From an uncultured delta proteobacterium (GTDB lineage Bacteria; Myxococcota; Myxococcia; Myxococcales; Myxococcaceae): a stretch of DNA of 64,000 nucleotides. Below the pieces are notes generated by a model, which worked only from the letters and a program-made list of their open reading frames with translations, had not been told where the DNA came from and did not search any database. Where the stretch lies: the NCBI GenBank assembly GCA_963796055.1, contig CAWCKH010000004.1, forward strand, positions 1,760,001 through 1,824,000, given 5' to 3'. How positions within the stretch are numbered: position 1 is the stretch's first letter; every line of letters begins with the position of its first letter. This document shows positions 1 through 64,000 of this stretch, piece by piece. Position numbers and translations under genes: made by a program.

Positions 1-635
1 GCGGCACGCTGGAACAGGACCTGCCTCGGGTGGAGGCCCCGCTGCGCTCGGTGCTCCGGTTCCTCGCCGAGTCGGGGCCGGTCGCGGTCCGGGAGTCGGC
101 GTCGGCCCGGGCGGCCGAGCCGATCGACCTGTTCTCCGCCAGGCTCCGCACCGCCTGGACCGGCGGCCCCGAGGAGCGACAGGACTTCCTCTCCCATGCC
201 GTGCTCCGGGGCTACGCCGAGGGACTGGTCCACACCGGGGTGACCCTGGATCGCCCGCGCGAGCCGGGCAGCGGTCGGTGTCCGGCGTGCGGCGCGCTTC
301 CCAGCATCTCCTTCCGGCGGGAGATGCCCGGCTCGGATGGCGCGGCCCGCTTCCTCGGCTGCGGGCTCTGCGGGACCGAGTGGCAGACCAACCGCATCCG
401 GTGCCCGAGCTGCGGGGAGACGGACCCCGAGCGGCTTCCCGGCTGGCAGAGCGAGACCCACCCCGCGGCGCGGGTGGAGGCCTGCGAGACCTGTCACCGG
501 TACGTGAAGTCGGTGGACCTCAGCGTCGACGCGCGCGCCATCCCGGAGGTGGACGAGCTCCGCTCGCTCTCGCTGGACCTGTGGGCCATCGAGCGCGGCT
601 ACGTGCGGCTCGAGCCGGGTCTCGCAGGGGTGTAG
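1..635 (+). CDS. fdhE: formate dehydrogenase accessory protein FdhE (5' end probably outside window)
   Basis: Four CxxC motifs (CPAC, CGLC, CPSC, CETC), W...RIRCPSCG and YVKSVD...VDELRSLSLDLWA C-terminal pattern typical of FdhE. Confidence 0.85.
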   Translation, partial: GTLEQDLPRVEAPLRSVLRFLAESGPVAVRESASARAAEPIDLFSARLRTAWTGGPEERQDFLSHAVLRGYAEGLVHTGVTLDRPREPGSGRCPACGALPSISFRREMPGSDGAARFLGCGLCGTEWQTNRIRCPSCGETDPERLPGWQSETHPAARVEACETCHRYVKSVDLSVDARAIPEVDELRSLSLDLWAIERGYVRLEPGLAGV

Positions 636-654
636 GCGAGGCTGGAGCTCCGGC

Positions 655-957
655 TCAGCCCAGCTGCGGCAGCTCCGGGGTGTCCGCCTCGGGCGGCGGG
701 AGCAGCTCGGTCCACGCCCCGGACATCGCCTCCTGGGTCCAGCCCAGGAACCAGCCTTCGCCGCGGAAGAGCGTCCCGCCCGACGTCTCCACCCGGACCA
801 GCGTCCCGGCGCCCTCGGGGGCGGAGACGGCCATGCGCCAGGCCGAGAGCGTGACCGAGCTCTCGCGGAGGCGGATGGCCACGCGCTCCAGCGGCCGCAC
901 CGTGGGCTGGGTGAGTCCGGCGGTGGGCTGCGGGGGCGTCGCGGTCACGTCGGGCAA
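655..957 (-). CDS. hypothetical protein (100 aa)
   Basis: Compact ORF with protein-like composition filling the gap between neighbours; no recognised domain. Confidence 0.5.
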   Translation of the reverse strand: MPDVTATPPQPTAGLTQPTVRPLERVAIRLRESSVTLSAWRMAVSAPEGAGTLVRVETSGGTLFRGEGWFLGWTQEAMSGAWTELLPPPEADTPELPQLG

Positions 958-1050
958 GGTAGCACCCCTGAGCCTGCCGGCAACCCGTGGCTAGGTCGGT
1001 TGCGGTGCGAGCCGGGCGCACGTTCCACCCTCGCGCCCCGGGGTGACAGC

Positions 1051-2079
1051 ATGCCGGGCGCCGTGGACGCGCGCCGACACGCAGGGGCACTGGCCCTGAT
1101 CGCCCTGGCCTGCGGGACGGGAACCATCACTGCTCCTGGCGGCACGGGGGGGCCTCCTCCGGGCCCCGCCAACCACCCGCCGGAGATCTCGGTGGCCCCC
1201 GCCCCCACCATCACCCCCATCGTCGAGGGCGGCACGACCTTGCTCTCGGTCACCGCGGACGATCCGGACGGCGACTCGCTGGGCTACGCCTGGACCCAGA
1301 CCTCACCCACCACACCGGCGGGGACCTTCAGCGTGCGGACGGTGCGCAACCCCACCTGGACTGCGCCGGCGGTCGCCGCGGACACGGTGTTCACCTTCGA
1401 GGTCACCATCACCGACGGCCAGGGCGGCTCGGTCACCCAGTCGTGCCAGATCACGGTGACCCACACCACCGTGAACCGGCCGCCGTCGGTCTCTGCGACC
1501 ATCGCCGTCTCGCCCGCGATGCCAGTGGCCGGGGAGGTGGTGACCCTCTCCATCACCGCCAGTGACCCGGATGCGGATCCGCTCACCATCACCTGGGTCC
1601 AGCTCTCGCCCGCGCAGCAGGGCACGTTCGGCAGCCCCACTCAGCCCTCCACCACCTGGGTCTCCCCGGCGCTCGGGGTGGACTCGCTGGGCTTCAGCCT
1701 CCAGGTGACCGTGGCCGACGGGCACAATCCGCCCGAGCAGCGTCAGGTCACCCTCACCGTGAGCACGCCCTCGTACGCCGGCGACGTCCAGCCGATCTGG
1801 ACCGCGCAATGCGTGAGCTGCCACGACGCCACCCAGCCCGACGGGCAGCTGCCCCTGGTGTCCGGAGCGAGCCGCGCGGCGCTGGTCGACCAGCCGATGG
1901 ACGGAGCCTGCATCGACGCCACCCGCGTCGTTCCGGGCGACCCTGCCGGTTCGGGGCTCATGGATCGGCTCACGGGGACGAGCTGCGGCACCCGGATGCC
2001 CGAGGGGGGCAACCCTCTGTCGGCAGGCGAGCTGGTGATGATCCAGTCGTGGATCCTCCGGGGCGCCCTCGACAACTGA
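1051..2079 (+). CDS. lipoprotein with two PKD/Ig-like repeats and a C-terminal c-type heme domain
   Basis: Lipobox-like LIALA-C; two NxPP...DPDxDxLxxxW repeats; CVSCH heme motif followed by distal RMP Met and WI..GA..N ending. Confidence 0.75.
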   Translation: MPGAVDARRHAGALALIALACGTGTITAPGGTGGPPPGPANHPPEISVAPAPTITPIVEGGTTLLSVTADDPDGDSLGYAWTQTSPTTPAGTFSVRTVRNPTWTAPAVAADTVFTFEVTITDGQGGSVTQSCQITVTHTTVNRPPSVSATIAVSPAMPVAGEVVTLSITASDPDADPLTITWVQLSPAQQGTFGSPTQPSTTWVSPALGVDSLGFSLQVTVADGHNPPEQRQVTLTVSTPSYAGDVQPIWTAQCVSCHDATQPDGQLPLVSGASRAALVDQPMDGACIDATRVVPGDPAGSGLMDRLTGTSCGTRMPEGGNPLSAGELVMIQSWILRGALDN

Positions 2080-2484
2080 TCAGGCCGGGCGCACCACCTC
2101 CCCAGCGGTGAAGAGTGCGCGGGCGAGCGCCTCCGCCTCCTCGGGGTGACGCGGCCGCCGGACGGCGCCCACCACGAACGGGGCACGCCGAACCGCCTCG
2201 GGAATGGGCTGTCCCGAGGTCATCACCACCACCCGGACGCCGGGCGGTGGCGGATTGCGTCGCAAAGTGAGCACCAGCTTCAGCCCGTGGCTCACCGCCC
2301 CGGAGAGGTCCACCAGCACCAGCACCTCGCCGAGGATGGCGGGGAGGATGCTCAGCGCGGCCTCGGCGTTGCCGGCGAGGAAGGGCTCCCAGCCGTGCTC
2401 CAGCGCGGCGACGGCGAGGGCGTTGCCCAGGTCGAAGCTCGCCTCGACCACCAGGAGCGTCCGCCTCTCCTCCGTCGCCTCCAT
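2080..2484 (-). CDS. atypical single-domain response regulator receiver
   Basis: LLVVE, LVLVDL and VVVMTS beta-strand pattern of REC domains; the conserved Lys-Pro is replaced by RRP. Confidence 0.55.
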   Translation of the reverse strand: MEATEERRTLLVVEASFDLGNALAVAALEHGWEPFLAGNAEAALSILPAILGEVLVLVDLSGAVSHGLKLVLTLRRNPPPPGVRVVVMTSGQPIPEAVRRAPFVVGAVRRPRHPEEAEALARALFTAGEVVRPA

Positions 2485-2589
2485 GGCAGCGAGCTTAGGC
2501 TGTGATTGGATTTCTGTGACAAGAGTGAACGTGCGTCACGGGGCGGCGTCGCCCCAGGGCGTTTCAGACGCACCTCGGAGTCATCTCTC

Positions 2590-3528
2590 TCACCTCTCGC
2601 CGGTCTGGGTCTTCGGTTCGGGAAAGGCGCCGAGCGTCTTCACCAGCCAGTCGCGGACGAGCACCACCCGCTTCGGGACGTGCTTCGAGGCCGGCCAGAC
2701 GATGTGCAAGGGCGCCGAGGGACCGGTGTAGGCCGAGAGGAGACGTACCAGCCGCCCCTGGGAGACGTCCTGCTCGCAGTTCAGCGCGGGCAGAAGGCCG
2801 ATGCCCGCTCCCGCCAGCACCGCCTCGTGGAGGAAGGTGAAATCGTCCGCGGCCACCGGTCCGTGCACCGCGACCCGCTTGTTGCCGTCGGGGCCGACGA
2901 GCGTCCACTCGGCCTGTCCCCGGCGCGGGCGGAAGAGCGCGCAGTCGTGCGCGGCGAGCTGCTCGATGCTGGTGGGGGTCCCACGCGCGTCGAGGTAGCC
3001 GGGGCTAGCGAACAGCCACGCCTCGAGCCCCTTCACCTTGCGGGAGATGAGCGAGCTGTCGCGGAGTGGTCCAGCCCGCACCGCCAGGTCCACGCCCTCG
3101 TCCACCAGGTTCACCATCCGCCCGGTGAGGAGGAACTCGAGGGTGATGCCCGGCGTCCGGCGGACGAAGTGGGCGGCGAGGGGGGCGAGCACCTGGGCCC
3201 CGAGGTCCACCGGGGCGGTGATGCGCACCGGTCCCTGCAGCCGCGCGTCGAGCTGGGAGAGGGTCTCGTGTGCCTGCTCCAGCGCCGAGAGAGCCCGCGA
3301 GGCCTCCTCGAAGTACACCCGCCCGGCATCGGTGAGCTGCACCGCCCGCGTCGTGCGCTGCAGCAGCTGCACACCGAAAGACTCCTCGAGCCGCGCCACG
3401 CTCCGGCTCACGCTCGACTTGGGGAGGCCCAGCGCCTCGGCCGCGGCGGTGAAGCTCTGGAGCTCCACCACCCGGAGGAACACCGCGACCCGGTTGAGAT
3501 CGACGTCGGAGGAAGGCGTCCTGGTCAC
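2590..3528 (-). CDS. LysR family transcriptional regulator
   Basis: DLNRVAVFLRVVELQSFTAAAEALGLPKSSVSRSVARLE...LLQRTTR HTH; GTG start at 3528 chosen over the longer ORF. Confidence 0.92.
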   Translation of the reverse strand: MTRTPSSDVDLNRVAVFLRVVELQSFTAAAEALGLPKSSVSRSVARLEESFGVQLLQRTTRAVQLTDAGRVYFEEASRALSALEQAHETLSQLDARLQGPVRITAPVDLGAQVLAPLAAHFVRRTPGITLEFLLTGRMVNLVDEGVDLAVRAGPLRDSSLISRKVKGLEAWLFASPGYLDARGTPTSIEQLAAHDCALFRPRRGQAEWTLVGPDGNKRVAVHGPVAADDFTFLHEAVLAGAGIGLLPALNCEQDVSQGRLVRLLSAYTGPSAPLHIVWPASKHVPKRVVLVRDWLVKTLGAFPEPKTQTGER

Positions 3529-3593
3529 ATGGCTCCGGGGCGAGGGCCAGCTTGTTCCCGGGCGGCGACTTCGCGCAAGGTTCGGGAGCAACC

Positions 3594-4262
3594 ATGGCGC
3601 GCACCTTCCTTCCCGAGCCCCTGGAGCAGTATCTCTTCGACGTGCTCTCGCCGCGGACCGACGTGCAGGAGCGGCTCCGTCAGCAGACGCAGGCGCACCC
3701 ACGGGCCTCGATGCAGATCGGCCCCGACCAGGGGCTGCTGCTCGGGCTGCTGGTCCGCCTCCTCGACGCACGGCGGGTGGTGGAGGTCGGCACCTTCACC
3801 GGCTACAGCGCGCTCGCCATGGCCCTGGCCCTGTCTCCGGGGGGGCGCATCGTCTGCTGCGACATCAGCGAGGAGTACACCTCCATCGCCCGGAGGTACT
3901 GGAAGGAGGCCGGGGTGCAGGACCGCATCGACCTCCGGCTCGGCCCGGCGGTGGAGACCCTGGCCGGGCTGCTCGCGGCCGAGGGGCCCGGGAGCCAGGA
4001 CCTGGCCTTCATCGACGCCGACAAGCCTCGGTACGACGCCTACTACGAGGCGTGCCTCCAGCTGGTCCGCCCCGGCGGGCTCATCGCCATCGACAACGTG
4101 CTCTGGTCGGGGAGGGTGGCGGACCCCGCGGTCATCGACGCCGATACCACCGCCATCCGGGCGCTGAACCTCAAGATCCGCGACGACGCACGGGTGGACG
4201 CGGTGGTCCTCTCGGTGGGGGACGGGCTCACCCTCGCGCGCCGGAAGCGGTCTCCGCACTGA
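3594..4262 (+). CDS. class I SAM-dependent O-methyltransferase (caffeoyl-CoA OMT-like)
   Basis: VVEVGTFTGYS, DLAFIDADK and IAIDNVLWSG motifs. Confidence 0.92.
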   Translation: MARTFLPEPLEQYLFDVLSPRTDVQERLRQQTQAHPRASMQIGPDQGLLLGLLVRLLDARRVVEVGTFTGYSALAMALALSPGGRIVCCDISEEYTSIARRYWKEAGVQDRIDLRLGPAVETLAGLLAAEGPGSQDLAFIDADKPRYDAYYEACLQLVRPGGLIAIDNVLWSGRVADPAVIDADTTAIRALNLKIRDDARVDAVVLSVGDGLTLARRKRSPH

Positions 4263-4293
4263 GCAGTGGCGACCGTGCGCCCGTCGCGGCGCT

Positions 4294-4360
4294 GGGGCCG
4301 TGCTGCTGGTGGCGGACCTGGCGCGGGAGTACGGCTTCACCGACGTGGACGGTCGGATCC
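4294..4360 (+). pseudogene. C-terminal remnant of a DHRS1-like short-chain dehydrogenase
   Basis: Reads GAVLLVADLAREYGFTDVDGR, resembling the conserved C-terminal motif of DHRS1-like SDRs; no upstream body. Confidence 0.5.
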
Positions 4361-4508
4361 GGGTTGGTCGAAGGATCGCGCCGCAATGGCGGCAGAGATC
4401 AAGGAGCGCCGGAGGGAGCTTGGCTCGGGTCAAGTGACCGGAGGCGCGACGCTGAGGTCGGCCGCCAGGGCAAGCGAGGAACGATCAACCCCGGATGGTT
4501 TCGGCTAT

Positions 4509-4790
4509 TCAGGCCCGCGGCCGCTGGACCCAGCGGTGCACCAGCTGCTCCAGCAGCTCGGCCCGGCTCAGTCCCGCGCGCCGCAGCTTGCGGTCCATGG
4601 CCGAGATGAGGTCGGCCGGGAGCCGGACCGCGAGCACCGGCTTCTCGCCATTGCCCCGGGGGCGGATGGGCCGGGTAGGCGTCCGGCCCCGGAGCAGCTG
4701 GCGGTAGTGGCTGGCGCAAAATCCGCGGCTGTGGACCGGACGCCCGCACTGGGGGACCTGACATCTGCTTCGCTGTCCTGAACTGGGCAT
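4509..4790 (-). CDS. small protein with Cys/His zinc-finger-like motif and ribbon-helix-helix-like C-terminus
   Basis: CQVPQC-x10-CASHY motif then LAVRLPADLISAMDRKLRRAGLSRAELLEQLV (CopG/RHH-like). Confidence 0.6.
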   Translation of the reverse strand: MPSSGQRSRCQVPQCGRPVHSRGFCASHYRQLLRGRTPTRPIRPRGNGEKPVLAVRLPADLISAMDRKLRRAGLSRAELLEQLVHRWVQRPRA

Positions 4791-4942
4791 CGCGCAGAAC
4801 TGTGTTTGCAGATGTCACGCCAGTGGCGGAACCACCGGAATCCGGGCCTTTCTCCTCTGGCCCGGATGGGTCGCCGCCGACCTTCCGCCGATGCTGCGTG
4901 CACGGCGACCCACTCACCCGTGCGCACAGCCGTCAACACTTG

Positions 4943-5623
4943 TCACAGCAGGAACGCAAAACGGAGCCCGACGTCGATCCAGACGTGCACCGACTTGCTC
5001 AGGATGTCGCTGGCTCCGCTGACGTCGGTCCCCTGCGAGTTGATGAGCCCCAGGCTCCCGCTGTCGTACTGCGCCACCCGGCTCTGCACGAAGGGGCCCA
5101 GCCGGAAGCTCTTGCCGAGCAGGAAGTCGATGCCCAGCTGGAGATTGACCCACTCGAACCCGCGGGCGCTGCCGTAGAGCGTTCCCCCGGTCCCGCTGAT
5201 GCTGAGGTTGAGCCACTCGTAACCCACGCCCAGGCCCAGCCACGGGTCCACCGCCCGGTCCGGGCCGAGGTGCCAGAGCACCTCGAAGCCCACCCGGACG
5301 TTGCTGGCCGATCGTCCGGTGCCGCCCTCGAGCGCGCTACCGGTCTTGGCGAAGGCGTAGGAGGCGTAGCCGCCCACGAACGCCGGACCGATGCGTGCCC
5401 CCAGCTCGAGCTGCAGCGGGACGGACCAGGAGACGAGATCTGCCAGGCTGAGCCCCGACGGTGAGCGCGTCGTCTCGCCCACCGCGTTTCCGATGGGAAT
5501 CCCCACCCCGGCGCGCACCGCGGCCTCGAAGCGGGTGGGGAGCTCCTCCGCGCCCGCCGGGGCGGCAAGCCACGGCAAGAGTAGGAGCGCCCCGGCAAGG
5601 CCGTTCCTCATCGAAATGCTCAT
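4943..5623 (-). CDS. outer-membrane beta-barrel protein
   Basis: Signal peptide (LLLLPWLAAPAGA), amphipathic strands (DPWLGLGVGYEW), aromatic-rich C-terminus; start 5623 or 5611. Confidence 0.75.
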   Translation of the reverse strand: MSISMRNGLAGALLLLPWLAAPAGAEELPTRFEAAVRAGVGIPIGNAVGETTRSPSGLSLADLVSWSVPLQLELGARIGPAFVGGYASYAFAKTGSALEGGTGRSASNVRVGFEVLWHLGPDRAVDPWLGLGVGYEWLNLSISGTGGTLYGSARGFEWVNLQLGIDFLLGKSFRLGPFVQSRVAQYDSGSLGLINSQGTDVSGASDILSKSVHVWIDVGLRFAFLL

Positions 5624-5718
5624 CCCCTCCGGCCAGGGGGCGACAGCCGGACCTGTCGCCCCTCGGGTCTCCTGGCCTCCGCCGACGACTCTAGCCGGAG
5701 TCGGTCCGGCGGCGAGGG

Positions 5719-6092
5719 TCAGAGCGAGGCGCCCTCGCTGCTCTTCCCGTACTTGACACTGCAGCCGTACGGCTCGCTGGTGCTCGGCGACACCGACTGC
5801 CCGGCGAGCAGCGCGCTCACCGCCTTCTCCACGAAGTTGGTGCGGTGCTCCGGCCGCGCGGGTCGTCGTCGATGCCGCCGGCGTAGCGGAGCACGCCCTT
5901 CTCGTCGATGACGAACATGTGCGGGGTGGTCTTCGCCCCGTAGGCCCGGCCCACATCGCCGCCCGGGGCGTGCGAGGTCCCGACCTCGTCCCGGAGGGTG
6001 AAGGGGGGCGCCGGCTGTCCCACGTCTGCTCCCAGAGCGGGGATGGCGAGCGACAGGGAGGCACAGACCAGCAGCGGACGGACGAGCGACAT
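5719..6092 (-). pseudogene. thioredoxin/AhpC-TSA (redoxin) family protein, internally deleted and frameshifted
   Basis: Signal peptide + VGQPAPPFTLRD jumps straight to VGRAYGAKTTPHMFVID...YAGGIDD; tail NFVEKAVSALLAG...PYGCSVKY is in another frame (shift ~5840). Confidence 0.7.
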
Positions 6093-6100
6093 GGGGGTGT

Positions 6101-8236
6101 TCACCTCGGAGACGCGGAGAGACCCAGCGAGCCCGGCCCGGCGGCGGCCCGCTCCAGCGCGGTCACCACCGTGTCGGCGGTGAGCAGCTCGGGCAGCACC
6201 TCGGGCTGGTCCGGATGCGCCGGGGAGTAGACCAGGTACATCGGCACGCCGGCGCGCCCGTGGGCGGCCAGCCTGCGCGCGATGCCCGCGTCGCGCCGCG
6301 TCCAGTCCGCCACCAGGACCTGCGTCCGGGTGCGCGCCAGCACCGACTGCACCGGCTCCGAGGCGAGCACGGTGCGCTCGTTGAACTTGCAGCTCAGGCA
6401 CCACTCGGCGGTGAAGTCGACGAGCACCGGTCGGCCCTGGGCGAGGCTGCGCGACACCGCCTCGTCGCTCCAGGCATCCCGTCCCGCCACCGGCGTCGGA
6501 CCCGGGCCGAAGCGCAGCGCGACCCAGCCAGTCGCCAGCAGAACCAGGACGCCGCCCAGGAGGACCGGCTGGCGGCGCCACGTGCCCCACGCCCAGGCCA
6601 CGAGGGCGAGCACCACCAGGAAGGCGAGCAACCGCACCACAGCGTCCACCCCCGCGAGCGAGCCGAGGATGCCGGTGAGCCACACCCCGGTTCCGAGCAA
6701 TGCGAACCCGAGCAGCTGCTTCGCCCGCTCCATCCACACGCCGGGCCGGGGCAGCCGGCGGCGAAGACCGGGAACCAGCACCAGGACCGAGAATGGCGCG
6801 GCCAGGCCGAGCCCCACCGAGGTGAAGACGGCGAGCACCACCGGTGCGCTCGCGGCGAAGGCGAATCCCACCGCCGTTCCCAGCAGCGGTGCGGAGCAGG
6901 GAGTGGCAAGCACCACCGCCAGGACGCCCTCCCCGACGCTCCGCAGCGGGCCGTGGGCATGGTCCACCGCGGCGACCAGCGTCCCGGTTCCGTGGCTGGG
7001 GACGGTGAGCTCGAAGACCCCGAGCAGGTTGAGCGCGAAGAGCAGCACCACTCCCGACAGCACCGCCACGAAGAGCGGCTCCTGGAACTGGAAGCCCCAG
7101 CCCACGGCGTGCCCGGCGGCCCGGAGCCCCAGCACCGCCAGGGACAGGACGAGCAACGAGGCGAGGATGCCCCCGGTGTACGCCAGCGCGTGCATCCGCA
7201 CCGACCCGTGGTCGGCGTGGACCGTCCGGGCGAAGCCGTAGGCCTTGAGCGCCAGCACCGGGAACACGCAGGGCATGGCGTTGAGCAGCACGCCGCCGAG
7301 GAACGCGAGGAGCAGCATCCAGGCCAGGCCCGGGGTGCGCGCGGGGACCGGGGGGCTCGAGGCGGCGGTGTGCGGCACCAGCCCGGGCGGCAGCGCGAAG
7401 GGAGCGCTCACCTCCAGCGTGCCCCCGCTGGCCAGCGCGACCACCCCGGCGATGCGGGGCGGGGTGGAGGCGGGGTCGGGCGACGCCTTCCCCCAGAGCC
7501 GGAGCTTCCCGGGCGCCTCGGCAATGCCCTGGACGACGAGGATGCCGGCGAGCCGTTCCGGGACGAAGGCGTCGGCCGGGGCGAGCGCCTCGGGGCTTCC
7601 GTCGGCGCGCTCCACCGTCAGCTCGCCCTCGAACGGCTGGCCGGGGACGAAGGGGGTGGTTCGCCGGATGCTGACCCGGAGACCGGCGCTGGAGGGTTCC
7701 CGGGGTACCCGTGCCGCGGCCGCATCGAGGAGCGAGGCACCGGCCGCATCCGCCCGCCGGGGACCGACCCCCAGCACCCGGGTGAGCTCGAACCGCGCCG
7801 GGATGCACTGGACCTCGCAGACCAGCACCTCGACGGTGGCGACGATGGTCAACGGAGGGTGCACGTCCGGCTGCGCCCGGGCCGCGGTGAAGAGCACCAC
7901 CTCGCCGCCGTAGCCGTAGCTGGTGATGGAGCCGTCCGGGCTCCGGTGCACTTCCGGGGCGGGCCAGCCGAGCGGGCCGGTCGAGACGCGCGGCGCATCC
8001 CATACCACCTCGCTCGCCAGCCCCGCCTCGCCCGGATTCTTCCAGTAGATGTGCCACCCGCGCGCCATCTGGAACTGCACTCCCAGCCGGAAGGCATCGC
8101 CGGGCTCCACCTGGGTCAGGTCGGAGACGAGGGTCGCCTGGACCCTGGGCTTGCCCTCGTAAATTCCCCCACTGGCAGTGGAGGCGGGCGCCGGGGCGGC
8201 AGCCACGAGCATCGGAAGGAACCAAGCGGCAAGCAC
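6101..8236 (-). CDS. dsbD: protein-disulfide reductase DsbD family (N-domain + TM + thioredoxin); start uncertain
   Basis: GWHIYWKNPG, CEVQC, LNAMPCVFPVL, LATPCSAP and DFTAEWCLSCK motifs. Confidence 0.9.
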   Translation of the reverse strand: MLAAWFLPMLVAAAPAPASTASGGIYEGKPRVQATLVSDLTQVEPGDAFRLGVQFQMARGWHIYWKNPGEAGLASEVVWDAPRVSTGPLGWPAPEVHRSPDGSITSYGYGGEVVLFTAARAQPDVHPPLTIVATVEVLVCEVQCIPARFELTRVLGVGPRRADAAGASLLDAAAARVPREPSSAGLRVSIRRTTPFVPGQPFEGELTVERADGSPEALAPADAFVPERLAGILVVQGIAEAPGKLRLWGKASPDPASTPPRIAGVVALASGGTLEVSAPFALPPGLVPHTAASSPPVPARTPGLAWMLLLAFLGGVLLNAMPCVFPVLALKAYGFARTVHADHGSVRMHALAYTGGILASLLVLSLAVLGLRAAGHAVGWGFQFQEPLFVAVLSGVVLLFALNLLGVFELTVPSHGTGTLVAAVDHAHGPLRSVGEGVLAVVLATPCSAPLLGTAVGFAFAASAPVVLAVFTSVGLGLAAPFSVLVLVPGLRRRLPRPGVWMERAKQLLGFALLGTGVWLTGILGSLAGVDAVVRLLAFLVVLALVAWAWGTWRRQPVLLGGVLVLLATGWVALRFGPGPTPVAGRDAWSDEAVSRSLAQGRPVLVDFTAEWCLSCKFNERTVLASEPVQSVLARTRTQVLVADWTRRDAGIARRLAAHGRAGVPMYLVYSPAHPDQPEVLPELLTADTVVTALERAAAGPGSLGLSASPR

Positions 8237-8324
8237 GGTTGGCAGCCCTAACAGGTCGGAGCGGCAACTGCTTCCCTGCTCCTCACCGCGAACGGATCCT
8301 CCCTTGCAATGGTCCCGGGGTGCC

Positions 8325-8552
8325 ATGTCGGCCTACGTGGACCCGGACGAGCTGATGCTGTTCAGCGTGGGAATGGTGCTGGGCGTCGATTCCCTCGACT
8401 ACATGGTCGACGTCGTGCTCGACCGGCGCCTGACCCGAGCCGACCACCGGAAGCTCTCGCTCGCGCTGGAGCGCAAGGGCGGGAAGCTGCCGGTCCGCGT
8501 CGACGAGGTGGTGCATCTCGTCGCCCAGCCCCGGTCGGCCCGCCCCAACTAG
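8325..8552 (+). CDS. hypothetical protein (75 aa)
   Basis: ATG start, GC3-rich codon pattern, no recognised domain. Confidence 0.45.
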   Translation: MSAYVDPDELMLFSVGMVLGVDSLDYMVDVVLDRRLTRADHRKLSLALERKGGKLPVRVDEVVHLVAQPRSARPN

Positions 8553-8707
8553 AAGCCTGTAGGACATCGCCGACTGCGGCCGCCCTGACCTGACCTACGG
8601 GCACCGGACCGCCAGCAAACGGCCTCCTCCCGGACACGGTGGCGGTGGACGCCCCCTGCCGCTAGAGGACCGTTGCTCCGGCATGCCAGCCCTTAGGTGC
8701 ACTCCAC

Positions 8708-9682
8708 GTGAACGCCAGCATCGAGTTCCTCCGGACGTACGGCCCCATCCTGGTCTTCACCAGCGTGCTCCTGGAGCAGTCGGGGGTGCCCATCCCCTGC
8801 ACACCATGGCTCATCGCCTCCGGGGCGCTGGCCCGGCTGGGGCACGGGACGGTCGCGCTCCCCGTCGCGCTGGCCACCATGGCCGCCTCGATGGGCCACT
8901 CCCTCTGGTTCCTCGCCGGGCGAAGGTGGGGCAGCCGCGTGCTGCGCCTGGTCTGCCGGGTCTCCATCGAGCCGGACAGCTGCGTGCAGCGGACCGAGAA
9001 CGCCTTCACCCGCTACGGGGCGCGGGCGCTGATCGTCGCCCCCTTCATCCCCGGCCTCACCACGCTCGCACCGCCGCTGGCCGGAATGTCCGGGATGCGG
9101 TTCCGGCGATTCCTGGCGCTCGACGGCATGGGAGACCTGCTCTGGGTCACCACCTTTGTGGGCCTGGGCTGGCTCGCGGGCGAGCCGTTCTTCCGGGCGC
9201 TCGAGGCGGGGATGGCCTACGCCGGCTCCGCGGTGGGCTTCCTGGCCGCCGGCCTCGCCGCGTACCTCGCGTTCCGGTTCCTCCAGCGGGCGCGGTTCCG
9301 CTCCCAGCTGCGCGTCCGGAGGGTGTCGGCCGGAGAGCTCAAGCGACGGATCGACGAAGGCGAGGACCTGGTGCTGGTGGACCTCCGGCACCGCCGCGAG
9401 CTCGAGGAGTCGGGCACCACGCTCCCCGGCGCGCTGCACATCTCCCCGGACGAGCTGGACCGACGGCACCCGGAGATCGCCCGCGGGCGCGACGTGGTGC
9501 TCTTCTGTAGTTGACCCGACGAATGGACGAGCGCCCGGGTGGCGCTCCGGCTGAAGCGAAGAGGCATCTCCCGGGTCCGGCCGCTCGAGGGCGGGTACGC
9601 CGGGTGGGTGGCCGAGGGCTACCCGCTGGAGCGGTGGGCGCCCGCCGAGACCGCCAGCACCTCGCTCGCCTTCGGCGCCTAG
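8708..9682 (+). CDS. DedA (VTT) membrane protein fused to rhodanese; probable selenoprotein (UGA 9512-9514 = Sec)
   Basis: LEQSGVPIP/FIPG DedA motifs; rhodanese continues in frame past TGA: FCS*PDEWTSARVALRLKRRGISRVRPLEGGYAGW to TAG 9680-9682. Confidence 0.85.
9529..9547 (+). promoter_or_regulatory. putative bacterial SECIS hairpin
   Basis: GAGCGCC-CGGGT-GGCGCTC 7-bp stem; loop starts 21 nt after the UGA with G in loop position 2. Confidence 0.65.
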
Positions 9683-9713
9683 CTGACTGCGGCCGCCCTG
9701 ACCGAGCTCGTCG

Positions 9714-10199
9714 TCATCCCAGCGGCGCGGCCTCGTCCGTCTCCGAGGGGATCGCCTCGCGGGGCTCGGACTGCTGGAGCTCCTCGAACATCCGCTCCAT
9801 CTGCTCGCCGAGCGCCTCCAGCTCCTCGCGGGCGAAGTTCTGCTGGACGAGGGGGAAGAGGTCCGTCTCCTCCTCCTCGACGTGGTGATCGATCAGCTCC
9901 TGGAGGACCTTCATCTTGGCGTCGAACTGCTCGTCCGATGCTTCCATCTCCAGGAGATCGGCGACGACCCGCTTGGCGGCGAGGTGCTCCTCGACTGCCT
10001 CGTTCAGCTTCTCCCGGAGCGGCCCCACGTACACCGCGGGGTAGAAGATCTTCTCCTCGATCTCCCCGTGCGCGGCGAAGGCGTCGGCGATCTGCTCGAA
10101 GAGCCCCTGCTTCTCGCCCTCGTCCTCGGCCGCCTTGTACTGCTCGAAGAGCCCCTTCACCTCCTGGTGCTGGTGCTTCAACAGCTTCGTCGCGTCCAC
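9714..10199 (-). CDS. hemerythrin HHE domain protein
   Basis: LLKHQHQEV, AHGEIEEKIFYP, EEHLAAK and HHVEEEETDLFP motifs. Confidence 0.9.
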   Translation of the reverse strand: MDATKLLKHQHQEVKGLFEQYKAAEDEGEKQGLFEQIADAFAAHGEIEEKIFYPAVYVGPLREKLNEAVEEHLAAKRVVADLLEMEASDEQFDAKMKVLQELIDHHVEEEETDLFPLVQQNFAREELEALGEQMERMFEELQQSEPREAIPSETDEAAPLG

Positions 10200-10363
10200 G
10201 GCATGCCCCTGTCGTCGGCGGTCCATCCGGGGCGGCCCGACATGGGCAACCCGGGTGCCGTCGAAGCTGGACACGGCGAGGAGGTCCGTCCACCCCCGGT
10301 CGACCCTCCTGCGCGAAGCCGCCAGCCCGGCCGGTTGCCCGTCCGGTGCAGGGATCTGCTGCA

Positions 10364-11626
10364 ATGGGGGCCATGGCCGGCCGTCAGGAGCTGTGGGTGC
10401 GCGCGGTGACCGACAATTTCCGCCTGGCGTTCTCCACCTTCTGGGGGCACCGGCTCCGTTCCATGCTCACCCTGCTGGGCATCGTCATCGGAGCGGCCAC
10501 CGTCGTGTCGATGATGGCCCTGCTGGAGGGGCTCCGGAACAAGGTGGACGAGGACCTGACGGGGCTCGGCTCCAACGGCTTTCAGATCCAGAAGTTTCCC
10601 AACGGTTTCGGCAACTTCGACTTCGACCGTCTGTCCAAGCGCCCCAACCTCACCATCGAGGACCGGGACGACATCGAGCGCCGGCTCCCGGACATCATCG
10701 CCGCCACCGGCGAGGCCTGGGACTTCGGGGTGAAGATCTCCACCGACCGCTACGAGACCCGGCCCAACATCCAGGTGGCGGGCGGGACGGCGGACTTCTT
10801 CCTGACCAACGCCATGGACATCGCGTCCGGGCGCGCCTTCAACGTGCAGGAGGTCGCGGACGGAGAGCGGCTGGCGGTGCTCGGCTCGAACGTGGCGGAC
10901 GTCCTGTTCCCCGGCGTGGACCCGATCGGCCACGAGGTACGGATCCGCACCCGGCCGTTCCGGGTGATCGGGTTGATCAAGCGCAAGGGGGCGTTCGTCG
11001 GCGGCTTCCAGCAGGACGACGTGGTGGTGATCCCGATCAACGCCTTCTTCCCGCTCTGGGGGAAGAACCGCTCCTTGAACATCAGCATGCAGGCGGCCAC
11101 CCCGGAGATCCTCCCCCGGGCCATGGAGGAGGTGCGCCAGCTCGTGCGGCGCCGCCACAACCTCAAGCCCCAGCAGGAGGACGATTTCTTCATCTTCTCC
11201 AACGAGTCCGCCACCCAGGCGTTCAACCAGATCTCCTCGGTGGTGACCGCGGCCAGCTTCGGGGTGTGCCTGCTGTCGCTCATCGTCGGCGGCATCGGCA
11301 TCCTCAACATCATGCTGGTCTCGGTCACCGAGCGGACCCAGGAGATCGGCGTCCGCAAGGCGCTGGGGGCACGCCGCCGCCGCATCCTCGGGCAGTTCGC
11401 GACCGAGGCGATCATGCTCTCGCTGGTGGGAGGGATCCTCGGCGTGCTCGGAGGGGCGCTGGTGGCCTTCCTCGCCCGCTGGGCCTTCAACTTCCCCACC
11501 TCGGTGCCCACCTGGGCGGTGGCGCTGGCGCTGGCGATGAGCTCCGGTGTGGGGCTCATCTTCGGCATCTACCCTGCCGCCCGCGCGGCCCGGCTCGACC
11601 CGGTCGAGGCGATGCGCACCGAGTGA
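10364..11626 (+). CDS. ABC transporter permease (MacB/FtsX family)
   Basis: RSMLTLLGIVIG, GGIGILNIMLVSVTERTQEIGVRKALGA, FGIYPAARAARLDPVEAMR. Confidence 0.93.
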   Translation: MGAMAGRQELWVRAVTDNFRLAFSTFWGHRLRSMLTLLGIVIGAATVVSMMALLEGLRNKVDEDLTGLGSNGFQIQKFPNGFGNFDFDRLSKRPNLTIEDRDDIERRLPDIIAATGEAWDFGVKISTDRYETRPNIQVAGGTADFFLTNAMDIASGRAFNVQEVADGERLAVLGSNVADVLFPGVDPIGHEVRIRTRPFRVIGLIKRKGAFVGGFQQDDVVVIPINAFFPLWGKNRSLNISMQAATPEILPRAMEEVRQLVRRRHNLKPQQEDDFFIFSNESATQAFNQISSVVTAASFGVCLLSLIVGGIGILNIMLVSVTERTQEIGVRKALGARRRRILGQFATEAIMLSLVGGILGVLGGALVAFLARWAFNFPTSVPTWAVALALAMSSGVGLIFGIYPAARAARLDPVEAMRTE

Positions 11627-11647
11627 GCCCCGGCGGGAGGCTCCTGG

Positions 11648-12397
11648 CTAGACCCCGCCCGGGGCCTGCGCGGGGCGTCCGAGCCTCGCGAGCTGCCGCA
11701 GCGAGAGGATGTGCAGGAGGATGGTGAGGGGGACGATGAACGCCGGCAGGTAGATGAACGGGAACACCGCCGGCACCAGGTTGGGAGGGGTCTCGAAGAT
11801 GCGCTGCTGTGGTCCGGGCGCCGAGAGCAGGCCGCGGACGAGCGTGTGGGCCATGTCCACCAGCCCGAAGACGTTCCAGAGCTGGGCGGCGGTCCGGGAC
11901 CAGGCGAGCCCCGTCCCGAGCAGTGCGGCCACCGCCGCGGCGCCGAGGCCCACCAGGATGTCTCCCGCGCCGGCGGTGGCCGCCCAGCCCCAGGGCGCAA
12001 GTCCGGAGGCCCAGGCGGCGAAGAGCGTCAGTCCGCCCCCGATGCGCAACGTCTGGAGCCAGGGGATGGCCGCCGGCGAGAGCGCCTGGACCGCGGCCTG
12101 CAGCCAGCCGGCGCGCCAGACGACCAGCGACAGCATCAGCGCCGGGATGAGGTACCCGAGCGGGCGGGGCACTCCGGGATCGAGCCATGCCCCGGCCACC
12201 GCCGCCGCGGTGACCGCCACGAACCAGGCGCCGAGCAGCGCCCCGATGCGTACCAGCAGGCTCCGGCGGATCGGCGCCACGCACCCCGACCGGCGGAGCC
12301 CGATGTCCAGTCCCCGCAGGGTCAGCCAGGCGACCAGCAGCACGTAGGCGCAGACGGCGACGGTGATGCGGAGCGGTACCTCGGGGACGGGGTTCAT
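11648..12397 (-). CDS. integral membrane protein
   Basis: Several TM segments, AGAGDILVGL and PAFIVP motifs; ATG overlaps the stop of the upstream gene. Confidence 0.7.
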   Translation of the reverse strand: MNPVPEVPLRITVAVCAYVLLVAWLTLRGLDIGLRRSGCVAPIRRSLLVRIGALLGAWFVAVTAAAVAGAWLDPGVPRPLGYLIPALMLSLVVWRAGWLQAAVQALSPAAIPWLQTLRIGGGLTLFAAWASGLAPWGWAATAGAGDILVGLGAAAVAALLGTGLAWSRTAAQLWNVFGLVDMAHTLVRGLLSAPGPQQRIFETPPNLVPAVFPFIYLPAFIVPLTILLHILSLRQLARLGRPAQAPGGV

Positions 12398-15300
12398 GGG
12401 CCGGAGGCGAGGGCGAGCGGAGCCACGCCCGCGGCGGAGACCCGCGGCCGGGCAGCCCGCTGCGGCTGCGTGGTCTTCGGGGGTCCCCGGACCAGCACCT
12501 TGCGCGAGAAGGCCTGGTCCACCTGGGCCACGAAGGCGCGGAAGGCCGGGTACTCGCTGGCGGAGATGCGGTCGCGGGTGAACACCAGCTCGCCGCGGCA
12601 GACCAGCACCCCCTGCTCCACCGAGTAGGCGAGGTGAATCCGTCCGAATCCGGTGTCGGTCGTCACGTCGGGGGGGAGCGCGTCCACGCTCCATCCCGGC
12701 GGCAGCCGGTAGCGGAAGGTGAAGCGGCTCACGCTCGGACCGTCGAGCACCAGGTCGCCCCGGCGCTCCGCGAGCCCAGCGTACGTCTCCACGTAACCAC
12801 GCCGGCTCCCGAAGGGCAGGAAGCGCAGCGTGTCCCCGCCCACCTCGGCGTAGCGCGGGATGCTCAGCTGGTAGTCGAGCGCCACGTCCTGGTCGAGCCG
12901 GCTCGGGTCGCTGATCGACACCTTGTCCACGCTGAGGCCGGGGAACGTCTGCGCCCACCCCTGCTCGAAGGTGGTCCGGCGGGTGGCCGCCGACTGGTAG
13001 CTGCGGCGGTACTCGGGCGCGGCACTGCCGCGCACCCGGCTCTCTCCCTTCACCTCGGCGCCACCGCCCGGCCGCAGGGCGAGATCCAGCTGCACGTCGG
13101 TCACGTTGTCCTCGGGCCGTGCCTCCGGGGTGACGGTGAACCGGCTCTTCCCGTCCGGCTCGACGACCAGGATGCTCGCCCGGCGGTCGGGGACGGGCAG
13201 CTCGGTCGCGCCGTGGAACTCGGCGGTGCCGTCCAGGTACCAGTCCAGCCCCGGCACGTAGACGATGGCGTGGTTGAAGACCGCGAGCGAGGCCGGCTCG
13301 GCGGGCACGGCCCCGAGCTGGCGCATCCGGAGCAGCACGATGCGGCTGTCCACGCCGGAGACCTCGAGCAGCGCGTGCAGGAGCGACGCCTTGTCCTTGC
13401 AGTCCCCGAAGCGGCGCGCGAGCACCCGGTCGACCCGGTACGGCTTGTACCCGTGGATGCCGAACTCCAGCGCCACGTAGCGGGTGTTCTTCACCACGTA
13501 CTCGTAGAGGGCGCGCACCACTGCCCGGGTGTCCTTGCGGTCGACGCCCTTCAGCGCCCCATCCGCTGCGCGGCGGATGCTCTCGTCGGGTACCAGCTGG
13601 TCGCGGATCAGGCTCCAGTAGTAGCGGCCCACCTCCTCCCAGGTCCGGTAGGTCGAGACGTGCAGGGTCGCCGCCACCTCGGACCAGCCCGGCATCCCCG
13701 GCTCGGGCGTCACCCGGGAGACGCGCCTGGCCTCGAACCGGTAGAGTACCCGGCCATCGGGCGAGGGCTCGCGGCGCGCGCGCACCCCCGCGCCGAGGGT
13801 CTTCTCATTCCAGTACAGCGTCCGCCCCGCCGGCATGTCGACCAGGTACTCCCAGCGCAGCTTGGGGGTGACCCCCTGCACGTAGGTGAGGTCACCCCAG
13901 TAGTCGGAGAGGAGGTTGTCGCTCGCCGTGTCCTCCACCCGGTACTGCAGCTCGAGCACGTCACCGGGGGCGAGCCCGGGGAAGCTGAGCACCTTGGCCT
14001 GGGCGTCGTAGTACATGCCGGCCCAGGGCTCGTTCAGGCTGCGGTTGGTGTCGCCGAAACTCTCCACCAGCGAGCCGTCGGGCTTGGTGATGCGGGCGCG
14101 GAGGATGCGCACCTCCTCGCGGCTCGGGCTGTAGGTGATGGGGAAGCTCCGGAAGGCGTCCGCGCCGCGGCGGGTGTAGACCTTCACCGCGAGCTGGTGG
14201 AAGCGGCTGGAGAGCCCGCTCTGTTGCACCCGCACCCGGGTGACGTCGGCCAGCGTCACCGCATCCTCGGCGTAGCTGTCCGCCTCGGCGAGAAGAGGCC
14301 GCACGTCGATGGCGTCGGCGGTGGCCGCCGACGTCTCGGCGCCCCGCAGTGCGCGGACGGCGTCGCGCAGCGCCGGGTTCTGCGGGCGCAGCACGAGCGA
14401 GCGGTCCAGGGCGGCGAGCGCCTTGTCCTTCTGCCCGGCGTACAGGAGGGCCCGTCCCTTCCGCTCGAAGACCTCTGGCTCGTCAGGGCAGAGCGCCTCG
14501 GCCTCGGAGAAGAGGACCAGCCCCTCCTCCAGGCGGCCGTTGGAGGCCAGGAGCTCGGCCAGCCGGAGGCGGACGTCGTTGCTGGTGGGAGACAGCCGCA
14601 GCGCCTTGCGGAACGCGTCCACGGCCCCGTTCACGTCCCCGCCATCGGCCAGCATCTCGGCGAGGAGCGACAGGCTTGCCCCGTCGCCGGGCCGCGCCGC
14701 GAGCACGCCGCGCAGCCGCTCCCGCGCTTCGTCCGACCGGTCCAGCCGGCGCGCGCTCCGCACGCGCTCGCGACCAGCCTCCGGGACACGCCAGGTGGAG
14801 GCCGGAAGGCCCTCGATGCGCTGGGTCGCCGACACCGAGTCGCCGAGGTCGTCCTCGGCACGGGCCAGCAGCACCTGGGCGGGGACGAAGGCCTTCCACC
14901 GTTGCACCAGCGGTTGCATCAGCGGGAGCACCCGCTCGGGGTGACCCTGGGAGAGCTCGGCCCGGGCGAGCAGCAGGCGCGCCTCGACGAGCTCCGGAGC
15001 CACGGCGAGCGCGCTCTCCAGATGCCGGCGGCCCAGGTTCTCGTCCTGCTGGAGCCGTGCGGCGAGCAGCTCGATGCGGGCGTCGGGGCGGCCGGCACGC
15101 GTGGCGTCGGCGGCGGCCCGCTCGGCATTCACCGCGTCGGCGTGCTCCCGGACGTCGAACGCCTGGGTTGCCTCGAGCACCTGGGCGAGCTCGGCGCGGA
15201 GCCGCGCGTCGTCCGGCCGGCGCGCCACCTGCGCCTCGAGCGCGGTCTTCAGGGTGGGCAGCCCCCGGGCGGCAGGGGCCGGGCCCGACGGGATCGCCGG

Positions 15301-16125
15301 AAGCCGCTCGGGGGTCACCGGGTGGGCGCGCGCCGATTCGTCCCGGAGGTACGCCCCGAGCACCCCGGAGTCCTCGTGGCACACCTTGAGGAGCACCCGG
15401 TTGACGCCGGCCCGCAGCTGGACCGAGACACGCTCCTGATCGGGTCGCGCAGGATGGTAGGCGTCGCTGCTCGACACCTTCACCCCGTTGACCCACAGCC
15501 GGAAGCCACCGGACGTGCCCAGGGCGAGGACGGTGCGGCGCGGCGCCGGCTCGTCGAGCAGCGCGAGCACGTAGGCCACCACCCCCCGGGAGGGACGAAG
15601 CATCGCGCCGAGGTCGACCCCTCCGTCGAGCGAGCGGGCCGGCGCCTTCCGCCAGCGGGTGAGGTGGCCCTTGGCCTGGAGCGACGGCTTCAAGTCAAGG
15701 CTCTGCTCGGGGCCGAAGTCGGTGTCGCAGCCCGTCTTCCCCTCGTTGTCGAACCCGCCGAGCACGTACACGTCCTGCACGTAGCCGAGAGCCCGGAGCC
15801 GGCGCTCGGCCGCGTCCACCCGGCCCTGCGCCACGTCGATGTCCACCAGCAGCTGCCGGGCGAGGGTGCGGGTGAAGGGCTCGGCGCGGGCATCGGTGGC
15901 GATGCGGCCGAAGGTGGCGTCCACCGGGCGCGGGTCGGCGAGGTCGTCGCGGAGGCCGCGGAGGCGGATCAGCGCCGCGGCGCCCCGCAGAGAGTGGGAA
16001 TCGGCGAGCGCTTCCTTCGCGCGGGCCTGCGCCTCGGCGGGGAGTGGATCGTCGACGGGAGCCGCAGGAGACCCTGCGGCGAGGAGGGCCGAGAGAAGGA
16101 GGCTGGAGACCACGGTGTCCTGCAC
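12394..16125 (-). CDS. secreted TPR + DUF3857 + transglutaminase-like protein
   Basis: Signal peptide, TPR region, RYVALEFG...GDCKDKA, FNHAIVY and YLDGT (Cys-His-Asp triad). Confidence 0.9.
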   Translation of the reverse strand: MQDTVVSSLLLSALLAAGSPAAPVDDPLPAEAQARAKEALADSHSLRGAAALIRLRGLRDDLADPRPVDATFGRIATDARAEPFTRTLARQLLVDIDVAQGRVDAAERRLRALGYVQDVYVLGGFDNEGKTGCDTDFGPEQSLDLKPSLQAKGHLTRWRKAPARSLDGGVDLGAMLRPSRGVVAYVLALLDEPAPRRTVLALGTSGGFRLWVNGVKVSSSDAYHPARPDQERVSVQLRAGVNRVLLKVCHEDSGVLGAYLRDESARAHPVTPERLPAIPSGPAPAARGLPTLKTALEAQVARRPDDARLRAELAQVLEATQAFDVREHADAVNAERAAADATRAGRPDARIELLAARLQQDENLGRRHLESALAVAPELVEARLLLARAELSQGHPERVLPLMQPLVQRWKAFVPAQVLLARAEDDLGDSVSATQRIEGLPASTWRVPEAGRERVRSARRLDRSDEARERLRGVLAARPGDGASLSLLAEMLADGGDVNGAVDAFRKALRLSPTSNDVRLRLAELLASNGRLEEGLVLFSEAEALCPDEPEVFERKGRALLYAGQKDKALAALDRSLVLRPQNPALRDAVRALRGAETSAATADAIDVRPLLAEADSYAEDAVTLADVTRVRVQQSGLSSRFHQLAVKVYTRRGADAFRSFPITYSPSREEVRILRARITKPDGSLVESFGDTNRSLNEPWAGMYYDAQAKVLSFPGLAPGDVLELQYRVEDTASDNLLSDYWGDLTYVQGVTPKLRWEYLVDMPAGRTLYWNEKTLGAGVRARREPSPDGRVLYRFEARRVSRVTPEPGMPGWSEVAATLHVSTYRTWEEVGRYYWSLIRDQLVPDESIRRAADGALKGVDRKDTRAVVRALYEYVVKNTRYVALEFGIHGYKPYRVDRVLARRFGDCKDKASLLHALLEVSGVDSRIVLLRMRQLGAVPAEPASLAVFNHAIVYVPGLDWYLDGTAEFHGATELPVPDRRASILVVEPDGKSRFTVTPEARPEDNVTDVQLDLALRPGGGAEVKGESRVRGSAAPEYRRSYQSAATRRTTFEQGWAQTFPGLSVDKVSISDPSRLDQDVALDYQLSIPRYAEVGGDTLRFLPFGSRRGYVETYAGLAERRGDLVLDGPSVSRFTFRYRLPPGWSVDALPPDVTTDTGFGRIHLAYSVEQGVLVCRGELVFTRDRISASEYPAFRAFVAQVDQAFSRKVLVRGPPKTTQPQRAARPRVSAAGVAPLALASGP

Positions 16126-16126
16126 C

Positions 16127-16855
16127 TCATAACCCGAAGCGACCGGGGTGTGCTTCCCCGACTGCCCTGGCCAGGGTGAGGACGTACACCCCCCCGGCCC
16201 CGGACGCGCGGAGGGCAGCGCTCGCGGCCCGCGCGGTGGCCCCGGTGGTGAGCACGTCGTCCACCAGCACCACGGGTCCCCGGGGAACCAGGCCGCTCAC
16301 GGCGAACGCCCCGTGCACGTTCTCCGTGCGCTCGGCCTCGCTGAGCCCCACCTGCCGCCGGGTGGCGCGGACGCGGCGGAGGAGGGTGGCCCGCAGCGGA
16401 AGGCTGGTCGCGCGCGCCAGCGCCTGGGTGAGGAGGGCCGCCTGGTCGTACCCTCGACGGAGCAGCCGTCCCCGGTGGAGCGGGATGGGGACGAGCGTCG
16501 CGTCCGGGCCGAGCCGTCCGAGCCAGCCGGCGGATGCGTCGGCAAGCGCCCTCCCCAGCGGCAACCCCAGCGCGCTGTGGCCCTCGTACTTGAACCGGTG
16601 AATGGCGCGGGCGAGTGGCCCCGTGTGCACGAACGCCGCATGGGCCGAGGCGAACGCCGGCGGCGCACGTCGGCACCGCGCGCACGAGCCGGGCTGCTCG
16701 ACCGGCTCCCCACACCGACGGCAGCCTGGATGTGGCACGGGCTCCGTCGCCAGGGTGCAGAGCCCGCAGAAGGGGACGTCGGTCTCGAGGAGCGTTCCGC
16801 ACGCTGCGCACGCGGGAGGGAACACCAGCGCCAGCAGCTCGGATGCGAGGGACAT
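16127..16855 (-). CDS. comF: ComF family protein (double zinc ribbon + PRTase)
   Basis: CAAC/CGLC/CRRC/CARC, RGYDQA, VVLVDDVLTTGAT. Confidence 0.9.
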   Translation of the reverse strand: MSLASELLALVFPPACAACGTLLETDVPFCGLCTLATEPVPHPGCRRCGEPVEQPGSCARCRRAPPAFASAHAAFVHTGPLARAIHRFKYEGHSALGLPLGRALADASAGWLGRLGPDATLVPIPLHRGRLLRRGYDQAALLTQALARATSLPLRATLLRRVRATRRQVGLSEAERTENVHGAFAVSGLVPRGPVVLVDDVLTTGATARAASAALRASGAGGVYVLTLARAVGEAHPGRFGL

Positions 16856-16890
16856 CCGGACTCGCCACAGCAAGCCCCAGGCCGCGGGGT

Positions 16891-17019
16891 ACCGACAGAG
16901 GTGTTTGACACTTCCTGCCGGGCCAGCGACATCGGAGTGGCGTCGGCATCGAGGACCGCGAAGACGTCGAGGGCGTTTGACGCCGCGTGCGGTAACGAGG
17001 TGTCTGGCACCTCGAAAAG
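16891..17019. repeat. REP-like doublet element (two imperfect GAGGTGTxTGxCACCTC palindromes)
   Basis: accgacagaggtgtttgacacttcc ... cgtgcggtaacgaggtgtctggcacctcgaa; both ends recur at 30195-30343. Confidence 0.7.
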
Positions 17020-17311
17020 CACAGGAGAACCGGCAGCTTGGAGGAGCGGTGCTCGTTCGCTGCCGCCTGGCTGCTCGGTCTCGGTCAGCCTACTCGGCGG
17101 CACGCCGGAGCCTGTCCTCGCTCTCGCGAAGCCCGCGCGCTCTGCCCGATGCCGAGCAGCGTCACGACGCCCACCAGGCTTCCGGTCCCCGGAAGGCAGG
17201 TCCGGAGGAGCCAGCCGCCGAGACCCACCGGTCCGCCCAGCAGGATGCCCATGAACACCTCGGCGGACGAGATGACCAGCTGGTTGAACTCGCCCGCCGC
17301 CAGCACCGCCT

Positions 17312-18853
17312 TCAGACGAGCAGGTTGTTCCGGTCCATCTCCCTCGGCTGGGGCAGGCCCATGACGTTGAGGAGCGTGGGCGCGACGTCGGCGAGGATGC
17401 CGCCGCTCCGCAGCTTCGCCCCGGCGAAGTCCGGGTGCACGAGGTGAAAGGGTACCGGGTTGGTGGTGTGTGCGGTGTGCGGCTGGCCGGTCACGGGGTC
17501 TCGCATCAGCTCGCAGTTCCCGTGGTCGGCGGTGATGACCAGCACCACGTTCGCCCGGGCGCAGGCCTGCGCCAGCTGGCCGAGGCAGCCGTCGACCACC
17601 TGGACCGCCTTGATCGCCGCCTCGAGGTTCCCGGTGTGGCCCACCATGTCCGGGTTGGCGTAGTTCACCAGCAGGAAGTCGTACTTCCCCGAGTCGATGG
17701 CCTGCACCAGCCGCGCGGTCACCTCGGGCGCGGCCATCTCCGGCTTCTGGTCGTAGGTCTTGACCTCGCGGGGGCTGGGGATGAGCACCCGCTCCTCGCC
17801 CGGGAACACCACCTCGCGGCCCCCGTTGAAGAAGAAGGTGACGTGCGCGTACTTCTCGGTCTCCGCGGTACGGAACTGGGTGAGCCCATGCTCGGCCAGG
17901 ACCTCGGCGAAGATCTCCCGCGGCTGCTCAGGCGGGAACGCCACCGGCAAGTCGAAGGTCTGGTCGTACTGGGTCAGGCAGACGAACATGCCCAGCCGGA
18001 GCCCGCCGCGGTCGAACTCGCGGAATCCAGGGTCGGTGAGGGCGCGGGTGAGCTCGCGGGCGCGGTCCGCGCGGAAGTTGAAGAAGATGGCCGCGTCGCC
18101 GTCGCGCACCGTTCCCACCGGCGTGTCCCCCTCGACGATGACCGTGGGCGGGACGAACTCGTCCCCCACCTTCTCCGCGTACGAGCCGCGCACTGCCTCG
18201 AGCGCACCGGGTGCTCGCCGGCCCACGCCGCGGACCATGGCGTCGTAGGCCTGCTGCACCCGGTCCCAGCGCTTGTCGCGGTCCATGGCGTAGAAGCGCC
18301 CGATGACGGTGGCGATGCGCCCGCTCCTGGTCTCGCGGAGGAAGGCCTCCAGCTCCTCGAGGTAGCCCAGCGCGCTCATCGGCGGAGTGTCGCGGCCGTC
18401 GAGAAAGGCATGCACGAAGACCCGTGGCACGCCGCGGGCCTGGGCGGCCTTCAGCAACCCCAGGAGGTGCTCCTGGGAGGCGTGCACGCGGCCCGGGCCG
18501 ATCAGGCCCATCAGGTGCAGCGCCTTGCCGTTCGCCCGCGCGGTGTCCATCGCCGCCACCAGCACCGGGTTGTGGGCCAGCTCCCCCCGCTCGATCGCGC
18601 GGTTGATGCGCACCAGGTCCTGGTAGACGATCCGTCCGGCGCCGATGTTGGTGTGCCCCACCTCCGAGTTGCCCATCTGGCCCTCGGGAAGCCCCACCGC
18701 GAGCCCGGAGCTCAGCAGCTCGGTGCGCGGCATCTTCCCGGCGAAGCGGTCGAGGTTCGGCGTGCCGGCGAGGAGGATGGCGTTGTCCTCGCGCTCGGAG
18801 CGGACGCCCCAGCCGTCCAGGATGGCGAGGAGGACGCGGTGCTTGGGAGGCAT
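17312..18853 (-). CDS. gpmI: 2,3-bisphosphoglycerate-independent phosphoglycerate mutase
   Basis: ILDGWG, GQMGNSEVGH, DGRDT, ETEKYAHVTFF, NPDMVGH and TADHGN motifs. Confidence 0.97.
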   Translation of the reverse strand: MPPKHRVLLAILDGWGVRSEREDNAILLAGTPNLDRFAGKMPRTELLSSGLAVGLPEGQMGNSEVGHTNIGAGRIVYQDLVRINRAIERGELAHNPVLVAAMDTARANGKALHLMGLIGPGRVHASQEHLLGLLKAAQARGVPRVFVHAFLDGRDTPPMSALGYLEELEAFLRETRSGRIATVIGRFYAMDRDKRWDRVQQAYDAMVRGVGRRAPGALEAVRGSYAEKVGDEFVPPTVIVEGDTPVGTVRDGDAAIFFNFRADRARELTRALTDPGFREFDRGGLRLGMFVCLTQYDQTFDLPVAFPPEQPREIFAEVLAEHGLTQFRTAETEKYAHVTFFFNGGREVVFPGEERVLIPSPREVKTYDQKPEMAAPEVTARLVQAIDSGKYDFLLVNYANPDMVGHTGNLEAAIKAVQVVDGCLGQLAQACARANVVLVITADHGNCELMRDPVTGQPHTAHTTNPVPFHLVHPDFAGAKLRSGGILADVAPTLLNVMGLPQPREMDRNNLLV

Positions 18854-18924
18854 GGGGCGAAGGTAGCCAGGGCGCCGTCGTCCGTCGACGATTCTCGGTG
18901 GGGGCGGGGTGGTACAAGGGGCCT

Positions 18925-20028
18925 GTGCCCAGCCCGTCTCCGGCCTCCGCCCCGGCGCGCGTCCGGGCCTTCGACTGGCTTCGTGGCCTCGCGGTGCTGG
19001 TGATGGTCGAGACGCACGCGATGGTGCTCCTCCGCAAGGAGCTGCTCGCCACCCGCGCCGCCGGCATCCTCGACTACCTGAACGGGCTGGTGGCCCCCTC
19101 GTTCATCTTCGCTGCCGGCTTCTCGCTGGCGCTGGTGCAGGTACGCGCCGCGTCGGCCGGCGGTGCACGCGCTCCGAGAGTCCTGCGGACCTTGCGACGC
19201 ATCGGCGAGGTCCTCGCGGTCGGCACGCTGATCAACTGGGTCTGGTTCCCCGTCTCGGTGGAGCCGGGCTGGCTGCTCCGGATCGACATCCTCCAGTGCA
19301 TCGGGCTCACCCTGCTGGCCGCGCTGCCGCTGAACGTGGCGCTGGCCCCGAGGCCGCGCACGCTGGCGGTGGTCTCGCTGCTGGTGGCGGTCGCACTCTT
19401 CCTCGTCGCCCCGTTCGCCGACGGGGTCACCGGACCGCTTCAGGACCTGTTCAACAAGAGCGGCCCACGGCACTCTGTCTTCCCCCTGCTGCCCTGGGCA
19501 GGCTGGGCGTTCCTCGGCGGCGCTGCGGGCGCCACCGCCGCGCGGGGAACCGCGGTCGACGTCCGTCGTCTGGCTCTGGGCATCGGGCTCGGCTCGGCCG
19601 CGGCCTGGCTGCTGAAGCCGTTCTGGCTGGCCATCTATCCGCCGCACGCGTTCTGGGTGACCGATCCGGCGAACACCGGGGCGCGGGGGATCTCGGTGAT
19701 GGCGCTGCTCCTGCTCCTGCTCGCCATCGAGGCCCGGGTCCCCGCCGGGGCGAGGCGCTCACCGGCGGTGTGGCTGCTGGAGCTGTTCGGCACCTCGTCG
19801 CTCGCCGCGTACTTCTTCCACGAGATGCTCATCTACTACGAGGTGCGCAGCGTCTCGCTGGTCCGCATCGCCGGGGGCCGCTGCGGATGGGCAGGGTTCG
19901 CCGGGCTGGTGGTGGTGCTGGTGGCCGCCACCGCGCTCCTCGCCTGGGTCACCGACCGCATCTACCGACGGCTCGACCGGCGCAGCGCTCCGCGCCCGGT
20001 GCCCGCGGTCGGTCCGGTCAGCGCTTGA
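18925..20028 (+). CDS. membrane acyltransferase (HGSNAT/DUF1624-like)
   Basis: FDWLRGLAVLVMVETH, IDILQCIG, FPLLPWAG, multiple TM helices. Confidence 0.8.
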   Translation: MPSPSPASAPARVRAFDWLRGLAVLVMVETHAMVLLRKELLATRAAGILDYLNGLVAPSFIFAAGFSLALVQVRAASAGGARAPRVLRTLRRIGEVLAVGTLINWVWFPVSVEPGWLLRIDILQCIGLTLLAALPLNVALAPRPRTLAVVSLLVAVALFLVAPFADGVTGPLQDLFNKSGPRHSVFPLLPWAGWAFLGGAAGATAARGTAVDVRRLALGIGLGSAAAWLLKPFWLAIYPPHAFWVTDPANTGARGISVMALLLLLLAIEARVPAGARRSPAVWLLELFGTSSLAAYFFHEMLIYYEVRSVSLVRIAGGRCGWAGFAGLVVVLVAATALLAWVTDRIYRRLDRRSAPRPVPAVGPVSA

Positions 20029-20242
20029 GCGCCGTGCCCACCGCCTTCACCACCTCCTGCTCAGAGGGGAAGCCGGTCAGGCCCTTCTTCGCCACCACCT
20101 TCCCGTCGACGGCGACCTCGAAGATGCCGCCGCTCCCGGCAACCAGCTCCGCCTCGACACCCAGCGCCTTCTTCAGCTCGGCCGCCGCACGGGTGGCCCG
20201 GGGGAGGTACCCTCAGACGTTGCAGTAGGTGATGGTGATCAT
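20018..20242 (-). CDS. SelW/SelT/Rdx family selenoprotein (CxxU), absent from the ORF track
   Basis: MITITYCNV*GYLPRATRAAAELKKALGVEAELVAGSGGIFEVAVDGKVVAKKGLTGFPSEQEVVKAV; TGA at codon 10; GxFEV and FP motifs of Rdx. Confidence 0.9.
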
Positions 20243-20284
20243 CCGGCACGGATGGATAATCCCTCCCCCGCCAGAGCGCAGCGG

Positions 20285-20746
20285 CTACTTGTGGTACGGC
20301 TCGCCACGCAGCAGGGAGAAGGCCCGGTAGAGCTGTTCCATGAGCACCAGGCGGGCGAGCCGGTGGGGGAGAGTCATCCGCGACAGCGCGACCACCTTCC
20401 ACGCCCGATCGCGCACGGCGGGGTCCAGTCCCTCGTCCCCGCCGATGCAGAACACCAGCTCGCGGCCGGCGTCGCGTGCGGTGGCAACCACCCGCGAGAG
20501 CTCCACCGAGCCGAGCAGGGTGCCACGCTCGTCGAGCGCCACCAGCCATGCGTCCGGCTTGATCCTGGCGAGCAGCGCCTCACCCTCGCGCCGGCGCGCG
20601 TCCGCCGGTGGGAGCGCGCCCTTCGCCGCGGGTAGCTCCAGAAGCTCGAGCTCGGCGTGGCGCCGGACCCGCTCCGCATACTCCTGGACCCCGGGCTCGA
20701 ACCAACCCGATCGATCGCGCCCCACCGAGAGGACGCGGAGCTTCAG
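20285..20746 (-). CDS. rlmH: 23S rRNA (pseudouridine1915-N3)-methyltransferase; probable CTG start
   Basis: [38 protein letters not shown]...GEPYHK. Confidence 0.93.
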
Positions 20747-21207
20747 GCCACCTTCTCCTTGGGCGCGTCCGCCCAGAGGCCATCGAGGTCGTAGAACGCG
20801 CGGACCTCGGTGAAGAAGACGTGGACCACCACCTCGCCGAAGTCGAGCAGCACCCAGTGGCCGGTATCGAACCCCTCGGTGCCGATGGTGCGGTGGCCGG
20901 CGGTCTTGAGCGTCTCGCGGACGTGCTCGGCGGTGGCGATGACCCCCCGCTCGGAGTCCCCCGAGGCGATCACGAAGTAGTCCGCATAGCTGCTCATCCC
21001 CCGCACGTCGAGCAGCACCACGTCGGTGGCCTTGCGATCCACCAGGAGAGTGGCCGCGCGTCGGGCCAGGGCGAGCGCCTCGGCATTCTCGGGTCGGGGC
21101 TGGGTGGCCGGTGCGGCCGCGGGGCGGCGCGCAGGCCGTTTCCGCGGGCCGGCGCGGGGGGCGGCCGGGTGGCGGGGGCGCTTGGGCTTGCTCTTGGCGG
21201 GACTCAA
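20743..21207 (-). CDS. rsfS: ribosome silencing factor with basic N-terminal extension
   Basis: [10 protein letters not shown]...[36 protein letters not shown] start uncertain. Confidence 0.92.
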
Positions 21208-21266
21208 CGGCGGCGCACCATAAGACAGAGCGCTTGCGGCCGGCGAGTGGTACGAGGGCGATCTCG

Positions 21267-21578
21267 ATGGGCAGCGAACGCGAGGCGCAGTTCCGGCAGC
21301 TGGCGGCGGACCATCCCAGCTCGCCGATGGTGCACTTCTCGCTCGGCAAGCTCCTGCTCGACGAGCGCCGGTACTCCGAGGCGGTGGAGAGCCTGAGGAG
21401 GGCGGTGTCGCTGCAGCCCGACTACGCCGCGGCCCTGGTCGCGCTGGGGGATGCGCTGGTGGGGGCCGGCCAGCAAGACGAGGCCCGGCGGGTGCTCGAG
21501 GAGGCCCGGGAAACGGCGCTGGGGCAGAACCATCCCTCGCTCGCCGAGGAGATCGACGAGCGCCTCGCCGATCTCTGA
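21267..21578 (+). CDS. tetratricopeptide repeat protein
   Basis: HFSLGKLL...[30 protein letters not shown] consensus. Confidence 0.85.
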
Positions 21579-21847
21579 GCCGGACCGACTTCGCCCAGCG
21601 CCGGGCACGGCGGCGGCAGCGTCGCCCCGGAGCGCAGCGGGGCGTCACCAGGTCCCGGGTCGGGTGGCTCGCCCTGCTCCCCTGCGGACCGGTAGATCCG
21701 TTCCAGGAGCGGCTCGGGCGATGCGGGGTAGAGGAAGCCGTGGATCTGCCGCGCTCGGAGGATCTGGACGGGCAGCTCGGCGAGGAGTGGCTCACCGGGG
21801 TCGACGTCGGCACCCGCAGGCAACCAGGAGAACCGCGCAGACCCTGC

Positions 21848-22924
21848 TCATCGGCTGGCGACCGGCACCGCCGTGCGCACCAGCTCCCGGACACGCTGCT
21901 CCACCGGCCACACCTCGGACACCTTCCCGCGGACCACCAGGACGCCCACCAGCCGGCGCTCGGTGTCCACCCACCCGGTGAAGCCGAAGACGCCCTGGGC
22001 CACCACCTCGAGCGGCCGCCCGTCGCTCGCCATCCGGTCCCGGTAGACGCCGAGTCCGGCCCGTAGCGACTCGCGCCCCGGCGCCAGACCGAAGGCTGAC
22101 TGCACCAGGGGCACACCACCGCTCTGGTCGGCGAGCACCGCGGCGCGGAGCTCGGGTCCCACGAGGTCCGGGCTGGGCCCGGGGAGCAGCTGCCGCAGCG
22201 CCCGGGCGTACTCGGCGGCATTCGCCTGCGCACCACCGGCGATGCGCGGGTTGTCGGTGCGGCCGAAGCCGGTGCTCCTGAAGCCGAGCGGGTCCATGAG
22301 CCGGGTCTGGATCAGGAGCGCCCAGGGCTTGCCCGAGGCGAGCTCCGCCATCCGCCCGGCCACCTGGAACCCGGCCCCCCCGTCGACGAAGGCCGCACCC
22401 GGAGCTGCCCGGAGCGGCGTCCGGGCGATCTCCTGCGTGCAGGCGGCGAGCGTCGCGGAGCGCGTCTCGAGGCAGGGAGAACGCGCCGGCAGACCGGAGG
22501 TCTGCGCCAGGAGCATGCGCAGGGTGATCGCCGCCTTGTCCTTCGGCCAGTCCGGCAGGACCGAGCTGGCCGGCGAGTCGAGCCGGAGCGTCCCGTCCTT
22601 CACCAGAGAGAGGATGACCAGGGTGCTCAGCAGCTTGGTCGCCGAGGCGATGGGGACCGCGTCGGCGACGCCGTATCCCCCGTAGGCCTTCTCGAAGATG
22701 ACTGCGTCGTCCTGCTCCACGTGCAGGACCCCACCGCCCCAGGCGGGCAGGGAACGGGCCAGCAGCGCGTCCACCTCGCCGAAGTCGGCGGGAGTCCCAG
22801 GGCCCGACCTCGACGCGGGCTGGCCAGCAGCGGGTCCGGGGTGCGCCTCCGAATCGGGCGCGCGCTCCGGGGCCGTTGCGCACCCGAGCGCCAGGCAGAC
22901 GAGGACTGTGCCGGGTCCCCTCAC
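21848..22924 (-). CDS. serine hydrolase / beta-lactamase family lipoprotein
   Basis: LALG-C lipobox, IASATK (SxxK), ITLRMLLAQTSGL; the expected catalytic Tyr appears as Asp. Confidence 0.82.
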   Translation of the reverse strand: MRGPGTVLVCLALGCATAPERAPDSEAHPGPAAGQPASRSGPGTPADFGEVDALLARSLPAWGGGVLHVEQDDAVIFEKAYGGYGVADAVPIASATKLLSTLVILSLVKDGTLRLDSPASSVLPDWPKDKAAITLRMLLAQTSGLPARSPCLETRSATLAACTQEIARTPLRAAPGAAFVDGGAGFQVAGRMAELASGKPWALLIQTRLMDPLGFRSTGFGRTDNPRIAGGAQANAAEYARALRQLLPGPSPDLVGPELRAAVLADQSGGVPLVQSAFGLAPGRESLRAGLGVYRDRMASDGRPLEVVAQGVFGFTGWVDTERRLVGVLVVRGKVSEVWPVEQRVRELVRTAVPVASR

Positions 22925-22936
22925 CGGCCATGGAGC

Positions 22937-23737
22937 CTAGCGCACCCCGCGATCGGCGAACGTCCGAAGCTGTTCTCGGTCGGTGAATGACAGTCCACGA
23001 GCGAAGCGGGCGGCGAGCGCCCCGGCGACCGCGGCCACCGCCACCAGCTGGTACATGATGACCAGCTGGTAGCGGACCGCCTCGTTGGGCGCGGTCCCGC
23101 TGACGATCTGCCCGGTCATCATCCCCGGGAGGGCCACCAGCCCCACCGTGAGCAGGCCGTTGATGGTGGGCCGGAGGGCCGCGTTCATCGCCGCACGGAC
23201 GTGGCGGTCCACGGCCTGCTTCGGCGAGGCACCGAGCGACAGCAGCTGCTCCACCGCCGGGGCGTCGTCGTGGATGGAGGCGAACACCCGCTCGAAGACC
23301 AGCGCCACGCCGTTCATCGCGTTGCTGAGGATCATCCCGGAGATGGGAATCAGCAGCCGGGCCTCGTACCAGCGCGGAGGACGGATGACGAAGGTGAAGA
23401 CCGGAACCAGCACCACGACTCCGGAGACGAGCACCGCCAAGGTGGCGTAACGGAACAGCACTCCGGGCCCGGGTCCATGGGCGATGCGCCGGGCGGCGGT
23501 CCACCCGGCGACCAGGACCATCACCCCGATGAGGCCGAAGACGCTGGCCGGGCGCTCGTTCTGAAAGACGATGGTCAGGAGCAGCCCGACAGCGAACAGC
23601 TGGACCGCGGACCGGACGGTCCCGACGAGCAGGTCCTTCTCCAGCCCCAGGTGGTTCCGGGACGAGATGGCGATCGCCAGCGCCATCAGGCCCAGCGAGA
23701 GCACCAGCTGCGGGAAGGAGACGCTCACGTAGCTCAT
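22937..23737 (-). CDS. fetB: ABC transporter permease, FetB/YbbM (UPF0014) family
   Basis: RSAVQL, LIPISGMILSNAMN, VGLVALPGMMTGQIVSG..P.EAVRYQ. Confidence 0.88.
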   Translation of the reverse strand: MSYVSVSFPQLVLSLGLMALAIAISSRNHLGLEKDLLVGTVRSAVQLFAVGLLLTIVFQNERPASVFGLIGVMVLVAGWTAARRIAHGPGPGVLFRYATLAVLVSGVVVLVPVFTFVIRPPRWYEARLLIPISGMILSNAMNGVALVFERVFASIHDDAPAVEQLLSLGASPKQAVDRHVRAAMNAALRPTINGLLTVGLVALPGMMTGQIVSGTAPNEAVRYQLVIMYQLVAVAAVAGALAARFARGLSFTDREQLRTFADRGVR

Positions 23738-23793
23738 GCCGTCACCACCGCGGAGAGGGGCCGGCGCCGGTGGAGGGCTTGCCAGGACCTCAT
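23734..23793 (-). CDS. 19-aa small ORF coupled between fetA and fetB
   Basis: MRSWQALHRRRPLSAVVTA; ATGA overlaps at both ends, GGAGGAGGT SD upstream. Confidence 0.4.
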   Translation of the reverse strand: MRSWQALHRRRPLSAVVTA

Positions 23794-24446
23794 GCCGCGA
23801 CCTCCTCCGTCAGGCGACCGGTGACGAGCTGGAGGTGGCGCCCGCCGAGCCGCTCCAGTGCCCGGGCGTCGTGGGTGACGATGAGCACGGGTGCCCCTGC
23901 CGATGCGAGGTCCCGGAGCAGGGCGACGATCAGATCCACCCGCTCCGTGTCGAGCGCCGCCGTGGGCTCGTCGAGGAGCCACACCTCGGGGCGGAGCGCC
24001 ATCGCCCGGGCGACGGCGACCCGGAGTTTCTCACCACCGGACAGCTCCCGGGCGTTCTGGCCCAGGAATTCTGAGTCGAGACCGGCCCGGACGATGAGCG
24101 CCCGTGCGGCCGCCTCGGGCAGCTCCTGCCCTGCCAGCCGGGGCCCGGTGCGCACGTTGTCCAGCACCGTCCCCTCGAACATGGCGGGGGATTGCGCCAC
24201 CAGCGCCACCCGGCGGCGGACGTCGCGCGGGGAGAGCGTGCGCACGTCCGTGCCGTCGAGCAGCAGCTGTCCCGCGTCCGGGGCGGAGAGGAGCCCGAGG
24301 ATCCGGAGCAGGGTGGTCTTCCCGCCGCCCGAGGGTCCGCTCAGGGTGGTGATGCTGCCGGCCTCGAGGCGGAGTTCGATCCCATCGAGCAGCACCCGCC
24401 CCTCGTAGCTCTTTCGGAGATGGCGGGCTTCCAGGGGGCCGGGCAT
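23790..24446 (-). CDS. ABC transporter ATP-binding protein (FetA/YbbL-like)
   Basis: GPSGGGKT Walker A, LSGGE signature, LLDEPT Walker B, H-loop IVTHD. Confidence 0.92.
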   Translation of the reverse strand: MPGPLEARHLRKSYEGRVLLDGIELRLEAGSITTLSGPSGGGKTTLLRILGLLSAPDAGQLLLDGTDVRTLSPRDVRRRVALVAQSPAMFEGTVLDNVRTGPRLAGQELPEAAARALIVRAGLDSEFLGQNARELSGGEKLRVAVARAMALRPEVWLLDEPTAALDTERVDLIVALLRDLASAGAPVLIVTHDARALERLGGRHLQLVTGRLTEEVAA

Positions 24447-24532
24447 GGGGCGAACCGGGGAGGTAGGACACCCGGTGAGAGAACGCCAGGGCTCGTGGGT
24501 GGGAGGCGAAGCGTGGGAGCATCCCGGGGCCC

Positions 24533-25081
24533 ATGGAACGCCTGGACGCGCTGCTCGCCGCCGTCGTGCCCGCCGACGACAAGGAGCGGGCGGACCTCGC
24601 CCTGATGCGAGCCCAGCGCGCGCTCCTCCCCGAACCGCTCTCGCGCAGCCAGCCGGGCGCGCACTTCACCGGCAGCGCGGTGGTGACCGACGGGACCCGG
24701 GTGGCGCTCGTCCACCACCGCAAGCTCGGGCGATGGCTGCAGCCAGGGGGCCACGTCGAGGCGGCGGACGGAGAGGACCTCCTTGCCACCGCACTGCGAG
24801 AGGCGGAAGAGGAGACCGGGTGTCCGGTGCTTCCGCATCCGATCGCACCACGCCCCCTCGACGTCGACGTTCACCCGATTCCCAGCCGGGGAACGGAGCC
24901 GGCGCACCTGCACCTGGACGTTCGTTTCCTGGTGCTGACCGACCGGCCCGAGGCGCTGCGGGTAGAGACGGAGGAGAGCAGCCGGATCCGCTGGTTCGAG
25001 CTCGACGAGGCGATTCATCGGGCGGCCACGCCGGAGATGAAGCGACTGCTGTCGAAGGCCCGGGTAGTCCTCGGAGTCTGA
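24533..25081 (+). CDS. NUDIX hydrolase
   Basis: HFTGSA, WLQPGGHVE...ALREAEEETG Nudix box, HLHLDVRF. Confidence 0.9.
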   Translation: MERLDALLAAVVPADDKERADLALMRAQRALLPEPLSRSQPGAHFTGSAVVTDGTRVALVHHRKLGRWLQPGGHVEAADGEDLLATALREAEEETGCPVLPHPIAPRPLDVDVHPIPSRGTEPAHLHLDVRFLVLTDRPEALRVETEESSRIRWFELDEAIHRAATPEMKRLLSKARVVLGV

Positions 25082-25088
25082 CCGGCGC

Positions 25089-25880
25089 TCAGGCGCGGGG
25101 AGTGAACGCGAAGGTGCGCATCGACAGCGTTGCGTGCCGGAATCCGACGTAGACGTCCTGGTACGCGTCCTGGTCCGTCGAGGCCCCGAGAGCCACGAAC
25201 GCCGGCGCCAGGTGCTCTGGGGTGGGGGCGGCCATGCGCATCCCGGGGTCCTCTGTCGCGAGGCGGGCCGCGCCGGCGATGTCCCGCGCGCGTACCCGCT
25301 CCACGAAGCGTGCCTCGGCCTCCGCGGCCCAGGGCGCCACCGGGGCGTACGGGTCGTTCCACGCCAGCTGCCGGAAGTTGTGCACCAGCCCGCCGCTGGC
25401 GATGACCCAGACCCCATCGGAACGGAGGGGGCGAAGATTCGCGCCGAGCTGGGCGAGCCCCTTCCAGCCCTCCTCGGCGGGCAGCGAGAGCTCCACCACC
25501 GGGACGTCCGCCTCGGGAAACAGGAACCGCAGGGGGATCCACACCCCGTGGTCGAGCCCTCGGGTGGGATCGAGGACCGCCTCGCGGCCGCTGTCACGGA
25601 CGACGCGCGCGACCCGCGCAGCGAGCTCGGGGCTGCCGGGAGCGGGGTAGCGGAGCCGGTAGAGCGCCGGGTCGAAGCCGCCGAAGTCGTGCACCGTCTC
25701 GGGGTGCTCGGCGGACGTCACCGCCGCCCGAGCGTCCGTCTGGAAGTGCGCGGAGACCACCAGCACCGCGCGTGGCCTCGGCGCCTGTCCAGCCCAGGCG
25801 TGGAGGGCCGGGCCGAAGTCGCCCGGGTCGAGGGCGATCGCCGGGGAGCCGTGGGAGATGAACAGCGCCGGTGCCTCCAT
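25089..25880 (-). CDS. DODA-type extradiol dioxygenase (YgiD/LigB family)
   Basis: LFISHGSP, VSAH, HDFGGF, RGLDHGVW, SGGLVHN and PTPEHLAP motifs. Confidence 0.9.
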   Translation of the reverse strand: MEAPALFISHGSPAIALDPGDFGPALHAWAGQAPRPRAVLVVSAHFQTDARAAVTSAEHPETVHDFGGFDPALYRLRYPAPGSPELAARVARVVRDSGREAVLDPTRGLDHGVWIPLRFLFPEADVPVVELSLPAEEGWKGLAQLGANLRPLRSDGVWVIASGGLVHNFRQLAWNDPYAPVAPWAAEAEARFVERVRARDIAGAARLATEDPGMRMAAPTPEHLAPAFVALGASTDQDAYQDVYVGFRHATLSMRTFAFTPRA

Positions 25881-25944
25881 GACCCGGCACACATAACGCC
25901 GGTTGCCCTTGCGGTGCGTTGCCGGGTGACGAACGCTCTGGTGC

Positions 25945-26694
25945 ATGGGCGAGAGCCGGACGCTGCTCCGACCGATGGCGGTGCTGCTGGTCGTGTGTGT
26001 CGCGGGGTTCCTCTTTGTGAAGCTCGCCGACGAGGTCCGGGAGGGGGAAACGCAGCGGATGGACGAGTGGGTGCTCCGTTCGCTCCGGACGCCGGGCGAC
26101 CCGGCGGTGCCGATCGGCCCGCGCTGGCTGCCGGAGGCGGCCCGGAACCTCACCGCGCTGGGGAGCGTTTCGGTGTTGCTCCTGGTGGTGCTGGCGGTCG
26201 CCGGGTTCCTCGCCCTGGCCCGTCTGTGGCTGAACCTGGCGCTGGTGCTCGGGTCGTCCCTCGGTGGGCTTCTGTGGATGGTGGTGCTGAAGCGGGCGTT
26301 CGACCGCCCTCGACCCACGGTGGTGCCGCCGCTCACCTTCGAGACGACGGCCAGCTTCCCGAGCGGCCACGCGATGATGTCCGCGGTGGTCTACCTGACG
26401 CTGGGGATGCTGCTCGCCCAGCTCTGTCCTCGATGGTGGGAGCGGGTCTATGTGATGAGCGTCGCCGGCATCGTGACGGTCATCGTCGGGCTGACGCGGC
26501 TCTACCTCGGCGTGCACTACCCGACGGACGTGCTGGGCGGCTGGTCGGTGGGCCTCGGCTGGGCGCTGGTGAGCGGCATGGGCGCCCGGGCGCTCCGGGT
26601 CCGCAGCCCGCAGCTCCGCGCCGAGGTCCCGGGGGCGGAGGGGGCGGAGAGCCAGGCGTCGCAGCAGGCTGGAGCGTCGGCGAGAAACCCGTGA
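25945..26694 (+). CDS. PAP2 family membrane phosphatase
   Basis: KxxxxRPRP, SFPSGH, TRLYLGVHYPTDVLGG. Confidence 0.92.
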   Translation: MGESRTLLRPMAVLLVVCVAGFLFVKLADEVREGETQRMDEWVLRSLRTPGDPAVPIGPRWLPEAARNLTALGSVSVLLLVVLAVAGFLALARLWLNLALVLGSSLGGLLWMVVLKRAFDRPRPTVVPPLTFETTASFPSGHAMMSAVVYLTLGMLLAQLCPRWWERVYVMSVAGIVTVIVGLTRLYLGVHYPTDVLGGWSVGLGWALVSGMGARALRVRSPQLRAEVPGAEGAESQASQQAGASARNP

Positions 26695-26764
26695 CCTCGA
26701 CCGGCATCGCTCCCGTTGACCCGTTGCCGGGATGGGCCACGGACCTCCTGGTACACTCCGCTCC

Positions 26765-27127
26765 GTGTCACGCCGCGACCGAGAGGACCGGGCCGAGGAC
26801 GCTTCCGAGCGCGAGGCGAACGACCCGCTCGTCCAGCTCGAGCGGAGGCTCCGCGATGGCAAGTCGGTCGACGTCCAGGACGTCCGCAGGGCCTGGCGCA
26901 CCACGCGCTATCCGCGGGCGATGATCCAGGTCCTGGCGCAGCGACGTCGATCCGACCTCGCCCTCCGCGCCGCCTCCCTGGTCGGCATCGACGTCGATTC
27001 CTCCACGCCCACCTGGCGGGAGGACCTCGAGACCCACCTCTTCGAGCGCTTCTTCGGGATGCCGTTCAGCGAGACCGACGCCCTGGCCGACGCCATCCGC
27101 CGCGCCATCCCCGACCCGTCGGTCTAG
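26765..27127 (+). CDS. hypothetical protein
   Basis: Protein-like ORF downstream of PAP2 converging on radA; start uncertain. Confidence 0.5.
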   Translation: MSRRDREDRAEDASEREANDPLVQLERRLRDGKSVDVQDVRRAWRTTRYPRAMIQVLAQRRRSDLALRAASLVGIDVDSSTPTWREDLETHLFERFFGMPFSETDALADAIRRAIPDPSV

Positions 27128-28488
27128 CCGCGGGGGAAGAGCACCTCGAGCGCCTCGCCCAGCGTCTCCACCGGGAGCAGCTTCACCCCCCGCGACTCGA
27201 CTCGACGCGCGCTCCCCTTCGGCAGCACGGCGCGGACGAAGCCCATCTTCCCCGCCTCGGCCAGCCTGGGCTCGATCTGGGCCACCGCCCGCACCTCGCC
27301 GGCGAGTCCCACCTCCCCCAGGACCAGCACGTCCTGGGGCACGGCCAGGTTCCGGAGCGACGAGACCAGCGCGGCGCACACCGCCAGGTCCGCCGCCGGC
27401 TCTGACAGGGTCATCCCCCCGGCGACGTTGACGAAGGTGTCGCAGCCGGTGAGCTGGACGTCCTCCTTCTTCTCCAGCACCGCGGCGAGGAGCGCCACCC
27501 GGTTGCCGTCCACCCCGATCGCCGTGCGCCGCGCGGTGCCGTACCCGGTGGAGGCGACCAGGGCCTGCACCTCGACCAGCAGGGGCCGGGTGCCGGAGAG
27601 CGTCGCGGTCACCGCCGAGCCCGGCTTGCCGGCGGGCCGCTCGGCGAGGAACAGCGCCGAGGGGTCCGCCACCTCCTCGAGCCCGGACCCCTTCATCTCG
27701 AACACCCCGATCTCGTTGGTCGACCCGAAGCGGTTCTTGTGCGCCCGGAGGATGCGGAAGGGGTGCCCGCGCTCGCCCTCGAAGTAGAGCACCGTGTCCA
27801 CCATGTGCTCGAGCACGCGAGGGCCGGCGATGCTCCCGTCCTTGGTGACGTGGCCCACGAGGAAGGTCGGTACTCCCGACCGCTTGGCGTGCGCCATCAG
27901 CCGCCCCGCCACCTCACGGACCTGGCTGAGCGTGCCGGGCGCGCTCCCCAGCTCGGCGAGGAACATGGTCTGGACGGAGTCCACCACCAGCGCCACCGGA
28001 CGGAGGGACTCGGCGGCAGCCAGCACCTTCTCCGCGTCCGTCTCGGCGAAGAGGTGCACCGCCCCGGAGCGGACCCCGAGCCGGTCGGCCCGCATCTTGG
28101 TCTGGCGCAGCGACTCCTCTCCCGAGACGTAGAGCACCGGACCGGCCGCGGCGAGCCGCTCGACCGCCGAGAGCAGGAGCGTCGACTTGCCGATGCCCGG
28201 ATCTCCGCCGAGCAGCACCAGCGAGCCGGGCACGACGCCGCCTCCCAGCACCCGGTCCAGCTCGCCGATGCCGGTGTGCCGGCGCTCCTCGGCCTCGCCC
28301 TCGACGTCCACCAGCTTCACCGGGCGGGCCGAGCCGCCCGAGGCGCCCCAGGCCGGCCGGCGATCCTCGACCGGTGAAGCCTCCTCGACCAGCGTGTTCC
28401 ATCCACTGCAGTCCGGGCAACGGCCGAGCCACTTGGCGGACTGGAACCCGCAGGACTGACAGGTGAAGTGCGTGCGCGGCTTGGCCAT
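27124..28488 (-). CDS. radA: DNA repair protein RadA/Sms
   Basis: CQSC/CPDC zinc finger, GDPGIGKST, KNRFG, Lon-like C-terminus. Confidence 0.97.
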   Translation of the reverse strand: MAKPRTHFTCQSCGFQSAKWLGRCPDCSGWNTLVEEASPVEDRRPAWGASGGSARPVKLVDVEGEAEERRHTGIGELDRVLGGGVVPGSLVLLGGDPGIGKSTLLLSAVERLAAAGPVLYVSGEESLRQTKMRADRLGVRSGAVHLFAETDAEKVLAAAESLRPVALVVDSVQTMFLAELGSAPGTLSQVREVAGRLMAHAKRSGVPTFLVGHVTKDGSIAGPRVLEHMVDTVLYFEGERGHPFRILRAHKNRFGSTNEIGVFEMKGSGLEEVADPSALFLAERPAGKPGSAVTATLSGTRPLLVEVQALVASTGYGTARRTAIGVDGNRVALLAAVLEKKEDVQLTGCDTFVNVAGGMTLSEPAADLAVCAALVSSLRNLAVPQDVLVLGEVGLAGEVRAVAQIEPRLAEAGKMGFVRAVLPKGSARRVESRGVKLLPVETLGEALEVLFPRG

Positions 28489-28682
28489 GAGCGTCCCCCA
28501 CAATGCCCGGCGCTGCTGACAGCGGGCCTTGCCGGACACGAGCAAGGGGCGGGCCGAGCACGAGTTGCGTGCTCTCGAGAGTGCTCGCGCGCCCTCCGGG
28601 CCTCCGAGCACCGTCCCCCCTCCGGCGCGGGAGCTTCCTCCCCCGGGAACCGGTTCCTACGTTGTCGCCAGGAGGGCGGCAC

Positions 28683-29624
28683 TTGGCGGGCGCGCTGGGA
28701 GAGGTAACCACGCTGCTCAAGGAGACGGTGATGCGCTGGACCGAGGACAAGGCCAGCACGCTCGCCGCCGCGCTCGCGTACTACTCCCTCTTCTCGCTCG
28801 CTCCGCTGGTGCTCATCGCGGTCGCGGTCGCGGGCCTGGTCTTCGGCCAGCAGGCGGCGGCAGGACAGCTGTACGCCCAGCTGGCGGGTCTGATCAGCGA
28901 CGCCGGCGCGAAGACGGTGCAGGACCTCGTCGCCAACCTGCACCAGGAGCGAGGGGGAGGAGTCGTCGCCACCATCGTTGGCCTGGCGACCCTGTTCTTC
29001 GGCGCGACCGGGGTGTTCGCCCAGCTCCAGGACTCGATGAACACCATCTGGAAGGCGAAGCCGCCGACGACCAGCGGCATCCTCGACTTCCTCCGGGTGC
29101 GCCTGGTGTCCTTCAGCATGGTGCTGGGGGTCGGCTTTCTGCTGCTGGTGTCGCTGGTCCTTTCGGCGATCCTCGCTGCGGTGGGGGACTACCTCGGAGG
29201 TTTCTTGCCAGGCGGCGCCGCGGTGACCCAGGCGCTCAACGCGACGGTGAGCCTGGTGGTGGTCACCCTGCTCTTCGCGATGATCTACAAGATTCTGCCC
29301 GACACCTATGTCGCCTGGCGGGACGTGTGGCTCGGAGCGCTGGTCACCTCGCTGCTCTTCACCGTCGGCAAGTCCGCGATCGGCTTCTACCTGGGGAAGG
29401 CGAGCGTCGCCTCGAGCTACGGGGCCGCGGGTTCGGTGGTCATCCTGCTGCTCTGGGTCTACTGCTCGGCGATGATCCTGTACTTCGGCGCCGAGTTCAC
29501 GCACGTGTACTCGATGCGCCACGGCAGCCGGAGGGAGGCGACCCACACCCCGGTCCCCGATCGACGCGACGGGCGGAACCTCGAACGACTCATCCCGCCC
29601 GGCGGCGCGGCCGCGAAGTCGTGA
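28683..29624 (+). CDS. YihY/BrkB family membrane protein
   Basis: LAAALAYYSLFSLAP, LFAMIYKILP, SSYGAAGSVVILLLWVY; TTG start after GGAGG. Confidence 0.9.
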   Translation: MAGALGEVTTLLKETVMRWTEDKASTLAAALAYYSLFSLAPLVLIAVAVAGLVFGQQAAAGQLYAQLAGLISDAGAKTVQDLVANLHQERGGGVVATIVGLATLFFGATGVFAQLQDSMNTIWKAKPPTTSGILDFLRVRLVSFSMVLGVGFLLLVSLVLSAILAAVGDYLGGFLPGGAAVTQALNATVSLVVVTLLFAMIYKILPDTYVAWRDVWLGALVTSLLFTVGKSAIGFYLGKASVASSYGAAGSVVILLLWVYCSAMILYFGAEFTHVYSMRHGSRREATHTPVPDRRDGRNLERLIPPGGAAAKS

Positions 29625-29666
29625 CCGCTTGACCCGCCCGGCGCAGGACTGCCAGACCGTCGGGCC

Positions 29667-30158
29667 GTGCGCCGTTCCGTCCTCGCTGCTGCCGCTGCCA
29701 CGCTCGTGCTTGCCGCCTGTCAGAGGGGCCCGCAGTACTGCATCTTCGACGGGACGCTGATCGGTGCCGCGCCGGTCCCCTTCGTGGCGATGAACCCGGA
29801 CGGTACGGTGGACGAGACGCCGAACCGGTTCAGCTGGCGCGAGTTCGTCTGGCCCACCGATCCGGCGTGGACCCACGTCCGTCCGGACCGCGGGGCGTGG
29901 CTCTTCGAGGGCACCACGGGCGGCACCCCGTGGACGTTCCGCGGGACGTTCTCGCCCGACGCGGGTGGGGCGTTCGTCCGGCTCGAGCAGACCGGTTTGC
30001 CCCCGCCGGTGCAGGTCATCGGGAGCAACGGCAAGCCCTCGCTGCTGATCTACCGGCTCCGGCCGTGCCGCGAGTTCGAGGGCAGCCGAACGGGCGTCCG
30101 GACATGCACCAAGTGGGGTACCGAGGTGAACGCTCGCACGAAGCTCACCTGCGACTGA
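29667..30158 (+). CDS. hypothetical lipoprotein
   Basis: MRRSVLAAAAATLVLAA-C lipoprotein signal. Confidence 0.65.
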   Translation: MRRSVLAAAAATLVLAACQRGPQYCIFDGTLIGAAPVPFVAMNPDGTVDETPNRFSWREFVWPTDPAWTHVRPDRGAWLFEGTTGGTPWTFRGTFSPDAGGAFVRLEQTGLPPPVQVIGSNGKPSLLIYRLRPCREFEGSRTGVRTCTKWGTEVNARTKLTCD

Positions 30159-30194
30159 CCGTCGCCCCGCGCGGACGGGGAGTCCGCCTCGAGA

Positions 30195-30343
30195 ACCGTC
30201 AGAGGTGTTTGACACCTCCCCGGGGTTACCCCGCTCGAACCGGGCTCCTGCACTTCCCTGGAAACAGGTCGGTTTTCCCCCGCGCTGCGGCCGACGCGAC
30301 GGCCCTTCCTCGTGCGTAACGAGGTGTCTGGCACCTCGAAGAG
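30195..30343. repeat. second REP-like doublet element
   Basis: accgtcagaggtgtttgacacctcc ... cgtgcgtaacgaggtgtctggcacctcgaa, between convergent genes. Confidence 0.7.
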
Positions 30344-30396
30344 TCCAGCGGTCGAGACTCGAGCCTCGGCCGCCCGGTCGCCGCCGCTGCCACGCC

Positions 30397-31909
30397 TCAG
30401 CGCCGGGTCGCGGCGGACGCCTCGAGTGGCTGCTCGATTCGGGGGCCCGTGGCGAGATCGCCCAGCGTCTCGGCGAGCACGTGCATCCCGCGCTCGAGGG
30501 AGCGGATCGGCATCTTCTCGTCCGAGTTGTGCCCGGGATAGACGCCGTCCTCGCGGAACCACATCCCGAAGGCGATGGCGTTGGTCATCCGCCGCGCGTA
30601 CGTCCCTCCGGCGCTCACCACCGGTTTGGCCGGCTGCCCGGTCGCTCGCCCGTACGCGGCCAGCAGCCGCTGCACGAGGGGCGCGTTCGACGGGACCACG
30701 AACGGCTCGTAGCCGAACTGGCCGCCGAGCTCGAAGCGACCACCGCGCGCCGCGGCGAACGCCTTCGCGTGGGCATCCACCCGGGCTTTCAGCGCCTCGC
30801 CCCAGAGCGCAGGCCCGGACCGCAGGTTCACCTGCAGCTCGAGCCGGCCGCTCACACCCCGCTTCACCAGCCCGAAGTTCGTGTCCACCGCTCCCCAGAG
30901 CGGATCGTCCATGGTCAGGCCGAGCCCCCGTCCGCGGGTGTCCGCGCCTGCCACGCGGGTGTACTCGAGAAGATCTGCGGCAGCGCTCGGGGGCAGCCGT
31001 CCGTGCACCGCCACCGCCAGCGCCACCAGCGCGTTCCGCCCCCGCACCAGCCCGACTCCCGCGTGCGCCGCCCGCCCCTTCGCGGTGAGGACGCGCTCCG
31101 GGCCCCGGCCCGAGATCTCCAGCGACGTGTCCGGGGGCAGGCGCGCCGCGCGCACCGGCGCGAGCCACCGGTCCCAGTCCGGCGCTCCCGAGCGCCAGCG
31201 CAGGGTCAGCGTCGCCCGGTCCGGGACGATGCTCACCGACGTGCCCGCCGCGAGGTCCACCACCTCCACCGGGCCCGTGGGAGGAGCGGAGTGCTCGTCC
31301 GCGGTGACGATCCACTCCGCCCACGCCTTCTCCCCGGTGACCACCGGGAAGTCGCTGTCGATCACCAGGCTCAGGTCGGGGAGCCGGTTCGCCTTCTTGT
31401 AGGTCTCGAGGTCGGATGCGCCGCCTTCCTCGTCGGTGCCGACCAGCAGCCGCACGGTGTGCGTCCGCGGCAGGCCCGAGGTCCGCAGCGCCGCCATCGC
31501 AAGCAACGCCTGCACCAGCGGCCCCTTGTCATCCGCCGAGCCACGACCCCAGATCGCGCCGTCCTTCACCGTGGCGGCGAACGGCGGGCACTGTCCATTC
31601 GGCGGCGTTCACCGGCTGCAGGTCCCCGTGCACCACCAGCCCGAGCACCGGCGCGCCCTCGGGGCCGGGGAGGTCGACCTCGGTCATCGTCTCCCGGTCG
31701 TGCACCACGAACCCCAGCTCGGGTCCGACGCGGGCGAGCCACTTCCGCTGGGCCGCGAGCGCCTGCTGGTTCCCGTGCACGGTGGGAAAGGCCATCACCT
31801 CGGAAAGGAGCGGCTCCATCCGGGGACGCCAGCGCGACTGCAGCTCGCTCCACACCGACTCTCCGGGAGTCGCGACCAGCGACAGGGCAAGGACGGCGGT
31901 GAGCATCAT
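30397..31909 (-). pseudogene. M20 metallopeptidase (PepV/Sapep-like), split by a +1 frameshift at ~31587 (or sequencing error)
   Basis: N-part ...VVHGDLQPV..EWTVP in one frame; PPFAATVKDGAIWGRGSADDKGP, GTDEE, GGTYA and HNSDE in the next. Confidence 0.8.
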
Positions 31910-32412
31910 GGGGCCTCCGGAACGGCGTAGGCGACGCGGACCCGGGTCCGCGAGGTGACCAGCACGCACCCCACCACGAACAGCGCGGCGAATGCCGTGG
32001 CGGGGTCGATGCGCTCCCCGAGCAGCAGCGCGCTCCACAGCAGCGAGCACACCGGCTGGGGGAGCTGAATCTGGCTCACCCGGGCGATCCCGGCCAGGGT
32101 GATGAGCCAGGGAAACCCGACCACCACCCCGGCCGCCACCAGGGCGATCCGCCGCCATTGGTCCCCGGTGGGCCACGGCGCCCGGCGTGCCCGGAGCACG
32201 CAGGCGGCGAGCACCCCCGCGACCAGCGCACGGCCGAAGGCAACGAAGGTGGCGTCCAGCTCGCGGACCGCGAAGCGGGTGGCGACCACCGTCCCGCTGA
32301 ACGTCAGCATGCCCAGCCAGCCGAAGAGGAGCCCGCGTCGCGTTCCCACGAGGACCCCCGCTGTAACGCCTGCCTGCCGCCTTTCGACAGCACAAGGCTG
32401 CTCTTCGCTCAC
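31906..32412 (-). pseudogene. EamA/DMT transporter with large in-frame internal deletion
   Basis: N-terminal ...GVVVGFPWL joins directly to the C-terminal [10 protein letters not shown]...LLLGE; only 168 aa. Confidence 0.6.
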
Positions 32413-32421
32413 CGGAACACA

Positions 32422-32453
32422 TCGTCAACTCCCGGTCGCTTCCAGGTTGACAA
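32422..32453 (+). promoter_or_regulatory. BirA operator upstream of the bio operon
   Basis: TCGTCAACT-N14-GGTTGACAA near-palindrome, containing TTGACA, 55 nt before bioB. Confidence 0.8.
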
Positions 32454-32508
32454 CGGCGGCCCGGCCGTCGAGCGTCACCCCGGCGGTTTGCCGGAGGAGG
32501 TGTCCACG

Positions 32509-33520
32509 GTGTCGAGCATCCCCAGCGTTCAGCCCGTGCCCGAGGTGATGGTCCGTCACGACTGGACCCTCGCCGAGGTCCGGGCCATCCACGACCTCCC
32601 GTTGCTGGAGCTGGTCTACCGTGCGCAGACGGTGCACCGGGCCACGTTCGGCGACCCCACGGTGCAGCTGTGCAGCCTGCTGTCGATCAAGACCGGCGGC
32701 TGCCCCGAGGACTGCGCCTACTGCCCGCAGTCGGCCCGTTACCAGACCGGGGTCAAGGCCGAGCGACTGATGGAGACCGGCGACGTCCTCGAGGCTGCCC
32801 GCCGGGCGCGGGCCGCCGGGGCCACCCGTTTCTGCATGGGGGCAGCCTGGCGCGAGGTGAAGGACGGTCCCCAGTTCGACCGGGTGCTGTCGATGGTGCG
32901 TGGCGTGCGTGCGCTGGGGATGGAGGCCTGCGTGACCCTGGGGATGCTCACCCCCGAGCAGGCGCGACGGCTCAAGGAGGCCGGCCTCTCCGCGTACAAC
33001 CACAACCTCGACACCAGCCCGGAGTTCTACGGGGAGATCATCTCCACCCGCGACGTACCAGGACCGTCTGCGGACCCTGGCCGCGGTGCGCGAGGCGGGC
33101 ATCTCGGTCTGCTCGGGCGGCATCCTGGGAATGGGCGAGTCGGTGGACGACCGCTGCGAGCTGCTGCGAACGCTCGCCAACCAGGAGGTGCACCCGGAAT
33201 CGGTGCCGATCAACGCGCTGGTCGCGGTGCCGGGCACCCCGCTGGAAAAGCAGACGCCCGTCTCACCGGTGGAGATGGTGCGGGCCATCGCCACCGCCCG
33301 GATTCTCATGCCCGCGGCCATGGTGCGGCTGTCCGCCGGACGGATGCAGATGAGCCAGGAGGCCCAGCTGCTGTGCATGATGGCCGGCGCCAACTCGCTC
33401 TTCTTCGGCGAGAAGCTGCTCACCACCGGCAACCCCGAGTACGCCGCAGACATGGCGCTGCTCGAGGGTGCCGGACTGCGGCCGCTCGAGCCGAACCTGG
33501 AACCGCCCGGCAGGCCGTGA
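32509..33520 (+). pseudogene. bioB: biotin synthase with +1 frameshift at ~33051 (possibly sequencing error)
   Basis: CPEDCAYC radical-SAM motif, YNHNLDTS; continues TYQDRLRTL...[10 protein letters not shown]...VPIN...[14 protein letters not shown] in another frame. Confidence 0.9.
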
Positions 33521-34689
33521 GCTCCGTCGCCGACACCTGGGCGCGGGAGGAGCTGGCGGAGCTCGGTCGCCTCGGGCTCTTCCGGACGCTCGAGCCGCTC
33601 GGCTCACCGCAGGGCCCGGTGGTCCGGATCGGGGGGCAGTCGCTGGTGAACTTCTCCTCCAACGACTACCTCGGGCTCGCGGCCGATGAGAGGGTGAAGC
33701 GGGCCTTCGTCGCCGGGCTCGAGCGCTGGGGCGTGGGCGCCGGCGCCTCGCGGCTGGTCGTCGGCGACACCGAGGCGCATCGCCGGCTGGAGGCACGTCT
33801 CGCCGCCTTCGAGGGCACCGAGGCCGCGCTGCTCTTCAACGGTGGGTACCCGGCGAATCTCGGGCTGGTGCAGGCCCTGGTCGGGCGCGGGGACCTGGTG
33901 GTCTCCGATGCCCTCAACCACGCGAGCCTCGTCGACGGGTGCCGCTTGAGCCGGGCCGAGGTGGCGGTGGTCCCCCACGCGGACGTGGACGCGGTCGCCC
34001 GGGCGCTCGCCCGCAATGGCTTCCGCCGGAAGCTGGTGGTGACCGACGCGGTGTTCTCGATGGACGGCGACTCCGCGCCGCTCGGGGCGCTGGCCGCGGT
34101 GTGCGCCCGCGCGGGGGCGGCGCTCCTGGTCGACGAGGCCCACGCGACCGGCGTGCTCGGAGCACGTGGGTCCGGCCTGTGCGAGGCCACCGGCGTCCAG
34201 CCCGACGTCCGGATGGGCACGCTGGGCAAGGCCCTCGGCGGCTTCGGGGCCTACGCGGCGACCACCCGCGCCGTCGCGGACTTCCTGGTCAACCGTGCGC
34301 GCTCGGTGGTCTTCTCCACCACCCTGCCGCCTGCGCTGTGCGAGGCGCTGGTGGTGGCCATCGACGTGCTGGAATCCGACCCGGACGTGCGTCCGCGGCT
34401 CTGGCGCAACATCCGGCGCTTCGTCGAGGGGTTACAGCAGATCGGCTTCCAGGCCGAGCCGCGGAGCGCCATCGTGCCGGTCGTCCTCGGCACTCCGGAG
34501 CGGGCGCTCCGGGCGTCGGCGTTCCTCCGCGAGCAGGGTGTCCTGGCAAAGCCCATCCGTCCCCCCACCGTTCCCGAGGGCACCAGCCGGCTCCGGTTCG
34601 CGCTCTCCGCCGCACACACGGAGGCGCAGATCGACCGCGCGCTCCAGGCACTCGAGGGGGCACGCGCGCATGGACTCGTCGCGGCATGA
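33517..34689 (+). CDS. bioF: 8-amino-7-oxononanoate synthase
   Basis: [49 protein letters not shown]. Confidence 0.96.
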
Positions 34690-36019
34690 GCGACTGCTCG
34701 AGCTGGACCGGGACCACGTCTGGCACCCGTTCACCCAGATGGCGGTCTGGCCGTCGGACGATCCGCTGATCATCGAGCGCGCCGAGGGCAACGAGCTCGT
34801 CGACGATCTGGGCCGCCGTTACCTCGACGGGGTCAGCTCGCTCTGGTGCAACGTGCACGGGCACCGGAAGCGGGAGATCGACGACGCGGTCCGCGCGCAG
34901 CTGGACCGGGTGGCGCACTCGAGCTTGCTCGGGCTGGCCTCGGTCCCCTCCATCGAGCTGGCGGAGGCCCTGGTCCGGGTCGCTCCCGAGGGCCTCACCC
35001 GGGTGTTCTACTCGGACTCGGGTAGCACCGCGGTCGAGGTCGCGCTGAAGATGGCCTACCAGTACTGGCAACAGCGCGGCCGACCGGAGAAGACGCGCTT
35101 CGCCGCGCTGACCGAGGCCTACCACGGCGACACGGTGGGCTCGGTCTCCGTCGGGGGGATGGCGCTGTTCCACGGCATCTTCCAGGACCTGCTGTTCGAC
35201 GTGGAGCGCCTTCCCAGCCCGAGCCCCTACCACTGGAGCGACGGCGGAGATCCCCTGTCCGGAGCTCTCGGCGCGGCCGAGCGCCTCCTGGAGGAGAAGG
35301 CCGCCACCCTGGCCGCGGTGGTGATCGAGCCGCTGGTGCAGGGCGCGGCGGGAATGTGGATGCACCCCCCAGGGTACCTCCGCGGAATGGCCGACCTGTG
35401 CCGGAAGCACGAGTTGCTGCTCATCTGCGACGAGGTGGCGACCGGCTTCGGCCGCACCGGGACGATGTTCGCGGTGGAGCAGGAGGGAGTCCGGCCCGAC
35501 TTTCTCTGTCTGGCGAAGGGCCTCACGGGCGGCTACCTGCCCCTGGCGGCGACGCTCACCACCCAGCGGGTCTACGAGGCGTTCCTGGGCGAGTTTGCCT
35601 CGGCACGCACCTTCTTCCACGGGCATACCTTCACCGGGAACCCGCTGGCCTGCGCTGCGGCGCTCGCCTCGCTCGGGATCTTCGAGACGGAGCGGGTGCT
35701 GGAGCGCGTCCGGCGGACGGCCGAGGTGCTGCGACCGAAGCTGGCTGCGATCGCCGAGCTCCCGCACGTGGGGGACGTCCGCCAGCGGGGCCTGATGATC
35801 GGCATCGAGCTGGTGCGCGATCGCCGGACGAAGGAGGCGTACGACTACGCCGAGCGCATCGGCCACCAGGTCTGCGTCGCGCTCCGCAGGCGCGGCATCC
35901 TGCTCCGGCCACTCGGTCCGGTGGTGGTGATGATGCCTCCGCTCTCGCTCACCGAGGCGGAGGCGGTGCGGCTCGGCGATGCGGTGCGGGAGGCGATCAT
36001 CGAGGTGACCCAGGGGTGA
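34670..36019 (+). CDS. bioA: adenosylmethionine-8-amino-7-oxononanoate aminotransferase
   Basis: [43 protein letters not shown]. Confidence 0.96.
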
Positions 36020-36744
36020 GGACCGTCGCCGCTGGAGCGCGCGGTCGAGTCCCCCGCGAGAAGCCCTTCCGGGTCTTCGTCACCGCCACCGACACCGGGG
36101 TGGGCAAGACGCAGGTCGCCGCCGCGCTGCTCTCGCTCCTCGCCGACGCGGGGCTGGGGCCTGCGCCCTTCAAGCCCTACGAGAGCGGGTGCACCCGGCT
36201 CTCGCGCCCCGCGGACGCGCTCGCGCTCCGTGCCGCCGCGCGCAGCACCGACTCGCTGGACGACGTCTGTGTCCACCGGTTCCGGGCCCCGCTCGCTCCG
36301 GGGATCGCTGCGGCGCGGATGGGGCGCACCCCGGACTTCCGGGCCGTCCTCGCCGCCTTCCGTGGCTTCGGCGATCGACCGCTGGTGGCCGAGGGCGCGG
36401 GCGGGCTCCTCGTCCCCCTCGATCGGCGACGCGACGTGGTCGACCTCATCGAGGCGCTGGGACTCCCCGCCTTGCTGGTGGCGCGGGCGGGCCTGGGAAC
36501 GCTGAACCACACCGGACTCTCGCTGCGCCTGCTCGCCTCGCGCGGCATCCCGGTGCATGGGGTGGTCCTCTCGCGTGGCTCGCCGGTGGCCGATCCCTCG
36601 GTCGCGGACAACGCGGCGTGGCTCGCGATGCGGCACCGGGTCCCGGTGGTCGGGCCAGTGCCGTACGTCGCGGATCCGGCGCGACGGCGTGAGGCCTTCC
36701 GGAGCGCGCTGCGCCCGCTGCTCGGTTCGATCGCTGCGAGGTGA
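36016..36744 (+). CDS. bioD: dethiobiotin synthase
   Basis: FVTATDTGVGKT, KPYESG, EGAGG, LGTLNHT. Confidence 0.95.
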   Translation: MRTVAAGARGRVPREKPFRVFVTATDTGVGKTQVAAALLSLLADAGLGPAPFKPYESGCTRLSRPADALALRAAARSTDSLDDVCVHRFRAPLAPGIAAARMGRTPDFRAVLAAFRGFGDRPLVAEGAGGLLVPLDRRRDVVDLIEALGLPALLVARAGLGTLNHTGLSLRLLASRGIPVHGVVLSRGSPVADPSVADNAAWLAMRHRVPVVGPVPYVADPARRREAFRSALRPLLGSIAAR

Positions 36745-36949
36745 CCGCGGTCGACGTGTGCCTTTCGTCCCCCGGTGTGCGGGTTCGCCGCGGGTCGCCG
36801 CACGTGCTCCGCGGAGGGCCGACAACACGCTCCGGAGCCGGCGCGCAAGTTCTCACCACCTCGGCGCACGGGGCTGTAGCGGCGCCTGCCCGCCCGCCGT
36901 CACCGAATTGGACGCGTCGAGTGTTCCGCGCGACAAGAAGTCTCGACAC

Positions 36950-37228
36950 ATGGGAGACGTCATCGACCTGACGCTGGTGAGCGATGCCAGGCGCTACTTC
37001 CAGAAGCTGCTCGACACCCGGGGCCTCAACTACTTCCTCCGCAAGGACGGTGGGCGGCTCTTCCAGATCGAGCAGAGCAAGGTCGAGATGATCGTCCGCA
37101 CCGCCGCCCGGAGCCGGCCGTCGCACCTGCCGCGGCCCCCGCAGCACGCGGTGGACCACTGCCGGAAGGAGATCCGCCGCGAGCTGATCCGCCGGGTGGT
37201 GGAGGCCATGCTCCAGACCGGGCTCTGA
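36950..37228 (+). CDS. hypothetical protein (92 aa)
   Basis: Strong GC3 codon bias and helical protein-like sequence; no domain recognised. Confidence 0.7.
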   Translation: MGDVIDLTLVSDARRYFQKLLDTRGLNYFLRKDGGRLFQIEQSKVEMIVRTAARSRPSHLPRPPQHAVDHCRKEIRRELIRRVVEAMLQTGL

Positions 37229-37293
37229 GCCACGGGGGCTGAGCGAGTCCGGGCCCGCCGGCCGGCGCGCTGGGGTAGGGTTCCCGGCCGCCC

Positions 37294-38472
37294 GTGTTCT
37301 CCGCCCGGACAGCCTGGGACCGCACGCAGAACCTCCTCTCCGCGCGCCTGGAGATGCTGGTGCGCCGCGGGACGCCGCCGATCGACCTCACCGCCACCAG
37401 TCCCGCCGACTGTGGGCTCGCACCGGACGAAGGGCGGCTCCGCGCGGTGCTCGCCTCGCAACCGCTGGCCGCCTACACGCCCGAGCCACTGGGGCAGCTC
37501 GTCGCCCGGAAGGCCCTGGCGCGCGACCTGACCCGCCTCGGCGCGCACCTCGAGCCGGGGCAGATCGTGCTCTCGGCGTCCACCAGCGAGGCGTATGGCT
37601 GGCTCCTCGCGCTGCTGTGCGATCCGGGGGACTCGGTGCTCGTCCCGGAGCCGAGCTACCCGCTGCTCCCGTTCCTCGCCGAGCTGTCCTCGGTGGAGCT
37701 CCGCGCCTTTCCTCTCCCGGAGGACCCCCTCGGCGCGCTGGACGTCGACGGGCTCGAGGCCATGGCCGACGAGACCACCCGGGCGGTGGTGCTGGTCAGC
37801 CCGGCGAACCCCACCGGATGGGTGCTGGGCGAGACGGACCAGGCGCGCCTGGACGCGCTCTGTGCCCGGCGCGCCTGGGGGCTCGTCGTCGACGAGGTCT
37901 TCGTGGAGTTCCCCCGGCGCGGCCGCTCGCCGAGGTCGGTCGCGGCGCGCCCGGGCGAGGCGCTCACCTTCGTGCTCCAGGGACTCTCCAAGTCCGCGGG
38001 GCTGCCCGGATGGAAGGTGGCGTGGACCACGGTGCTCGGCCCTGCGCCCGAGCGCGACGAGGCGCTCGCCCGGCTGGAGCTGATCGCCGACACCCATCTG
38101 TCCGCTGCCGCCCCCGCGCAGTGCGCGCTCCCGGATCTGCTGTCCGCTTCGCCCGCGTGGCGCTCGCGGGTCGCGCTTCGCCTGGACCAGAACACCCAGA
38201 CGCTCCAGGATGCCCGCCCGGCGGACGCTGCATGGGACGTGATGCCCTCGGCCGGAGGGTGGTCCGCGGTGGTCCGGCTGCCGCACACCGCAGAGGAGAC
38301 CGAGGTGTGTCTCGCGCTGCTGGAGGCTGGCGTCCAGGTGCAGCCTGGACACTTCTACGACTTTCCCCGGGGGCGCTGGCTGGTGCTCTCGCTGCTGCCG
38401 ACGCCGGCGCGCTTCACCGAGGGCGTCCGGCGGATGGCCCGGACGCTGGACCGCCTGTTCTCCGCTCCCTGA
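37294..38472 (+). CDS. PLP-dependent aminotransferase class I/II
   Basis: SPANPTG, VVDEVF, GLSKSAGLPGWKVAW, VQPGHFY. Confidence 0.88.
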   Translation: MFSARTAWDRTQNLLSARLEMLVRRGTPPIDLTATSPADCGLAPDEGRLRAVLASQPLAAYTPEPLGQLVARKALARDLTRLGAHLEPGQIVLSASTSEAYGWLLALLCDPGDSVLVPEPSYPLLPFLAELSSVELRAFPLPEDPLGALDVDGLEAMADETTRAVVLVSPANPTGWVLGETDQARLDALCARRAWGLVVDEVFVEFPRRGRSPRSVAARPGEALTFVLQGLSKSAGLPGWKVAWTTVLGPAPERDEALARLELIADTHLSAAAPAQCALPDLLSASPAWRSRVALRLDQNTQTLQDARPADAAWDVMPSAGGWSAVVRLPHTAEETEVCLALLEAGVQVQPGHFYDFPRGRWLVLSLLPTPARFTEGVRRMARTLDRLFSAP

Positions 38473-38481
38473 GCGGAAACA

Positions 38482-38515
38482 CGGAAGCCGCCGAGAGTTC
38501 GCCCGGCGGCCTCCG
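38482..38515. terminator. hairpin between convergent genes
   Basis: CGGAAGCCGCCG ... CGGCGGCCTCCG inverted repeat; no clear U-tract. Confidence 0.4.
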
Positions 38516-38538
38516 GAAATGCAGCGGATCGGGGCAGG

Positions 38539-38775
38539 CTACCCGTCATCCGGTTCGTGACGCGTGTGGTCCTCCGCCCGCTCCGCCGCTTCCTTGACCT
38601 TCTCGGCCACGCGGTCGAGCTTCTCCTCGGCCTTCTCCTTCAGGTTCTCCCCGGCGTTCTTCATGCTGCCCTTCGCCTGATCGAGCTTGCCCTCGCTCTC
38701 GAGCTTCTCGTCGTCGGTGGCGGCGCCGGCCACTTCCTTGAACTTCCCCTTCACCTTGTCCGTGAGTCCAGCCAT
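38539..38775 (-). CDS. CsbD family stress protein
   Basis: DKVKGKFKEVAGAATDDEKLESEGKLDQAKG; AAAGGAGA SD. Confidence 0.9.
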   Translation of the reverse strand: MAGLTDKVKGKFKEVAGAATDDEKLESEGKLDQAKGSMKNAGENLKEKAEEKLDRVAEKVKEAAERAEDHTRHEPDDG

Positions 38776-38809
38776 TCGCGTCGTCTCCTTTGTCAGGAGA
38801 CGAGCGTGA

Positions 38810-39214
38810 TCACGCCGCGGCGGGGGCGGAACCCCGGGCGGGCGAGGGAGGAAGCGCCGGGCTGGGACAGAAGGCCTTCACCACCGCCAGCATGCGCGTC
38901 AGCTCGAACGGCTTGCGGAGCACGCCCACCACGTTCGGAGATCGGGTCTCGACCGGCGGCCCGCTGAGCAGAACGACCGGGCAGGCGACCTGCACCGGGC
39001 CGGAGGCGAGAGCCTGGAGGATGGCCTCGCTCGCCCCGTCGGGCAGCCGCGCCTCGAGCACCAGCAGACAGCCCGCGCCGAGCCGGCGCAGGGTTGCCAG
39101 GGTGTCCACTTCCCGTGAGACCAGCAGCACCTGGTAGCCGGCCTCGTGGAGCACGTGGAGGAGCACTTCCCGGAGACCGGGGTCGTCCTCCGCCACCACC
39201 ACCGTTCCGCGCAC
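38810..39214 (-). CDS. atypical response regulator receiver (Asp to Glu)
   Basis: VVVAEDD, LLVLEARLPDG, PVVLLSG, LRKPF. Confidence 0.75.
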   Translation of the reverse strand: MRGTVVVAEDDPGLREVLLHVLHEAGYQVLLVSREVDTLATLRRLGAGCLLVLEARLPDGASEAILQALASGPVQVACPVVLLSGPPVETRSPNVVGVLRKPFELTRMLAVVKAFCPSPALPPSPARGSAPAAA

Positions 39215-39329
39215 GTGCCACCCGCCTTCGTTGGGCCCGTCTGAGGCGCGTCGAATGATGGGTCTGGAGATCGACCGTGTCACCGTGAGCGGATCAGCCC
39301 AGGTGCGCGCAGGTGTCGTCCGATGTCCG

Positions 39330-39527
39330 TCAGTGAGGGTGACCGTGATCCTTGCTGGGGCCGTGCCCGTGCGCGGCATCGCCGTGGCCGTGGTCCTGTT
39401 CGTGGCCCGGGTCATGCGGATGCTCGTGCGTGTGACGGTGGGTATGCGGATGGCTGTGGGTCGTGCCGTCCGCATGCGTATGTTCGTGGGTGTGCTGGTG
39501 CTCGTGTTCGTGGGTGTGCTCGGGCAT
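39330..39527 (-). CDS. histidine-rich putative metal-binding protein (24 His of 65 aa)
   Basis: HxHxH repeats; GGAGG SD before ATG. Confidence 0.7.
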
Positions 39528-39616
39528 GGCGCCTCCGAACCCGGGTCTACGGCGAGCCTGCCGGAACCGACGTCGGCCGTCGAGCGCCTGTCCCCGGTCG
39601 GCGTGACCGAGGCGCT

Positions 39617-40570
39617 ATGGTGCCGTCCGGTCCGATGCGGGTTCCCGCGGTGAGAGCCGGCGCGCTGCGCGGCGAGGCCTACGGCGTCGTCTTCGAGGTC
39701 CGGGTGGACGACCGCCGGCTCCTGCCCGCGGTGCGTGTGCGCTTCCCCCCGGGCTGGAACGTCAGCCGGCAGAGTCCAGCGGTCGTCCTCTCCCTGGTGC
39801 ACGAGGTGCTGCAGGAGGTGTTTGACACCTCCCCCCGGACGGCGGGGCCGTCGCGGCGGACGGGGGGTTCGCGCGGGAGGTCCCGGCCGGTGGTCGGTCT
39901 GTCCGTGCGAGTGGACGGGCAGCGGGTGGCCCGCGGGTTCAGCCATGCGCAAGCCCTGGACGTGCTCGAGAGCGAGCTGCAGCTCACGGTTGCCCGGCTC
40001 GCCCGCCCCGAGGTGTTCGTCCACGCCGGTGTGGTGGCGGTGGACGGGCGCGCCATCCTGGTTCCGGGGCGCTCCGGTGCGGGGAAGACCACCCTGGTGC
40101 GCGCGCTGGTGGAGGCCGGGGCAACGTACTACTCGGATGAGTACGCGGTGCTCGACCGGGAGGGGCGTGTGCATCCGTACGCGCGCCGTCCGAGCGTCCG
40201 GCGGCGGGCTGGACACAAGGAGCGGCACCCGGTTCCGCGGGTCAGAGGTCGCGGGCCGGTTCCGGTGGGGATGATCGTCGAGACGCGGTACTCGACCGGT
40301 GCCCGCTGGGACCCCGTGTCACTGTCGCCGGGCGAGCGCGTGCTGGCGCTGCTGGCGAACACCGTGCCGGCGCGGGATCGCCCGGCCGAGGTGCTCACCG
40401 TGCTGGCGCGTGCCACCGAGGGGACCCTCGGTGTCCGGAGCGACCGCGGCGCGGCGAAGCAGACTGCCCGGCTGCTCATCGCGCTCGCCCGGAGCTCCGA
40501 TGGGCTGGAGCGCGTCCGTCCGCCGAGACCTGCACCTCGAACTGCCGGAGGGCGGAGTCGCCGGCCCTGA
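39617..40570 (+). CDS. HprK-related P-loop kinase
   Basis: FVHAGVV, GRSGAGKTTL Walker A, YYSDEYAVLD; start 39617 or 39635. Confidence 0.8.
   Translation: MVPSGPMRVPAVRAGALRGEAYGVVFEVRVDDRRLLPAVRVRFPPGWNVSRQSPAVVLSLVHEVLQEVFDTSPRTAGPSRRTGGSRGRSRPVVGLSVRVDGQRVARGFSHAQALDVLESELQLTVARLARPEVFVHAGVVAVDGRAILVPGRSGAGKTTLVRALVEAGATYYSDEYAVLDREGRVHPYARRPSVRRRAGHKERHPVPRVRGRGPVPVGMIVETRYSTGARWDPVSLSPGERVLALLANTVPARDRPAEVLTVLARATEGTLGVRSDRGAAKQTARLLIALARSSDGLERVRPPRPAPRTAGGRSRRP
39814..39832. repeat. single REP-like palindrome inside a CDS
   Basis: GGAGGTGTTTGACACCTCC, matching the first arm of the doublets. Confidence 0.6.
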
Positions 40571-40651
40571 TTGCACCGCGCGGGCCCGGGGACTCGAGAG
40601 ACGAGCCAGCCCCCTGCTGGCGCATCGAGGCCGCACGGGCCCGATCGGACC

Positions 40652-42391
40652 TCAGGAGGTCGCCGCGCCGGAATGCGCGCGTGCCTCGGGATCGGGCGCC
40701 TGCGCCGCGACATCCGCCACCTCCGCCGGGGTCACCGCGACGGGCAGCCGCGCGGCCGCGGCATGCTCCACCATGAGGCGTGCCGCGCAGACCTGGAACA
40801 GGGGACGGAGCAACAGCTTCACCACGGGGAGGAGGGTCAACGCGCGGCTCACCGCGAGCCCAGAGAACTCGAAGGGCTGTTCCTCCACCCGCTCGGAGGG
40901 GCCGTAGAACCGCCGGGCCATCCGTTCCCAGATCCGGCCCCACCAGCGGGGCAGGCCCCAGCGGAAGAGGAACACCCGCTCGGTCAGCGTGAACCACGCC
41001 CGCAGGTACCAGGGTCGGGGTGTGCTCTCCGGCGGAGCCCACGCCCGCGTGCTCCGACCCGCGGTCATCACCACCCACCAGTAAGCCCCCCACAGAGTGG
41101 TCAGCACCGTGGTGAGAATGCGGTGCGGGGGGACGAGCCATCCCACGACGGAGATCAGCGCCGCGCCGGGCAGGAACCCGAGGAAGAACTGCGCGCGCCG
41201 GTTCGCCTTCCGGCGCACCCAGGGGAGGTCGAGCCGGATCTTCGGCCGCATCGGTGGATCCTCGGGTGCCACCTGGACCAGCAGCGACAGATCGCGCGAG
41301 AGCGCATCGTGGAAGTCGCGAGACAGGGCCAGCACGCACGTCTGGGCGATCCCCAGCGACGCGTAGATCGCCGCCAGCAAGGCCAGCACTGCCCCGAGAC
41401 GGCCGGCCAGACCACGCTCATGGCGACGGGCGACCTTCAGCGCCGCCCGCGCCCGCTCCAGCCGCGCCCGCTCCGCAGCGGAGAGGGGATCGGCGCCCTT
41501 GCGCTGCAGCGCCGCCGCGTCCTTCTCCACGTGGTCCAGCTGGCGCTCGAGGCTGCGCCGCGCCCGGCGGGCCTCCCCCGAATTCTTGGGGATCTGCTGC
41601 GCCAGGGCGTCCGCGGCGATGGCGATCTCCTCCAGCCGGTCGCTCACCGCCTCGCGCTCGTCCTTGAGGTCCTGCGCCTCGTCCTCGACCTTCCCCGGGC
41701 CCTTCCCCGCACGGCGCTCCGCGCGCGCAGCCTGCTTCTTGGCCTTCTCGACGGCGGCGGCCACCAGCTCGGCGGTCCGCTTGCCGCGCTCCTCGGGGGA
41801 TGCCTCCTGGAGCGCCTTGATCTTTGCCTCGAGCGTCGTCTCGAGGTCCGTCTCGGCCAAGTCCCCGTCCTCGGCGTCCTCCTCGTCCTCGTCGGCGCTG
41901 TCCGGTTCCGAAGAGCTCGGGGCGGAGGTCGCGGGCCCTCCGGGCGTGTGCCCGGACGCACCGGCTGACGGGGGCGTCTGCTTCGCGGCAGGTGGCGGCG
42001 CCGGGACGGAGGACTTGCGCCTCGTCGGCGGCGCTGGCGGGGGAGCGAGCGCCGGGGGCTCCGACGTTGCCGTCGGCGCCCGGGGTGTCGCCTTGTCCGG
42101 TGCCGCCCCGGAAGGTGCCGGTGTGGGAGCGCCCTCGGCAGCCGGTCGGCTGCCCGCGGAGACGGGCGCGGTGGCTTCCGGCTCCTCCGGACCGAAGGCG
42201 TCGTTCCAGGCCTCGGCGCCCTGTTTCCCGACCCAGAAGATCACCAGCCCGGCCACCAGGGTCAGCGCGGCCTGGAGCAGCACCGTTCGCCAGTACCGGG
42301 ACCACAGCCGCTGGTCCTGGCGCATACGACCAATCAGCTCCCAGGGCTCGCGCACGCCGCGCCAGAACCTGGCGCCTGCCGACTCGGACAT
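40652..42391 (-). CDS. membrane protein with Pro/Ala-rich linker, coiled coil and possible EI24-like C-terminal TM region
   Basis: N-terminal TM, low-complexity segment, acidic stretch, Trp-rich TM C-terminus. Confidence 0.65.
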   Translation of the reverse strand: MSESAGARFWRGVREPWELIGRMRQDQRLWSRYWRTVLLQAALTLVAGLVIFWVGKQGAEAWNDAFGPEEPEATAPVSAGSRPAAEGAPTPAPSGAAPDKATPRAPTATSEPPALAPPPAPPTRRKSSVPAPPPAAKQTPPSAGASGHTPGGPATSAPSSSEPDSADEDEEDAEDGDLAETDLETTLEAKIKALQEASPEERGKRTAELVAAAVEKAKKQAARAERRAGKGPGKVEDEAQDLKDEREAVSDRLEEIAIAADALAQQIPKNSGEARRARRSLERQLDHVEKDAAALQRKGADPLSAAERARLERARAALKVARRHERGLAGRLGAVLALLAAIYASLGIAQTCVLALSRDFHDALSRDLSLLVQVAPEDPPMRPKIRLDLPWVRRKANRRAQFFLGFLPGAALISVVGWLVPPHRILTTVLTTLWGAYWWVVMTAGRSTRAWAPPESTPRPWYLRAWFTLTERVFLFRWGLPRWWGRIWERMARRFYGPSERVEEQPFEFSGLAVSRALTLLPVVKLLLRPLFQVCAARLMVEHAAAARLPVAVTPAEVADVAAQAPDPEARAHSGAATS

Positions 42392-42692
42392 CGGCGTCAC
42401 CTTCCCACAGCTTCCGCACAGGCCGTAGCCCCAACTTGGGGAGAACTCCTGTGGCAAACGGTGGGGAGACGGCTCAGCCCGGCCCGTCCAGCAGCGCTTC
42501 GGCCTCGGCCAGCGAGAACGCCAGGCGGGAGTCGCTCCTCCAACCTCGCCCGCCCCTTGAAGACCACCACCACCCGCTCGCGCGCCGGAAGCGCTCGGAC
42601 CTCGACCATGTGCGGCGCGAACCCTGATCTGGGCGCGGCGTCCAGGTCAATCAAACTTCCGTGTTCGGATCTGACAGATTGCAATCGAGGTG

Positions 42693-45600
42693 TCAGATCG
42701 GTCCCACCGCGGGCTCGGCTGCGGTGCGCGAGCGCTCCAGCAGTCGCTCCCAGATCCGGTACATCACCGGGAGCAGCAGCAGGGTGAGCGCACAGGCCGA
42801 CAGCGTCCCGGCCACGATGACCACCGCCAGCGGACGCTGGGTCTCGCTTCCGATGCCCCGCGAGAGCGCCGCCGGGACCAGCCCCAGCGCCGCCAGGCTG
42901 GCGGTCATCAGCACCGGTCTGAGCCGTTCCCGCGCTCCGGCGAGGATGGCCTCGTCCAGCGACTCCCCCCGCTCCCGGCGCCCGGCGATGGCCGACAGCA
43001 CCAGCACGCCGTTGAGCGAGGCCTGGCCGATCAGGGCGATGAAGCCCACCGCCGCCGAGACGCTGAGCGGGAAACCGAACGCCCACAGGCCGAACACTCC
43101 GCCCAGCAGCGCGAAGGGCACGTTGAGCAGGGTGAGGACGGCCAGGGGCAGCGAGTCGAAGGCCTTGAAGAGCAGCACCAGGGTGAGGAGCAGGGCCACC
43201 GGCACCACCGTCGCCAGCCGGGCCATGGCCCGCTCCTTGTTCTCGAACTCGCCACCCCACTCGATGGACATGCCCTTGCCCAGGGGTGCTTCGCGCTCCG
43301 CCCGCTCGCGGGCCTCGTTCACGAAGCCGCCCATGTCCCGGCCCCGCACGTTCATCCGGATGCCGATGTAGCGCCGTCCGTTCTCCCGGTTGATGCTCGC
43401 CCGTCCCACGCCGGTCTCCACCTCGGCCAGCGCCGAGAGAGGAATGGTCAAACCTCCATCGACCGGCACGCGCAGCGAGCGGATCTTCTCCACGTCGTCC
43501 CGGTCGGCCGGGGGGAGCCGGAGCACCACGTCGAACTTGCGCTCTCCCTCCCAGAAATCGGCCACCGGCCGGCCGCCGAGCGCGGTCTGGAACACGTGCT
43601 GGAAGTCGCCGAGGTCCATCCCGTATCGCGCCAGCGCCACCCGGTTCGGCTTGACCCGCACTTGAAGCACCGAGGCGCTCTTCACCAGCGCGAGATCTGC
43701 CGCGCCAGGCACCCGGGCGATGGCGGCCTTCACCTTCTCCGCCTGCGTCTGGAGCGCGGCCAGGTCGTCGCCGTACAGCTTCACCGCGATCTGTCCCTGC
43801 TGCCCGCTGATGCTCTCGTTGACGTTGTCGCGGATCGGCTGGCTGAAGTTCGCCTCGATGCCGGGAATCTCCGCGATCCGCTGCTGCAGCCCGTCCAGGA
43901 CGCCGCCCAGCGTCGGGGTCTGGCGCGGCCAGCGGTCCGGCGGCTTCAGCTTGACGAAGAACTCGAGGTTGTTGGCCAGCTTCGCGTCGGTGCCGTCCTC
44001 GGGCCGGCCCAGCTGGGAGAGCACCGATTCGACCGGAGGCGCGCCCTGCAGCAGCTGGGTGATGCGCGGCACCAGCTTCCGGCCCGCGGTGAGCGAGCTG
44101 TTCGCCGGCAGGGTGAAGGTCATGTACAGCGCGCCCTCGTTCAGCTCGGGGAGGAACTCGCTGCCCAGACTGGGCAGGACCAGCGCCGCGCCCGCGAGGA
44201 GCACGCCGACCGCGCCGATGAGCAGGGCAGGGCGGCCGAGGCAGAAGCGCAGGGTGGGCTCGTACCGTCTCGCCACCCAGGAGAGGAGCGGCGACTCGCC
44301 GTGGGTGACCGGCCTCCGCCACACCAGCGCGGCGAGGACCGGCACCAGGGTGACCGAGAAGAACAGCGCCCCGGCCAGCGCCGAGACCACGGTGTTCGCC
44401 ATCGGGGAGAAGATCCGGCCCTCCACCCGCTGGAGGAGGAAGATCGGCAGGTAGGCGGCGATGATGATCAGCAGCGCGAACACCGTCGGCCGCACCACCG
44501 CGGTGGTCGCCTGGCGGATCTTCTCCTCCACCGTCTCGGCCGAGCTCCGCGACAGCGCCATGCGGGCGAGGATGGCCTCGATGATCACCACCCCGCCGTC
44601 GACGATGACCCCGAAGTCCACCGCCCCCATCGAGAGGAGGTTGGCGCTCATCCCCCGAAGGTGGAGGTAGATGAAGGAGGTGAGCAGCGACAGCGGGATC
44701 AGCGTGGCCACGATCAGCGCCGCCCGGAGATCGAGCAGGAAGACGAAGAGGACCAGCGTCACCAGCACCGCGCCCTCGAGCAGGTTCTGGCCCACCGTGC
44801 GGAGGGTGGTGCCGACCAGATCGGTGCGGTCGTAGAAGGGATCGAGCTTCACCCCCTCGGGCGCGAGTCGCCGGTCGATGTCCTGGACCGCGGTCCGGAT
44901 GCGCCCCAGCACCGCGGAAGGGTTCTCGCCCCGCCGCATCAGCACCACGCCCTGCACGGTGTCCATCGACTCGTTGCGGCTGACCACCCCCTGCCGCGGC
45001 GCCCAGCCCTCGGTGACGGTGGCCACGTCCTTGAGGAAGACCGGCGTGCCCCCCTCGGTCGCCAGCCGGACCGCCTTGAGGTCCTCCACGCTGGTGAAGA
45101 GCCCCTCGCTGCGGATGACCAGCTGCTCGGCGCCGCGCTCCAGCACGCCGCCCGAGGCGTTCACGCTGCCGCCTTTGATGCCCTGCTCGAGCGAGGCCAG
45201 GGTCAGCCCGTGGGCGGCCAGCCGCGACGGGTCGGGCTGGACGTGGATCTCCCGCTGGAGCCCCCCGATGCTCACCACGTCGGCCACGCCGTTCACCCGG
45301 AGGAACGCCGGGCGCACCACCCAATCTTGAAGGGTCCGGAGCTTCATCGGGTCCCCGCCCGCGCCGACCAGCGTGTAGCGGTACACCTCGCCGATGGGGG
45401 TGGCGTACGGACCGAGCTGGGGGACGATGCCGTCGGGCAGGTCGGCGTCCCGGAGCCGCTCCAGGACTTGCTGCCTGGCCCACAGCCCGTCCGTCCCGTC
45501 GTTGAAGGTGAGGGTGACCGACGAGAGCCCGAACAAGGACAGATTTCGGAGCCGCGACAGCTGCGGGATGCCGTTCAGCGCCCGCTCCAGCGGCAGTCCG

Positions 45601-45794
45601 AGCTGGCGTTCCACCTCCTCGGCCGGCTGACCCGGGTAGAGGGTGATGACCTGGACCTGCGTCTCGGTGGGATCGGGGAACGCCTCGACGGTCAGGTCGC
45701 GGAACGACAGCCAGCCCCACACCGCGACGATGGCGGTGAGGGAGAGCACCGCCGCCTTGTTCTTGAGCGAGAAGTCGACCAGGTGCTGGAACAC
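42693..45794 (-). CDS. CzcA/CusA family heavy-metal RND transporter
   Basis: EAFPD, GAVDFGVIVDG, EFLPELNEG, RLRPVLMT, GSETQRPLA. Confidence 0.93.
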   Translation of the reverse strand: MFQHLVDFSLKNKAAVLSLTAIVAVWGWLSFRDLTVEAFPDPTETQVQVITLYPGQPAEEVERQLGLPLERALNGIPQLSRLRNLSLFGLSSVTLTFNDGTDGLWARQQVLERLRDADLPDGIVPQLGPYATPIGEVYRYTLVGAGGDPMKLRTLQDWVVRPAFLRVNGVADVVSIGGLQREIHVQPDPSRLAAHGLTLASLEQGIKGGSVNASGGVLERGAEQLVIRSEGLFTSVEDLKAVRLATEGGTPVFLKDVATVTEGWAPRQGVVSRNESMDTVQGVVLMRRGENPSAVLGRIRTAVQDIDRRLAPEGVKLDPFYDRTDLVGTTLRTVGQNLLEGAVLVTLVLFVFLLDLRAALIVATLIPLSLLTSFIYLHLRGMSANLLSMGAVDFGVIVDGGVVIIEAILARMALSRSSAETVEEKIRQATTAVVRPTVFALLIIIAAYLPIFLLQRVEGRIFSPMANTVVSALAGALFFSVTLVPVLAALVWRRPVTHGESPLLSWVARRYEPTLRFCLGRPALLIGAVGVLLAGAALVLPSLGSEFLPELNEGALYMTFTLPANSSLTAGRKLVPRITQLLQGAPPVESVLSQLGRPEDGTDAKLANNLEFFVKLKPPDRWPRQTPTLGGVLDGLQQRIAEIPGIEANFSQPIRDNVNESISGQQGQIAVKLYGDDLAALQTQAEKVKAAIARVPGAADLALVKSASVLQVRVKPNRVALARYGMDLGDFQHVFQTALGGRPVADFWEGERKFDVVLRLPPADRDDVEKIRSLRVPVDGGLTIPLSALAEVETGVGRASINRENGRRYIGIRMNVRGRDMGGFVNEARERAEREAPLGKGMSIEWGGEFENKERAMARLATVVPVALLLTLVLLFKAFDSLPLAVLTLLNVPFALLGGVFGLWAFGFPLSVSAAVGFIALIGQASLNGVLVLSAIAGRRERGESLDEAILAGARERLRPVLMTASLAALGLVPAALSRGIGSETQRPLAVVIVAGTLSACALTLLLLPVMYRIWERLLERSRTAAEPAVGPI

Positions 45795-45798
45795 GGAC

Positions 45799-46986
45799 CT
45801 ATTGCTCCAGCTCCAGCTCCAGCTGGTTCAGCAGGAGGATGGCGCCCTTGCTGACGTACCGCGCCCCGGGCTCGAGGCCGGCGCGGAGCTCGACCTCGCC
45901 GCTGCGCTGGCGGCCCGGGGTGACGGTCACTCGCTCCAGCTTCCCCTCGCCGCGGGAGACGAACACCACCGAGACCTGCCCGTCGGTAACCACCGCCTCG
46001 GCGGGGACCCGCACCCGCCTCTGCGATGGGTCGGACTGGAGCTCGACGTCGACGAAGGCGTTGGGGCGGAGCGCGCGGTCCTCGTTGCCCGCGCGGATGC
46101 GCACCTCGACGGTGCGCCGCTTGGGGTCGACCACCTCGGAGATGCGGTCGATGGTGCCCGGACGGATGACGCTGCCGGCGCGGGTGCGGATGGTGACCTG
46201 TCCGCCCACCCGCAAGTCGTAGGCGTCGCTCTCCTGCACGTCGGCGAGGACCAGCACCTCGGACAGCTCGGAGATGCGAACCAGGGGGTGGTCCCCGGAG
46301 GGCTGGACCTCCTGGCTCGCCACCACATCCAGGTCGACGACGGTCCCGGAGCGCGGAGCGACGACCCAGAACAGGTTGTCGCCCTCCGGTGCGATCCGGA
46401 GCGACGAGCGCTTGGCGGCCGAGGCGCGTGCGGCCAGCTCGGCCTCGTGGAGGTCCGCCTCGGCGGCGAGGGCGTCCTTCTCGGGGGCGGCGCGGATCTC
46501 CACCAGCTCGCGGGCGCGGGCGGCGATGCGCCGCTTCACCTCGACGTTCGCCCGGGCGGAGGCCATCTCCCTTTCCAGATCTGCCCATGCGGCGGAACGG
46601 ACGTTGAACAGGCGGTCGCCCTCCTGCACCCGATCGCCGATGCGGACCAGTACCCGCTCCACCCGGCCGGGCATCGGAGCGCTGAGGGAGGCGGTCCGCT
46701 TCTCGTCGAAGCTCACCCGCCCGGGCACCGGTGGCGGGGGAAGCGGCGCCGCCTCGGCGGCGGTGGCCAGCTCGACGTAGCGCCACTGCGGCGCCGTTTC
46801 GGGGATCTGGAGCGTGTTGCCCCGGACGGTGATGCGGCGGACGGGCTGGGAGGTTGCCTCGTGCTGGCGGAGCAGGAGCCAGCTGGCGGAGACCAGGGCC
46901 ACCAGGGTGACGCCGCCGCCCACCAGGAGCGAGGGACGGGCGCGCCGGAATCCCCCGAGGGTGCCGGAGCCTGCGTCAGGGGACAT
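45799..46986 (-). CDS. RND periplasmic adaptor (CzcB-like)
   Basis: N-terminal anchor, lipoyl-like GRVERVLVRIGDRVQEGD, VDPKRRTVEVR. Confidence 0.9.
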   Translation of the reverse strand: MSPDAGSGTLGGFRRARPSLLVGGGVTLVALVSASWLLLRQHEATSQPVRRITVRGNTLQIPETAPQWRYVELATAAEAAPLPPPPVPGRVSFDEKRTASLSAPMPGRVERVLVRIGDRVQEGDRLFNVRSAAWADLEREMASARANVEVKRRIAARARELVEIRAAPEKDALAAEADLHEAELAARASAAKRSSLRIAPEGDNLFWVVAPRSGTVVDLDVVASQEVQPSGDHPLVRISELSEVLVLADVQESDAYDLRVGGQVTIRTRAGSVIRPGTIDRISEVVDPKRRTVEVRIRAGNEDRALRPNAFVDVELQSDPSQRRVRVPAEAVVTDGQVSVVFVSRGEGKLERVTVTPGRQRSGEVELRAGLEPGARYVSKGAILLLNQLELELEQ

Positions 46987-48274
46987 GGGGGATGCTCTCG
47001 GGCAAGGGGGGCAGCTCCCCGGCGGTTCGGGCCTGCGCCACGGTGAGGTGGAAGGCGAAGAGGTCGAGATCGGCGGCGTCGAGCTGGAGATCGCCCAGCG
47101 TCCGTCGGGCGAGGAGGAGGTCCGGAAGGGGCGCCCCGCCGCGGGTCACGGCGCTCTCCAGCCGCTGCACCACGTCGCGGGCCAGCGGCAAGGTGCGCTC
47201 CATCAGGCGGCTCCGGCGGGCGAGGGCGGCCGCGCGCTGCTGCTCGAGGGAGGTCAGGTCGCGCACGCTCGACGCCCGGAGCAGCAGCTGCGCTTGCCCG
47301 GCGGCCTCGGCCAGAGCGGAGGCCGCCTTGGCATCCGCCTGACCGTGGTCGAAGAACGGCAGCGGCAGGCTCACGCCGACCATGACGCTCTGGTGCTGGT
47401 TGCCGGAGATGACGAACTGATCGAGCACGTAGCCGATGCGGAAGGTGGGGTCGGGGATCCACCGGTTCCTGGCGAGGTCGAGGCTGGAGCGGGCGGCGGC
47501 CTCCTGGGCCTGGAGCGAGCGCAGGTCGGGCCGCTGATCCAGCGCCGGGGCGGGAGGGCTGGCCGCGAGCCGGGCGGAGAGGAACGCCCGGGCGCCATCG
47601 GTGCTGGCGAAGGGCCGGCAGGGGAGGCCCACGGTCTGAGCGCAGAGGAGGAGCGCAGCGGAGAGCTTCTCCCGCTCCTGGCCGAGGTTGGAGGCGTATT
47701 TCTCGGCCTCGAGCACCGCCCGGTCGACGTCGAGGCCGGCGATGTCACCGCGCTTCTGCCGCTCTCGCTGCAGATCGGCGAGGCGCTGGGCATCGCGCAC
47801 CGTCTCCTCGAGCGCGCCGACGCGGATCTCCGCGGTGGCCACCTCCGAGATGCGCTCCAGCAGGTCGAACCAGCGCTGGCGCAAGGTCTCGACGGCGTCG
47901 AACAGCGCGGCGTCGCGGGTGGCGCGGCTGCCGGCCTGGCGGGGACCGCGCTTGCCGATCTCCAGCGGCTGGTTGAGGGTGAAGGTGTAGTTGGGGACGT
48001 CCTTGAGCTTGTCGAGGCCCGGGGGATTCGTTGGCCCTAAGGCCAGGGTGCCCCACTGGAAGTCGAAGCCCGGATTGGGGAAGACCTCCGAGCGGGTGAC
48101 CTCCGCCTCTGCCTGTCCGAGCCTCGCGCGCGCGGCGACGAGGTCCGGGGAACGGGTCCACAGCAGCTCGACGAGGTCGAGGTCTGCCGGGGAACTGGAA
48201 AGGTCGAGTGACTCCGGATTGGGCGCGGTGGCGGCGAGCGCCACGGCGAGAAGCCAGGAACTGCTGATCAGCAC
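46976..48274 (-). CDS. TolC/CzcC family outer membrane factor
   Basis: QPLEIGKR, RPDLRS, VSLPLPFFDHGQ; first gene of the CBA operon. Confidence 0.88.
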   Translation of the reverse strand: MLISSSWLLAVALAATAPNPESLDLSSSPADLDLVELLWTRSPDLVAARARLGQAEAEVTRSEVFPNPGFDFQWGTLALGPTNPPGLDKLKDVPNYTFTLNQPLEIGKRGPRQAGSRATRDAALFDAVETLRQRWFDLLERISEVATAEIRVGALEETVRDAQRLADLQRERQKRGDIAGLDVDRAVLEAEKYASNLGQEREKLSAALLLCAQTVGLPCRPFASTDGARAFLSARLAASPPAPALDQRPDLRSLQAQEAAARSSLDLARNRWIPDPTFRIGYVLDQFVISGNQHQSVMVGVSLPLPFFDHGQADAKAASALAEAAGQAQLLLRASSVRDLTSLEQQRAAALARRSRLMERTLPLARDVVQRLESAVTRGGAPLPDLLLARRTLGDLQLDAADLDLFAFHLTVAQARTAGELPPLPESIPHVP

Positions 48275-48576
48275 GCGGCGGCACCAGAGCAAGGAGCCTG
48301 CCACCCCGAAATTCAACGGGTTGCCACGGTCCTGGGCGGAGGGATGCCAGTTGCTTGCAGGGGCGGCTGAAGCGGCGTTTCACCGCGAGGCGGGGCGCGA
48401 ATGACAGCGGTGTGGAGCGCCGGGTGCGTCCGGCTTCCCGTCCCGGGCACCGGATGGCAGCGGCTGTCGGGGGCTGTCTTCCTCGTTCGCGCCGCGCGTC
48501 CGCGGGGTGCGGTCAATACCGTTCGCGAGCCCTCGTTGCTCTGGCTGCCAGGCGGGCTGGAGCGTAACCTCGGCGC

Positions 48577-49029
48577 ATGGCCTCATCCCTGGGCTTCGTT
48601 CCGCGGCGGCGGCCGAGCGGACTGGTCAGCGAGCACCTCGACGGTGAGGTGCTGCTGTATGTCGAGGCGACGCACAAGGCGTTCTGTCTCAACCCGGCGG
48701 CGTCGCGGGTCTGGGAGTCGATCGACGGAGCGCGGGACGTCTCGGGCATCGCCCTGCGCACCGCGCTCGATCCGGAGCTGGTCGGCGGCACGCTGCGGGA
48801 GATGGGCGAGGCGGGGCTGCTGGAGGAGGTGCCGGAGCTCCCGGGCGTGGATCTGTCGCGGCGGCGGCTCGTGCGCGCGGGGCTGGTGGCGATCCCGTTC
48901 ATCCTCGCGATCACCGTGCCCCGCGCGGCGGAGGCGGCGTCGTGCGTCACCGGCCTGCCCGGTACACCCTGCGATGACACCCACACCTGCTGCGTGGGCA
49001 TCTGCAACGCCGGGTTCTGCAAACAGTGA
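48577..49029 (+). CDS. PqqD/RRE domain fused to Tat-like leader and Cys6 knottin-like core (copy 1)
   Basis: LDGEVLLY...LNPAASRVWESIDG (PqqD), SRRRLVR + hydrophobic + AEA, then C-x8-C-x5-CC-x3-C-x4-C. Confidence 0.8.
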   Translation: MASSLGFVPRRRPSGLVSEHLDGEVLLYVEATHKAFCLNPAASRVWESIDGARDVSGIALRTALDPELVGGTLREMGEAGLLEEVPELPGVDLSRRRLVRAGLVAIPFILAITVPRAAEAASCVTGLPGTPCDDTHTCCVGICNAGFCKQ

Positions 49030-50117
49030 AACTGGACGAGGCACTGGCGCTGGCGATCGCCGGCGCGCTGCGAAGAGCCTGGGCTGACCCCGGTCCACCC
49101 CGCGTGCCGGCGGTGGACGTTCGACGCTGGGCCGAGCGCTTGGTCGAGGGTGGTGTCGCAGGGCTCGCGTGGTGGCGCATCAAGAACACCGAGATGGGGA
49201 CGCTCGCCCAGCTCTTACCGCTGCGCGCAGCGTTTCAGCACCACGCCCTGACGGCGGCCAGGCAGGAACGCGATCTTCCGCATCTTCTGGCTCACTTCAA
49301 TGCCGAAGGGATCGAGCCGATCCTGTTCAAGGGGTGGACCCTCGCGCGACTCTATCCGCACCGCGCGCTCCGTCCGTTCGGTGACTTCGACCTGCTGGTG
49401 CGGGAGTCCGAGGTCGATCGGGCCCGCACGGTTCTGCGCTCCCTCGGACCGGACCTTCAGTCGCGGGCCGATGTAGACACCGCGCGGACGCTGGCGCGCT
49501 ACCTGCCTGATCGAACGGAGGCCGAACTCTTCGGCCGTGCCCGCTCGGAGACGGCCGGTGGTGCTCGGCTCAGGACGCTCGCCGCCGAGGACCACCTCCG
49601 TCTGGTGACGCTGCACCAGCTTCATCACGGGGCCTGGCGGCCGCTGTGGCTGTGTGACGTGGCGTTGTTGCTCGAGGCGCTCCCAGCGGAGTTTTCCTGG
49701 GAGCGGTGCCTCGCAGGCGATCCACGGCTGAGTGAGGGTGTACTGGTCAGCGTGGCGCTCGCGCACGAGTTGCTCGGAGCGACCATTCCGCGCGGAGTGC
49801 CGCAGGTGGCGGTCCCCCGCTGGCTCCGACGTGCGGTGTTCCACGGATGGGCGCATGGCTACGAGAGCATGCCCCCGTCGCTGTACGACCTCCGGAAGCT
49901 GGGGTGGCCAGAGGCGGTGACGGCAATCCGCGCGCGGTGGCCGGATCCGGTGAGCGCGACGGTGCATCTTCGCGCTCCGTTCCGAGCCGTGCCGCGTCCC
50001 GTGGTCCAGCTCACGGAGTGCCTGCGCCGGGCGGCGGCTTTCGTCCGGCGTGATTTGCGCTGGCGTGCGGGTCTGGACGCGCAGCTTGCAACTGTCGGCA
50101 AGGGGGTTGTGCCGTGA
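49026..50117 (+). CDS. nucleotidyltransferase family protein (NTP_transf_5-like, copy 1)
   Basis: LFKGWTLARLYP...RPFGDFDLLV, WLCDVA; GTG overlaps the upstream TGA. Confidence 0.85.
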   Translation: MKLDEALALAIAGALRRAWADPGPPRVPAVDVRRWAERLVEGGVAGLAWWRIKNTEMGTLAQLLPLRAAFQHHALTAARQERDLPHLLAHFNAEGIEPILFKGWTLARLYPHRALRPFGDFDLLVRESEVDRARTVLRSLGPDLQSRADVDTARTLARYLPDRTEAELFGRARSETAGGARLRTLAAEDHLRLVTLHQLHHGAWRPLWLCDVALLLEALPAEFSWERCLAGDPRLSEGVLVSVALAHELLGATIPRGVPQVAVPRWLRRAVFHGWAHGYESMPPSLYDLRKLGWPEAVTAIRARWPDPVSATVHLRAPFRAVPRPVVQLTECLRRAAAFVRRDLRWRAGLDAQLATVGKGVVP

Positions 50118-53100
50118 CTGCCTGGAGGGCCCTGAGGGCCGCGCTGCTCATGGTGGCGGCGGCTAGCAGCCCGAGTCTTGCGCAGGTGACCTGCCCCATT
50201 GGGGCGAGCACGTGGCTGGACGGCGCGGGCTCGTGGGTGACCGGAACGAACTGGAATCCGACGGGGGTGCCAGCCCCGAGCGCCGATGTCTGCTTCGATA
50301 CTTCCACGGCCAACCCCACGCTCGCGGCCGGGACCACGACGGTGGGGACGCTGAACGTGCTGTCCACGGGGACCCTCACGTTGACCGGTGGCTCTCTCCG
50401 CAACTTCACGATCAACGGCGGGATCAATGCCGATGGTCCGTTCACCTTCAACAGCATCACCAATGTCATTCCCTCGGCGACTCAAAGCTGGGTGATCAAC
50501 GGGTTCGGAAGCACATTCAATTCTCCGCTATCGGTGCCGGTCCTGACTGCCGCGACGACAACGATCAACGTCACCGGGATCGCTGACCTCACTTTCAACG
50601 TGGCCGCCCCTCGGGGATTTCAGGCGTTCAACTGGGGCGCAGGCGTCCTGACCCTGACGACCAATGGGCTTGGATCAGGCACTCCGATCACCTTGAGTGG
50701 CGCGAATGCGGCACTCCTCGTCAGCTCGACGGCTGCACTGACTCTCGACAATCCCGTCATCGCCACTGCCTCCGGAGAGTTGTTGGCAGTGGACGGAGCG
50801 AGCGGTGTTCAGCACGCGCTCGGGCGTGTGACGGTCTCACCAGGCGTGACGCTCCAAGAGTTGCTGGGGGGCACGAACAACGTCAAGCTCCAGCTCGGTG
50901 GTCTCACGCTCGGCGCGGGCTCGACACTCCTGAAGCAGGACTTCGGCGGCATCTATGTCAATGGGAGCGTGTCCGACACGGCGAGCAGCACGCTGACTCT
51001 GTTCATCGGGTTCACGACCCCCACTGGCTCGCAGCTGGACGAGGGGCTGCACTTCCAGTCGAGCACGACGGTCAACTCGATCATCTCCTCCACCGCGAGT
51101 TTGAACTCGGCGATGGTCGGCGCGGACGGGGCCACCACTCTGACCCTCGCCGGTGTGGTCGATGTGGGGAACGCCGGCCGCCTGATCCTCATCCCCCGGG
51201 GCGGGGCCACCATCCTGTTCGGTCCTTCCTCGTTCAATGCACCGGGCAATCCGAACGACATCCAGCTCCGCGGCACCGCTGGCAACACCGTCGAGTTCAC
51301 CAACGCGGCGGTGACCGCGAACGCAGTCACGGTGTACGACGGGCTCAGTTTCCAGACCGACGCCAACCCACCGCCACCGACGGTCACCTTCTCCACCACG
51401 AGCGGAGCGACCTGGCGGGTTCGTAACGCGGCTCAAAGTCTCCCCGGAGCGCTCACGCTCAACGCCGCTGGGACCGTGGACACGGGAACCGATCTGACCA
51501 TCACCGGGGTGCTTGCCGGGTCCGGAGCGCTCACCAAGACGGGTGCTGGTTCGTTGACCCTCGGGCCGGGGACCCATACCCACAACGGTGGAATCACCGT
51601 GAACGCCGGGACGCTCGAGGTGGACGGAACGCTCACTGGTGAGAACACCATCAGCATCAACAACGGTGGTGGGCTCGCAGGTGCCGGGACGCTGCAGTCG
51701 GGCACCGGGCCGATCACCGTGGCAGCGGGCGCGCGCTACACGCCCGGCAGCGGCGGCACCGGAATACTCGCGACCAATGACCTGAGCCTCAGCGACACCT
51801 CGGTGCTGAACTTCACCGTGGGCACACCGACGACTACGGGTTCGGTCACCGGGGCGCTGCTCCTCGACGGCATCCTCAACATCACGCAGGGCCCGGGCTT
51901 CGCCCAGGGCGTGTACACGATCTTCACCGCGACCGCCGCGATCACCAACAACGATCTTCGTCTGGGCACGGTGCCCACCGGTTTCTCCTACGGCTACGCG
52001 GTCAACGGAAACCAGGTCGAGCTGCACGTCGGTCCGCCCCCCACGGCCGTCGAGATGGTGAAGTCCGATGCCGTCAGCGACGGCAGCTCGGCTCAGGTCG
52101 CCTGGGAAGCAGGGACCGAGGTGCGGAATCTCGGCTACCGCGTGTACCGGGAAGAGAACGGCCGTCGTCAAGAGATCAGCGGACTGATCGCCGGCTCATC
52201 GTTACGGGCGGGATTCGACCCCCTCGCCGGCCGCAACTACGGCTTTGTTGACCCGAGCGGATCGTGGGGAGCCCGCTACTGGATCGAGGCCATCGGTCTG
52301 GACGGGAAGAGCCAGTGGTTCGGGCCGGTGAACGCTCGGCGTGGAGACTTGCCCCAGACGCGTGTGCAATCCGCTGCGCTCGTGGCAAAGGTCGGGGCGT
52401 CGGCGCTGGTCGCCTCCGTTGAACGGCCCAGCGCTCGCCAGGTGGACCCACCGGGTGTCGATCGCTCTTGGCGAGATCCGAACCTGAGGCGACAGTGGGA
52501 GATCGCGGCCAGCTCGACTGCGGTGAAGCTCCTCGTCCATCAGGACGGCGTGTACCGGGTCAGCGCAGACCAGCTCGTCCAGGCCGGCCTTCCTGCGGGG
52601 ACTCCGCTCGGCTCGCTGAGGCTCTGGTCGGGCGGTAGCCCCGTCGCGTTCCGCGTGGTCGGGAATGCTGTCGAATTCTTCGGGCAGGCCGCGGACACCC
52701 GGTACACCGACACCCGGGTGTACTGGCTCACCACTGGGCTGGGCCAACCGATCTCGATCAAGGCGGCTCCGACGGCGAACGCCACGGGCGCAGCCGGCAG
52801 CTTCCTCGAAACGCTCGAGATTCGCGACCGTACGCTGTACCTCGCGGCACTCCTGAACGCAGAGACGGATGGCTTCTTCGGGGAACCGCTCATCGGAACG
52901 AGCCCGATGGAGCGCGTGTTCTCCACTCCTGCGCTGGCGGTGGTGGCGAGCGACCCCGCCGTGCTGGAGGTGAGCGTCCAGGGGCTCACCAACGGTAACC
53001 ACACGATCGACGTCACCGTGAACGGGCTCGTCGTGGGGACCGTCCACAGTGTGTTCCAGGACGTGGCGAAGGCCCGCTTCATGGTTCCGCCTGGGCTGCT

Positions 53101-54598
53101 GGTGGCGGGAGACAACAAGGTCACCCTGGTTGGGCGCACTAGCTCCGAGATCGCGATCGAGATCTCGCAGCGGCTCACCTACCCACGTCAGTACATTTTG
53201 GGTGGCCCGCTCCGTTTCACGGCTCCGACTGGATTGGCGCTGACGCTCGCCGGCGCGGACGCATCCACTCACGTCCTCGACATCACCAACGTCCTCTCCC
53301 CTGCGGCCGTCGCGCTCACCAGCACTTCGGGAGGGGCGCGTCTGATCGCTAGTGGCTCGGGTACACGCATCCTCTACGCCTACCGCGATTCCGACGTGCG
53401 CTCTCCCGCCTGGGTGCAGAACGTCTCGAGTGCCTGGCACAACTCCAGCGGCGCCGATCTGGTCATCATCGGTCAGCGGGATCTCCTACCGAGCCTCCGT
53501 CCGCTCGCGGAACAGCGGGCGAGTGAGGGCTTGAAGGTCGCGCTGGTCGACGTCACTGACGTGTACGACGAATTCTCTGCGGGCGAGAAGGATGCGATGG
53601 CCATCCGCGCATTCCTCTCGGCGGCGATGGAGCGGTGGTCGACGCCGCCCCGCTTCGTGCTTCTCGTCGGATCGGCCACCTTCGATCCGCGCGGCTGGCT
53701 CGGACAGCCGGAGCTCGACCAGGTCCCGACGGTGCTGGTGCAGACTCGCTACCTCGAGACGGCATCGGATGACGCACTCGTCACCTTCCACGGCACCGTC
53801 CCTGACTTGGCGATCGGGCGGCTACCGCTCTCCACGCCAGCGGCGATGGAAGCGGCTGTGGCAAAGATCGTCGGGCGCAAGCTGGCGGGCGGCGAGGACA
53901 CGCTGCTCCTGATACGCGATCGGGACGGCACCATCTCGTTCTCCGCAGCCTCAGCCGAGGTGCGGGCTGCAGTCTCAAGCTGGAAGGCGCAGGACTTCCC
54001 ACGCGGCGCCGATGACGCCGCTACTCATTCCGCCCTGCTTGACGCACTTCGCAGTGGTCCGATCGCCGTCGACTACCAGGGTCACGGAGCGGAGGACTTC
54101 TGGGCCGGACGGATATTGGCGTCCACGGATGCCGATGCTCTGGCCGGTGCCGGCACGAGTTCGCTCGTGGTCGCCGCCACGTGTCTGAACGCGTACTTCC
54201 TGGACATCGGTCGCGAGAGCTTGGGCGCCGCGATGCTCAGGACCCCAGAAGGCGGCGCCTGGGGCGTCTGGGCGTCCTCCGCCCTGACACTTCCAACCGA
54301 CCACGCGCTGCTGAGCAAAACGCTGCTCTCCGCGGTGCTGAACGACGGGATGACGCTCGGGGAGGCGACCCTCAAGGCCAAGCAGGCGGTGAGTGATCTC
54401 GACGTTCGTGCCACCTTCCACCTCCTCGGCGACCCGAGCGCCCGGGCCGTGGCCACGCGGAGCTCTGCACTCACGATCTCGAAGCCGAAGAGCTCCTCGG
54501 CCGGCGGCTGCAATACCCCGGGTGGTCCGCTCTCGGCGCTGGCGCCGCTGGTCTTGGCCGTCCTGGCGCTCTCGCTCCGCCGCCGCTCGGTCTCCTGA
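50114..54598 (+). CDS. large surface protein: beta-strand passenger + C25 (gingipain-like) cysteine peptidase + MYXO-CTERM-like anchor (copy 1)
   Basis: Signal peptide, LTKTGAGSLTL repeat, DVYDEFSAG, RFVLLVGSATFDPR, IGRLP, YQGHG, ATCLN, LLGDPS; GGC...TM...RRR tail. Confidence 0.88.
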   Translation: MTAWRALRAALLMVAAASSPSLAQVTCPIGASTWLDGAGSWVTGTNWNPTGVPAPSADVCFDTSTANPTLAAGTTTVGTLNVLSTGTLTLTGGSLRNFTINGGINADGPFTFNSITNVIPSATQSWVINGFGSTFNSPLSVPVLTAATTTINVTGIADLTFNVAAPRGFQAFNWGAGVLTLTTNGLGSGTPITLSGANAALLVSSTAALTLDNPVIATASGELLAVDGASGVQHALGRVTVSPGVTLQELLGGTNNVKLQLGGLTLGAGSTLLKQDFGGIYVNGSVSDTASSTLTLFIGFTTPTGSQLDEGLHFQSSTTVNSIISSTASLNSAMVGADGATTLTLAGVVDVGNAGRLILIPRGGATILFGPSSFNAPGNPNDIQLRGTAGNTVEFTNAAVTANAVTVYDGLSFQTDANPPPPTVTFSTTSGATWRVRNAAQSLPGALTLNAAGTVDTGTDLTITGVLAGSGALTKTGAGSLTLGPGTHTHNGGITVNAGTLEVDGTLTGENTISINNGGGLAGAGTLQSGTGPITVAAGARYTPGSGGTGILATNDLSLSDTSVLNFTVGTPTTTGSVTGALLLDGILNITQGPGFAQGVYTIFTATAAITNNDLRLGTVPTGFSYGYAVNGNQVELHVGPPPTAVEMVKSDAVSDGSSAQVAWEAGTEVRNLGYRVYREENGRRQEISGLIAGSSLRAGFDPLAGRNYGFVDPSGSWGARYWIEAIGLDGKSQWFGPVNARRGDLPQTRVQSAALVAKVGASALVASVERPSARQVDPPGVDRSWRDPNLRRQWEIAASSTAVKLLVHQDGVYRVSADQLVQAGLPAGTPLGSLRLWSGGSPVAFRVVGNAVEFFGQAADTRYTDTRVYWLTTGLGQPISIKAAPTANATGAAGSFLETLEIRDRTLYLAALLNAETDGFFGEPLIGTSPMERVFSTPALAVVASDPAVLEVSVQGLTNGNHTIDVTVNGLVVGTVHSVFQDVAKARFMVPPGLLVAGDNKVTLVGRTSSEIAIEISQRLTYPRQYILGGPLRFTAPTGLALTLAGADASTHVLDITNVLSPAAVALTSTSGGARLIASGSGTRILYAYRDSDVRSPAWVQNVSSAWHNSSGADLVIIGQRDLLPSLRPLAEQRASEGLKVALVDVTDVYDEFSAGEKDAMAIRAFLSAAMERWSTPPRFVLLVGSATFDPRGWLGQPELDQVPTVLVQTRYLETASDDALVTFHGTVPDLAIGRLPLSTPAAMEAAVAKIVGRKLAGGEDTLLLIRDRDGTISFSAASAEVRAAVSSWKAQDFPRGADDAATHSALLDALRSGPIAVDYQGHGAEDFWAGRILASTDADALAGAGTSSLVVAATCLNAYFLDIGRESLGAAMLRTPEGGAWGVWASSALTLPTDHALLSKTLLSAVLNDGMTLGEATLKAKQAVSDLDVRATFHLLGDPSARAVATRSSALTISKPKSSSAGGCNTPGGPLSALAPLVLAVLALSLRRRSVS

Positions 54599-54823
54599 GG
54601 CCGGACGTTGTGAACCGGCGCGCTCTGCGCCGTGGGTCACCACCGACTTGGTGGCCCGCGCCGACCCCGCATCCCACCTCTGCGGGGAATGTCGGACCGC
54701 GTCGGCAAACTACCGACTGAACTTCGAGCTCTCTCCATGTCGTCGACGCGCAGAGGCGCTTTCTCGACGGAGCGTCGGAGTGTCTGCGAGGATGCGGGCA
54801 TCGATTCTGCACCCTGACCCTTG

Positions 54824-55279
54824 ATGCCGAACCGACCCAAGGCCCGGACGGACCAGCTCCTCGTCCAGAGAACTGGACAGGACACCCTGGTCTACGACGA
54901 GCGGACCCACCGGGCGCACTCCCTCGATGCGAGGGCGGCACGGGTGTGGGAGCTCTGCGACGGCGCACGGACCGAGCCCGAGATCGCGCAGGCTTACGGC
55001 GAGGGCGCAGCAGGCGAGGCGGTGGTGAGCTGGACGCTGGCAGCGCTTGAGAAATCCGCGCTCCTCGAGGACGACAGCGGAGTGGAGGCGCGGGCGGCAC
55101 TGAGCCGGCGGGCGCTGATGAGGACCGTCGGGCTCGCGGCGATCCCGGTCATCATGGCGATCACCGCTCCGCGGGCGCGGGCGGCCGTGTCGAGTTGCTC
55201 GAACGGTGGGCAGCAGTGCTCGACGAAGCCGTGCTGCCCCATGTTGACCTGTGACACCCAGACCTTCACCTGTCAGTGA
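54824..55279 (+). CDS. PqqD/RRE domain fused to Tat-like leader and Cys6 knottin-like core (copy 2)
   Basis: DTLVYD...HSLDARAARVWELCDG, SRRALMR + hydrophobic + ARA, then C-x6-C-x4-CC-x4-C-x6-C. Confidence 0.8.
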   Translation: MPNRPKARTDQLLVQRTGQDTLVYDERTHRAHSLDARAARVWELCDGARTEPEIAQAYGEGAAGEAVVSWTLAALEKSALLEDDSGVEARAALSRRALMRTVGLAAIPVIMAITAPRARAAVSSCSNGGQQCSTKPCCPMLTCDTQTFTCQ

Positions 55280-56280
55280 CCGCGGTGGCACATCCCCTGG
55301 CGATGGCGTTGCGCGACACCTTCCGCACCCAGGCGGTCGGGCCGATGTCGCTCGCCCCTGAGCTCGTCCGCTCTGCCGAAGTGACTGGAGTCGAGGCGCT
55401 GCTGCTGCGGCGTCGAGAGGACGTGCCATCCGGGACGGAGCGCTTCCAGAGTCTGGAGTACCTTCGTCGCGAGCGCTGGCTGGCCTCGGTCTTCACCGCG
55501 CTCGAGTCCCACGGAATCCGGGCGGTCACGTTCAAGGGCTGGGCTCTCGCCCGCCTCTACGGCCGACCCGGGCTGCGGCCGGTCGGCGACGTGGACCTCG
55601 CCGTCCGTCCCGAAGACTTCGGACACGCGCGGACGGTACTCGCCGCCTTCCAGGGCGAGAACGAGGTCGATCTCCAGTCGGACCTCTCGCGGTACCTTCC
55701 TGACCGGAGCCCGGAGGCGCTGCTGACCTGCGCCCAGGCCGTCGAGGTCGCCGGTGGTCACATCCAGGTACTGGGTCCCGCCGACCACCTCCGTCTGGTT
55801 TGTCTCCACCAGCTCCACCACGGATCCTGGCGGCCTCTTTGGCTGTGCGACGTGGCGGTGCTGCTCGAGTCATTGCCGGCGGACTTCTCCTGGGCGGAGT
55901 GCCTTCATGGGAGCCGGCACCTGGGAGAGGGCGTGCTCGCCTGCGTGGGTCTCGCCTGCGAATGGCTGGGCGCAAGACCGACGGTGCCGCCGCCGGAGGC
56001 CGTCGTCCCGGAGTGGTTCCGCCGTGCGGTCGGGAGTGCATGGGACCGGGGCTACCGTCCGTCTCCGGAGCGGCTCGAGGGCATCTCGCTGGCCCGGCTT
56101 CCAGAAGCGCTCAGGGCACGCTGGCCGGATCCACTGTCCTCGACGCTCCATCTGGACGCACCTTTCCACCGGGTACCGAGACTGCCGATCCAGGTTGCGG
56201 AGCTGGTCCGCCGCAGCTCGCGCCACGCCGTCCGCCGGTGGCGGTCGCGCGGAGCGGGGGTGGGAAGGGGGGAGTCGTGA
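55276..56280 (+). CDS. nucleotidyltransferase family protein (copy 2)
   Basis: TFKGWALARLY...RPVGDVDLAV, HLRLVCLHQLHHGSWRPLWLCDVA; paralog of 49026-50117. Confidence 0.85.
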   Translation: MTAVAHPLAMALRDTFRTQAVGPMSLAPELVRSAEVTGVEALLLRRREDVPSGTERFQSLEYLRRERWLASVFTALESHGIRAVTFKGWALARLYGRPGLRPVGDVDLAVRPEDFGHARTVLAAFQGENEVDLQSDLSRYLPDRSPEALLTCAQAVEVAGGHIQVLGPADHLRLVCLHQLHHGSWRPLWLCDVAVLLESLPADFSWAECLHGSRHLGEGVLACVGLACEWLGARPTVPPPEAVVPEWFRRAVGSAWDRGYRPSPERLEGISLARLPEALRARWPDPLSSTLHLDAPFHRVPRLPIQVAELVRRSSRHAVRRWRSRGAGVGRGES

Positions 56281-59200
56281 GAAGACTGATTCCGTTCGCG
56301 TTGCTTGCAGTCGCACTGGCTGCGCCACGGGCGCATGCCGTCGCCAAAACCTGGAACGGCAGCGTCAACATCCAGTGGAACAACGGCGCCAACTGGACGC
56401 CCGCCGGAGTTCCGACCGCCGCGGATGACGTGACGATCAACGTCCCAGGCACGGTCCGGATCTCGAACAATCCGATCGCCGCCGATGCGGTCGCAGCATC
56501 GCTGACCATCGGTGCGGCGGTCACGATGAATCGCGGCAACGGCCACATCCTCACCGTGACCAACGGCATCAATGTCAACTCGACCTCTGACGTGTTGATC
56601 CAGGTGCCGTTCACCGCGGCGAGCCTGAGCAAGAGCGGCACCGGAAATCTGACCCTGAACGGAGCCGCCCTGTCCGGGACGACGCCGCAGGTCAGCGGGA
56701 CGGTCGACGTGACCGGCGGGACACTGACCCTCAACGGCGGGAACGATCTGACCACCGGCGGAGCGGTGAACGTCAGCACGGGCGCGACCCTGGCTCGCAA
56801 CGGTGCCGGCTTCCTGAACGCGGGTGGAGCGGTGACCGTCGATGGAGGAGCGATGACCTTCGCCGCCGGTGGTGGTCTCGCCGCCAGTGCGACGGTCACC
56901 GTCATGGGCGGGGGAACCGTGTCCTTCGCCGGAGGCGGCGGTCTCACCTCGGGCGGCGCGGTGACCGTCACTGGTGGGACGATGAGCTTCGCGGCCGCTG
57001 GTGGTCTCACCTCGGGCGGAGGAGTGAACGTCACCGGCGGAACGATCACCTTCGCTGGCGGTGGCGATCTCGCATCGGCGACTTCGATGGTCACCGTGGG
57101 GGCCGGCGGCACTCTGGCATTTCCCGGCAATGCCAACCTCGGCGCGGGCGACGTGATCGTGAACGGCGGAATCGTCTCCTTTGGCGGGAACGGAGATCTC
57201 ATTGCCACCGGAGGAGTGACGGTGACCGGAGGAGGGAGTCTCTCCTTCGGTGGGAACGGCGACATCACCGCTCAGAGCTTCACGCTGGCCTCGGGCTCGT
57301 CATTCACCTTGAACTTCGCCACCGGTGGCAACCCGACGAACATCAACCTCACCGGCGGGACCGGAGCCCTGGGCGGGACCGTCAACATCACCGGGACTCC
57401 GAACGCAGCCAGCTTCAACATCCTCACCGGTGCGAGCACGGTGGACATCACCGGGGTGATGCTCGGGAGCGCGCCGAGCGGATTGGCGTTCGGGTTCCGC
57501 CCACTGGGAACCAGCACCGTCGTGCTCGACGTGACGGTCAACCCCATCGCTCCGGATGGCACCGCCTCGGCCACTGGAAGCTGCCCGGGACCGATGACCT
57601 GGCAGCACACCATCTCCGCAACCGCCAACGACCGCTACCTGCTGGTCGGAGTGTCGACGGGCACCAGCGCCGTCACCCCGACGGCGGTGAGCTTCGGCGC
57701 CCAGCCAATGGGCCTCATCGCCAGCCGGGTCAATGGCAGCTCGGGCGCGTTCATCTATGGCCTGGTGGCCCCGGGGCGTGGAACGGGGACCATCACCGTC
57801 ACCCTCCCCGCAGGCCCATGCAGCGTGGTCGCCGGCTCGCTCTCGTATACGGGGGTCCTTCAGGCCAGCTCGACGGGCACCGCCGCCACCGCCGCGGGGA
57901 CGGGGACCAGCGCCTCGGCGTCGCCTTCGACCGTCCAGGGGGACAAGGTCATCGCCGTCCTGGCGTCCAACGGGGCCACCTCCGCGACCCCGCAGGCCGG
58001 AGCGACCGTCCGCTGGTCTGCGATCCAGGGCACGGTGCTCGGCGCGGGTGATACCGCGAGCCGCAGCGGGGCAGGCACTTTCAACGTGACCATGAGCTGG
58101 ACCCTGAGCCCGTCGAGCGAGTTCGCGCTCGCGTCGGTCCCCATCCATGCGGCAGCGCCCACTCGGGTGATGGAGATCGCGGCATCGGTTCGGCGCTCGG
58201 GGACGGCCCTGGCGGTGTCCGTGCGGTCTGGGCCCAGGTCGGACCTGGTGGGCTTTCGCGTGTGGCGCGAGGCCGCTGGGCAGCGTGAGCTCCTCACCCC
58301 AGGTCTGGTGGAGGGTCCGGTACTCACCTCACGGGCCAGCCTGCTGGCAGGCTCTGAGAGCGGCTGGGTCGATGCCCGACCCGTCCCCGGTGCGAACTAT
58401 CTGATCGAGGCGCTCCACCTCAACGGTCGGACCACCTGGTCGCGGGCGGCACCTGGCGCGGGTCCGGCTCCCCCCGTGGCCTCGGCTCTGCTGGCGTCGC
58501 CGGCCAGTGCGGTGGTGGTTCACCAGCCCGCGCTTCGCGTGAGCGCCGCCGAGCCCGTGTCTCGCAGATCCGCGCTGGTGATGCAGGGCACCCAGTGGCA
58601 GCTCGCCGCGGACGCCGCGGTGAAGATGAGGGTGTCCACGGCGGGCCTGGTCCGCGTCCCGGCCGAGCTGCTCTTCGCCGCCGGCATTCCCGTCGGTGCC
58701 GCGGCGTCCTCGATCCAGCTGTTCCGCGGTGGGCGCCCAGTCCCCCGGACCGTCGACGCCTCGGACGGCGTTACGCTGCGGAGCGGGGACGCAGTGGAGT
58801 TCTACGGCTACCCGATGGACACGCGCTACTCCGGCTCCGCCGTCTACTGGCTGACCGCAGGCAAGGGTGTGGGCGTGGAGGTCCCGAGCACCGGGTGGAT
58901 CGCGCCGGGCGCGGCCACCCGCTCGTATCTCGCCTCAGCCGAGGTCCGGGAGCGCCTCACCTGGTTTGGCGCCGCAAGAAACGGCGACGCCGAGAAGTTC
59001 TTCGGGCCGGCGGTCCACTCCACCGCCCGGCAGCGGACGATTCCGGTCGACGCCCTTGACGTCTCGGGGGCGGGGGCACGGCTCGAGCTCGCGTTCCAGG
59101 GTTTGACCGAGATCCCCCACGCAGTGTCGGTGAGCGTGAACGGCCTCCCTGTCGCCTCGGTGACCTTCGACGGGAATACACCCCATTCGGCGCTGGTCCC

Positions 59201-60761
59201 TCTTCCGCCGGGGACCTTGGTGGCCGGGGACAACACCGTCGAGCTGGTCGCGCCCGGCTCGGCGGACATCTCGCTCGAGCAGTACGTCCGGCTGGTCTAC
59301 CCGCGCTTCACGGTCCGCGGCTCGGGCGCGCTGGAGTTCACCCTCGCCGGAGGAGCTGCCACCCGCCTGGACGGCTTCGATCCGGGGCTCACCCGCGTGC
59401 TGGACATCACCGACCCGGACGCCCCCGTGCGCCTGACGACCTGGGACGAATCGGGAGCTGCGGCGGTGGCTGCACCAGGGTCGGGTTCCCGGCGGCTCTT
59501 GGCCTATCTCCCGACGGACGTGGCGTCCCCGGTTTCGGTGGTGGCCAATCGTCCCAGCAGCTGGCACTCCGCGGAGGGCGCGGACCTGATCATCGTGGGT
59601 CCGGCCTCGCTCCTCCCGGAGGCGCAGGCGCTGGTCGACGCGCGCAGGGCACAGGGCCTTTCGGTGGCGCTGGTGGATGTCGAGGATGTGCAGGACGAGT
59701 TCGCCTCCGGTGAGAAGAGCGCCGATGCCCTGCGTGGCTTCCTCCAGCAGGCGCTGGGGGCCTGGGCGCGGCCACCGCGCTACATTCTCCTGCTCGGCTC
59801 GGCCACCTATGACCCCCGTGACTACCTCAGGCTGGGCGGAGACCTGGTCCCCAGCGGCACCGTGCAGACCGAAGTGCAGATGAACGGGCAGACCGAGGCG
59901 CTCGAGGCAGCCTCGGACAGTTGGTTCCTGGGCGTCCCGGGTGCGGGGGCCCTTAGCATCGGGCGTCTTCCGGTGAGGACTGCGGAGGAGACCCGGGCAG
60001 TGGTGGCGAAGATCGTCGGGCGGCGGGATGCGGATGCGAAGGCGAACGTCCTGCTGGTCTCCGACCGTGCGGGGACCAGCGACTTCCCGGAGATGAGCGC
60101 CGACCTTCGGGCCGTGCTCCCGGACGCCCAGGCGACGGTGCTGGTGCGGGGGTCGGACACGGACCAGGTGCTGCACCAGCGGATGCTGGAAGCACTCCGG
60201 GCCAGTCCGGCCCTGGTGAACTACATCGGCCACGCCGCGGAGACGTTCTGGAGCGACCCCACCGCCCCCCTCTTCAGCGTCGACGACGTGTCCGCGGTCG
60301 CTGGAAACCAGCCCGGCTTGTGGATCGACATGAGCTGCCTCACCGCGTTCTTCCAGGATCCGCGTCGTCAGAGCCTGGACGTCGCGACCTTGTTGGCCTC
60401 CGAAGGTGGGGCCTGGGGCACCTGGGGCAGCACGGCGAAGACCTACCCGGGCGATCACGCAGGCCTGAATCGGGCGCTGGTGCGCGCGCTGCTGATCGAA
60501 GGGAAGACGCTCGGCGAAGCAACTCGTGACGCTCTCGCCTCCGCCACCGACCCGCAAGTGCAGTCGACGTTCGTGCTGCTCGGCGACCCGAGCGCCCGCG
60601 CCGTGGCCACGGCGGCGCTCGAGGTGGCCCCCCCGAAGCCGTCCGCCTCCTCCGGGTGCAGCGCGACTCCCGCTGGGTCCGGCACCCTGGCGCTCCTTGC
60701 CATCGGCCTCTGGTGGGCCGCGGCGCGACGCCGCGTCCGAGTGGGGGTCCGGCGCGAATAG
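56277..60761 (+). CDS. large surface protein with C25 peptidase and MYXO-CTERM-like anchor (copy 2)
   Basis: GTG start after GGAG, signal peptide ending AHA, Gly-rich repeats, VNYIGHA, MSCLT, LLGDPS, SGCSA...TM...RRR. Confidence 0.88.
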   Translation: MRRLIPFALLAVALAAPRAHAVAKTWNGSVNIQWNNGANWTPAGVPTAADDVTINVPGTVRISNNPIAADAVAASLTIGAAVTMNRGNGHILTVTNGINVNSTSDVLIQVPFTAASLSKSGTGNLTLNGAALSGTTPQVSGTVDVTGGTLTLNGGNDLTTGGAVNVSTGATLARNGAGFLNAGGAVTVDGGAMTFAAGGGLAASATVTVMGGGTVSFAGGGGLTSGGAVTVTGGTMSFAAAGGLTSGGGVNVTGGTITFAGGGDLASATSMVTVGAGGTLAFPGNANLGAGDVIVNGGIVSFGGNGDLIATGGVTVTGGGSLSFGGNGDITAQSFTLASGSSFTLNFATGGNPTNINLTGGTGALGGTVNITGTPNAASFNILTGASTVDITGVMLGSAPSGLAFGFRPLGTSTVVLDVTVNPIAPDGTASATGSCPGPMTWQHTISATANDRYLLVGVSTGTSAVTPTAVSFGAQPMGLIASRVNGSSGAFIYGLVAPGRGTGTITVTLPAGPCSVVAGSLSYTGVLQASSTGTAATAAGTGTSASASPSTVQGDKVIAVLASNGATSATPQAGATVRWSAIQGTVLGAGDTASRSGAGTFNVTMSWTLSPSSEFALASVPIHAAAPTRVMEIAASVRRSGTALAVSVRSGPRSDLVGFRVWREAAGQRELLTPGLVEGPVLTSRASLLAGSESGWVDARPVPGANYLIEALHLNGRTTWSRAAPGAGPAPPVASALLASPASAVVVHQPALRVSAAEPVSRRSALVMQGTQWQLAADAAVKMRVSTAGLVRVPAELLFAAGIPVGAAASSIQLFRGGRPVPRTVDASDGVTLRSGDAVEFYGYPMDTRYSGSAVYWLTAGKGVGVEVPSTGWIAPGAATRSYLASAEVRERLTWFGAARNGDAEKFFGPAVHSTARQRTIPVDALDVSGAGARLELAFQGLTEIPHAVSVSVNGLPVASVTFDGNTPHSALVPLPPGTLVAGDNTVELVAPGSADISLEQYVRLVYPRFTVRGSGALEFTLAGGAATRLDGFDPGLTRVLDITDPDAPVRLTTWDESGAAAVAAPGSGSRRLLAYLPTDVASPVSVVANRPSSWHSAEGADLIIVGPASLLPEAQALVDARRAQGLSVALVDVEDVQDEFASGEKSADALRGFLQQALGAWARPPRYILLLGSATYDPRDYLRLGGDLVPSGTVQTEVQMNGQTEALEAASDSWFLGVPGAGALSIGRLPVRTAEETRAVVAKIVGRRDADAKANVLLVSDRAGTSDFPEMSADLRAVLPDAQATVLVRGSDTDQVLHQRMLEALRASPALVNYIGHAAETFWSDPTAPLFSVDDVSAVAGNQPGLWIDMSCLTAFFQDPRRQSLDVATLLASEGGAWGTWGSTAKTYPGDHAGLNRALVRALLIEGKTLGEATRDALASATDPQVQSTFVLLGDPSARAVATAALEVAPPKPSASSGCSATPAGSGTLALLAIGLWWAAARRRVRVGVRRE
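56700..57290 (+). repeat. intragenic tandem 21-22 aa repeats (beta-helix-like)
   Basis: About eight units like LTSGGAVTVTGGTMSFAAAGG; boundaries approximate. Confidence 0.7.
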
Positions 60762-60905
60762 GTCGATTGACCGGGAAGGATCGCCGTGCTCTCGCGCGCC
60801 CGCCGCGCACACCTCGGTAGGTTCGGAGCGTCGACCGCATCCTCGACCGGGGCAGATCGCCCTGCGAAGATGCAGGGCATCGAACCTGCAAACGGCTCGC
60901 CGCTG

Positions 60906-63900
60906 ATGTGGTCTCGAGACAGGCTCCACCGGCGGTGCGGCAGGAGCGCGGCCCGAAGGCCGAGCGCCCGTCGTCCCACGGCACTGCTCTCGTTGGGGCT
61001 GGCGGCAGCGGTGCTGCTGTCGACGGAGGTCCGAGCCGCCGCGGTGAATTGGCAGGCCGGAAGCGGCGCCTGGAACAACGGTGTCAACTGGTCGACGGGG
61101 ACCGTTCCGACCTCGAACGACGACGTCACCATCAATTCGGCGGTCACCGTCCAGGTGAACAACCAGGGCGGCAACGCGGTCGCCCGCACTCTCACCCTCG
61201 GATCGGGCGCGGCCCTGACCCGGGCGAACGGAAGGACGCTCGCGGTCGGTCAGGGCATCAACGTTGCCTCCGGCAACGCCACCCTGAACATTCCCTTCAC
61301 CGCCGGAACCCTCAGCAACACCGGTACCGGCACCCTGACCGTCGGCCAGTCCGGGACCGTGACCGGCAACGTCGGGGTGAGTGACGGGGGAACCCTCGCT
61401 TTTACCGGAACCGCCACTTTGGGCGCCGGAAGCTTCACCCTCGCATCGGGTTCGGCGCTGACCTTGAACTTCTCGAACACGACCACGGTCGCGCTCCTCA
61501 CCGTCTCGGGCAACGCGACGGTGGCCGGGACGCTGAACCTCACCGGCTCCACCCCCAGCCTCGCCGGAAGCCCGTACCACCTCGTCAGGTCCACCGGCGG
61601 CACGATCGACTTCACCGGGCTCTCGCTTGGCACCGTTCCGGGAGGCCGCACCTTCGGGTTCCGCGTCCTGGGAACCGACCTGGTCATGGATGTCACGCAG
61701 AACCCGATCGCGATCGACTCGGTCACCTCGACCACCGGGACCTGCGCCGCGGGGACAGTCAGCTGGCAGCACACCATCGGCGCCACGGCAAACGACCGGC
61801 TGCTGATCGTCGGTGTCTCGACCGGAAGCAACTCGGGCAGCGCGTTGCCCACCTCGGTGAGGTACGGGACCCAGACCCTGACCGCGCGAGGCGGAGACAA
61901 CGCCGGAACCACGCAGGTGCAGATCTACACGCTGCTCGCGCCTCCGCGGGGGACGAACACGGTGACGCTGACCTTTCCGGGAGGCAGCACCTGCTTCGCG
62001 GTTGCGGGCTCGGTCTCCTACACGGGTGTGAGCCAGTCCAACCCGATCGGCGGAGTGGTCAGCGACACCGAGACCGGGAACACCCCGCTGCTGGCGACCA
62101 TCGACGTGAACGTGCAGCCCCATTACAAGGTGTTCGCCGTCCTCTCCTCGAACACCGCGACGTCGGCCACCCCGGTCCAGTCGAACGTGACGGCGCGCTG
62201 GTCCGCGCTCAACGGGACCGAGTTCGGAACCGCCGAGACCCTGGCCTACGGGGGAAACAACAACACCACCATCACTCTCTCGTACAACATGGGCCCGCCC
62301 AGCTCGACCTTCTGGTCGCTCTCGGCCATGCCGATCCACCCGGCGAATCCAAACGCTGCGGCGCCACCCGCGCCCGTCGTCCGGTGGTCGGCCGGGGGTG
62401 CCGCGCTTTCCTGGAGCCTGGACGCCACCTCGGATGTGGTGGGCTTCCGCGTCTGGAGAGAGGCCGCTGGGCAGCGGGTGCTCCTCACGCCGGGGCTCCT
62501 TGCCGGCCCACTGCTCGCCAGCAGGGCGACATTGCTCGCCGGCTCGCAACCCGGATGGGTCGACCGGAGCCCGGTTCCGAGTGCCACGTACCTGGTCGAG
62601 TCACTGCACCGGGACGGAAGCACCCGCTGGACGCCCGCCGTCGCCGGCTCCGGTACGGCTCCTGCCCTCTCCTCGGAGCTCGTCGCGGTTTCTCCCTCGT
62701 CGCTGCTCCGTGCACTGCCAGGGCTGCGGGTCGAGCCTGCCGACCTTCCGGCGCTACCGCCGCGGCCTGGCTCCCGGGAGCTCCAGTGGGAGCTCGCCGC
62801 GGGCCACGCGGTCAAGCTTGTCGTCTCGCGGCCGGGTGTGGTCCGCGTGTCTGCGGAGTCGCTTTTCGCTGCAGAGATTCCGGTCGGAACTCCGGCTTCC
62901 TCGCTCCAGCTGTTCCGCGAGGGGCGCCCGGTTGGCCGCACCGTGCTCACCACAGACGGAGCAACGCTCCAGCCGGGCGACTCGGTCGAGTTCTACGGTC
63001 ATGGGATGGACACGCGGTACTCGGGCTCGGCGGTCTACTGGCTGACCACCGGAGCCGGACGAGGCAGGGAGATCCCAACGGTGTCGGCGCCGTCGCAGGG
63101 TGTCGACACCGGCTCGTTCATGGCCGCGACCGAGATCCGGGAGCGGTTGACCTGGTTCGGCGCGGCCCGGAACGGAGACGCAGAGAAGTTCTTCGGGCCC
63201 GCCGTGCACAGCCAGGCCCGCACGCGGACGATCTCCGCCGAGGGGCTCGACGTCGCCGGCAGCGGAGCGCAGCTGGAGGTCGCGCTCCAGGGCGTCACCG
63301 AGGTGCCTCACGCGGTCAACGTGAGTCTCAACGGTCTGTCGCTCGGAACCCTCTCGTTCGAGGGCGCGGTGCCCGGGCGGGCGACCTTCGGGGTGCCGCC
63401 TGGAGCGCTCATCCCGGGGGACAACGAGATCGAGCTGGTGGCGCCCGCCGCCTCCGACATCTCCCTGGAAGAGTTCGTCCGGCTGGTCTACCCGCGGCAG
63501 ACGCTCCGGGGCTCGGGTGCGCTGGACTTCAGGCTTCAGGGCGGGAGTGCCACGCTCCTCAAGGGCTTCGACCCCACGCTTACGCGGGTCCTCGATGTGA
63601 CCGACCCGGAGGCCCCCGTGCAGCTCGTCACCTGGGACCTCTCCAGCGACGCGGCGGTCGCGGCCCCCGGCTCGGGCCCTCGGCACCTGCTGGCGTACAT
63701 CCCGGGCGATACCACTCCTCCGGCGTCGGTGCGCGTCAACCATCCGAGCAGCTGGCACGCGGCCGAGGGGGCGGACCTGGTCATCGTCGGTCCGGCCGGG
63801 CTCTTCGGTGCAGTGAAGCCCCTGGTGGAGCGGCGGCAGTCGGAGGGGCTGCGGGTGGCCCTGGTGGACATCGAGGACGTCCAGGACGAGTTCGCCTCCG

Positions 63901-64000
63901 GGGAGAAGAGCGCCGAGGCCTTGCGCCGCTTCCTGGCCCAGGCGCTCGAGGCGTGGACGGTCCCGCCCCGATTTCTGTTGCTGCTCGGCGCTGCCACGTA
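60906..64000 (+). CDS. third large C25 peptidase surface protein, truncated by window end (absent from ORF track)
   Basis: LLSLGLAAAVLLSTEVRAAAVNWQAGSGAWNNGVNWS...; same frame reaches DVQDEFASGEKSA...PPRFLLLLGAAT at the window end; start 60870 or 60906. Confidence 0.85.
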   Translation, partial: MWSRDRLHRRCGRSAARRPSARRPTALLSLGLAAAVLLSTEVRAAAVNWQAGSGAWNNGVNWSTGTVPTSNDDVTINSAVTVQVNNQGGNAVARTLTLGSGAALTRANGRTLAVGQGINVASGNATLNIPFTAGTLSNTGTGTLTVGQSGTVTGNVGVSDGGTLAFTGTATLGAGSFTLASGSALTLNFSNTTTVALLTVSGNATVAGTLNLTGSTPSLAGSPYHLVRSTGGTIDFTGLSLGTVPGGRTFGFRVLGTDLVMDVTQNPIAIDSVTSTTGTCAAGTVSWQHTIGATANDRLLIVGVSTGSNSGSALPTSVRYGTQTLTARGGDNAGTTQVQIYTLLAPPRGTNTVTLTFPGGSTCFAVAGSVSYTGVSQSNPIGGVVSDTETGNTPLLATIDVNVQPHYKVFAVLSSNTATSATPVQSNVTARWSALNGTEFGTAETLAYGGNNNTTITLSYNMGPPSSTFWSLSAMPIHPANPNAAAPPAPVVRWSAGGAALSWSLDATSDVVGFRVWREAAGQRVLLTPGLLAGPLLASRATLLAGSQPGWVDRSPVPSATYLVESLHRDGSTRWTPAVAGSGTAPALSSELVAVSPSSLLRALPGLRVEPADLPALPPRPGSRELQWELAAGHAVKLVVSRPGVVRVSAESLFAAEIPVGTPASSLQLFREGRPVGRTVLTTDGATLQPGDSVEFYGHGMDTRYSGSAVYWLTTGAGRGREIPTVSAPSQGVDTGSFMAATEIRERLTWFGAARNGDAEKFFGPAVHSQARTRTISAEGLDVAGSGAQLEVALQGVTEVPHAVNVSLNGLSLGTLSFEGAVPGRATFGVPPGALIPGDNEIELVAPAASDISLEEFVRLVYPRQTLRGSGALDFRLQGGSATLLKGFDPTLTRVLDVTDPEAPVQLVTWDLSSDAAVAAPGSGPRHLLAYIPGDTTPPASVRVNHPSSWHAAEGADLVIVGPAGLFGAVKPLVERRQSEGLRVALVDIEDVQDEFASGEKSAEALRRFLAQALEAWTVPPRFLLLLGAAT

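Follow-up and report, generated by a model that had tools for sequence, protein, structure and literature searches.

The window analyzed here, a 64,000-nucleotide stretch of DNA, carries a gene for a protein, precursor 1, in which an RRE, a twin-arginine leader and a Cys-rich core follow one another in a single chain. A second precursor gene lies nearby, together with genes for a kinase, nucleotidyltransferases and C25 peptidases. The features to which we refer below are listed here with their coordinates in the window.

39653 to 40570, + strand: HprK-related kinase, start approximate (TIGR04352, E 1e-17, far below the cut-off)
48577 to 49029, + strand: precursor 1, RRE plus twin-arginine leader plus Cys-rich core, 150 aa
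48595 to 48840, + strand: RRE/PqqD domain, about residues 7-88 (Pfam E 6e-4; Foldseek match to TbiB1, E 6e-4; VIA Z 9.0)
48856 to 48936, + strand: internal Tat-like signal S94-A120, with SRR, a hydrophobic stretch and a putative A118-x-A120 signal peptidase I site
48895 to 48915, + strand: predicted RRE-bound strand P107-x-I109...T113 within the signal (couplings 36-111, 26-107, 79-109 and 73-113; AlphaFold2 strand 109-113)
48937 to 49026, + strand: predicted mature core A121-Q150, 30 residues, six Cys, knottin-like
48940 to 48942, + strand: S122, candidate phosphoacceptor (Pro+15)
49026 to 50117, + strand: NTP_transf_5 nucleotidyltransferase 1, start overlapping the precursor 1 stop, KG and DxD motifs intact (Pfam E 4e-30)
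50114 to 54598, + strand: secreted C25 peptidase 1, with beta-strand repeats, a MYXO-CTERM-like tail and an intact His/Cys dyad
54821 to 55279, + strand: precursor 2, same architecture, 40% identical to precursor 1
55276 to 56280, + strand: NTP_transf_5 nucleotidyltransferase 2
56277 to 60761, + strand: C25 peptidase 2, start approximate
60786 to 64000, + strand: C25 peptidase 3, start approximate, continuing beyond the window

The open reading frame of precursor 1 has a GC3 of 0.91, and nucleotide 48856 is the first base of the S94 codon. The letters of the signal and core quoted in a preliminary description of this DNA are exact, namely SRRRLVRAGLVAIPFILAITVPRAAEA followed by ASCVTGLPGTPCDDTHTCCVGICNAGFCKQ, with six Cys residues in the order C-C-CC-C-C. 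The trio of precursor, NTP_transf_5 and C25 peptidase is duplicated in tandem and is followed by a third C25 gene. All four C25 genes of the genome adjoin precursors, and all four proteins keep the His and Cys residues and end in a MYXO-CTERM-like tail; the closest protein labels are Myxococcaceae. A search by sequence found no solved relative of the nucleotidyltransferase. The kinase, which is the sole TIGR04352 match in the genome, is encoded 8 kb upstream of precursor 1, beyond an efflux block; in relatives, it is encoded directly upstream of the precursor. A third precursor lies directly behind the fourth C25 protein (1858 aa; G000:C4:704882-710910, - strand) with no nucleotidyltransferase or kinase nearby.

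The usual order of the cassette is HprK-like kinase, precursor, NTP_transf_5 and C25 peptidase. In 14 loci from 13 related genomes, several of which stop at contig edges, the kinase is present in 9 (directly upstream in 6), the nucleotidyltransferase in 12 and the C25 peptidase in 10. Metagenome loci include related organisms, so the following counts are not independent; L051 and L065 stand in them without a called precursor, and L061 is left out as a duplicate. Among the listed metagenome loci with at least 600 bp, a kinase lies upstream of the precursor in 23 of 52 and is missing there in 29, and a nucleotidyltransferase lies downstream in 14 of 40. The 13 listed metagenome loci with 3 kb on each side include 8 with the kinase, 7 with the nucleotidyltransferase, 7 with the C25 peptidase and 11 with any of these. 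Glycosyltransferases and an O-antigen ligase are frequent neighbors. No immunity-like gene recurs beside the precursor among the neighbors scanned, nor is there a conserved exporter or leader peptidase among the recurring neighbors; a dedicated SpI-like peptidase and an MsbA-like exporter are absent from the locus and the recurring neighbors (67 proteins scanned, 65 of them from the 92 listed neighbors).

Two other candidate partners were considered and rejected. One metagenome locus (L060) encodes a kinase, three tandem precursors with differing cargo, a MauE-domain protein and a nucleotidyltransferase; MauE appears in this one metagenome locus, and none of the genome's five weak MauE matches lies near the precursors, which argues against MauE as a fixed partner at the precursor 1 locus. 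The interval between the kinase and precursor 1 (40652 to 48316, - strand) holds a membrane protein without a Pfam match and the CusA/CusB/TolC-like efflux block, and just upstream of the kinase is a 65-aa His-rich ORF (39330 to 39527, - strand) with repeats, possibly a metal-binding peptide. The efflux block is present in some relatives of the same genus and absent in G003 and other lineages. A metal link through the adjacent CusA block was discarded, since the block is lineage-specific and the RND proteins near the precursors of other genera look, by eye, to be of a different type.

The N-terminal part of precursor 1 is PqqD-like (Pfam PF05402), with an E value of 6e-4 that lies under the curated cut-off. 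An AlphaFold2 model of the whole protein, built with 109 sequences (pLDDT 88.6, pTM 0.74), confirms the N-terminal domain as an RRE fold, a predicted winged arrangement of three strands and three helices that is closest in structure to two lasso-peptide RREs, TbiB1 and 6jx3 (both at Z 9.0, with 75-77 residues superposed at an rmsd of 1.8-2.0). Across the family, this domain carries Cys residues in HCLN (71%) and CDG (80%), which are residues 37 and 49 in precursor 1, and Leu81, Trp46, Asp50 and Gly51 look invariant.

The family of precursor 1 is large and occurs in uncultured bacteria. Among 499 candidates we found 84 close homologues, and in an alignment judged by eye the RR pair is kept in 83 of these 84 and the six-Cys frame in 80, the exceptions being fragments or frameshifted-looking sequences. 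Clustering at 50% identity gives 460 clusters at E values up to 1e-10 and 3271 at E values up to 0.001, the weaker of which are possibly ordinary PqqD proteins. Of the 301 sampled genomes of the phylum, 10 contain full-length matches, and the remaining matches there cover the RRE only. The homologues carry the source labels Myxococcaceae, Vicinamibacteria, Pyrinomonadaceae and Tectomicrobia; the taxonomy of the family is taken from these labels and from Atlas clusters, as alignments from the search of named genomes were too variable and a search there with a single distant protein gave one locus. Plasmids yielded no family match, and longer fusion forms were absent among 2181 candidates, which is weak evidence. 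Selection on the core was avoided by scanning metagenomes with a motif for the RRE only, which returned at least 123 stretches. The matches listed comprise 126 distinct sequences, of which 113 are long enough to be read and 107 contain a P-x-x-x-S-I-x-A-P box.

The preliminary description regarded the sequence from residue 94 as a Tat-like signal in an unusual, internal position, and this is supported: RR stands upstream of the box in 105 of the 107 RRE-motif matches listed, and 4 of the 6 without the box likewise show RR. Among the matches listed, the signal follows the pattern S/T/N-R-R-polar-V/M/L/A-V/I/L/M-R/K, with S, T or N at position -1 of the RR in 101 of 105 and R or K at +4 in 86 of 105. 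A small-x-small site follows the second Pro in 61 of 66 matches listed, and Ala occupies P+13 in 88 of 107. Two homologues, L088 and L147, have R-S in place of the twin arginine with the remainder of the leader intact. The TIGR01409 model is weakly matched by 26 of 109 members and Pfam TAT_signal weakly by only 9 of 109, and TatC is encoded in the genome. In the Tat consensus Phe is usual at RR+2; this position is Phe in 0 of the 105 matches listed and V, M, L or A in 102. The missing Phe, the homologues without RR and the fact that RRE binding (described below) already explains the hydrophobic stretch would suit a cytoplasmic RiPP, in which RR and the hydrophobic stretch serve for recognition by enzymes instead of forming a Tat signal and the product leaves otherwise or stays inside. 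We regard this as quite improbable, given the combination of S/T/N-R-R-x-hydrophobic-hydrophobic-R/K with an AxA site, the paired Cys residues, which need an oxidizing compartment, and the lack of a conserved exporter or leader peptidase among recurring neighbors.

An internal start that would yield a plain Tat prepeptide was rejected, as a Met lies 12 or fewer residues before xRR in only 33 of 132 sequences. The preliminary description also supposed that the RRE is removed or bypassed before export. Linker residues 87-93 are variable and without a conserved cut site, so we favor retention of the RRE in the cytoplasm, the simpler route, over its prior removal. The available sections of one report document an internal Tat signal for the Streptomyces Rieske protein and state that unfolded linkers are tolerated (PMC13186574). 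Post-translational export would suit a substrate that needs prior modification.

In a mean-field coupling analysis of 453 sequences, C123-C139 ranks first and F36-A111 second among long-range pairs. Without the query's clade, the 36-111 pair still reaches a z of 7.7 (375 sequences), compared with 2.7-3.7 in 8 row-shuffled controls, and the couplings 26-107, 79-109 and 73-113, which come next, fall in the same cleft. His36 is paired with Ser or Thr111 in 301 of 302 sequences. In precursor 1 the pair is instead Phe/Ala; 25 sequences differ at both positions, and they split into 24 groups at 55% identity. No weight was given in this contrast to the motif-selected rows, since the motif itself fixes His36. 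Position 36 lies on strand 3 and positions 73-79 on helix 3 of the RRE, and the beta3/alpha3 cleft is the leader site of RREs in the sections available of two reports (PMC7470986; PMC13381572). Moreover, P107-x-I109 matches the Px[L/V/I] of lasso and LPP leaders, minus the aromatic residue. A complex prediction for the RRE (1-88) and the leader (89-123) gave a score of 0.03 with controls that did not fold, and it counts neither for nor against binding.

Because covariation places P107-T113 in the beta3/alpha3 cleft of the RRE, we infer that the signal doubles as the RRE-bound leader. The earlier proposal that the RRE acts on its own chain is thus supported by the couplings, with binding in cis and a domain-swapped dimer fitting the covariation equally well. 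That the RRE appears to grip the hydrophobic part of the signal itself had been missed, as had the kinase in the cassette and the candidate phosphoacceptor S122.

The position of S122 recalls the LPP leaders, whose consensus is YxxPxVLxHQxIxFETxxS, with 15 residues from the Pro to the Ser, S3, that an HprK kinase polyphosphorylates; the same report, in its available sections, states that LppK does not accept S3T, that LppN had no detectable effect in a heterologous test, that the clusters lie in capsule loci and that the Tyr or Trp of [Y/W]xxP is important for binding to LppB (PMC13381572). In pseudomycoidin, the NTP transferase PsmN is needed for addition of a hexose to the phospho-Ser, according to the available part of its description (PMC6993621). 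In the family described here, the residue at P+15 is Ser or Thr in 87 of the 107 matches listed, and 16 of the other 20 have Ser or Thr at P+16. A second set gives 113 of 118, including 31 of 35 without an adjoining Cys. This residue is S122 in precursor 1, likewise a Ser in precursor 2, and a Thr in about 46% of the motif-selected matches listed. The aromatic residue at P-3 is replaced by V, I, L or A in 102 of 107 matches listed.

Small residues are common after signal peptides, so the Ser or Thr at P+15 may be partly structural. This fits the view that the product is an exported disulfide mini-protein with an unmodified core, for which the fused RRE is only a Tat holding chaperone, and that the kinase and nucleotidyltransferase act elsewhere, for example on envelope glycans or the C25 proteins. 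It is indeed common for a precursor to have no such enzymes beside it, as with the third precursor of the genome, and the cassettes often lie in glycosyltransferase loci. We nevertheless consider this view improbable, since the gene order kinase-precursor-nucleotidyltransferase is fixed across taxa and the P+15 Ser/Thr reproduces the LPP spacing and is kept where no Cys adjoins it.

With respect to the core, the C-C-CC-C-C pattern turns up 28 times when the genome is read in all six frames (11 million residues) and never in 3 shuffles of the residues; 15 of the 28 occurrences lie in evident genes, namely the 3 precursors, 11 repeats of one protein and 1 in another. In the 66 complete matches listed, the cargo has six Cys residues in 46, with the exact frame in 31, and 0-12 Cys in the others; the count is even in 64, zero in 2 and odd in 0. 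The 20 four-Cys variants among the matches listed all lack both C1 and C4. Thus, the I-IV pairing is backed both by the top-ranking C123-C139 coupling and by the joint loss of C1 and C4. A model of the core has a pLDDT of 83.5, and 7 of its 7 VIA matches are knottins (rmsd 1.2-1.9 over 26-29 residues), with Z scores of only 2.0-2.4; Foldseek gave one weak match to the core and none under E 0.001. The preliminary description's assignment of the core to the inhibitor cystine knot framework therefore stands as a knottin-type spacing, with a predicted fold at these modest Z scores and Cys residues that look paired rather than metal-bound. Of the three outcomes by which the preliminary description would have been refuted (absence of a knotted disulfide fold, metal binding by the Cys residues, RR not conserved in homologues), none was observed.

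Because Cys counts are never odd, C1 and C4 are lost jointly and the core model matches only knottins, the Cys residues most probably form disulfides rather than binding metal or, at C123, carrying a lipid. A metal-binding peptide could be suspected from the CusA-type efflux block and His-rich ORF between and beside the kinase and precursor in the genus, and a Tat lipoprotein from the resemblance of AASC to a lipobox. Both are highly improbable: C123 pairs with C139 and the two disappear jointly, and other lineages lack the efflux block.

The conotoxin likeness of the core, which the preliminary description stressed, suggests a secreted knottin toxin or inhibitor directed against eukaryotic or bacterial targets. 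The cores are hypervariable, and a core profile matches venom and plant knottins (best E 2e-5). The same profile matches protease inhibitors, antimicrobials and Dickkopf alike, resting on Cys spacing, and no immunity-like gene recurs beside the precursor. Furthermore, the cargo ranges from 0 to 12 Cys residues or consists of collagen-like repeats, and the module is found 11 times in tandem in another protein of the genome, so the toxin interpretation does not hold up well and we judge it very improbable. The tandem protein is a probable lipoprotein with no NCBIfam match (L185:4431-6353; G000:C4, about 854430-856350, + strand). A single C-terminal knottin-like module ends a 609-aa secreted-looking protein with 36 Cys and N-terminal Cys repeats (L186:2029-3855, + strand), which adjoins a Cys-rich gene. 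The cargo of L095 and P0196 consists of Cys-free, collagen-like Gly-Pro-Thr repeats. With 11 tandem copies in the probable lipoprotein and one in the secreted-looking protein, it appears to be a general extracytoplasmic module here, with no sign of toxicity. Rather than a weapon, the product is most probably part of the cell envelope.

Taken together, the reading we prefer, and which we consider somewhat better than an even chance, is that precursor 1 chaperones itself and gives rise to a disulfide-knotted peptide that is exported and probably phosphorylated, by a phospho(glyco)peptide pathway resembling that of LPPs, with the RRE in cis and export by Tat. Once folded, the RRE would hold P107-x-I109...T113 from the same chain in its beta3/alpha3 cleft and so cover the hydrophobic portion of the Tat signal, a step that covariation and the model make probable. 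By analogy and from the spacing, the RRE-leader unit would, slightly more plausibly than otherwise, present S122 to the HprK-like kinase, as LppB and LppA do to LppK. The nucleotidyltransferase might then cap the phosphate with a hexose as PsmN does, a tentative suggestion drawn from analogy. The freed signal would fairly probably engage TatC through the RR, with the RRE staying in the cytoplasm and signal peptidase I cutting after A120. In the periplasm, the core would probably form three disulfides, of which I-IV is directly supported and II-V and III-VI follow from the fold. Finally, and speculatively, the neighboring surface-anchored C25 proteases might act on the product at the cell surface, by processing it or attaching it there, which we think rather unlikely. 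A bolder form of this scheme, which we also hold to be unlikely, is an undescribed and widespread export-and-tag system in which each precursor's own RRE is a Tat proofreading clamp that retains the signal until the kinase and NTP transferase have placed a phospho-sugar on the second residue of an exchangeable cargo, after which the knotted peptide is joined to the cell surface by a PorU-like C25 transpeptidase.

We compared the family with known systems. In its workings it resembles an LPP or a paeninodin tailoring system, without being an LPP. As far as the available sections describe the LPP system of Bacillota (PMC13381572), both have an RRE, a kinase resembling HprK, an uncharacterised NTP transferase, a conserved leader with a variable C-terminus, a P-x-V motif, 15 residues from Pro to Ser, leader removal (predicted here) of the signal-peptidase type and a setting in polysaccharide loci. 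The family described here differs in that the RRE is fused to the substrate, the leader has a twin-arginine motif and no Tyr at P-3, the core is disulfide-rich, the partner is a C25 protein, the phyla are others, and no dedicated SpI peptidase or MsbA exporter is found among recurring neighbors. Paeninodin and pseudomycoidin tailoring (PsmK and PsmN) likewise uses an HprK-like kinase and an NTP transferase, there giving phosphate and hexose on a Ser according to the sections available (PMC6993621), and the lasso B1 proteins are the closest structures to the precursor 1 RRE; here, however, no macrolactam synthetase or B2 peptidase was seen, and the acceptor would lie near the start of the core rather than at the C-terminus. 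With the HPr-rel-A cassette (NCBIfam TIGR04352/TIGR04353) the family shares a kinase adjoining a PqqD-like gene, and both models are weakly matched, but the scores are far under the cut-offs (53-73 bits for kinases versus 200) and the PqqD model, 74 positions long, includes neither a signal nor a cargo.

Among RiPPs that carry a general export signal, bufferins come closest: from the portions available of two reports (PMC11626156, PMC12452194), they are modified in the cytoplasm, contain Cys and are periplasmic. They differ in having an N-terminal Sec signal, dispensable for modification on overexpression, MNIO chemistry and an RRE on a partner protein (PMC11626156, same portions). With inhibitor cystine knot peptides (omega-conotoxins, spider toxins, plant and sponge knottins) the core shares the C-C-CC-C-C spacing, the I-IV pairing and the predicted fold, but the family here is bacterial and RRE-fused, with no evidence of common ancestry or target. 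Our literature search found no description of an RRE-signal-core fusion, and the available sections of the daptide and RRE-Finder papers do not mention one; supplements, such as the RRE-Finder cluster figures, could list members. New here are the binding site derived from covariation, the agreement of P+15 with the LPP spacing and the tight link to C25 in the genus.

If the preferred reading is true, thousands of entries that bear only the name 'PqqD family protein' would turn out to be RiPP-like precursors, each carrying an RRE of its own, and the family would join leader recognition and Tat export in one sequence. S122 would be a single testable site for orphan HprK-like kinases, and members of the family may be the natural substrates of two groups of enzymes, the uncharacterised NTP_transf_5 family and the C25 proteases that lie outside type IX secretion. 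The family would also show that cystine-knot-type peptides are common in bacteria. Were the bolder export-and-tag scheme true, it would provide an RRE that acts on the chain it belongs to, a Tat signal that serves as the leader of a RiPP as well, and knottins from bacteria in large supply.

Follow-up and report, generated by a model that had tools for sequence, protein, structure and literature searches.

Fused RRE–leader–core precursors beside PorU-like C25 proteins in Myxococcota: a probable, uncharacterised variant of kinase/nucleotidyltransferase RiPP chemistry

The window, as we call the whole 64,000-nucleotide stretch of myxobacterial DNA analysed here, carries the same three-gene unit twice on its plus strand. 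In the first unit, RRE1 (48577..49029) encodes an RRE domain (~residues 1–85) fused to a twin-arginine-type leader and a 30-residue core with six cysteines. It is followed by NT1 (49026..50117), an NTP_transf_5 nucleotidyltransferase with an intact KG..R..DxD motif, and by C25a (50114..54598), which comprises a signal peptide, a ~620-residue passenger with a PATR repeat, an Ig-like 'PTAV' domain, a PorU-like module with its His and Cys, and a MYXO-CTERM-like tail. The second unit repeats this order with RRE2 (54824..55279; six cysteines, predicted core start Val-Ser-Ser-Cys), NT2 (55276..56280), and C25b (56277..60761), a PorU-like surface protein whose passenger differs from that of C25a. A third PorU-like gene, C25c, follows on the same strand (~60786..64922, running past the window end at 64000; start uncertain) and has no precursor of its own. 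A sequence-only reading of this DNA had described the repeated unit with a third C25 gene downstream, and both the ORFs and the Pfam matches agree: NT1 and NT2 score 105.7 and 98.6 bits against NTP_transf_5 (PF14907), and C25a, C25b, and C25c (at full length) score 206, 188.5, and 180.7 bits against Peptidase_C25 (PF01364), all three above the cut-off and with the His and Cys intact.

The 4-bp GTGA overlaps that had been reported can be read in the sequence at all four internal junctions of the two RRE/NTP_transf_5/C25 triplets. Short stop/start overlaps are common in operons, and the junctions therefore suggest coupling only. A scan for sigma-70 promoters and terminators returned no promoters and three terminator-like sites, compared with 4.9 expected by chance. 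The identities between the two units are 40% for the RRE proteins, 47% for the nucleotidyltransferases, and 41% for the C25 proteins, values by which we judge the triplets to be old paralogues. Elsewhere in the same genome, a third fused precursor follows a fourth C25 gene (C4:704876-710910); these two genes also share a GTGA overlap, and no nucleotidyltransferase gene stands beside the precursor. Each of the three fused precursors and each of the four C25 genes that the genome encodes lies in one of these two clusters, and in every one of the three precursor copies, the RRE forms a single protein with leader and core.

The sequence-only reading had proposed a pathway that modifies and exports a peptide, and it omitted an HprK-like kinase that is likely the primary modifying enzyme. 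The kinase gene (39593..40570, plus strand; start codon uncertain) is a single copy in the genome, lies ~8 kb upstream of RRE1, and matches TIGR04352 with 64.5 bits, below the cut-off of 200. The DNA between it and RRE1 encodes a membrane protein and, on the opposite strand, an RND pump; we rejected the pump as a part of the cassette on account of its strand and of its absence from this position in a same-genus genome (L023), where the kinase gene immediately precedes the RRE gene. Six genomes from a second genus, G248, and a plasmid of Gemmatirosa show the same adjacency (loci including L060-L066 and L070). Gemmatirosa kalamazoonensis KBS708 has a nucleotidyltransferase in addition to the kinase and the precursor. 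The kinase motifs are intact in 30/30 copies, and the KG..R..DxD motif of the nucleotidyltransferase is present in all 51 locus copies spanning that region. We regard the HprK-like kinase as the likely Ser kinase of the cassette.

The RRE domain of RRE2 scores above the cut-off of the PqqD model PF05402 (25.2 bits; cut-off 23.4), and that of RRE1 falls just under it (20.6 bits). An AlphaFold model of RRE2 built from 99 sequences had a pLDDT of 84.5, and its best Foldseek matches were the lasso RREs TbiB1 and FusB1-type B1 (TM by target 0.75–0.77), with a best E of 1.1e-3 for TbiB1 and no row reaching 0.001. Together, the profile matches and the model uphold the RRE fold, of three strands and three helices, for these proteins, in line with the earlier assignment. 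A role in PQQ biosynthesis was rejected, as the PqqD match is weak only and no pqq genes occur in the context. No NCBIfam model was found to cover the fused precursor among 99 family members, and the RRE fusions mentioned in the accessible part of the RRE-Finder paper are to enzymes only (PMC7470986).

A profile built from 16 members of the family matched 4,524 representatives (clusters at 50% identity) at E ≤1e-10, a share of which may be plain RREs; at 1e-3, it gave 7,648 matches, which include ordinary PqqD proteins and of which the best 150 were inspected. We gathered 478 sequences and kept 186 at 60% identity. Because the members chosen as profile seeds contained Ser and Cys, the representatives and the Cys shares given below are biased. 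In an alignment of the 186 made without a motif anchor, Arg95 is present in 186 sequences, Arg96 and the RR pair in 184 each, Pro107 in 183, Pro115 in 182, Ala120 in 155, Ser/Thr122 in 181, and Cys123 in 163. Counted from the second proline, Ser/Thr occupies position +7 in 170 of 181 gap-free tails, compared with 750/3784 background positions further on, and Ala occupies position +5 in 150 of the 181.

The leader of RRE1 (48856..48936, plus strand) starts with S-R-R-x-L-V-R, continues into a hydrophobic stretch with Pro107 and Pro115, and ends in A-E-A, a predicted signal peptidase I site; the predicted core (48937..49026, plus strand) begins Ala-Ser-Cys, and its Ser122 is the predicted phosphorylation site. 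The order S-R-R-x-hydrophobic-hydrophobic-K/R, h-region, and AxA gives the leader the features of a Tat motif, and the genome encodes TatC. A leader-profile search of the genome found no further proteins with a precursor-type leader beyond the three precursors; its top two non-family matches and most of the next ones were RR-motif N-termini, with weak E values (0.66–0.94 and above). From these features, export by Tat, during which the RRE would stay in the cytoplasm, seems reasonably likely, and signal peptidase I would free a core that begins with a small residue. This reading is weakened because the Tat model TIGR01409 matches 3/99 family members and because a folded domain precedes the signal, which sits after ~90 residues; such an arrangement is unusual for a Tat signal. 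Alternatively, the RR-hydrophobic segment could be a membrane anchor or a lipoprotein-type signal, in which case the RRE would be a membrane-bound adaptor and the kinase and nucleotidyltransferase would act on, for example, the C25 passenger or a sugar. The sparse Tat-model matches and the Cys after the site in 163/186 sequences are consistent with an anchor. On the other hand, the segment contains two invariant prolines and polar Thr/Ser and is partly modelled as a strand (residues 110–114 of the RRE2 model), Ser/Thr is near-invariant at core position 2, and Cys-free cores exist. An anchor is, to our mind, decidedly unlikely, and Tat export remains the reading on which we build.

A disulfide-rich, knottin-like core had been taken as a defining part of the system. 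Both window cores have the knottin-type spacing C-C-CC-C-C, and among 180 anchored representatives (6 of the 186 were unanchored), 123 cores carry six Cys, 26 eight, 8 four, and 4 none. However, 55 of 81 lower-ranked homologues from an earlier search have Cys-free, Ser/Thr- or Pro-rich tails after the RR motif. In view of these tails and of the varied Cys counts, we rejected the knottin as a defining feature: judged from the alignments, the conserved traits of the family are the RR pair, the two prolines, and the Ser/Thr just after the AxA site, and the knottin is one core type.

Is the cassette a member of a described class? Lasso, radical SAM, YcaO, and lanthipeptide classes were rejected for the unit, as Pfam and NCBIfam scans of its ORFs gave no such family; this matches the earlier remark that no lasso cyclase, B2 protease, radical SAM, YcaO, or lanthipeptide enzyme is visible there. 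According to the accessible text on the linear polyphosphorylated peptides, or LPP, with the proteins LppA/K/B/S/D/N (Popov et al. 2026, PMC13381572), that system shares with the cassette an RRE, an HprK-like kinase, and an NTP transferase with no cyclase, a conserved leader with a variable core, a Ser near the core start, and polysaccharide genes that are often close; the kinase LppK phosphorylates Ser3 of the LPP core, LPP clusters also occur in capsule loci, and the biological role of LPP and paeninodin is stated as unknown. Going by the same text, the differences are several. The RRE is a discrete protein in LPP and is fused to the precursor here. The LPP leader is YxxPxVLxHQxIxFETxxS, whereas the present one is SRRx..[VIAL]-A-[LIV]-P-x-[VI]..P..AxA-x-[ST], with at most a degenerate xxxPx[VI] in common. 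LPP has a SipW-like peptidase and an MsbA-like exporter, and no such ORF lies in 48577-64922; a PorU-like neighbour is found here and not described for LPP. The hosts are Myxococcota, Acidobacteriota, and Gemmatimonadota here and Bacillota for LPP.

The phosphorylated lasso peptides paeninodin and pseudomycoidin (PsmK, PsmN), as covered in the available portion of PMC6993621, likewise have a kinase and an NTP_transf-type enzyme; PsmN has a DxD pair and is required for the hexose on the pseudomycoidin phosphate. They differ from the unit in having a macrolactam synthase, a B2 protease, and an ABC exporter, and in the position of the target Ser, which lies at the C-terminus there and is predicted at core position 2 here. 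The catalogued HPr-rel-A and SynChlorMet cassettes (TIGR04352/04353 and TIGR04248/04249) are also sets of PqqD and HprK-like proteins and give weak cross-matches, but their models describe discrete PqqD proteins, and the window proteins fall far below their cut-offs. By analogy, the cassette likely works like the phosphorylated LPP and pseudomycoidin peptides, but it falls outside LPP. The same two precedents make phosphorylation followed by the placing of a sugar on the phosphate probable: the HprK-like kinase would phosphorylate Ser122 just after the leader, the nucleotidyltransferase would add a further modification on that phosphate, and the RRE, by its position in the precursor sequence, would act in cis, holding the precursor's own leader during tailoring. 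This tailoring scheme is weakened because the third precursor has no adjoining nucleotidyltransferase and because LppN, the NTP transferase of LPP, showed no activity in the test described in the accessible text (PMC13381572).

The C25 proteins share a layout of signal peptide, variable passenger (PATR, GSDH, DUF11, S8, or none of these), an Ig-like domain that starts PTAV-like, and a PorU module, which is followed by a MYXO-CTERM-like tail, by SLH domains, or by no further part. The MYXO-CTERM-like tails of the window proteins are visible by eye as Gly-Cys/hydrophobic/Arg ends in all three, whereas the model TIGR03901 picked up C25b alone, at 16.3 against a cut-off of 20, with C25a absent at E 0.1 and C25c scanned against NCBIfam without its full tail. 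PorU (6ZA2) is the only solved structure matched by sequence (E 4.4e-10) and also the best fold match (E 2.8e-30 over 796 columns at 18% identity), with the GHG and TC motifs aligned. We take the aligned His and Cys to be the catalytic pair of PorU; they are intact in 30/30 precursor-linked domains and in 41/41 others. Against NF033707, the PorU equivalog model, window C25s score 171.7 and 144.4, well below the cut-off of 420. The C25 proteins are PorU-like, yet not PorU by the curated cut-off, and they differ from it in the variable passenger in front, in the MYXO-CTERM-like, SLH, or missing tail in place of a T9SS tail, and in being encoded beside peptide-tailoring genes. As a side observation at the level of a lead, the nearest named atlas cluster of the Ig-like domain has a T9SS tail (score 0.80). 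A search of the genome for free-standing cargo with this domain found only the four C25 proteins.

Among 401 Myxococcota genomes, we found 15 near full-length matches to the fused precursor and one contig-cut match (E <1e-19). A C25 match is present in 13 of these 16 genomes and absent in three (G125, which is 99% complete, G228, and G248), and because of these three, the link between C25 and precursor is not obligatory. Conversely, the fusion is absent from 63 of 76 C25-positive genomes, and no C25 lies within 15 kb of the Gemmatirosa precursor. In metagenomes, the best 80 of 467 confirmed loci, many of them on short contigs, were searched with our own profiles and gave a nucleotidyltransferase at 40, a kinase at 18, and a C25 at 14. 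A nucleotidyltransferase lies ≤1.5 kb downstream of the precursor in 30 of the 59 metagenome loci with room for one, and a PorU module is present in 9/16 loci of at least 12 kb, or 7/12 after near-copies were collapsed. An ABC transporter was seen near a few metagenome loci only. When the precursors of ten C25-bearing loci were looked up, two could be assigned, to Blastocatellia and Pyrinomonadaceae. C25 genes adjoin the fused precursor in both Myxococcota and Acidobacteriota, and these neighbourhood counts, a second phylum included, bear out the expectation that the three families co-occur in other genomes.

The link was also approached from the C25 side: in further genera of Myxococcota, we hand-picked 40 loci with a C25 match for their contig room. 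Where the C25 carries a PorU-type N-terminal module (PorU-type loci), an RRE, kinase, or nucleotidyltransferase is nearby in 16/23 loci, one of them by a weak match and with related loci not independent, compared with 1/17 of the others. The positive PorU-type loci span 13 of 19 genera, and 7/23 PorU-type loci had no cassette gene by our own profiles. No fused leader was found at the C25 loci of this reverse test; the partners there are either discrete PqqD proteins with radical SAM enzymes or enzymes of asparagine-synthase type, accompanied by short peptides with YxxP/WxxP leaders. A FastTree of 71 C25 domains, rooted at its midpoint, places every cassette-linked domain in a clade of 57 (support 0.911), and 0/14 domains outside that clade are cassette-linked. 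The C25 domains beside fused precursors form one group (0.927), which also takes in two domains that have no such neighbour. The link between C25 and cassette thus holds from both directions, with three precursor types.

From these gene neighbourhoods, we consider it quite probable that peptide and C25 are functionally linked. The two might instead be independent components of the surface or the biofilm matrix, merely co-located and co-regulated, with the C25 only processing itself or ligating to glycan. The fusion genomes and the Gemmatirosa locus without a C25 point in this direction, as do the C25-positive genomes without a fusion, the exopolysaccharide-type genes near several loci (O-antigen ligase, glycosyltransferase, GDP-mannose dehydratase, Wza-type), and the occurrence of LPP clusters in capsule loci. 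However, stop and start overlap at the junctions, the C25 gene is duplicated along with its precursor, three precursor types show the link while it stays confined to one C25 clade, and no polysaccharide genes lie beside the unit in the window. We find mere co-location unlikely.

Could the modified peptide serve as the acceptor onto which a C25 protein places its own passenger? The reading that we put first, and to which we give somewhat less than an even chance, is that an RRE-carrying, RiPP-like precursor is phosphorylated, extended, exported, and used as an acceptor by the PorU-like C25. In the final step, the C25 would cleave itself close to the Ig-like domain and join the passenger so released to the free N-terminus of the peptide, and the modified peptide would be a linker replacing A-LPS, possibly to exopolysaccharide; this putative step is the least certain of all, and we hold it to be doubtful. 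The acceptor reading is placed first because, in P. gingivalis without A-LPS, cargo is joined to the N-termini of peptides with small first residues (PMC4560394), and the amine on the natural acceptor is a seryl or glycyl one (PMC7468200), as described in the accessible parts of these papers; the window C25s resemble PorU, which can ligate cargo to peptide amines in this way, by fold and sequence only. On the other hand, it is weakened because the C25 is dispensable in some genomes, because the myxobacterial C25s already end in a tail resembling a membrane anchor and no anchor is evident in the peptide, because the junction Ser is not universal in discrete-RRE cassettes and several peptides end in Gly-Ser, and because the Ig-like domain resembles T9SS cargo only at lead level and no free-standing cargo was found in the genome.

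The sequence-only reading had paired the peptide with a dedicated anchored protease, a role that would consist in removing the leader or activating a diffusible disulfide-rich peptide. In its favour, the His and Cys are intact, and the unit has no other peptidase. Yet a conserved AxA signal-peptidase-type site already ends the leader, discrete cassettes beside C25 genes have their own S24/S26-like peptidase (L174), the fusion exists without a C25, and a 1,400-residue protein with a variable passenger is a poor fit; a leader protease is very unlikely. The pairing is not supported in its original form, as the C25 is PorU-like over ~800 columns and not always present or anchored; given this likeness, a transpeptidase is no less probable than an ordinary dedicated protease. 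The peptide could also be modified and exported as proposed above but regulate the C25 as an inhibitor, latency factor, or folding partner without being ligated. In keeping with this, the window cores have the knottin-type six-Cys spacing, three homologues carry the knottin-family labels PF07740 and PF10530, several loci have one precursor per C25 paralogue, and the word 'latent' stands in the title of the PorU structure entry; against it, many cores are Cys-free and Ser/Thr- or Pro-rich (55/81), unrelated peptide types stand beside the same C25 clade, and C25c lacks a dedicated precursor. Regulation strikes us as rather unlikely, and the acceptor reading is the one that we carry forward.

We found no description of a fused-precursor/C25 system, and no characterised pathway of this architecture, in a targeted literature search in which the subscription literature was thinly covered; the sequence-only reading had known of none either. 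What we describe is real and widespread, a so far uncharacterised variant of the RiPP chemistry of kinases and nucleotidyltransferases that is linked to C25 proteins. The precursor family is very large, and curated models do not cover it; a recognition domain inside the precursor, combined with an apparently general export route, is a design that we did not find in the literature searched. The tie to PorU-like proteins gives both these peptides and the PorU homologues outside Bacteroidota a concrete role that can be tested, and the three-gene unit with one kinase makes a compact test system. The pairing of peptide and C25 may be an undescribed way to anchor surface proteins. More broadly, the PorU-like clade outside the type IX system could consist of self-acting sortases that ligate their passenger to a phosphorylated, sugar-bearing ribosomal peptide, with fused-RRE Tat, radical-SAM, and lasso-like peptides as interchangeable acceptors, a speculative extension that we consider unlikely. 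If it were true, RiPPs would join surface proteins covalently to the polysaccharide coat, and orphan PorU homologues and kinase/nucleotidyltransferase RiPP modules would both gain a job.

The source genome (G000) carries a fourth gene for a PorU-like Peptidase_C25 surface protein, which overlaps the gene of a third fused precursor on the minus strand of contig C4 (704876–710910; locus L191). This locus lacks the NTP_transf_5 nucleotidyltransferase, and the passenger of its C25 protein is of the glucose/sorbosone-dehydrogenase type.

Peptides of another type also adjoin PorU-like C25 proteins. Among the loci chosen by C25, short peptides with a YxxP/WxxP leader were found beside them at L152, L154–L158, L166, L168, L173, L182 and L190, where their partners are radical-SAM or asparagine-synthase-type enzymes. 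Several of these peptides end in Gly-Ser at the C-terminus, and in those of L156–L158 the core starts with Ala-Ser-Cys, as in the fused precursors.

The fused precursor family itself varies. Single metagenome loci (L132, L144 and L103/L104) hold three to four precursors in tandem, one member (P0204) has a methyltransferase domain after the leader in place of the short core, and in genome G243 (L064, 10644–12606) the second precursor gene is broken by an insertion-sequence-like ORF.

Between the HprK-like kinase and the first fused precursor, the window's minus strand encodes a 601-aa protein (40652–42457), for which Pfam comparison gave zero matches and whose position is kept in the same-genus loci L021 and L030, and an RND efflux set (ACR_tran, HlyD-type and OEP; 42693–48316). 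Another RND set lies directly upstream of the kinase at L060, L062, L063 and L066. Elsewhere in the window, 32400–36700 was judged by eye to hold a candidate biotin synthesis set (bioB, bioF, bioA and bioD).

In a named strain, plasmid 1 of Gemmatirosa kalamazoonensis (NZ_CP007129.1, 14324–17542; L070) carries a cassette of kinase, fused precursor, MauE-family protein and nucleotidyltransferase, with zero C25 genes found within 15 kb. The MauE-family protein may help in disulfide formation.

Follow-up and report, generated by a model that had tools for sequence, protein, structure and literature searches.

A predicted precursor joining an RRE domain, a twin-arginine-like leader and a knottin-type six-cysteine core

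The gene at 54824..55279 (+) of the window, by which we mean the whole 64,000-nucleotide stretch of DNA analyzed here, encodes what its sequence and structural models indicate is a three-part precursor, in which a PqqD/RRE domain is followed by a twin-arginine leader and then by a six-cysteine core of the knottin type. This protein is copy 2 of the fusions described below, and it is fairly probable that it represents a precursor resembling that of the LPP system but with a built-in RRE, which would be phosphorylated, perhaps glycosylated, and then exported by the Tat pathway. An RRE fused to its own leader and core appears to be a new architecture relative to the LPP and lasso systems, as no description of it was found in the literature searched.

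The original prediction concerned the 177 bases at 55103-55279, which encode the C-terminal 58 residues of this 151-codon ORF, and translation of these bases bore out the frame and protein sequence that it gave. An in-frame TTG at 54821 offers an alternative start, and a scan of 54500-54900 for promoters and terminators found none. The RRE/PqqD domain (residues 1-83, 54824..55072, +), assigned by structure matches and by a PF05402 score above the cut-off (25.2 vs. 23.4 bits), is followed by a variable linker (residues 84-93, 55073..55102, +), the leader S94-A121 (55103..55186, +) and the 30-residue core with six Cys (55187..55276, +). The leader comprises, in order, the twin arginines R95-R96, a helix, an uncharged h-region with Pro108, a strand at residues 110-114 of the AF2 model, Pro116 and an Ala-rich cleavage region. 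The AF2 model of the fusion has a pLDDT of 88.6. Homologs numbered 49 among 806 candidates, and the closest titled relatives, 75-80% identical, are from Myxococcaceae.

Lasso B1 proteins are the nearest structural neighbors of the RRE: TbiB1 (5v1v) is the best Foldseek match (E 2.1e-3), and superposition on 6jx3_B gives a VIA Z of 9.5 and an rmsd of 2.2 Å over 80 residues. RRE residues Y24 and L34 are invariant in the family. Residues 1-117 of the model align with NisB plus its leader (4wd9), which is an indirect sign that the leader strand lies in the leader cleft. In a mean-field coupling analysis (356 sequences, effective number 213) the pair H32-A112 ranked first among 6,790 pairs (z 6.0) and D35-P108 ranked 22nd, the remaining top pairs being noisy. 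Both couplings are in line with the contact between LppB N33 and LppA P-13 described in PMC13381572, where the leader strand pairs with the RRE sheet; the LppB-LppA structures were absent from the fold-search matches and the comparison rests on the published description. Taken with the model, the couplings make it very likely that the leader sits on its own RRE, a feature that the original prediction missed, and binding between molecules is also possible. A sequence search with leader and core against the PDB gave no significant match, the best solved knottin having an E of 0.2.

The original prediction overlooked that the core appears, from its sequence and model, to have the spacing and fold of a cystine knot. 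The cysteines are arranged as C-x6-C-x4-CC-x4-C-x6-C, with the C-C-CC-C-C order and modeled fold of inhibitor cystine knots, and the core is modeled at a pLDDT of 93-97. Foldseek superimposed it on cystine-knot peptides with an rmsd of 0.8-0.9 Å over 27-28 columns, at a weak E of about 2.6, and the knottin Pfam matches of the relatives are likewise weak (PF07740 in 7/150, PF11703 in 9/150).

Copy 2 stands in a tandem array, all on the + strand, that runs fusion 1, NTP_transf_5, C25 peptidase, fusion 2, NTP_transf_5 and two C25 peptidases. Fusion copy 1 (48577..49029, 150 aa) is an old paralog from a lineage with its own conserved core. It is followed by the first NTP_transf_5 gene (49026..50117), whose product is 47% identical to that of the second, and by the gene for a secreted C25 peptidase of the gingipain/PorU-like type (50114..54598; PF01364 E 1.3e-60, His/Cys motifs); this protein bears passenger repeats and, at its C-terminus, a sorting-like tail. 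Downstream of copy 2, and overlapping its stop codon, lies the second NTP_transf_5 gene (55276..56280), encoding a nucleotidyltransferase-fold protein (PF14907 E 5.7e-28) with D-x-D present. The second C25 gene (56277..60761) has a weak MYXO-CTERM match (16.3 bits, below the cut-off of 20), and the third (60786..64000) extends past the window end to position 64922. All three C25 genes are regarded as accessory. The array expands and contracts among relatives.

The unit of fusion 1, NTase and C25 gene (48577-54598) is missing at the same position in relatives L003, L004, L005 and L007, where a copy-2-type fusion directly follows an efflux pump, and other relatives have two copy-1-type units. 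The gene for an HprK-like kinase (39650..40570, +), the sole one found in the genome, is separated from the fusion cassette by an RND efflux insertion (42693-48316, -) encoding an AcrB/CusA-type pump, a membrane fusion protein and an outer-membrane factor. This insertion is present likewise in several relatives and absent from G091, where kinase, fusion, NTase and C25 genes are contiguous and the kinase directly adjoins the fusion. Between kinase and pump there is also a gene for a membrane protein of about 600 aa (40652-42457, -) with a long Pro/Ala/acidic and coiled-coil-like insert. A 65-codon ORF with about 40% His (39330-39527, -), located between a response-regulator-like ORF and the kinase and 3 kb from the heavy-metal-type RND pump, possibly encodes a metal-binding peptide. 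A third fusion of the genome (L002:9870-10340, -; G000:C4 about 704880-705340) has neither kinase nor NTase beside it and lies directly behind the fourth C25 gene, which encodes a 1,858-aa protein.

Partner genes were compared at two scales. Among 201 genomes of the organism's family, 19, from four genera and reflecting few independent events, bear a full-length fusion at E<=1e-9; for the local neighborhood, the 84 fusions (of 160) flanked by at least 1.6 kb in either direction yielded 54 representative loci, four register or frameshift loci having been dropped. It is conceivable, although on balance unlikely, that the knottin core acts on the C25 peptidases as an inhibitor or regulator, or is itself their substrate, to be trimmed by them or anchored at the surface. 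The four C25 genes of the genome all lie beside the three fusions, C25 genes flank fusions in Acidobacteriota too, and a strong C25 match is found in 15 of the 19 fusion genomes. Protease inhibitors are numerous among cystine knots. Nevertheless, C25 genes occur within 5 kb at only 8/54 loci, and nine genomes have a strong C25 match and no full-length fusion. This explanation concerns function rather than biosynthesis and is compatible with a precursor that carries its own RRE; a role of the product at the cell surface beside C25 proteins is plausible. A C25 enzyme as the dedicated leader protease was considered and then given less weight, being near so few loci, missing from 4/19 fusion genomes and equipped with an export signal of its own.

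A further feature overlooked by the original prediction is that the leader looks, by its sequence, like an internal twin-arginine signal. It reads S-R-R-x-L-M-R, like several Tat-like proteins of the genome. In the family statistics (355 sequences in 151 clusters at 60% identity), whose shares are biased upward by a retrieval profile that contained the Cys core and the Ser, RR is found in 150/151 clusters, two leader Pro eight residues apart in 150/151, an h-region without Asp or Glu in 148/151 and a small-x-Ala site in 114/151. At E<=0.1 the curated Tat models TIGR01409 and TIGR02811 match 19/150 and 39/150 relatives, respectively; one of the TIGR01409 matches exceeds the cut-off, and the leader in the window matches no Tat model. 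The genome encodes TatC and one S26 signal peptidase, and its single S24 and S26 matches are far from the cassette. In the single tatC frame of 547 codons (L192-L193, G000:C4:2159759-2160853), about 150 inserted residues separate the two halves of the Pfam model. In copy 2 the usual cleavage register of the family would place an Arg at -3, and cleavage may therefore occur behind A120 instead; the Ser would then be residue 3 of the product, as it is in LppA.

It is rather unlikely, but worth weighing, that the kinase modification is real while the twin arginines belong to an enzyme-docking helix instead of a Tat signal, the product then being cytoplasmic or membrane-bound, or freed by another protease. 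The RR signal is preceded by 93 residues of protein, the hydrophobic stretch contains two Pro, the model shows this stretch occupied by the RRE, TIGR01409 matches few family members, and LPP employs a dedicated peptidase and an ABC pump instead (PMC13381572). Against a docking helix, RR and the uncharged h-region are near-invariant, R95 and R96 are absent from the listed kinase-interface residues of the complex model described below, and six-Cys cores and Ig-like, collagen and Pro/Thr-rich tails are typical of exported proteins. Nor was a dedicated exporter or peptidase found in the window cassette or beside the fusions scanned, where S24/S26 peptidase, ABC ATPase, lasso protease and cyclase were all missing from the neighbors (90 proteins, some of them fusions or profile matches, plus 146/170 further candidates, from heuristic gene calls with near-duplicate loci skipped). 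Internal Tat signals exist in actinobacterial Rieske proteins (PMC5449189). Tat export remains our preferred reading of the leader, and the predicted modification of its junction is considered next.

A Ser directly before Cys1 was originally proposed as a conserved candidate site of modification. In copy 2 this residue, S124, is Ser in 7, Thr in 28 and a gap in 7 of 42 close homologs, whereas S123 (55190..55192, +), two residues before Cys1, is Ser in all 42; in copy 1 the counterpart of S123 is the Ser before Cys1. S123 is probably a phosphorylation site, as suggested by its conservation, the complex model and analogy with LPP. The latter system, lppA-K-B-S-D-N of Paenibacillus alginolyticus, was published in 2026; according to PMC13381572, the LppA leader has the motif YxxPxVLxHQxIxFETxxS, the core starts with AQS, P-13 and S3 are 15 residues apart, and S3 is polyphosphorylated by the HprK-like LppK, which does not accept S3T, whereas LppN had no effect or activity in its own system. 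Here P108 precedes S123 by the same 15 residues. With the upward bias noted above, this spacing leads to Ser in 113/151 clusters and to Ser or Thr in 138/151, Ser or Thr stands seven residues after the second leader Pro in 139/151, and AAS (42) and AQS (35) are the most frequent junctions. Even among 13 tails with at most one Cys, 12 have Ser or Thr at the S123 position. LPP and lasso RREs depend on a Y/WxxP motif in the leader. Its aromatic residue is lacking in the family, where position -3 of the leader Pro is V in 61, I in 32, A in 24 and L in 22 of 150 and Tyr and Trp fall outside the six commonest residues; the Pro and the hydrophobic residue at +2 are present.

On sequence and model evidence, the HprK-like kinase appears to be the core partner of the fusion. 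It was found in 19/19 fusion-bearing genomes vs. 2/182 others, and of the latter two, G110 has a fusion fragment and G041 a weaker kinase match. The kinase keeps His, P-loop and S-D-E motifs as well as the PEPCK/HPrK fold. All PF05402 matches of the genome are fusions and none is a free PqqD protein; stand-alone PqqD matches in other genera of the family were set aside as unrelated short RREs without a tail. The kinase-fusion complex model scored 0.82, the best of three controls 0.22. The mark used is reached by 116/157 solved complexes and 2/215 mismatched pairs and is a rough guide here, with our own alignments. The model runs share >=74% of contacts, with partner pLDDT >=77. Kinase helices 221-252 pack on RRE residues L13, D20, L22, Y24, A31 and S33 and on the leader strand, and the interface also includes leader residues 109-122, kinase residues 119-120 (H120) and P-loop 136-137; S123 itself is absent from the listed interface residues. 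The model suggests that the kinase docks on the RRE and on the leader/core junction. No kinase-RRE complex was among the fold-search rows.

Within 3.5 kb, the 54 loci have a kinase gene in 28, an NTase gene in 27 and both in 19; GT2 occurs in 4, and 11 have none of kinase, NTase, GT2 and C25. A kinase is nearby in 24/39 Ser fusions vs. 4/15 fusions with another residue (p 0.03, with kin that are non-independent), which leaves 15/39 Ser fusions without a kinase nearby and 4/15 non-Ser fusions with one. GT2 replaces the NTase beside the fusion at loci L018, L019, L024 and L030, and at L013, L020 and L039; one such GT2 glycosyltransferase has TPRs and one is fused to GT10. Two more NTP_transf_5 genes of the genome (L199, L200) have no RRE match near them, one lying among sugar-nucleotide/glycosyltransferase-like genes and the other beside a metallophosphoesterase-like gene. 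Fusions with Asn for the conserved Ser (L182, L148, L151, L163, L164, L183, L177, L010) adjoin C25 genes and are mostly without kinase or NTase in the DNA examined.

The original prediction considered the Ser a candidate for phosphorylation or nucleotidylation. The leader/core architecture and a likely phosphorylation site stand, while nucleotidylation is less likely than hexosylation of the phosphate because of the precedent of pseudomycoidin, in which PsmN is required to add hexoses to phospho-Ser (PMC6993621). There is only a small chance, in our estimate, that the product is instead an unmodified, Tat-exported mini-protein, the RRE being a signal-peptide chaperone, the Ser part of the cleavage junction, and kinase and NTase acting elsewhere. 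Such a reading would draw on the frequency of Ser or Thr at +2 in ordinary Tat substrates (about 5/14 Tat-like controls of this genome, by eye), on copy 3, which has no kinase or NTase beside it, and on some Acidobacteriota members with Asn or Ala at the Ser site. The conservation of the Ser is weakened as an argument by the general frequency of Ser or Thr behind signal-peptidase sites and by the shared ancestry of the family members; Thr, which LppK did not accept (PMC13381572), occupies the position in 25/151 clusters. The reading is opposed by the co-occurrence of kinase and fusion in every fusion-bearing genome, by the failure to find any other RRE or precursor partner in the genome, by a complex model that reaches the mark and places the junction at the active site, and by a spacing equal to that of the proven LppA site (PMC13381572). 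Phosphorylation of S123 followed by export remains the better account.

How far leader and core differ in conservation was assessed between paralogs and among orthologs. Copies 1 and 2 are old paralogs by sequence, identical at 27/82 positions of the RRE (33%), 18/28 of the leader (64%), 11/30 of the core and 6/20 of the non-Cys core (30%). The leader is thus better kept than the core, as originally predicted, yet on these sequences divergence in the core does not exceed that in the RRE, and it is the conserved leader that stands out. The six-Cys order C-C-CC-C-C is common to both copies, as claimed, although all four loop lengths differ (8,5,0,3,4 in copy 1 and 6,4,0,4,6 in copy 2, whose loops copy 3 shares) and the gap of the original alignment belongs in copy 1. 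The terminal Gln cited as a further shared feature is an incidental match: it is found in 29/42 copy-2 homologs, but the copy-1 orthologs seen end in Gly.

Among the 42 close homologs of copy 2 (the window copy and 41/42 close matches, one with a truncated core having been dropped and two fragments and five distant matches left out), mean pairwise identity is 0.77 for the RRE, 0.48 for the linker, 0.84 for the leader and 0.55 for the core, or 0.45 without Cys, so that cores are less conserved than leaders here too, which is the outcome that the original prediction expected from such a comparison. NG86 dN/dS for 22 distinct DNA sequences (what remained of 26 once 4 identical ones were removed, with three loci excluded for truncation or frameshift) is 0.22 for the RRE, 0.47 for the linker, 0.15 for the leader, 0.31 for the core and 0.39 (0.26-0.57) for the core without Cys, values to be read with pS near saturation at 0.44-0.53. 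Selection on orthologous cores is relaxed yet purifying, and the core appears from the sequences to be the fastest-evolving folded part without being hypervariable inside one lineage. The strong form of the original prediction, a hypervariable core under positive selection like that of toxin or conflict peptides, is overstated and most improbable: family-wide tails do differ completely in length and type and the loops of the core change at about double the rate of the RRE, but dN/dS among orthologs is 0.31-0.39 and positive selection was not found, tandem duplicates in one relative have near-identical cores, and copies 1 and 2 are about equally diverged in RRE and core.

The fusion is widespread. 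Profile searches returned 549 clusters (50% identity) at E<=1e-30 and 5,242 at E<=1e-10, the weaker matches possibly including plain RREs. A genome scan with RRE-only patterns gave 79 loci, of which 52, from Myxococcota, Acidobacteriota, Chloroflexota, Cyanobacteria, Actinomycetota, Gemmatimonadota and Armatimonadota, match beyond the RRE; their tails have >=4 Cys in 33 and <=1 Cys in 16. C-C-CC-C-C is the commonest Cys pattern (59/136, a share raised by the Cys core in the retrieval profile). Tail length in the family varies between 7 and 721 residues; IPT/TIG, Gly-rich and Pro/Thr repeats occur among the tails, and two profile matches have a collagen or Hint-like tail. The odd tails comprise Hint/intein-like, collagen, choice-of-anchor Z/IPT and Pro/Thr types (P0167, P0183, L060:9944-12493, L042:10001-10702). 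Named family members are labeled just 'PqqD family' or 'hypothetical', and the ESM Atlas held PqqD-labeled clusters only.

The following model is proposed. The RRE would very probably bind its own leader, Pro108-Thr114, as an extra beta-strand, and RRE and bound leader are likely to dock on the HprK-like kinase, which would phosphorylate Ser123, possibly several times. The adjoining NTP_transf_5 enzyme might then add a sugar or nucleotide to the phosphate, a step for which PsmN offers the analogy and of which we are less than evenly confident. With somewhat better than even probability, the leader would act as an internal twin-arginine signal, TatABC passing the tail across the inner membrane and the housekeeping signal peptidase cutting after A120 or A121 while the RRE stays cytoplasmic. 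Formation of three disulfides, presumed from a modeled fold, would give a cystine knot of 30-31 residues with the modified Ser at position 2 or 3. For oxidized products that begin at A121 or V122, the calculated monoisotopic masses are 3222.23 and 3151.19 Da, rising to 3302.20 and 3231.16 Da with one phosphate. More tentatively, the first ~123 residues may be a portable modify-then-export tag, in which the RRE masks the Tat signal, presents the Ser to the HprK-like kinase and an NTP transferase, and frees the signal only afterwards. Cargo of every kind, be it a 7-residue stub, a bacterial cystine knot or a 721-residue Ig-repeat protein, would then leave the cell with a phospho-glycosylated N-terminus, by a route in Myxococcota, Acidobacteriota, Chloroflexota and Cyanobacteria that links RiPP biosynthesis with Tat quality control. 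Should the model be right, it would amount to an all-in-one production of secreted modified peptides, undescribed so far in the literature searched. The chemistry of NTP_transf_5 enzymes could then be studied with just three genes, cystine-knot peptides of bacterial origin would be available as a natural library, and a tag within one chain could serve for site-specific phosphorylation and for export.

Published RREs are either free-standing or built into enzymes; the literature search, which covered openly accessible main texts, returned lasso, LPP, daptide and general papers only and found no RRE fused to its own precursor. The RRE-Finder text consulted mentions no kinase, nucleotidyltransferase or twin-arginine motif, though its figures S6/S7 and the LPP supplements could list the architecture, and the portion of the daptide preprint consulted does not describe it. 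The best NCBIfam matches of kinase and RRE are the HPr-rel-A models, both far below cut-off (TIGR04352 kinase, 64.1 vs. 200 bits; TIGR04353 PqqD-family chaperone, 21 vs. 35 bits), and TIGR04353 models a stand-alone RRE of 74 residues, whereas here it is fused. Phosphorylated and glycosylated lasso peptides (paeninodin, and pseudomycoidin with PsmK/PsmN) employ the same kinase and NTP-transferase families, but their target Ser is C-terminal rather than near the core N-terminus (PMC6993621); neither a macrolactam synthase nor a B2 protease was found in the cassette, PF13471 having no match over the cut-off and PF00733 none nearby. Compared with known knottins, the core is bacterial and comes from an RRE-fused precursor. 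The leader resembles Tat signals in its S-R-R-x-hydrophobic-hydrophobic-R motif, uncharged h-region and Ala-rich cleavage region with a basic residue; internal Rieske signals follow membrane helices (PMC5449189), whereas here a soluble domain precedes the signal and apparently binds it.

The closest likeness is to LPP as set out in PMC13381572: both systems have an RRE, an HprK-like kinase and an NTP transferase and lack a cyclase, and they share a conserved leader with a variable C-terminus, the Pro-Ser distance of 15, an A-x-S core start and pairing of the leader strand with the RRE. LPP has a discrete RRE, a Y/WxxP leader, a SipW-like archaeal-type signal peptidase and an ABC exporter, and occurs in Bacillota; here the RRE is fused to its own precursor, the aromatic residue gives way to a twin-arginine motif and hydrophobic h-region, neither peptidase nor exporter of that kind was found, and the tails are disulfide knots or large proteins, mostly in Gram-negative phyla. 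By analogy, the fusion system would work like LPP and paeninodin tailoring, yet it departs from LPP in three features, and because it has no discrete RRE, no YxxP and no dedicated peptidase and exporter that could be found, we regard it not as an LPP member but as a related design in which the precursor brings its own RRE.
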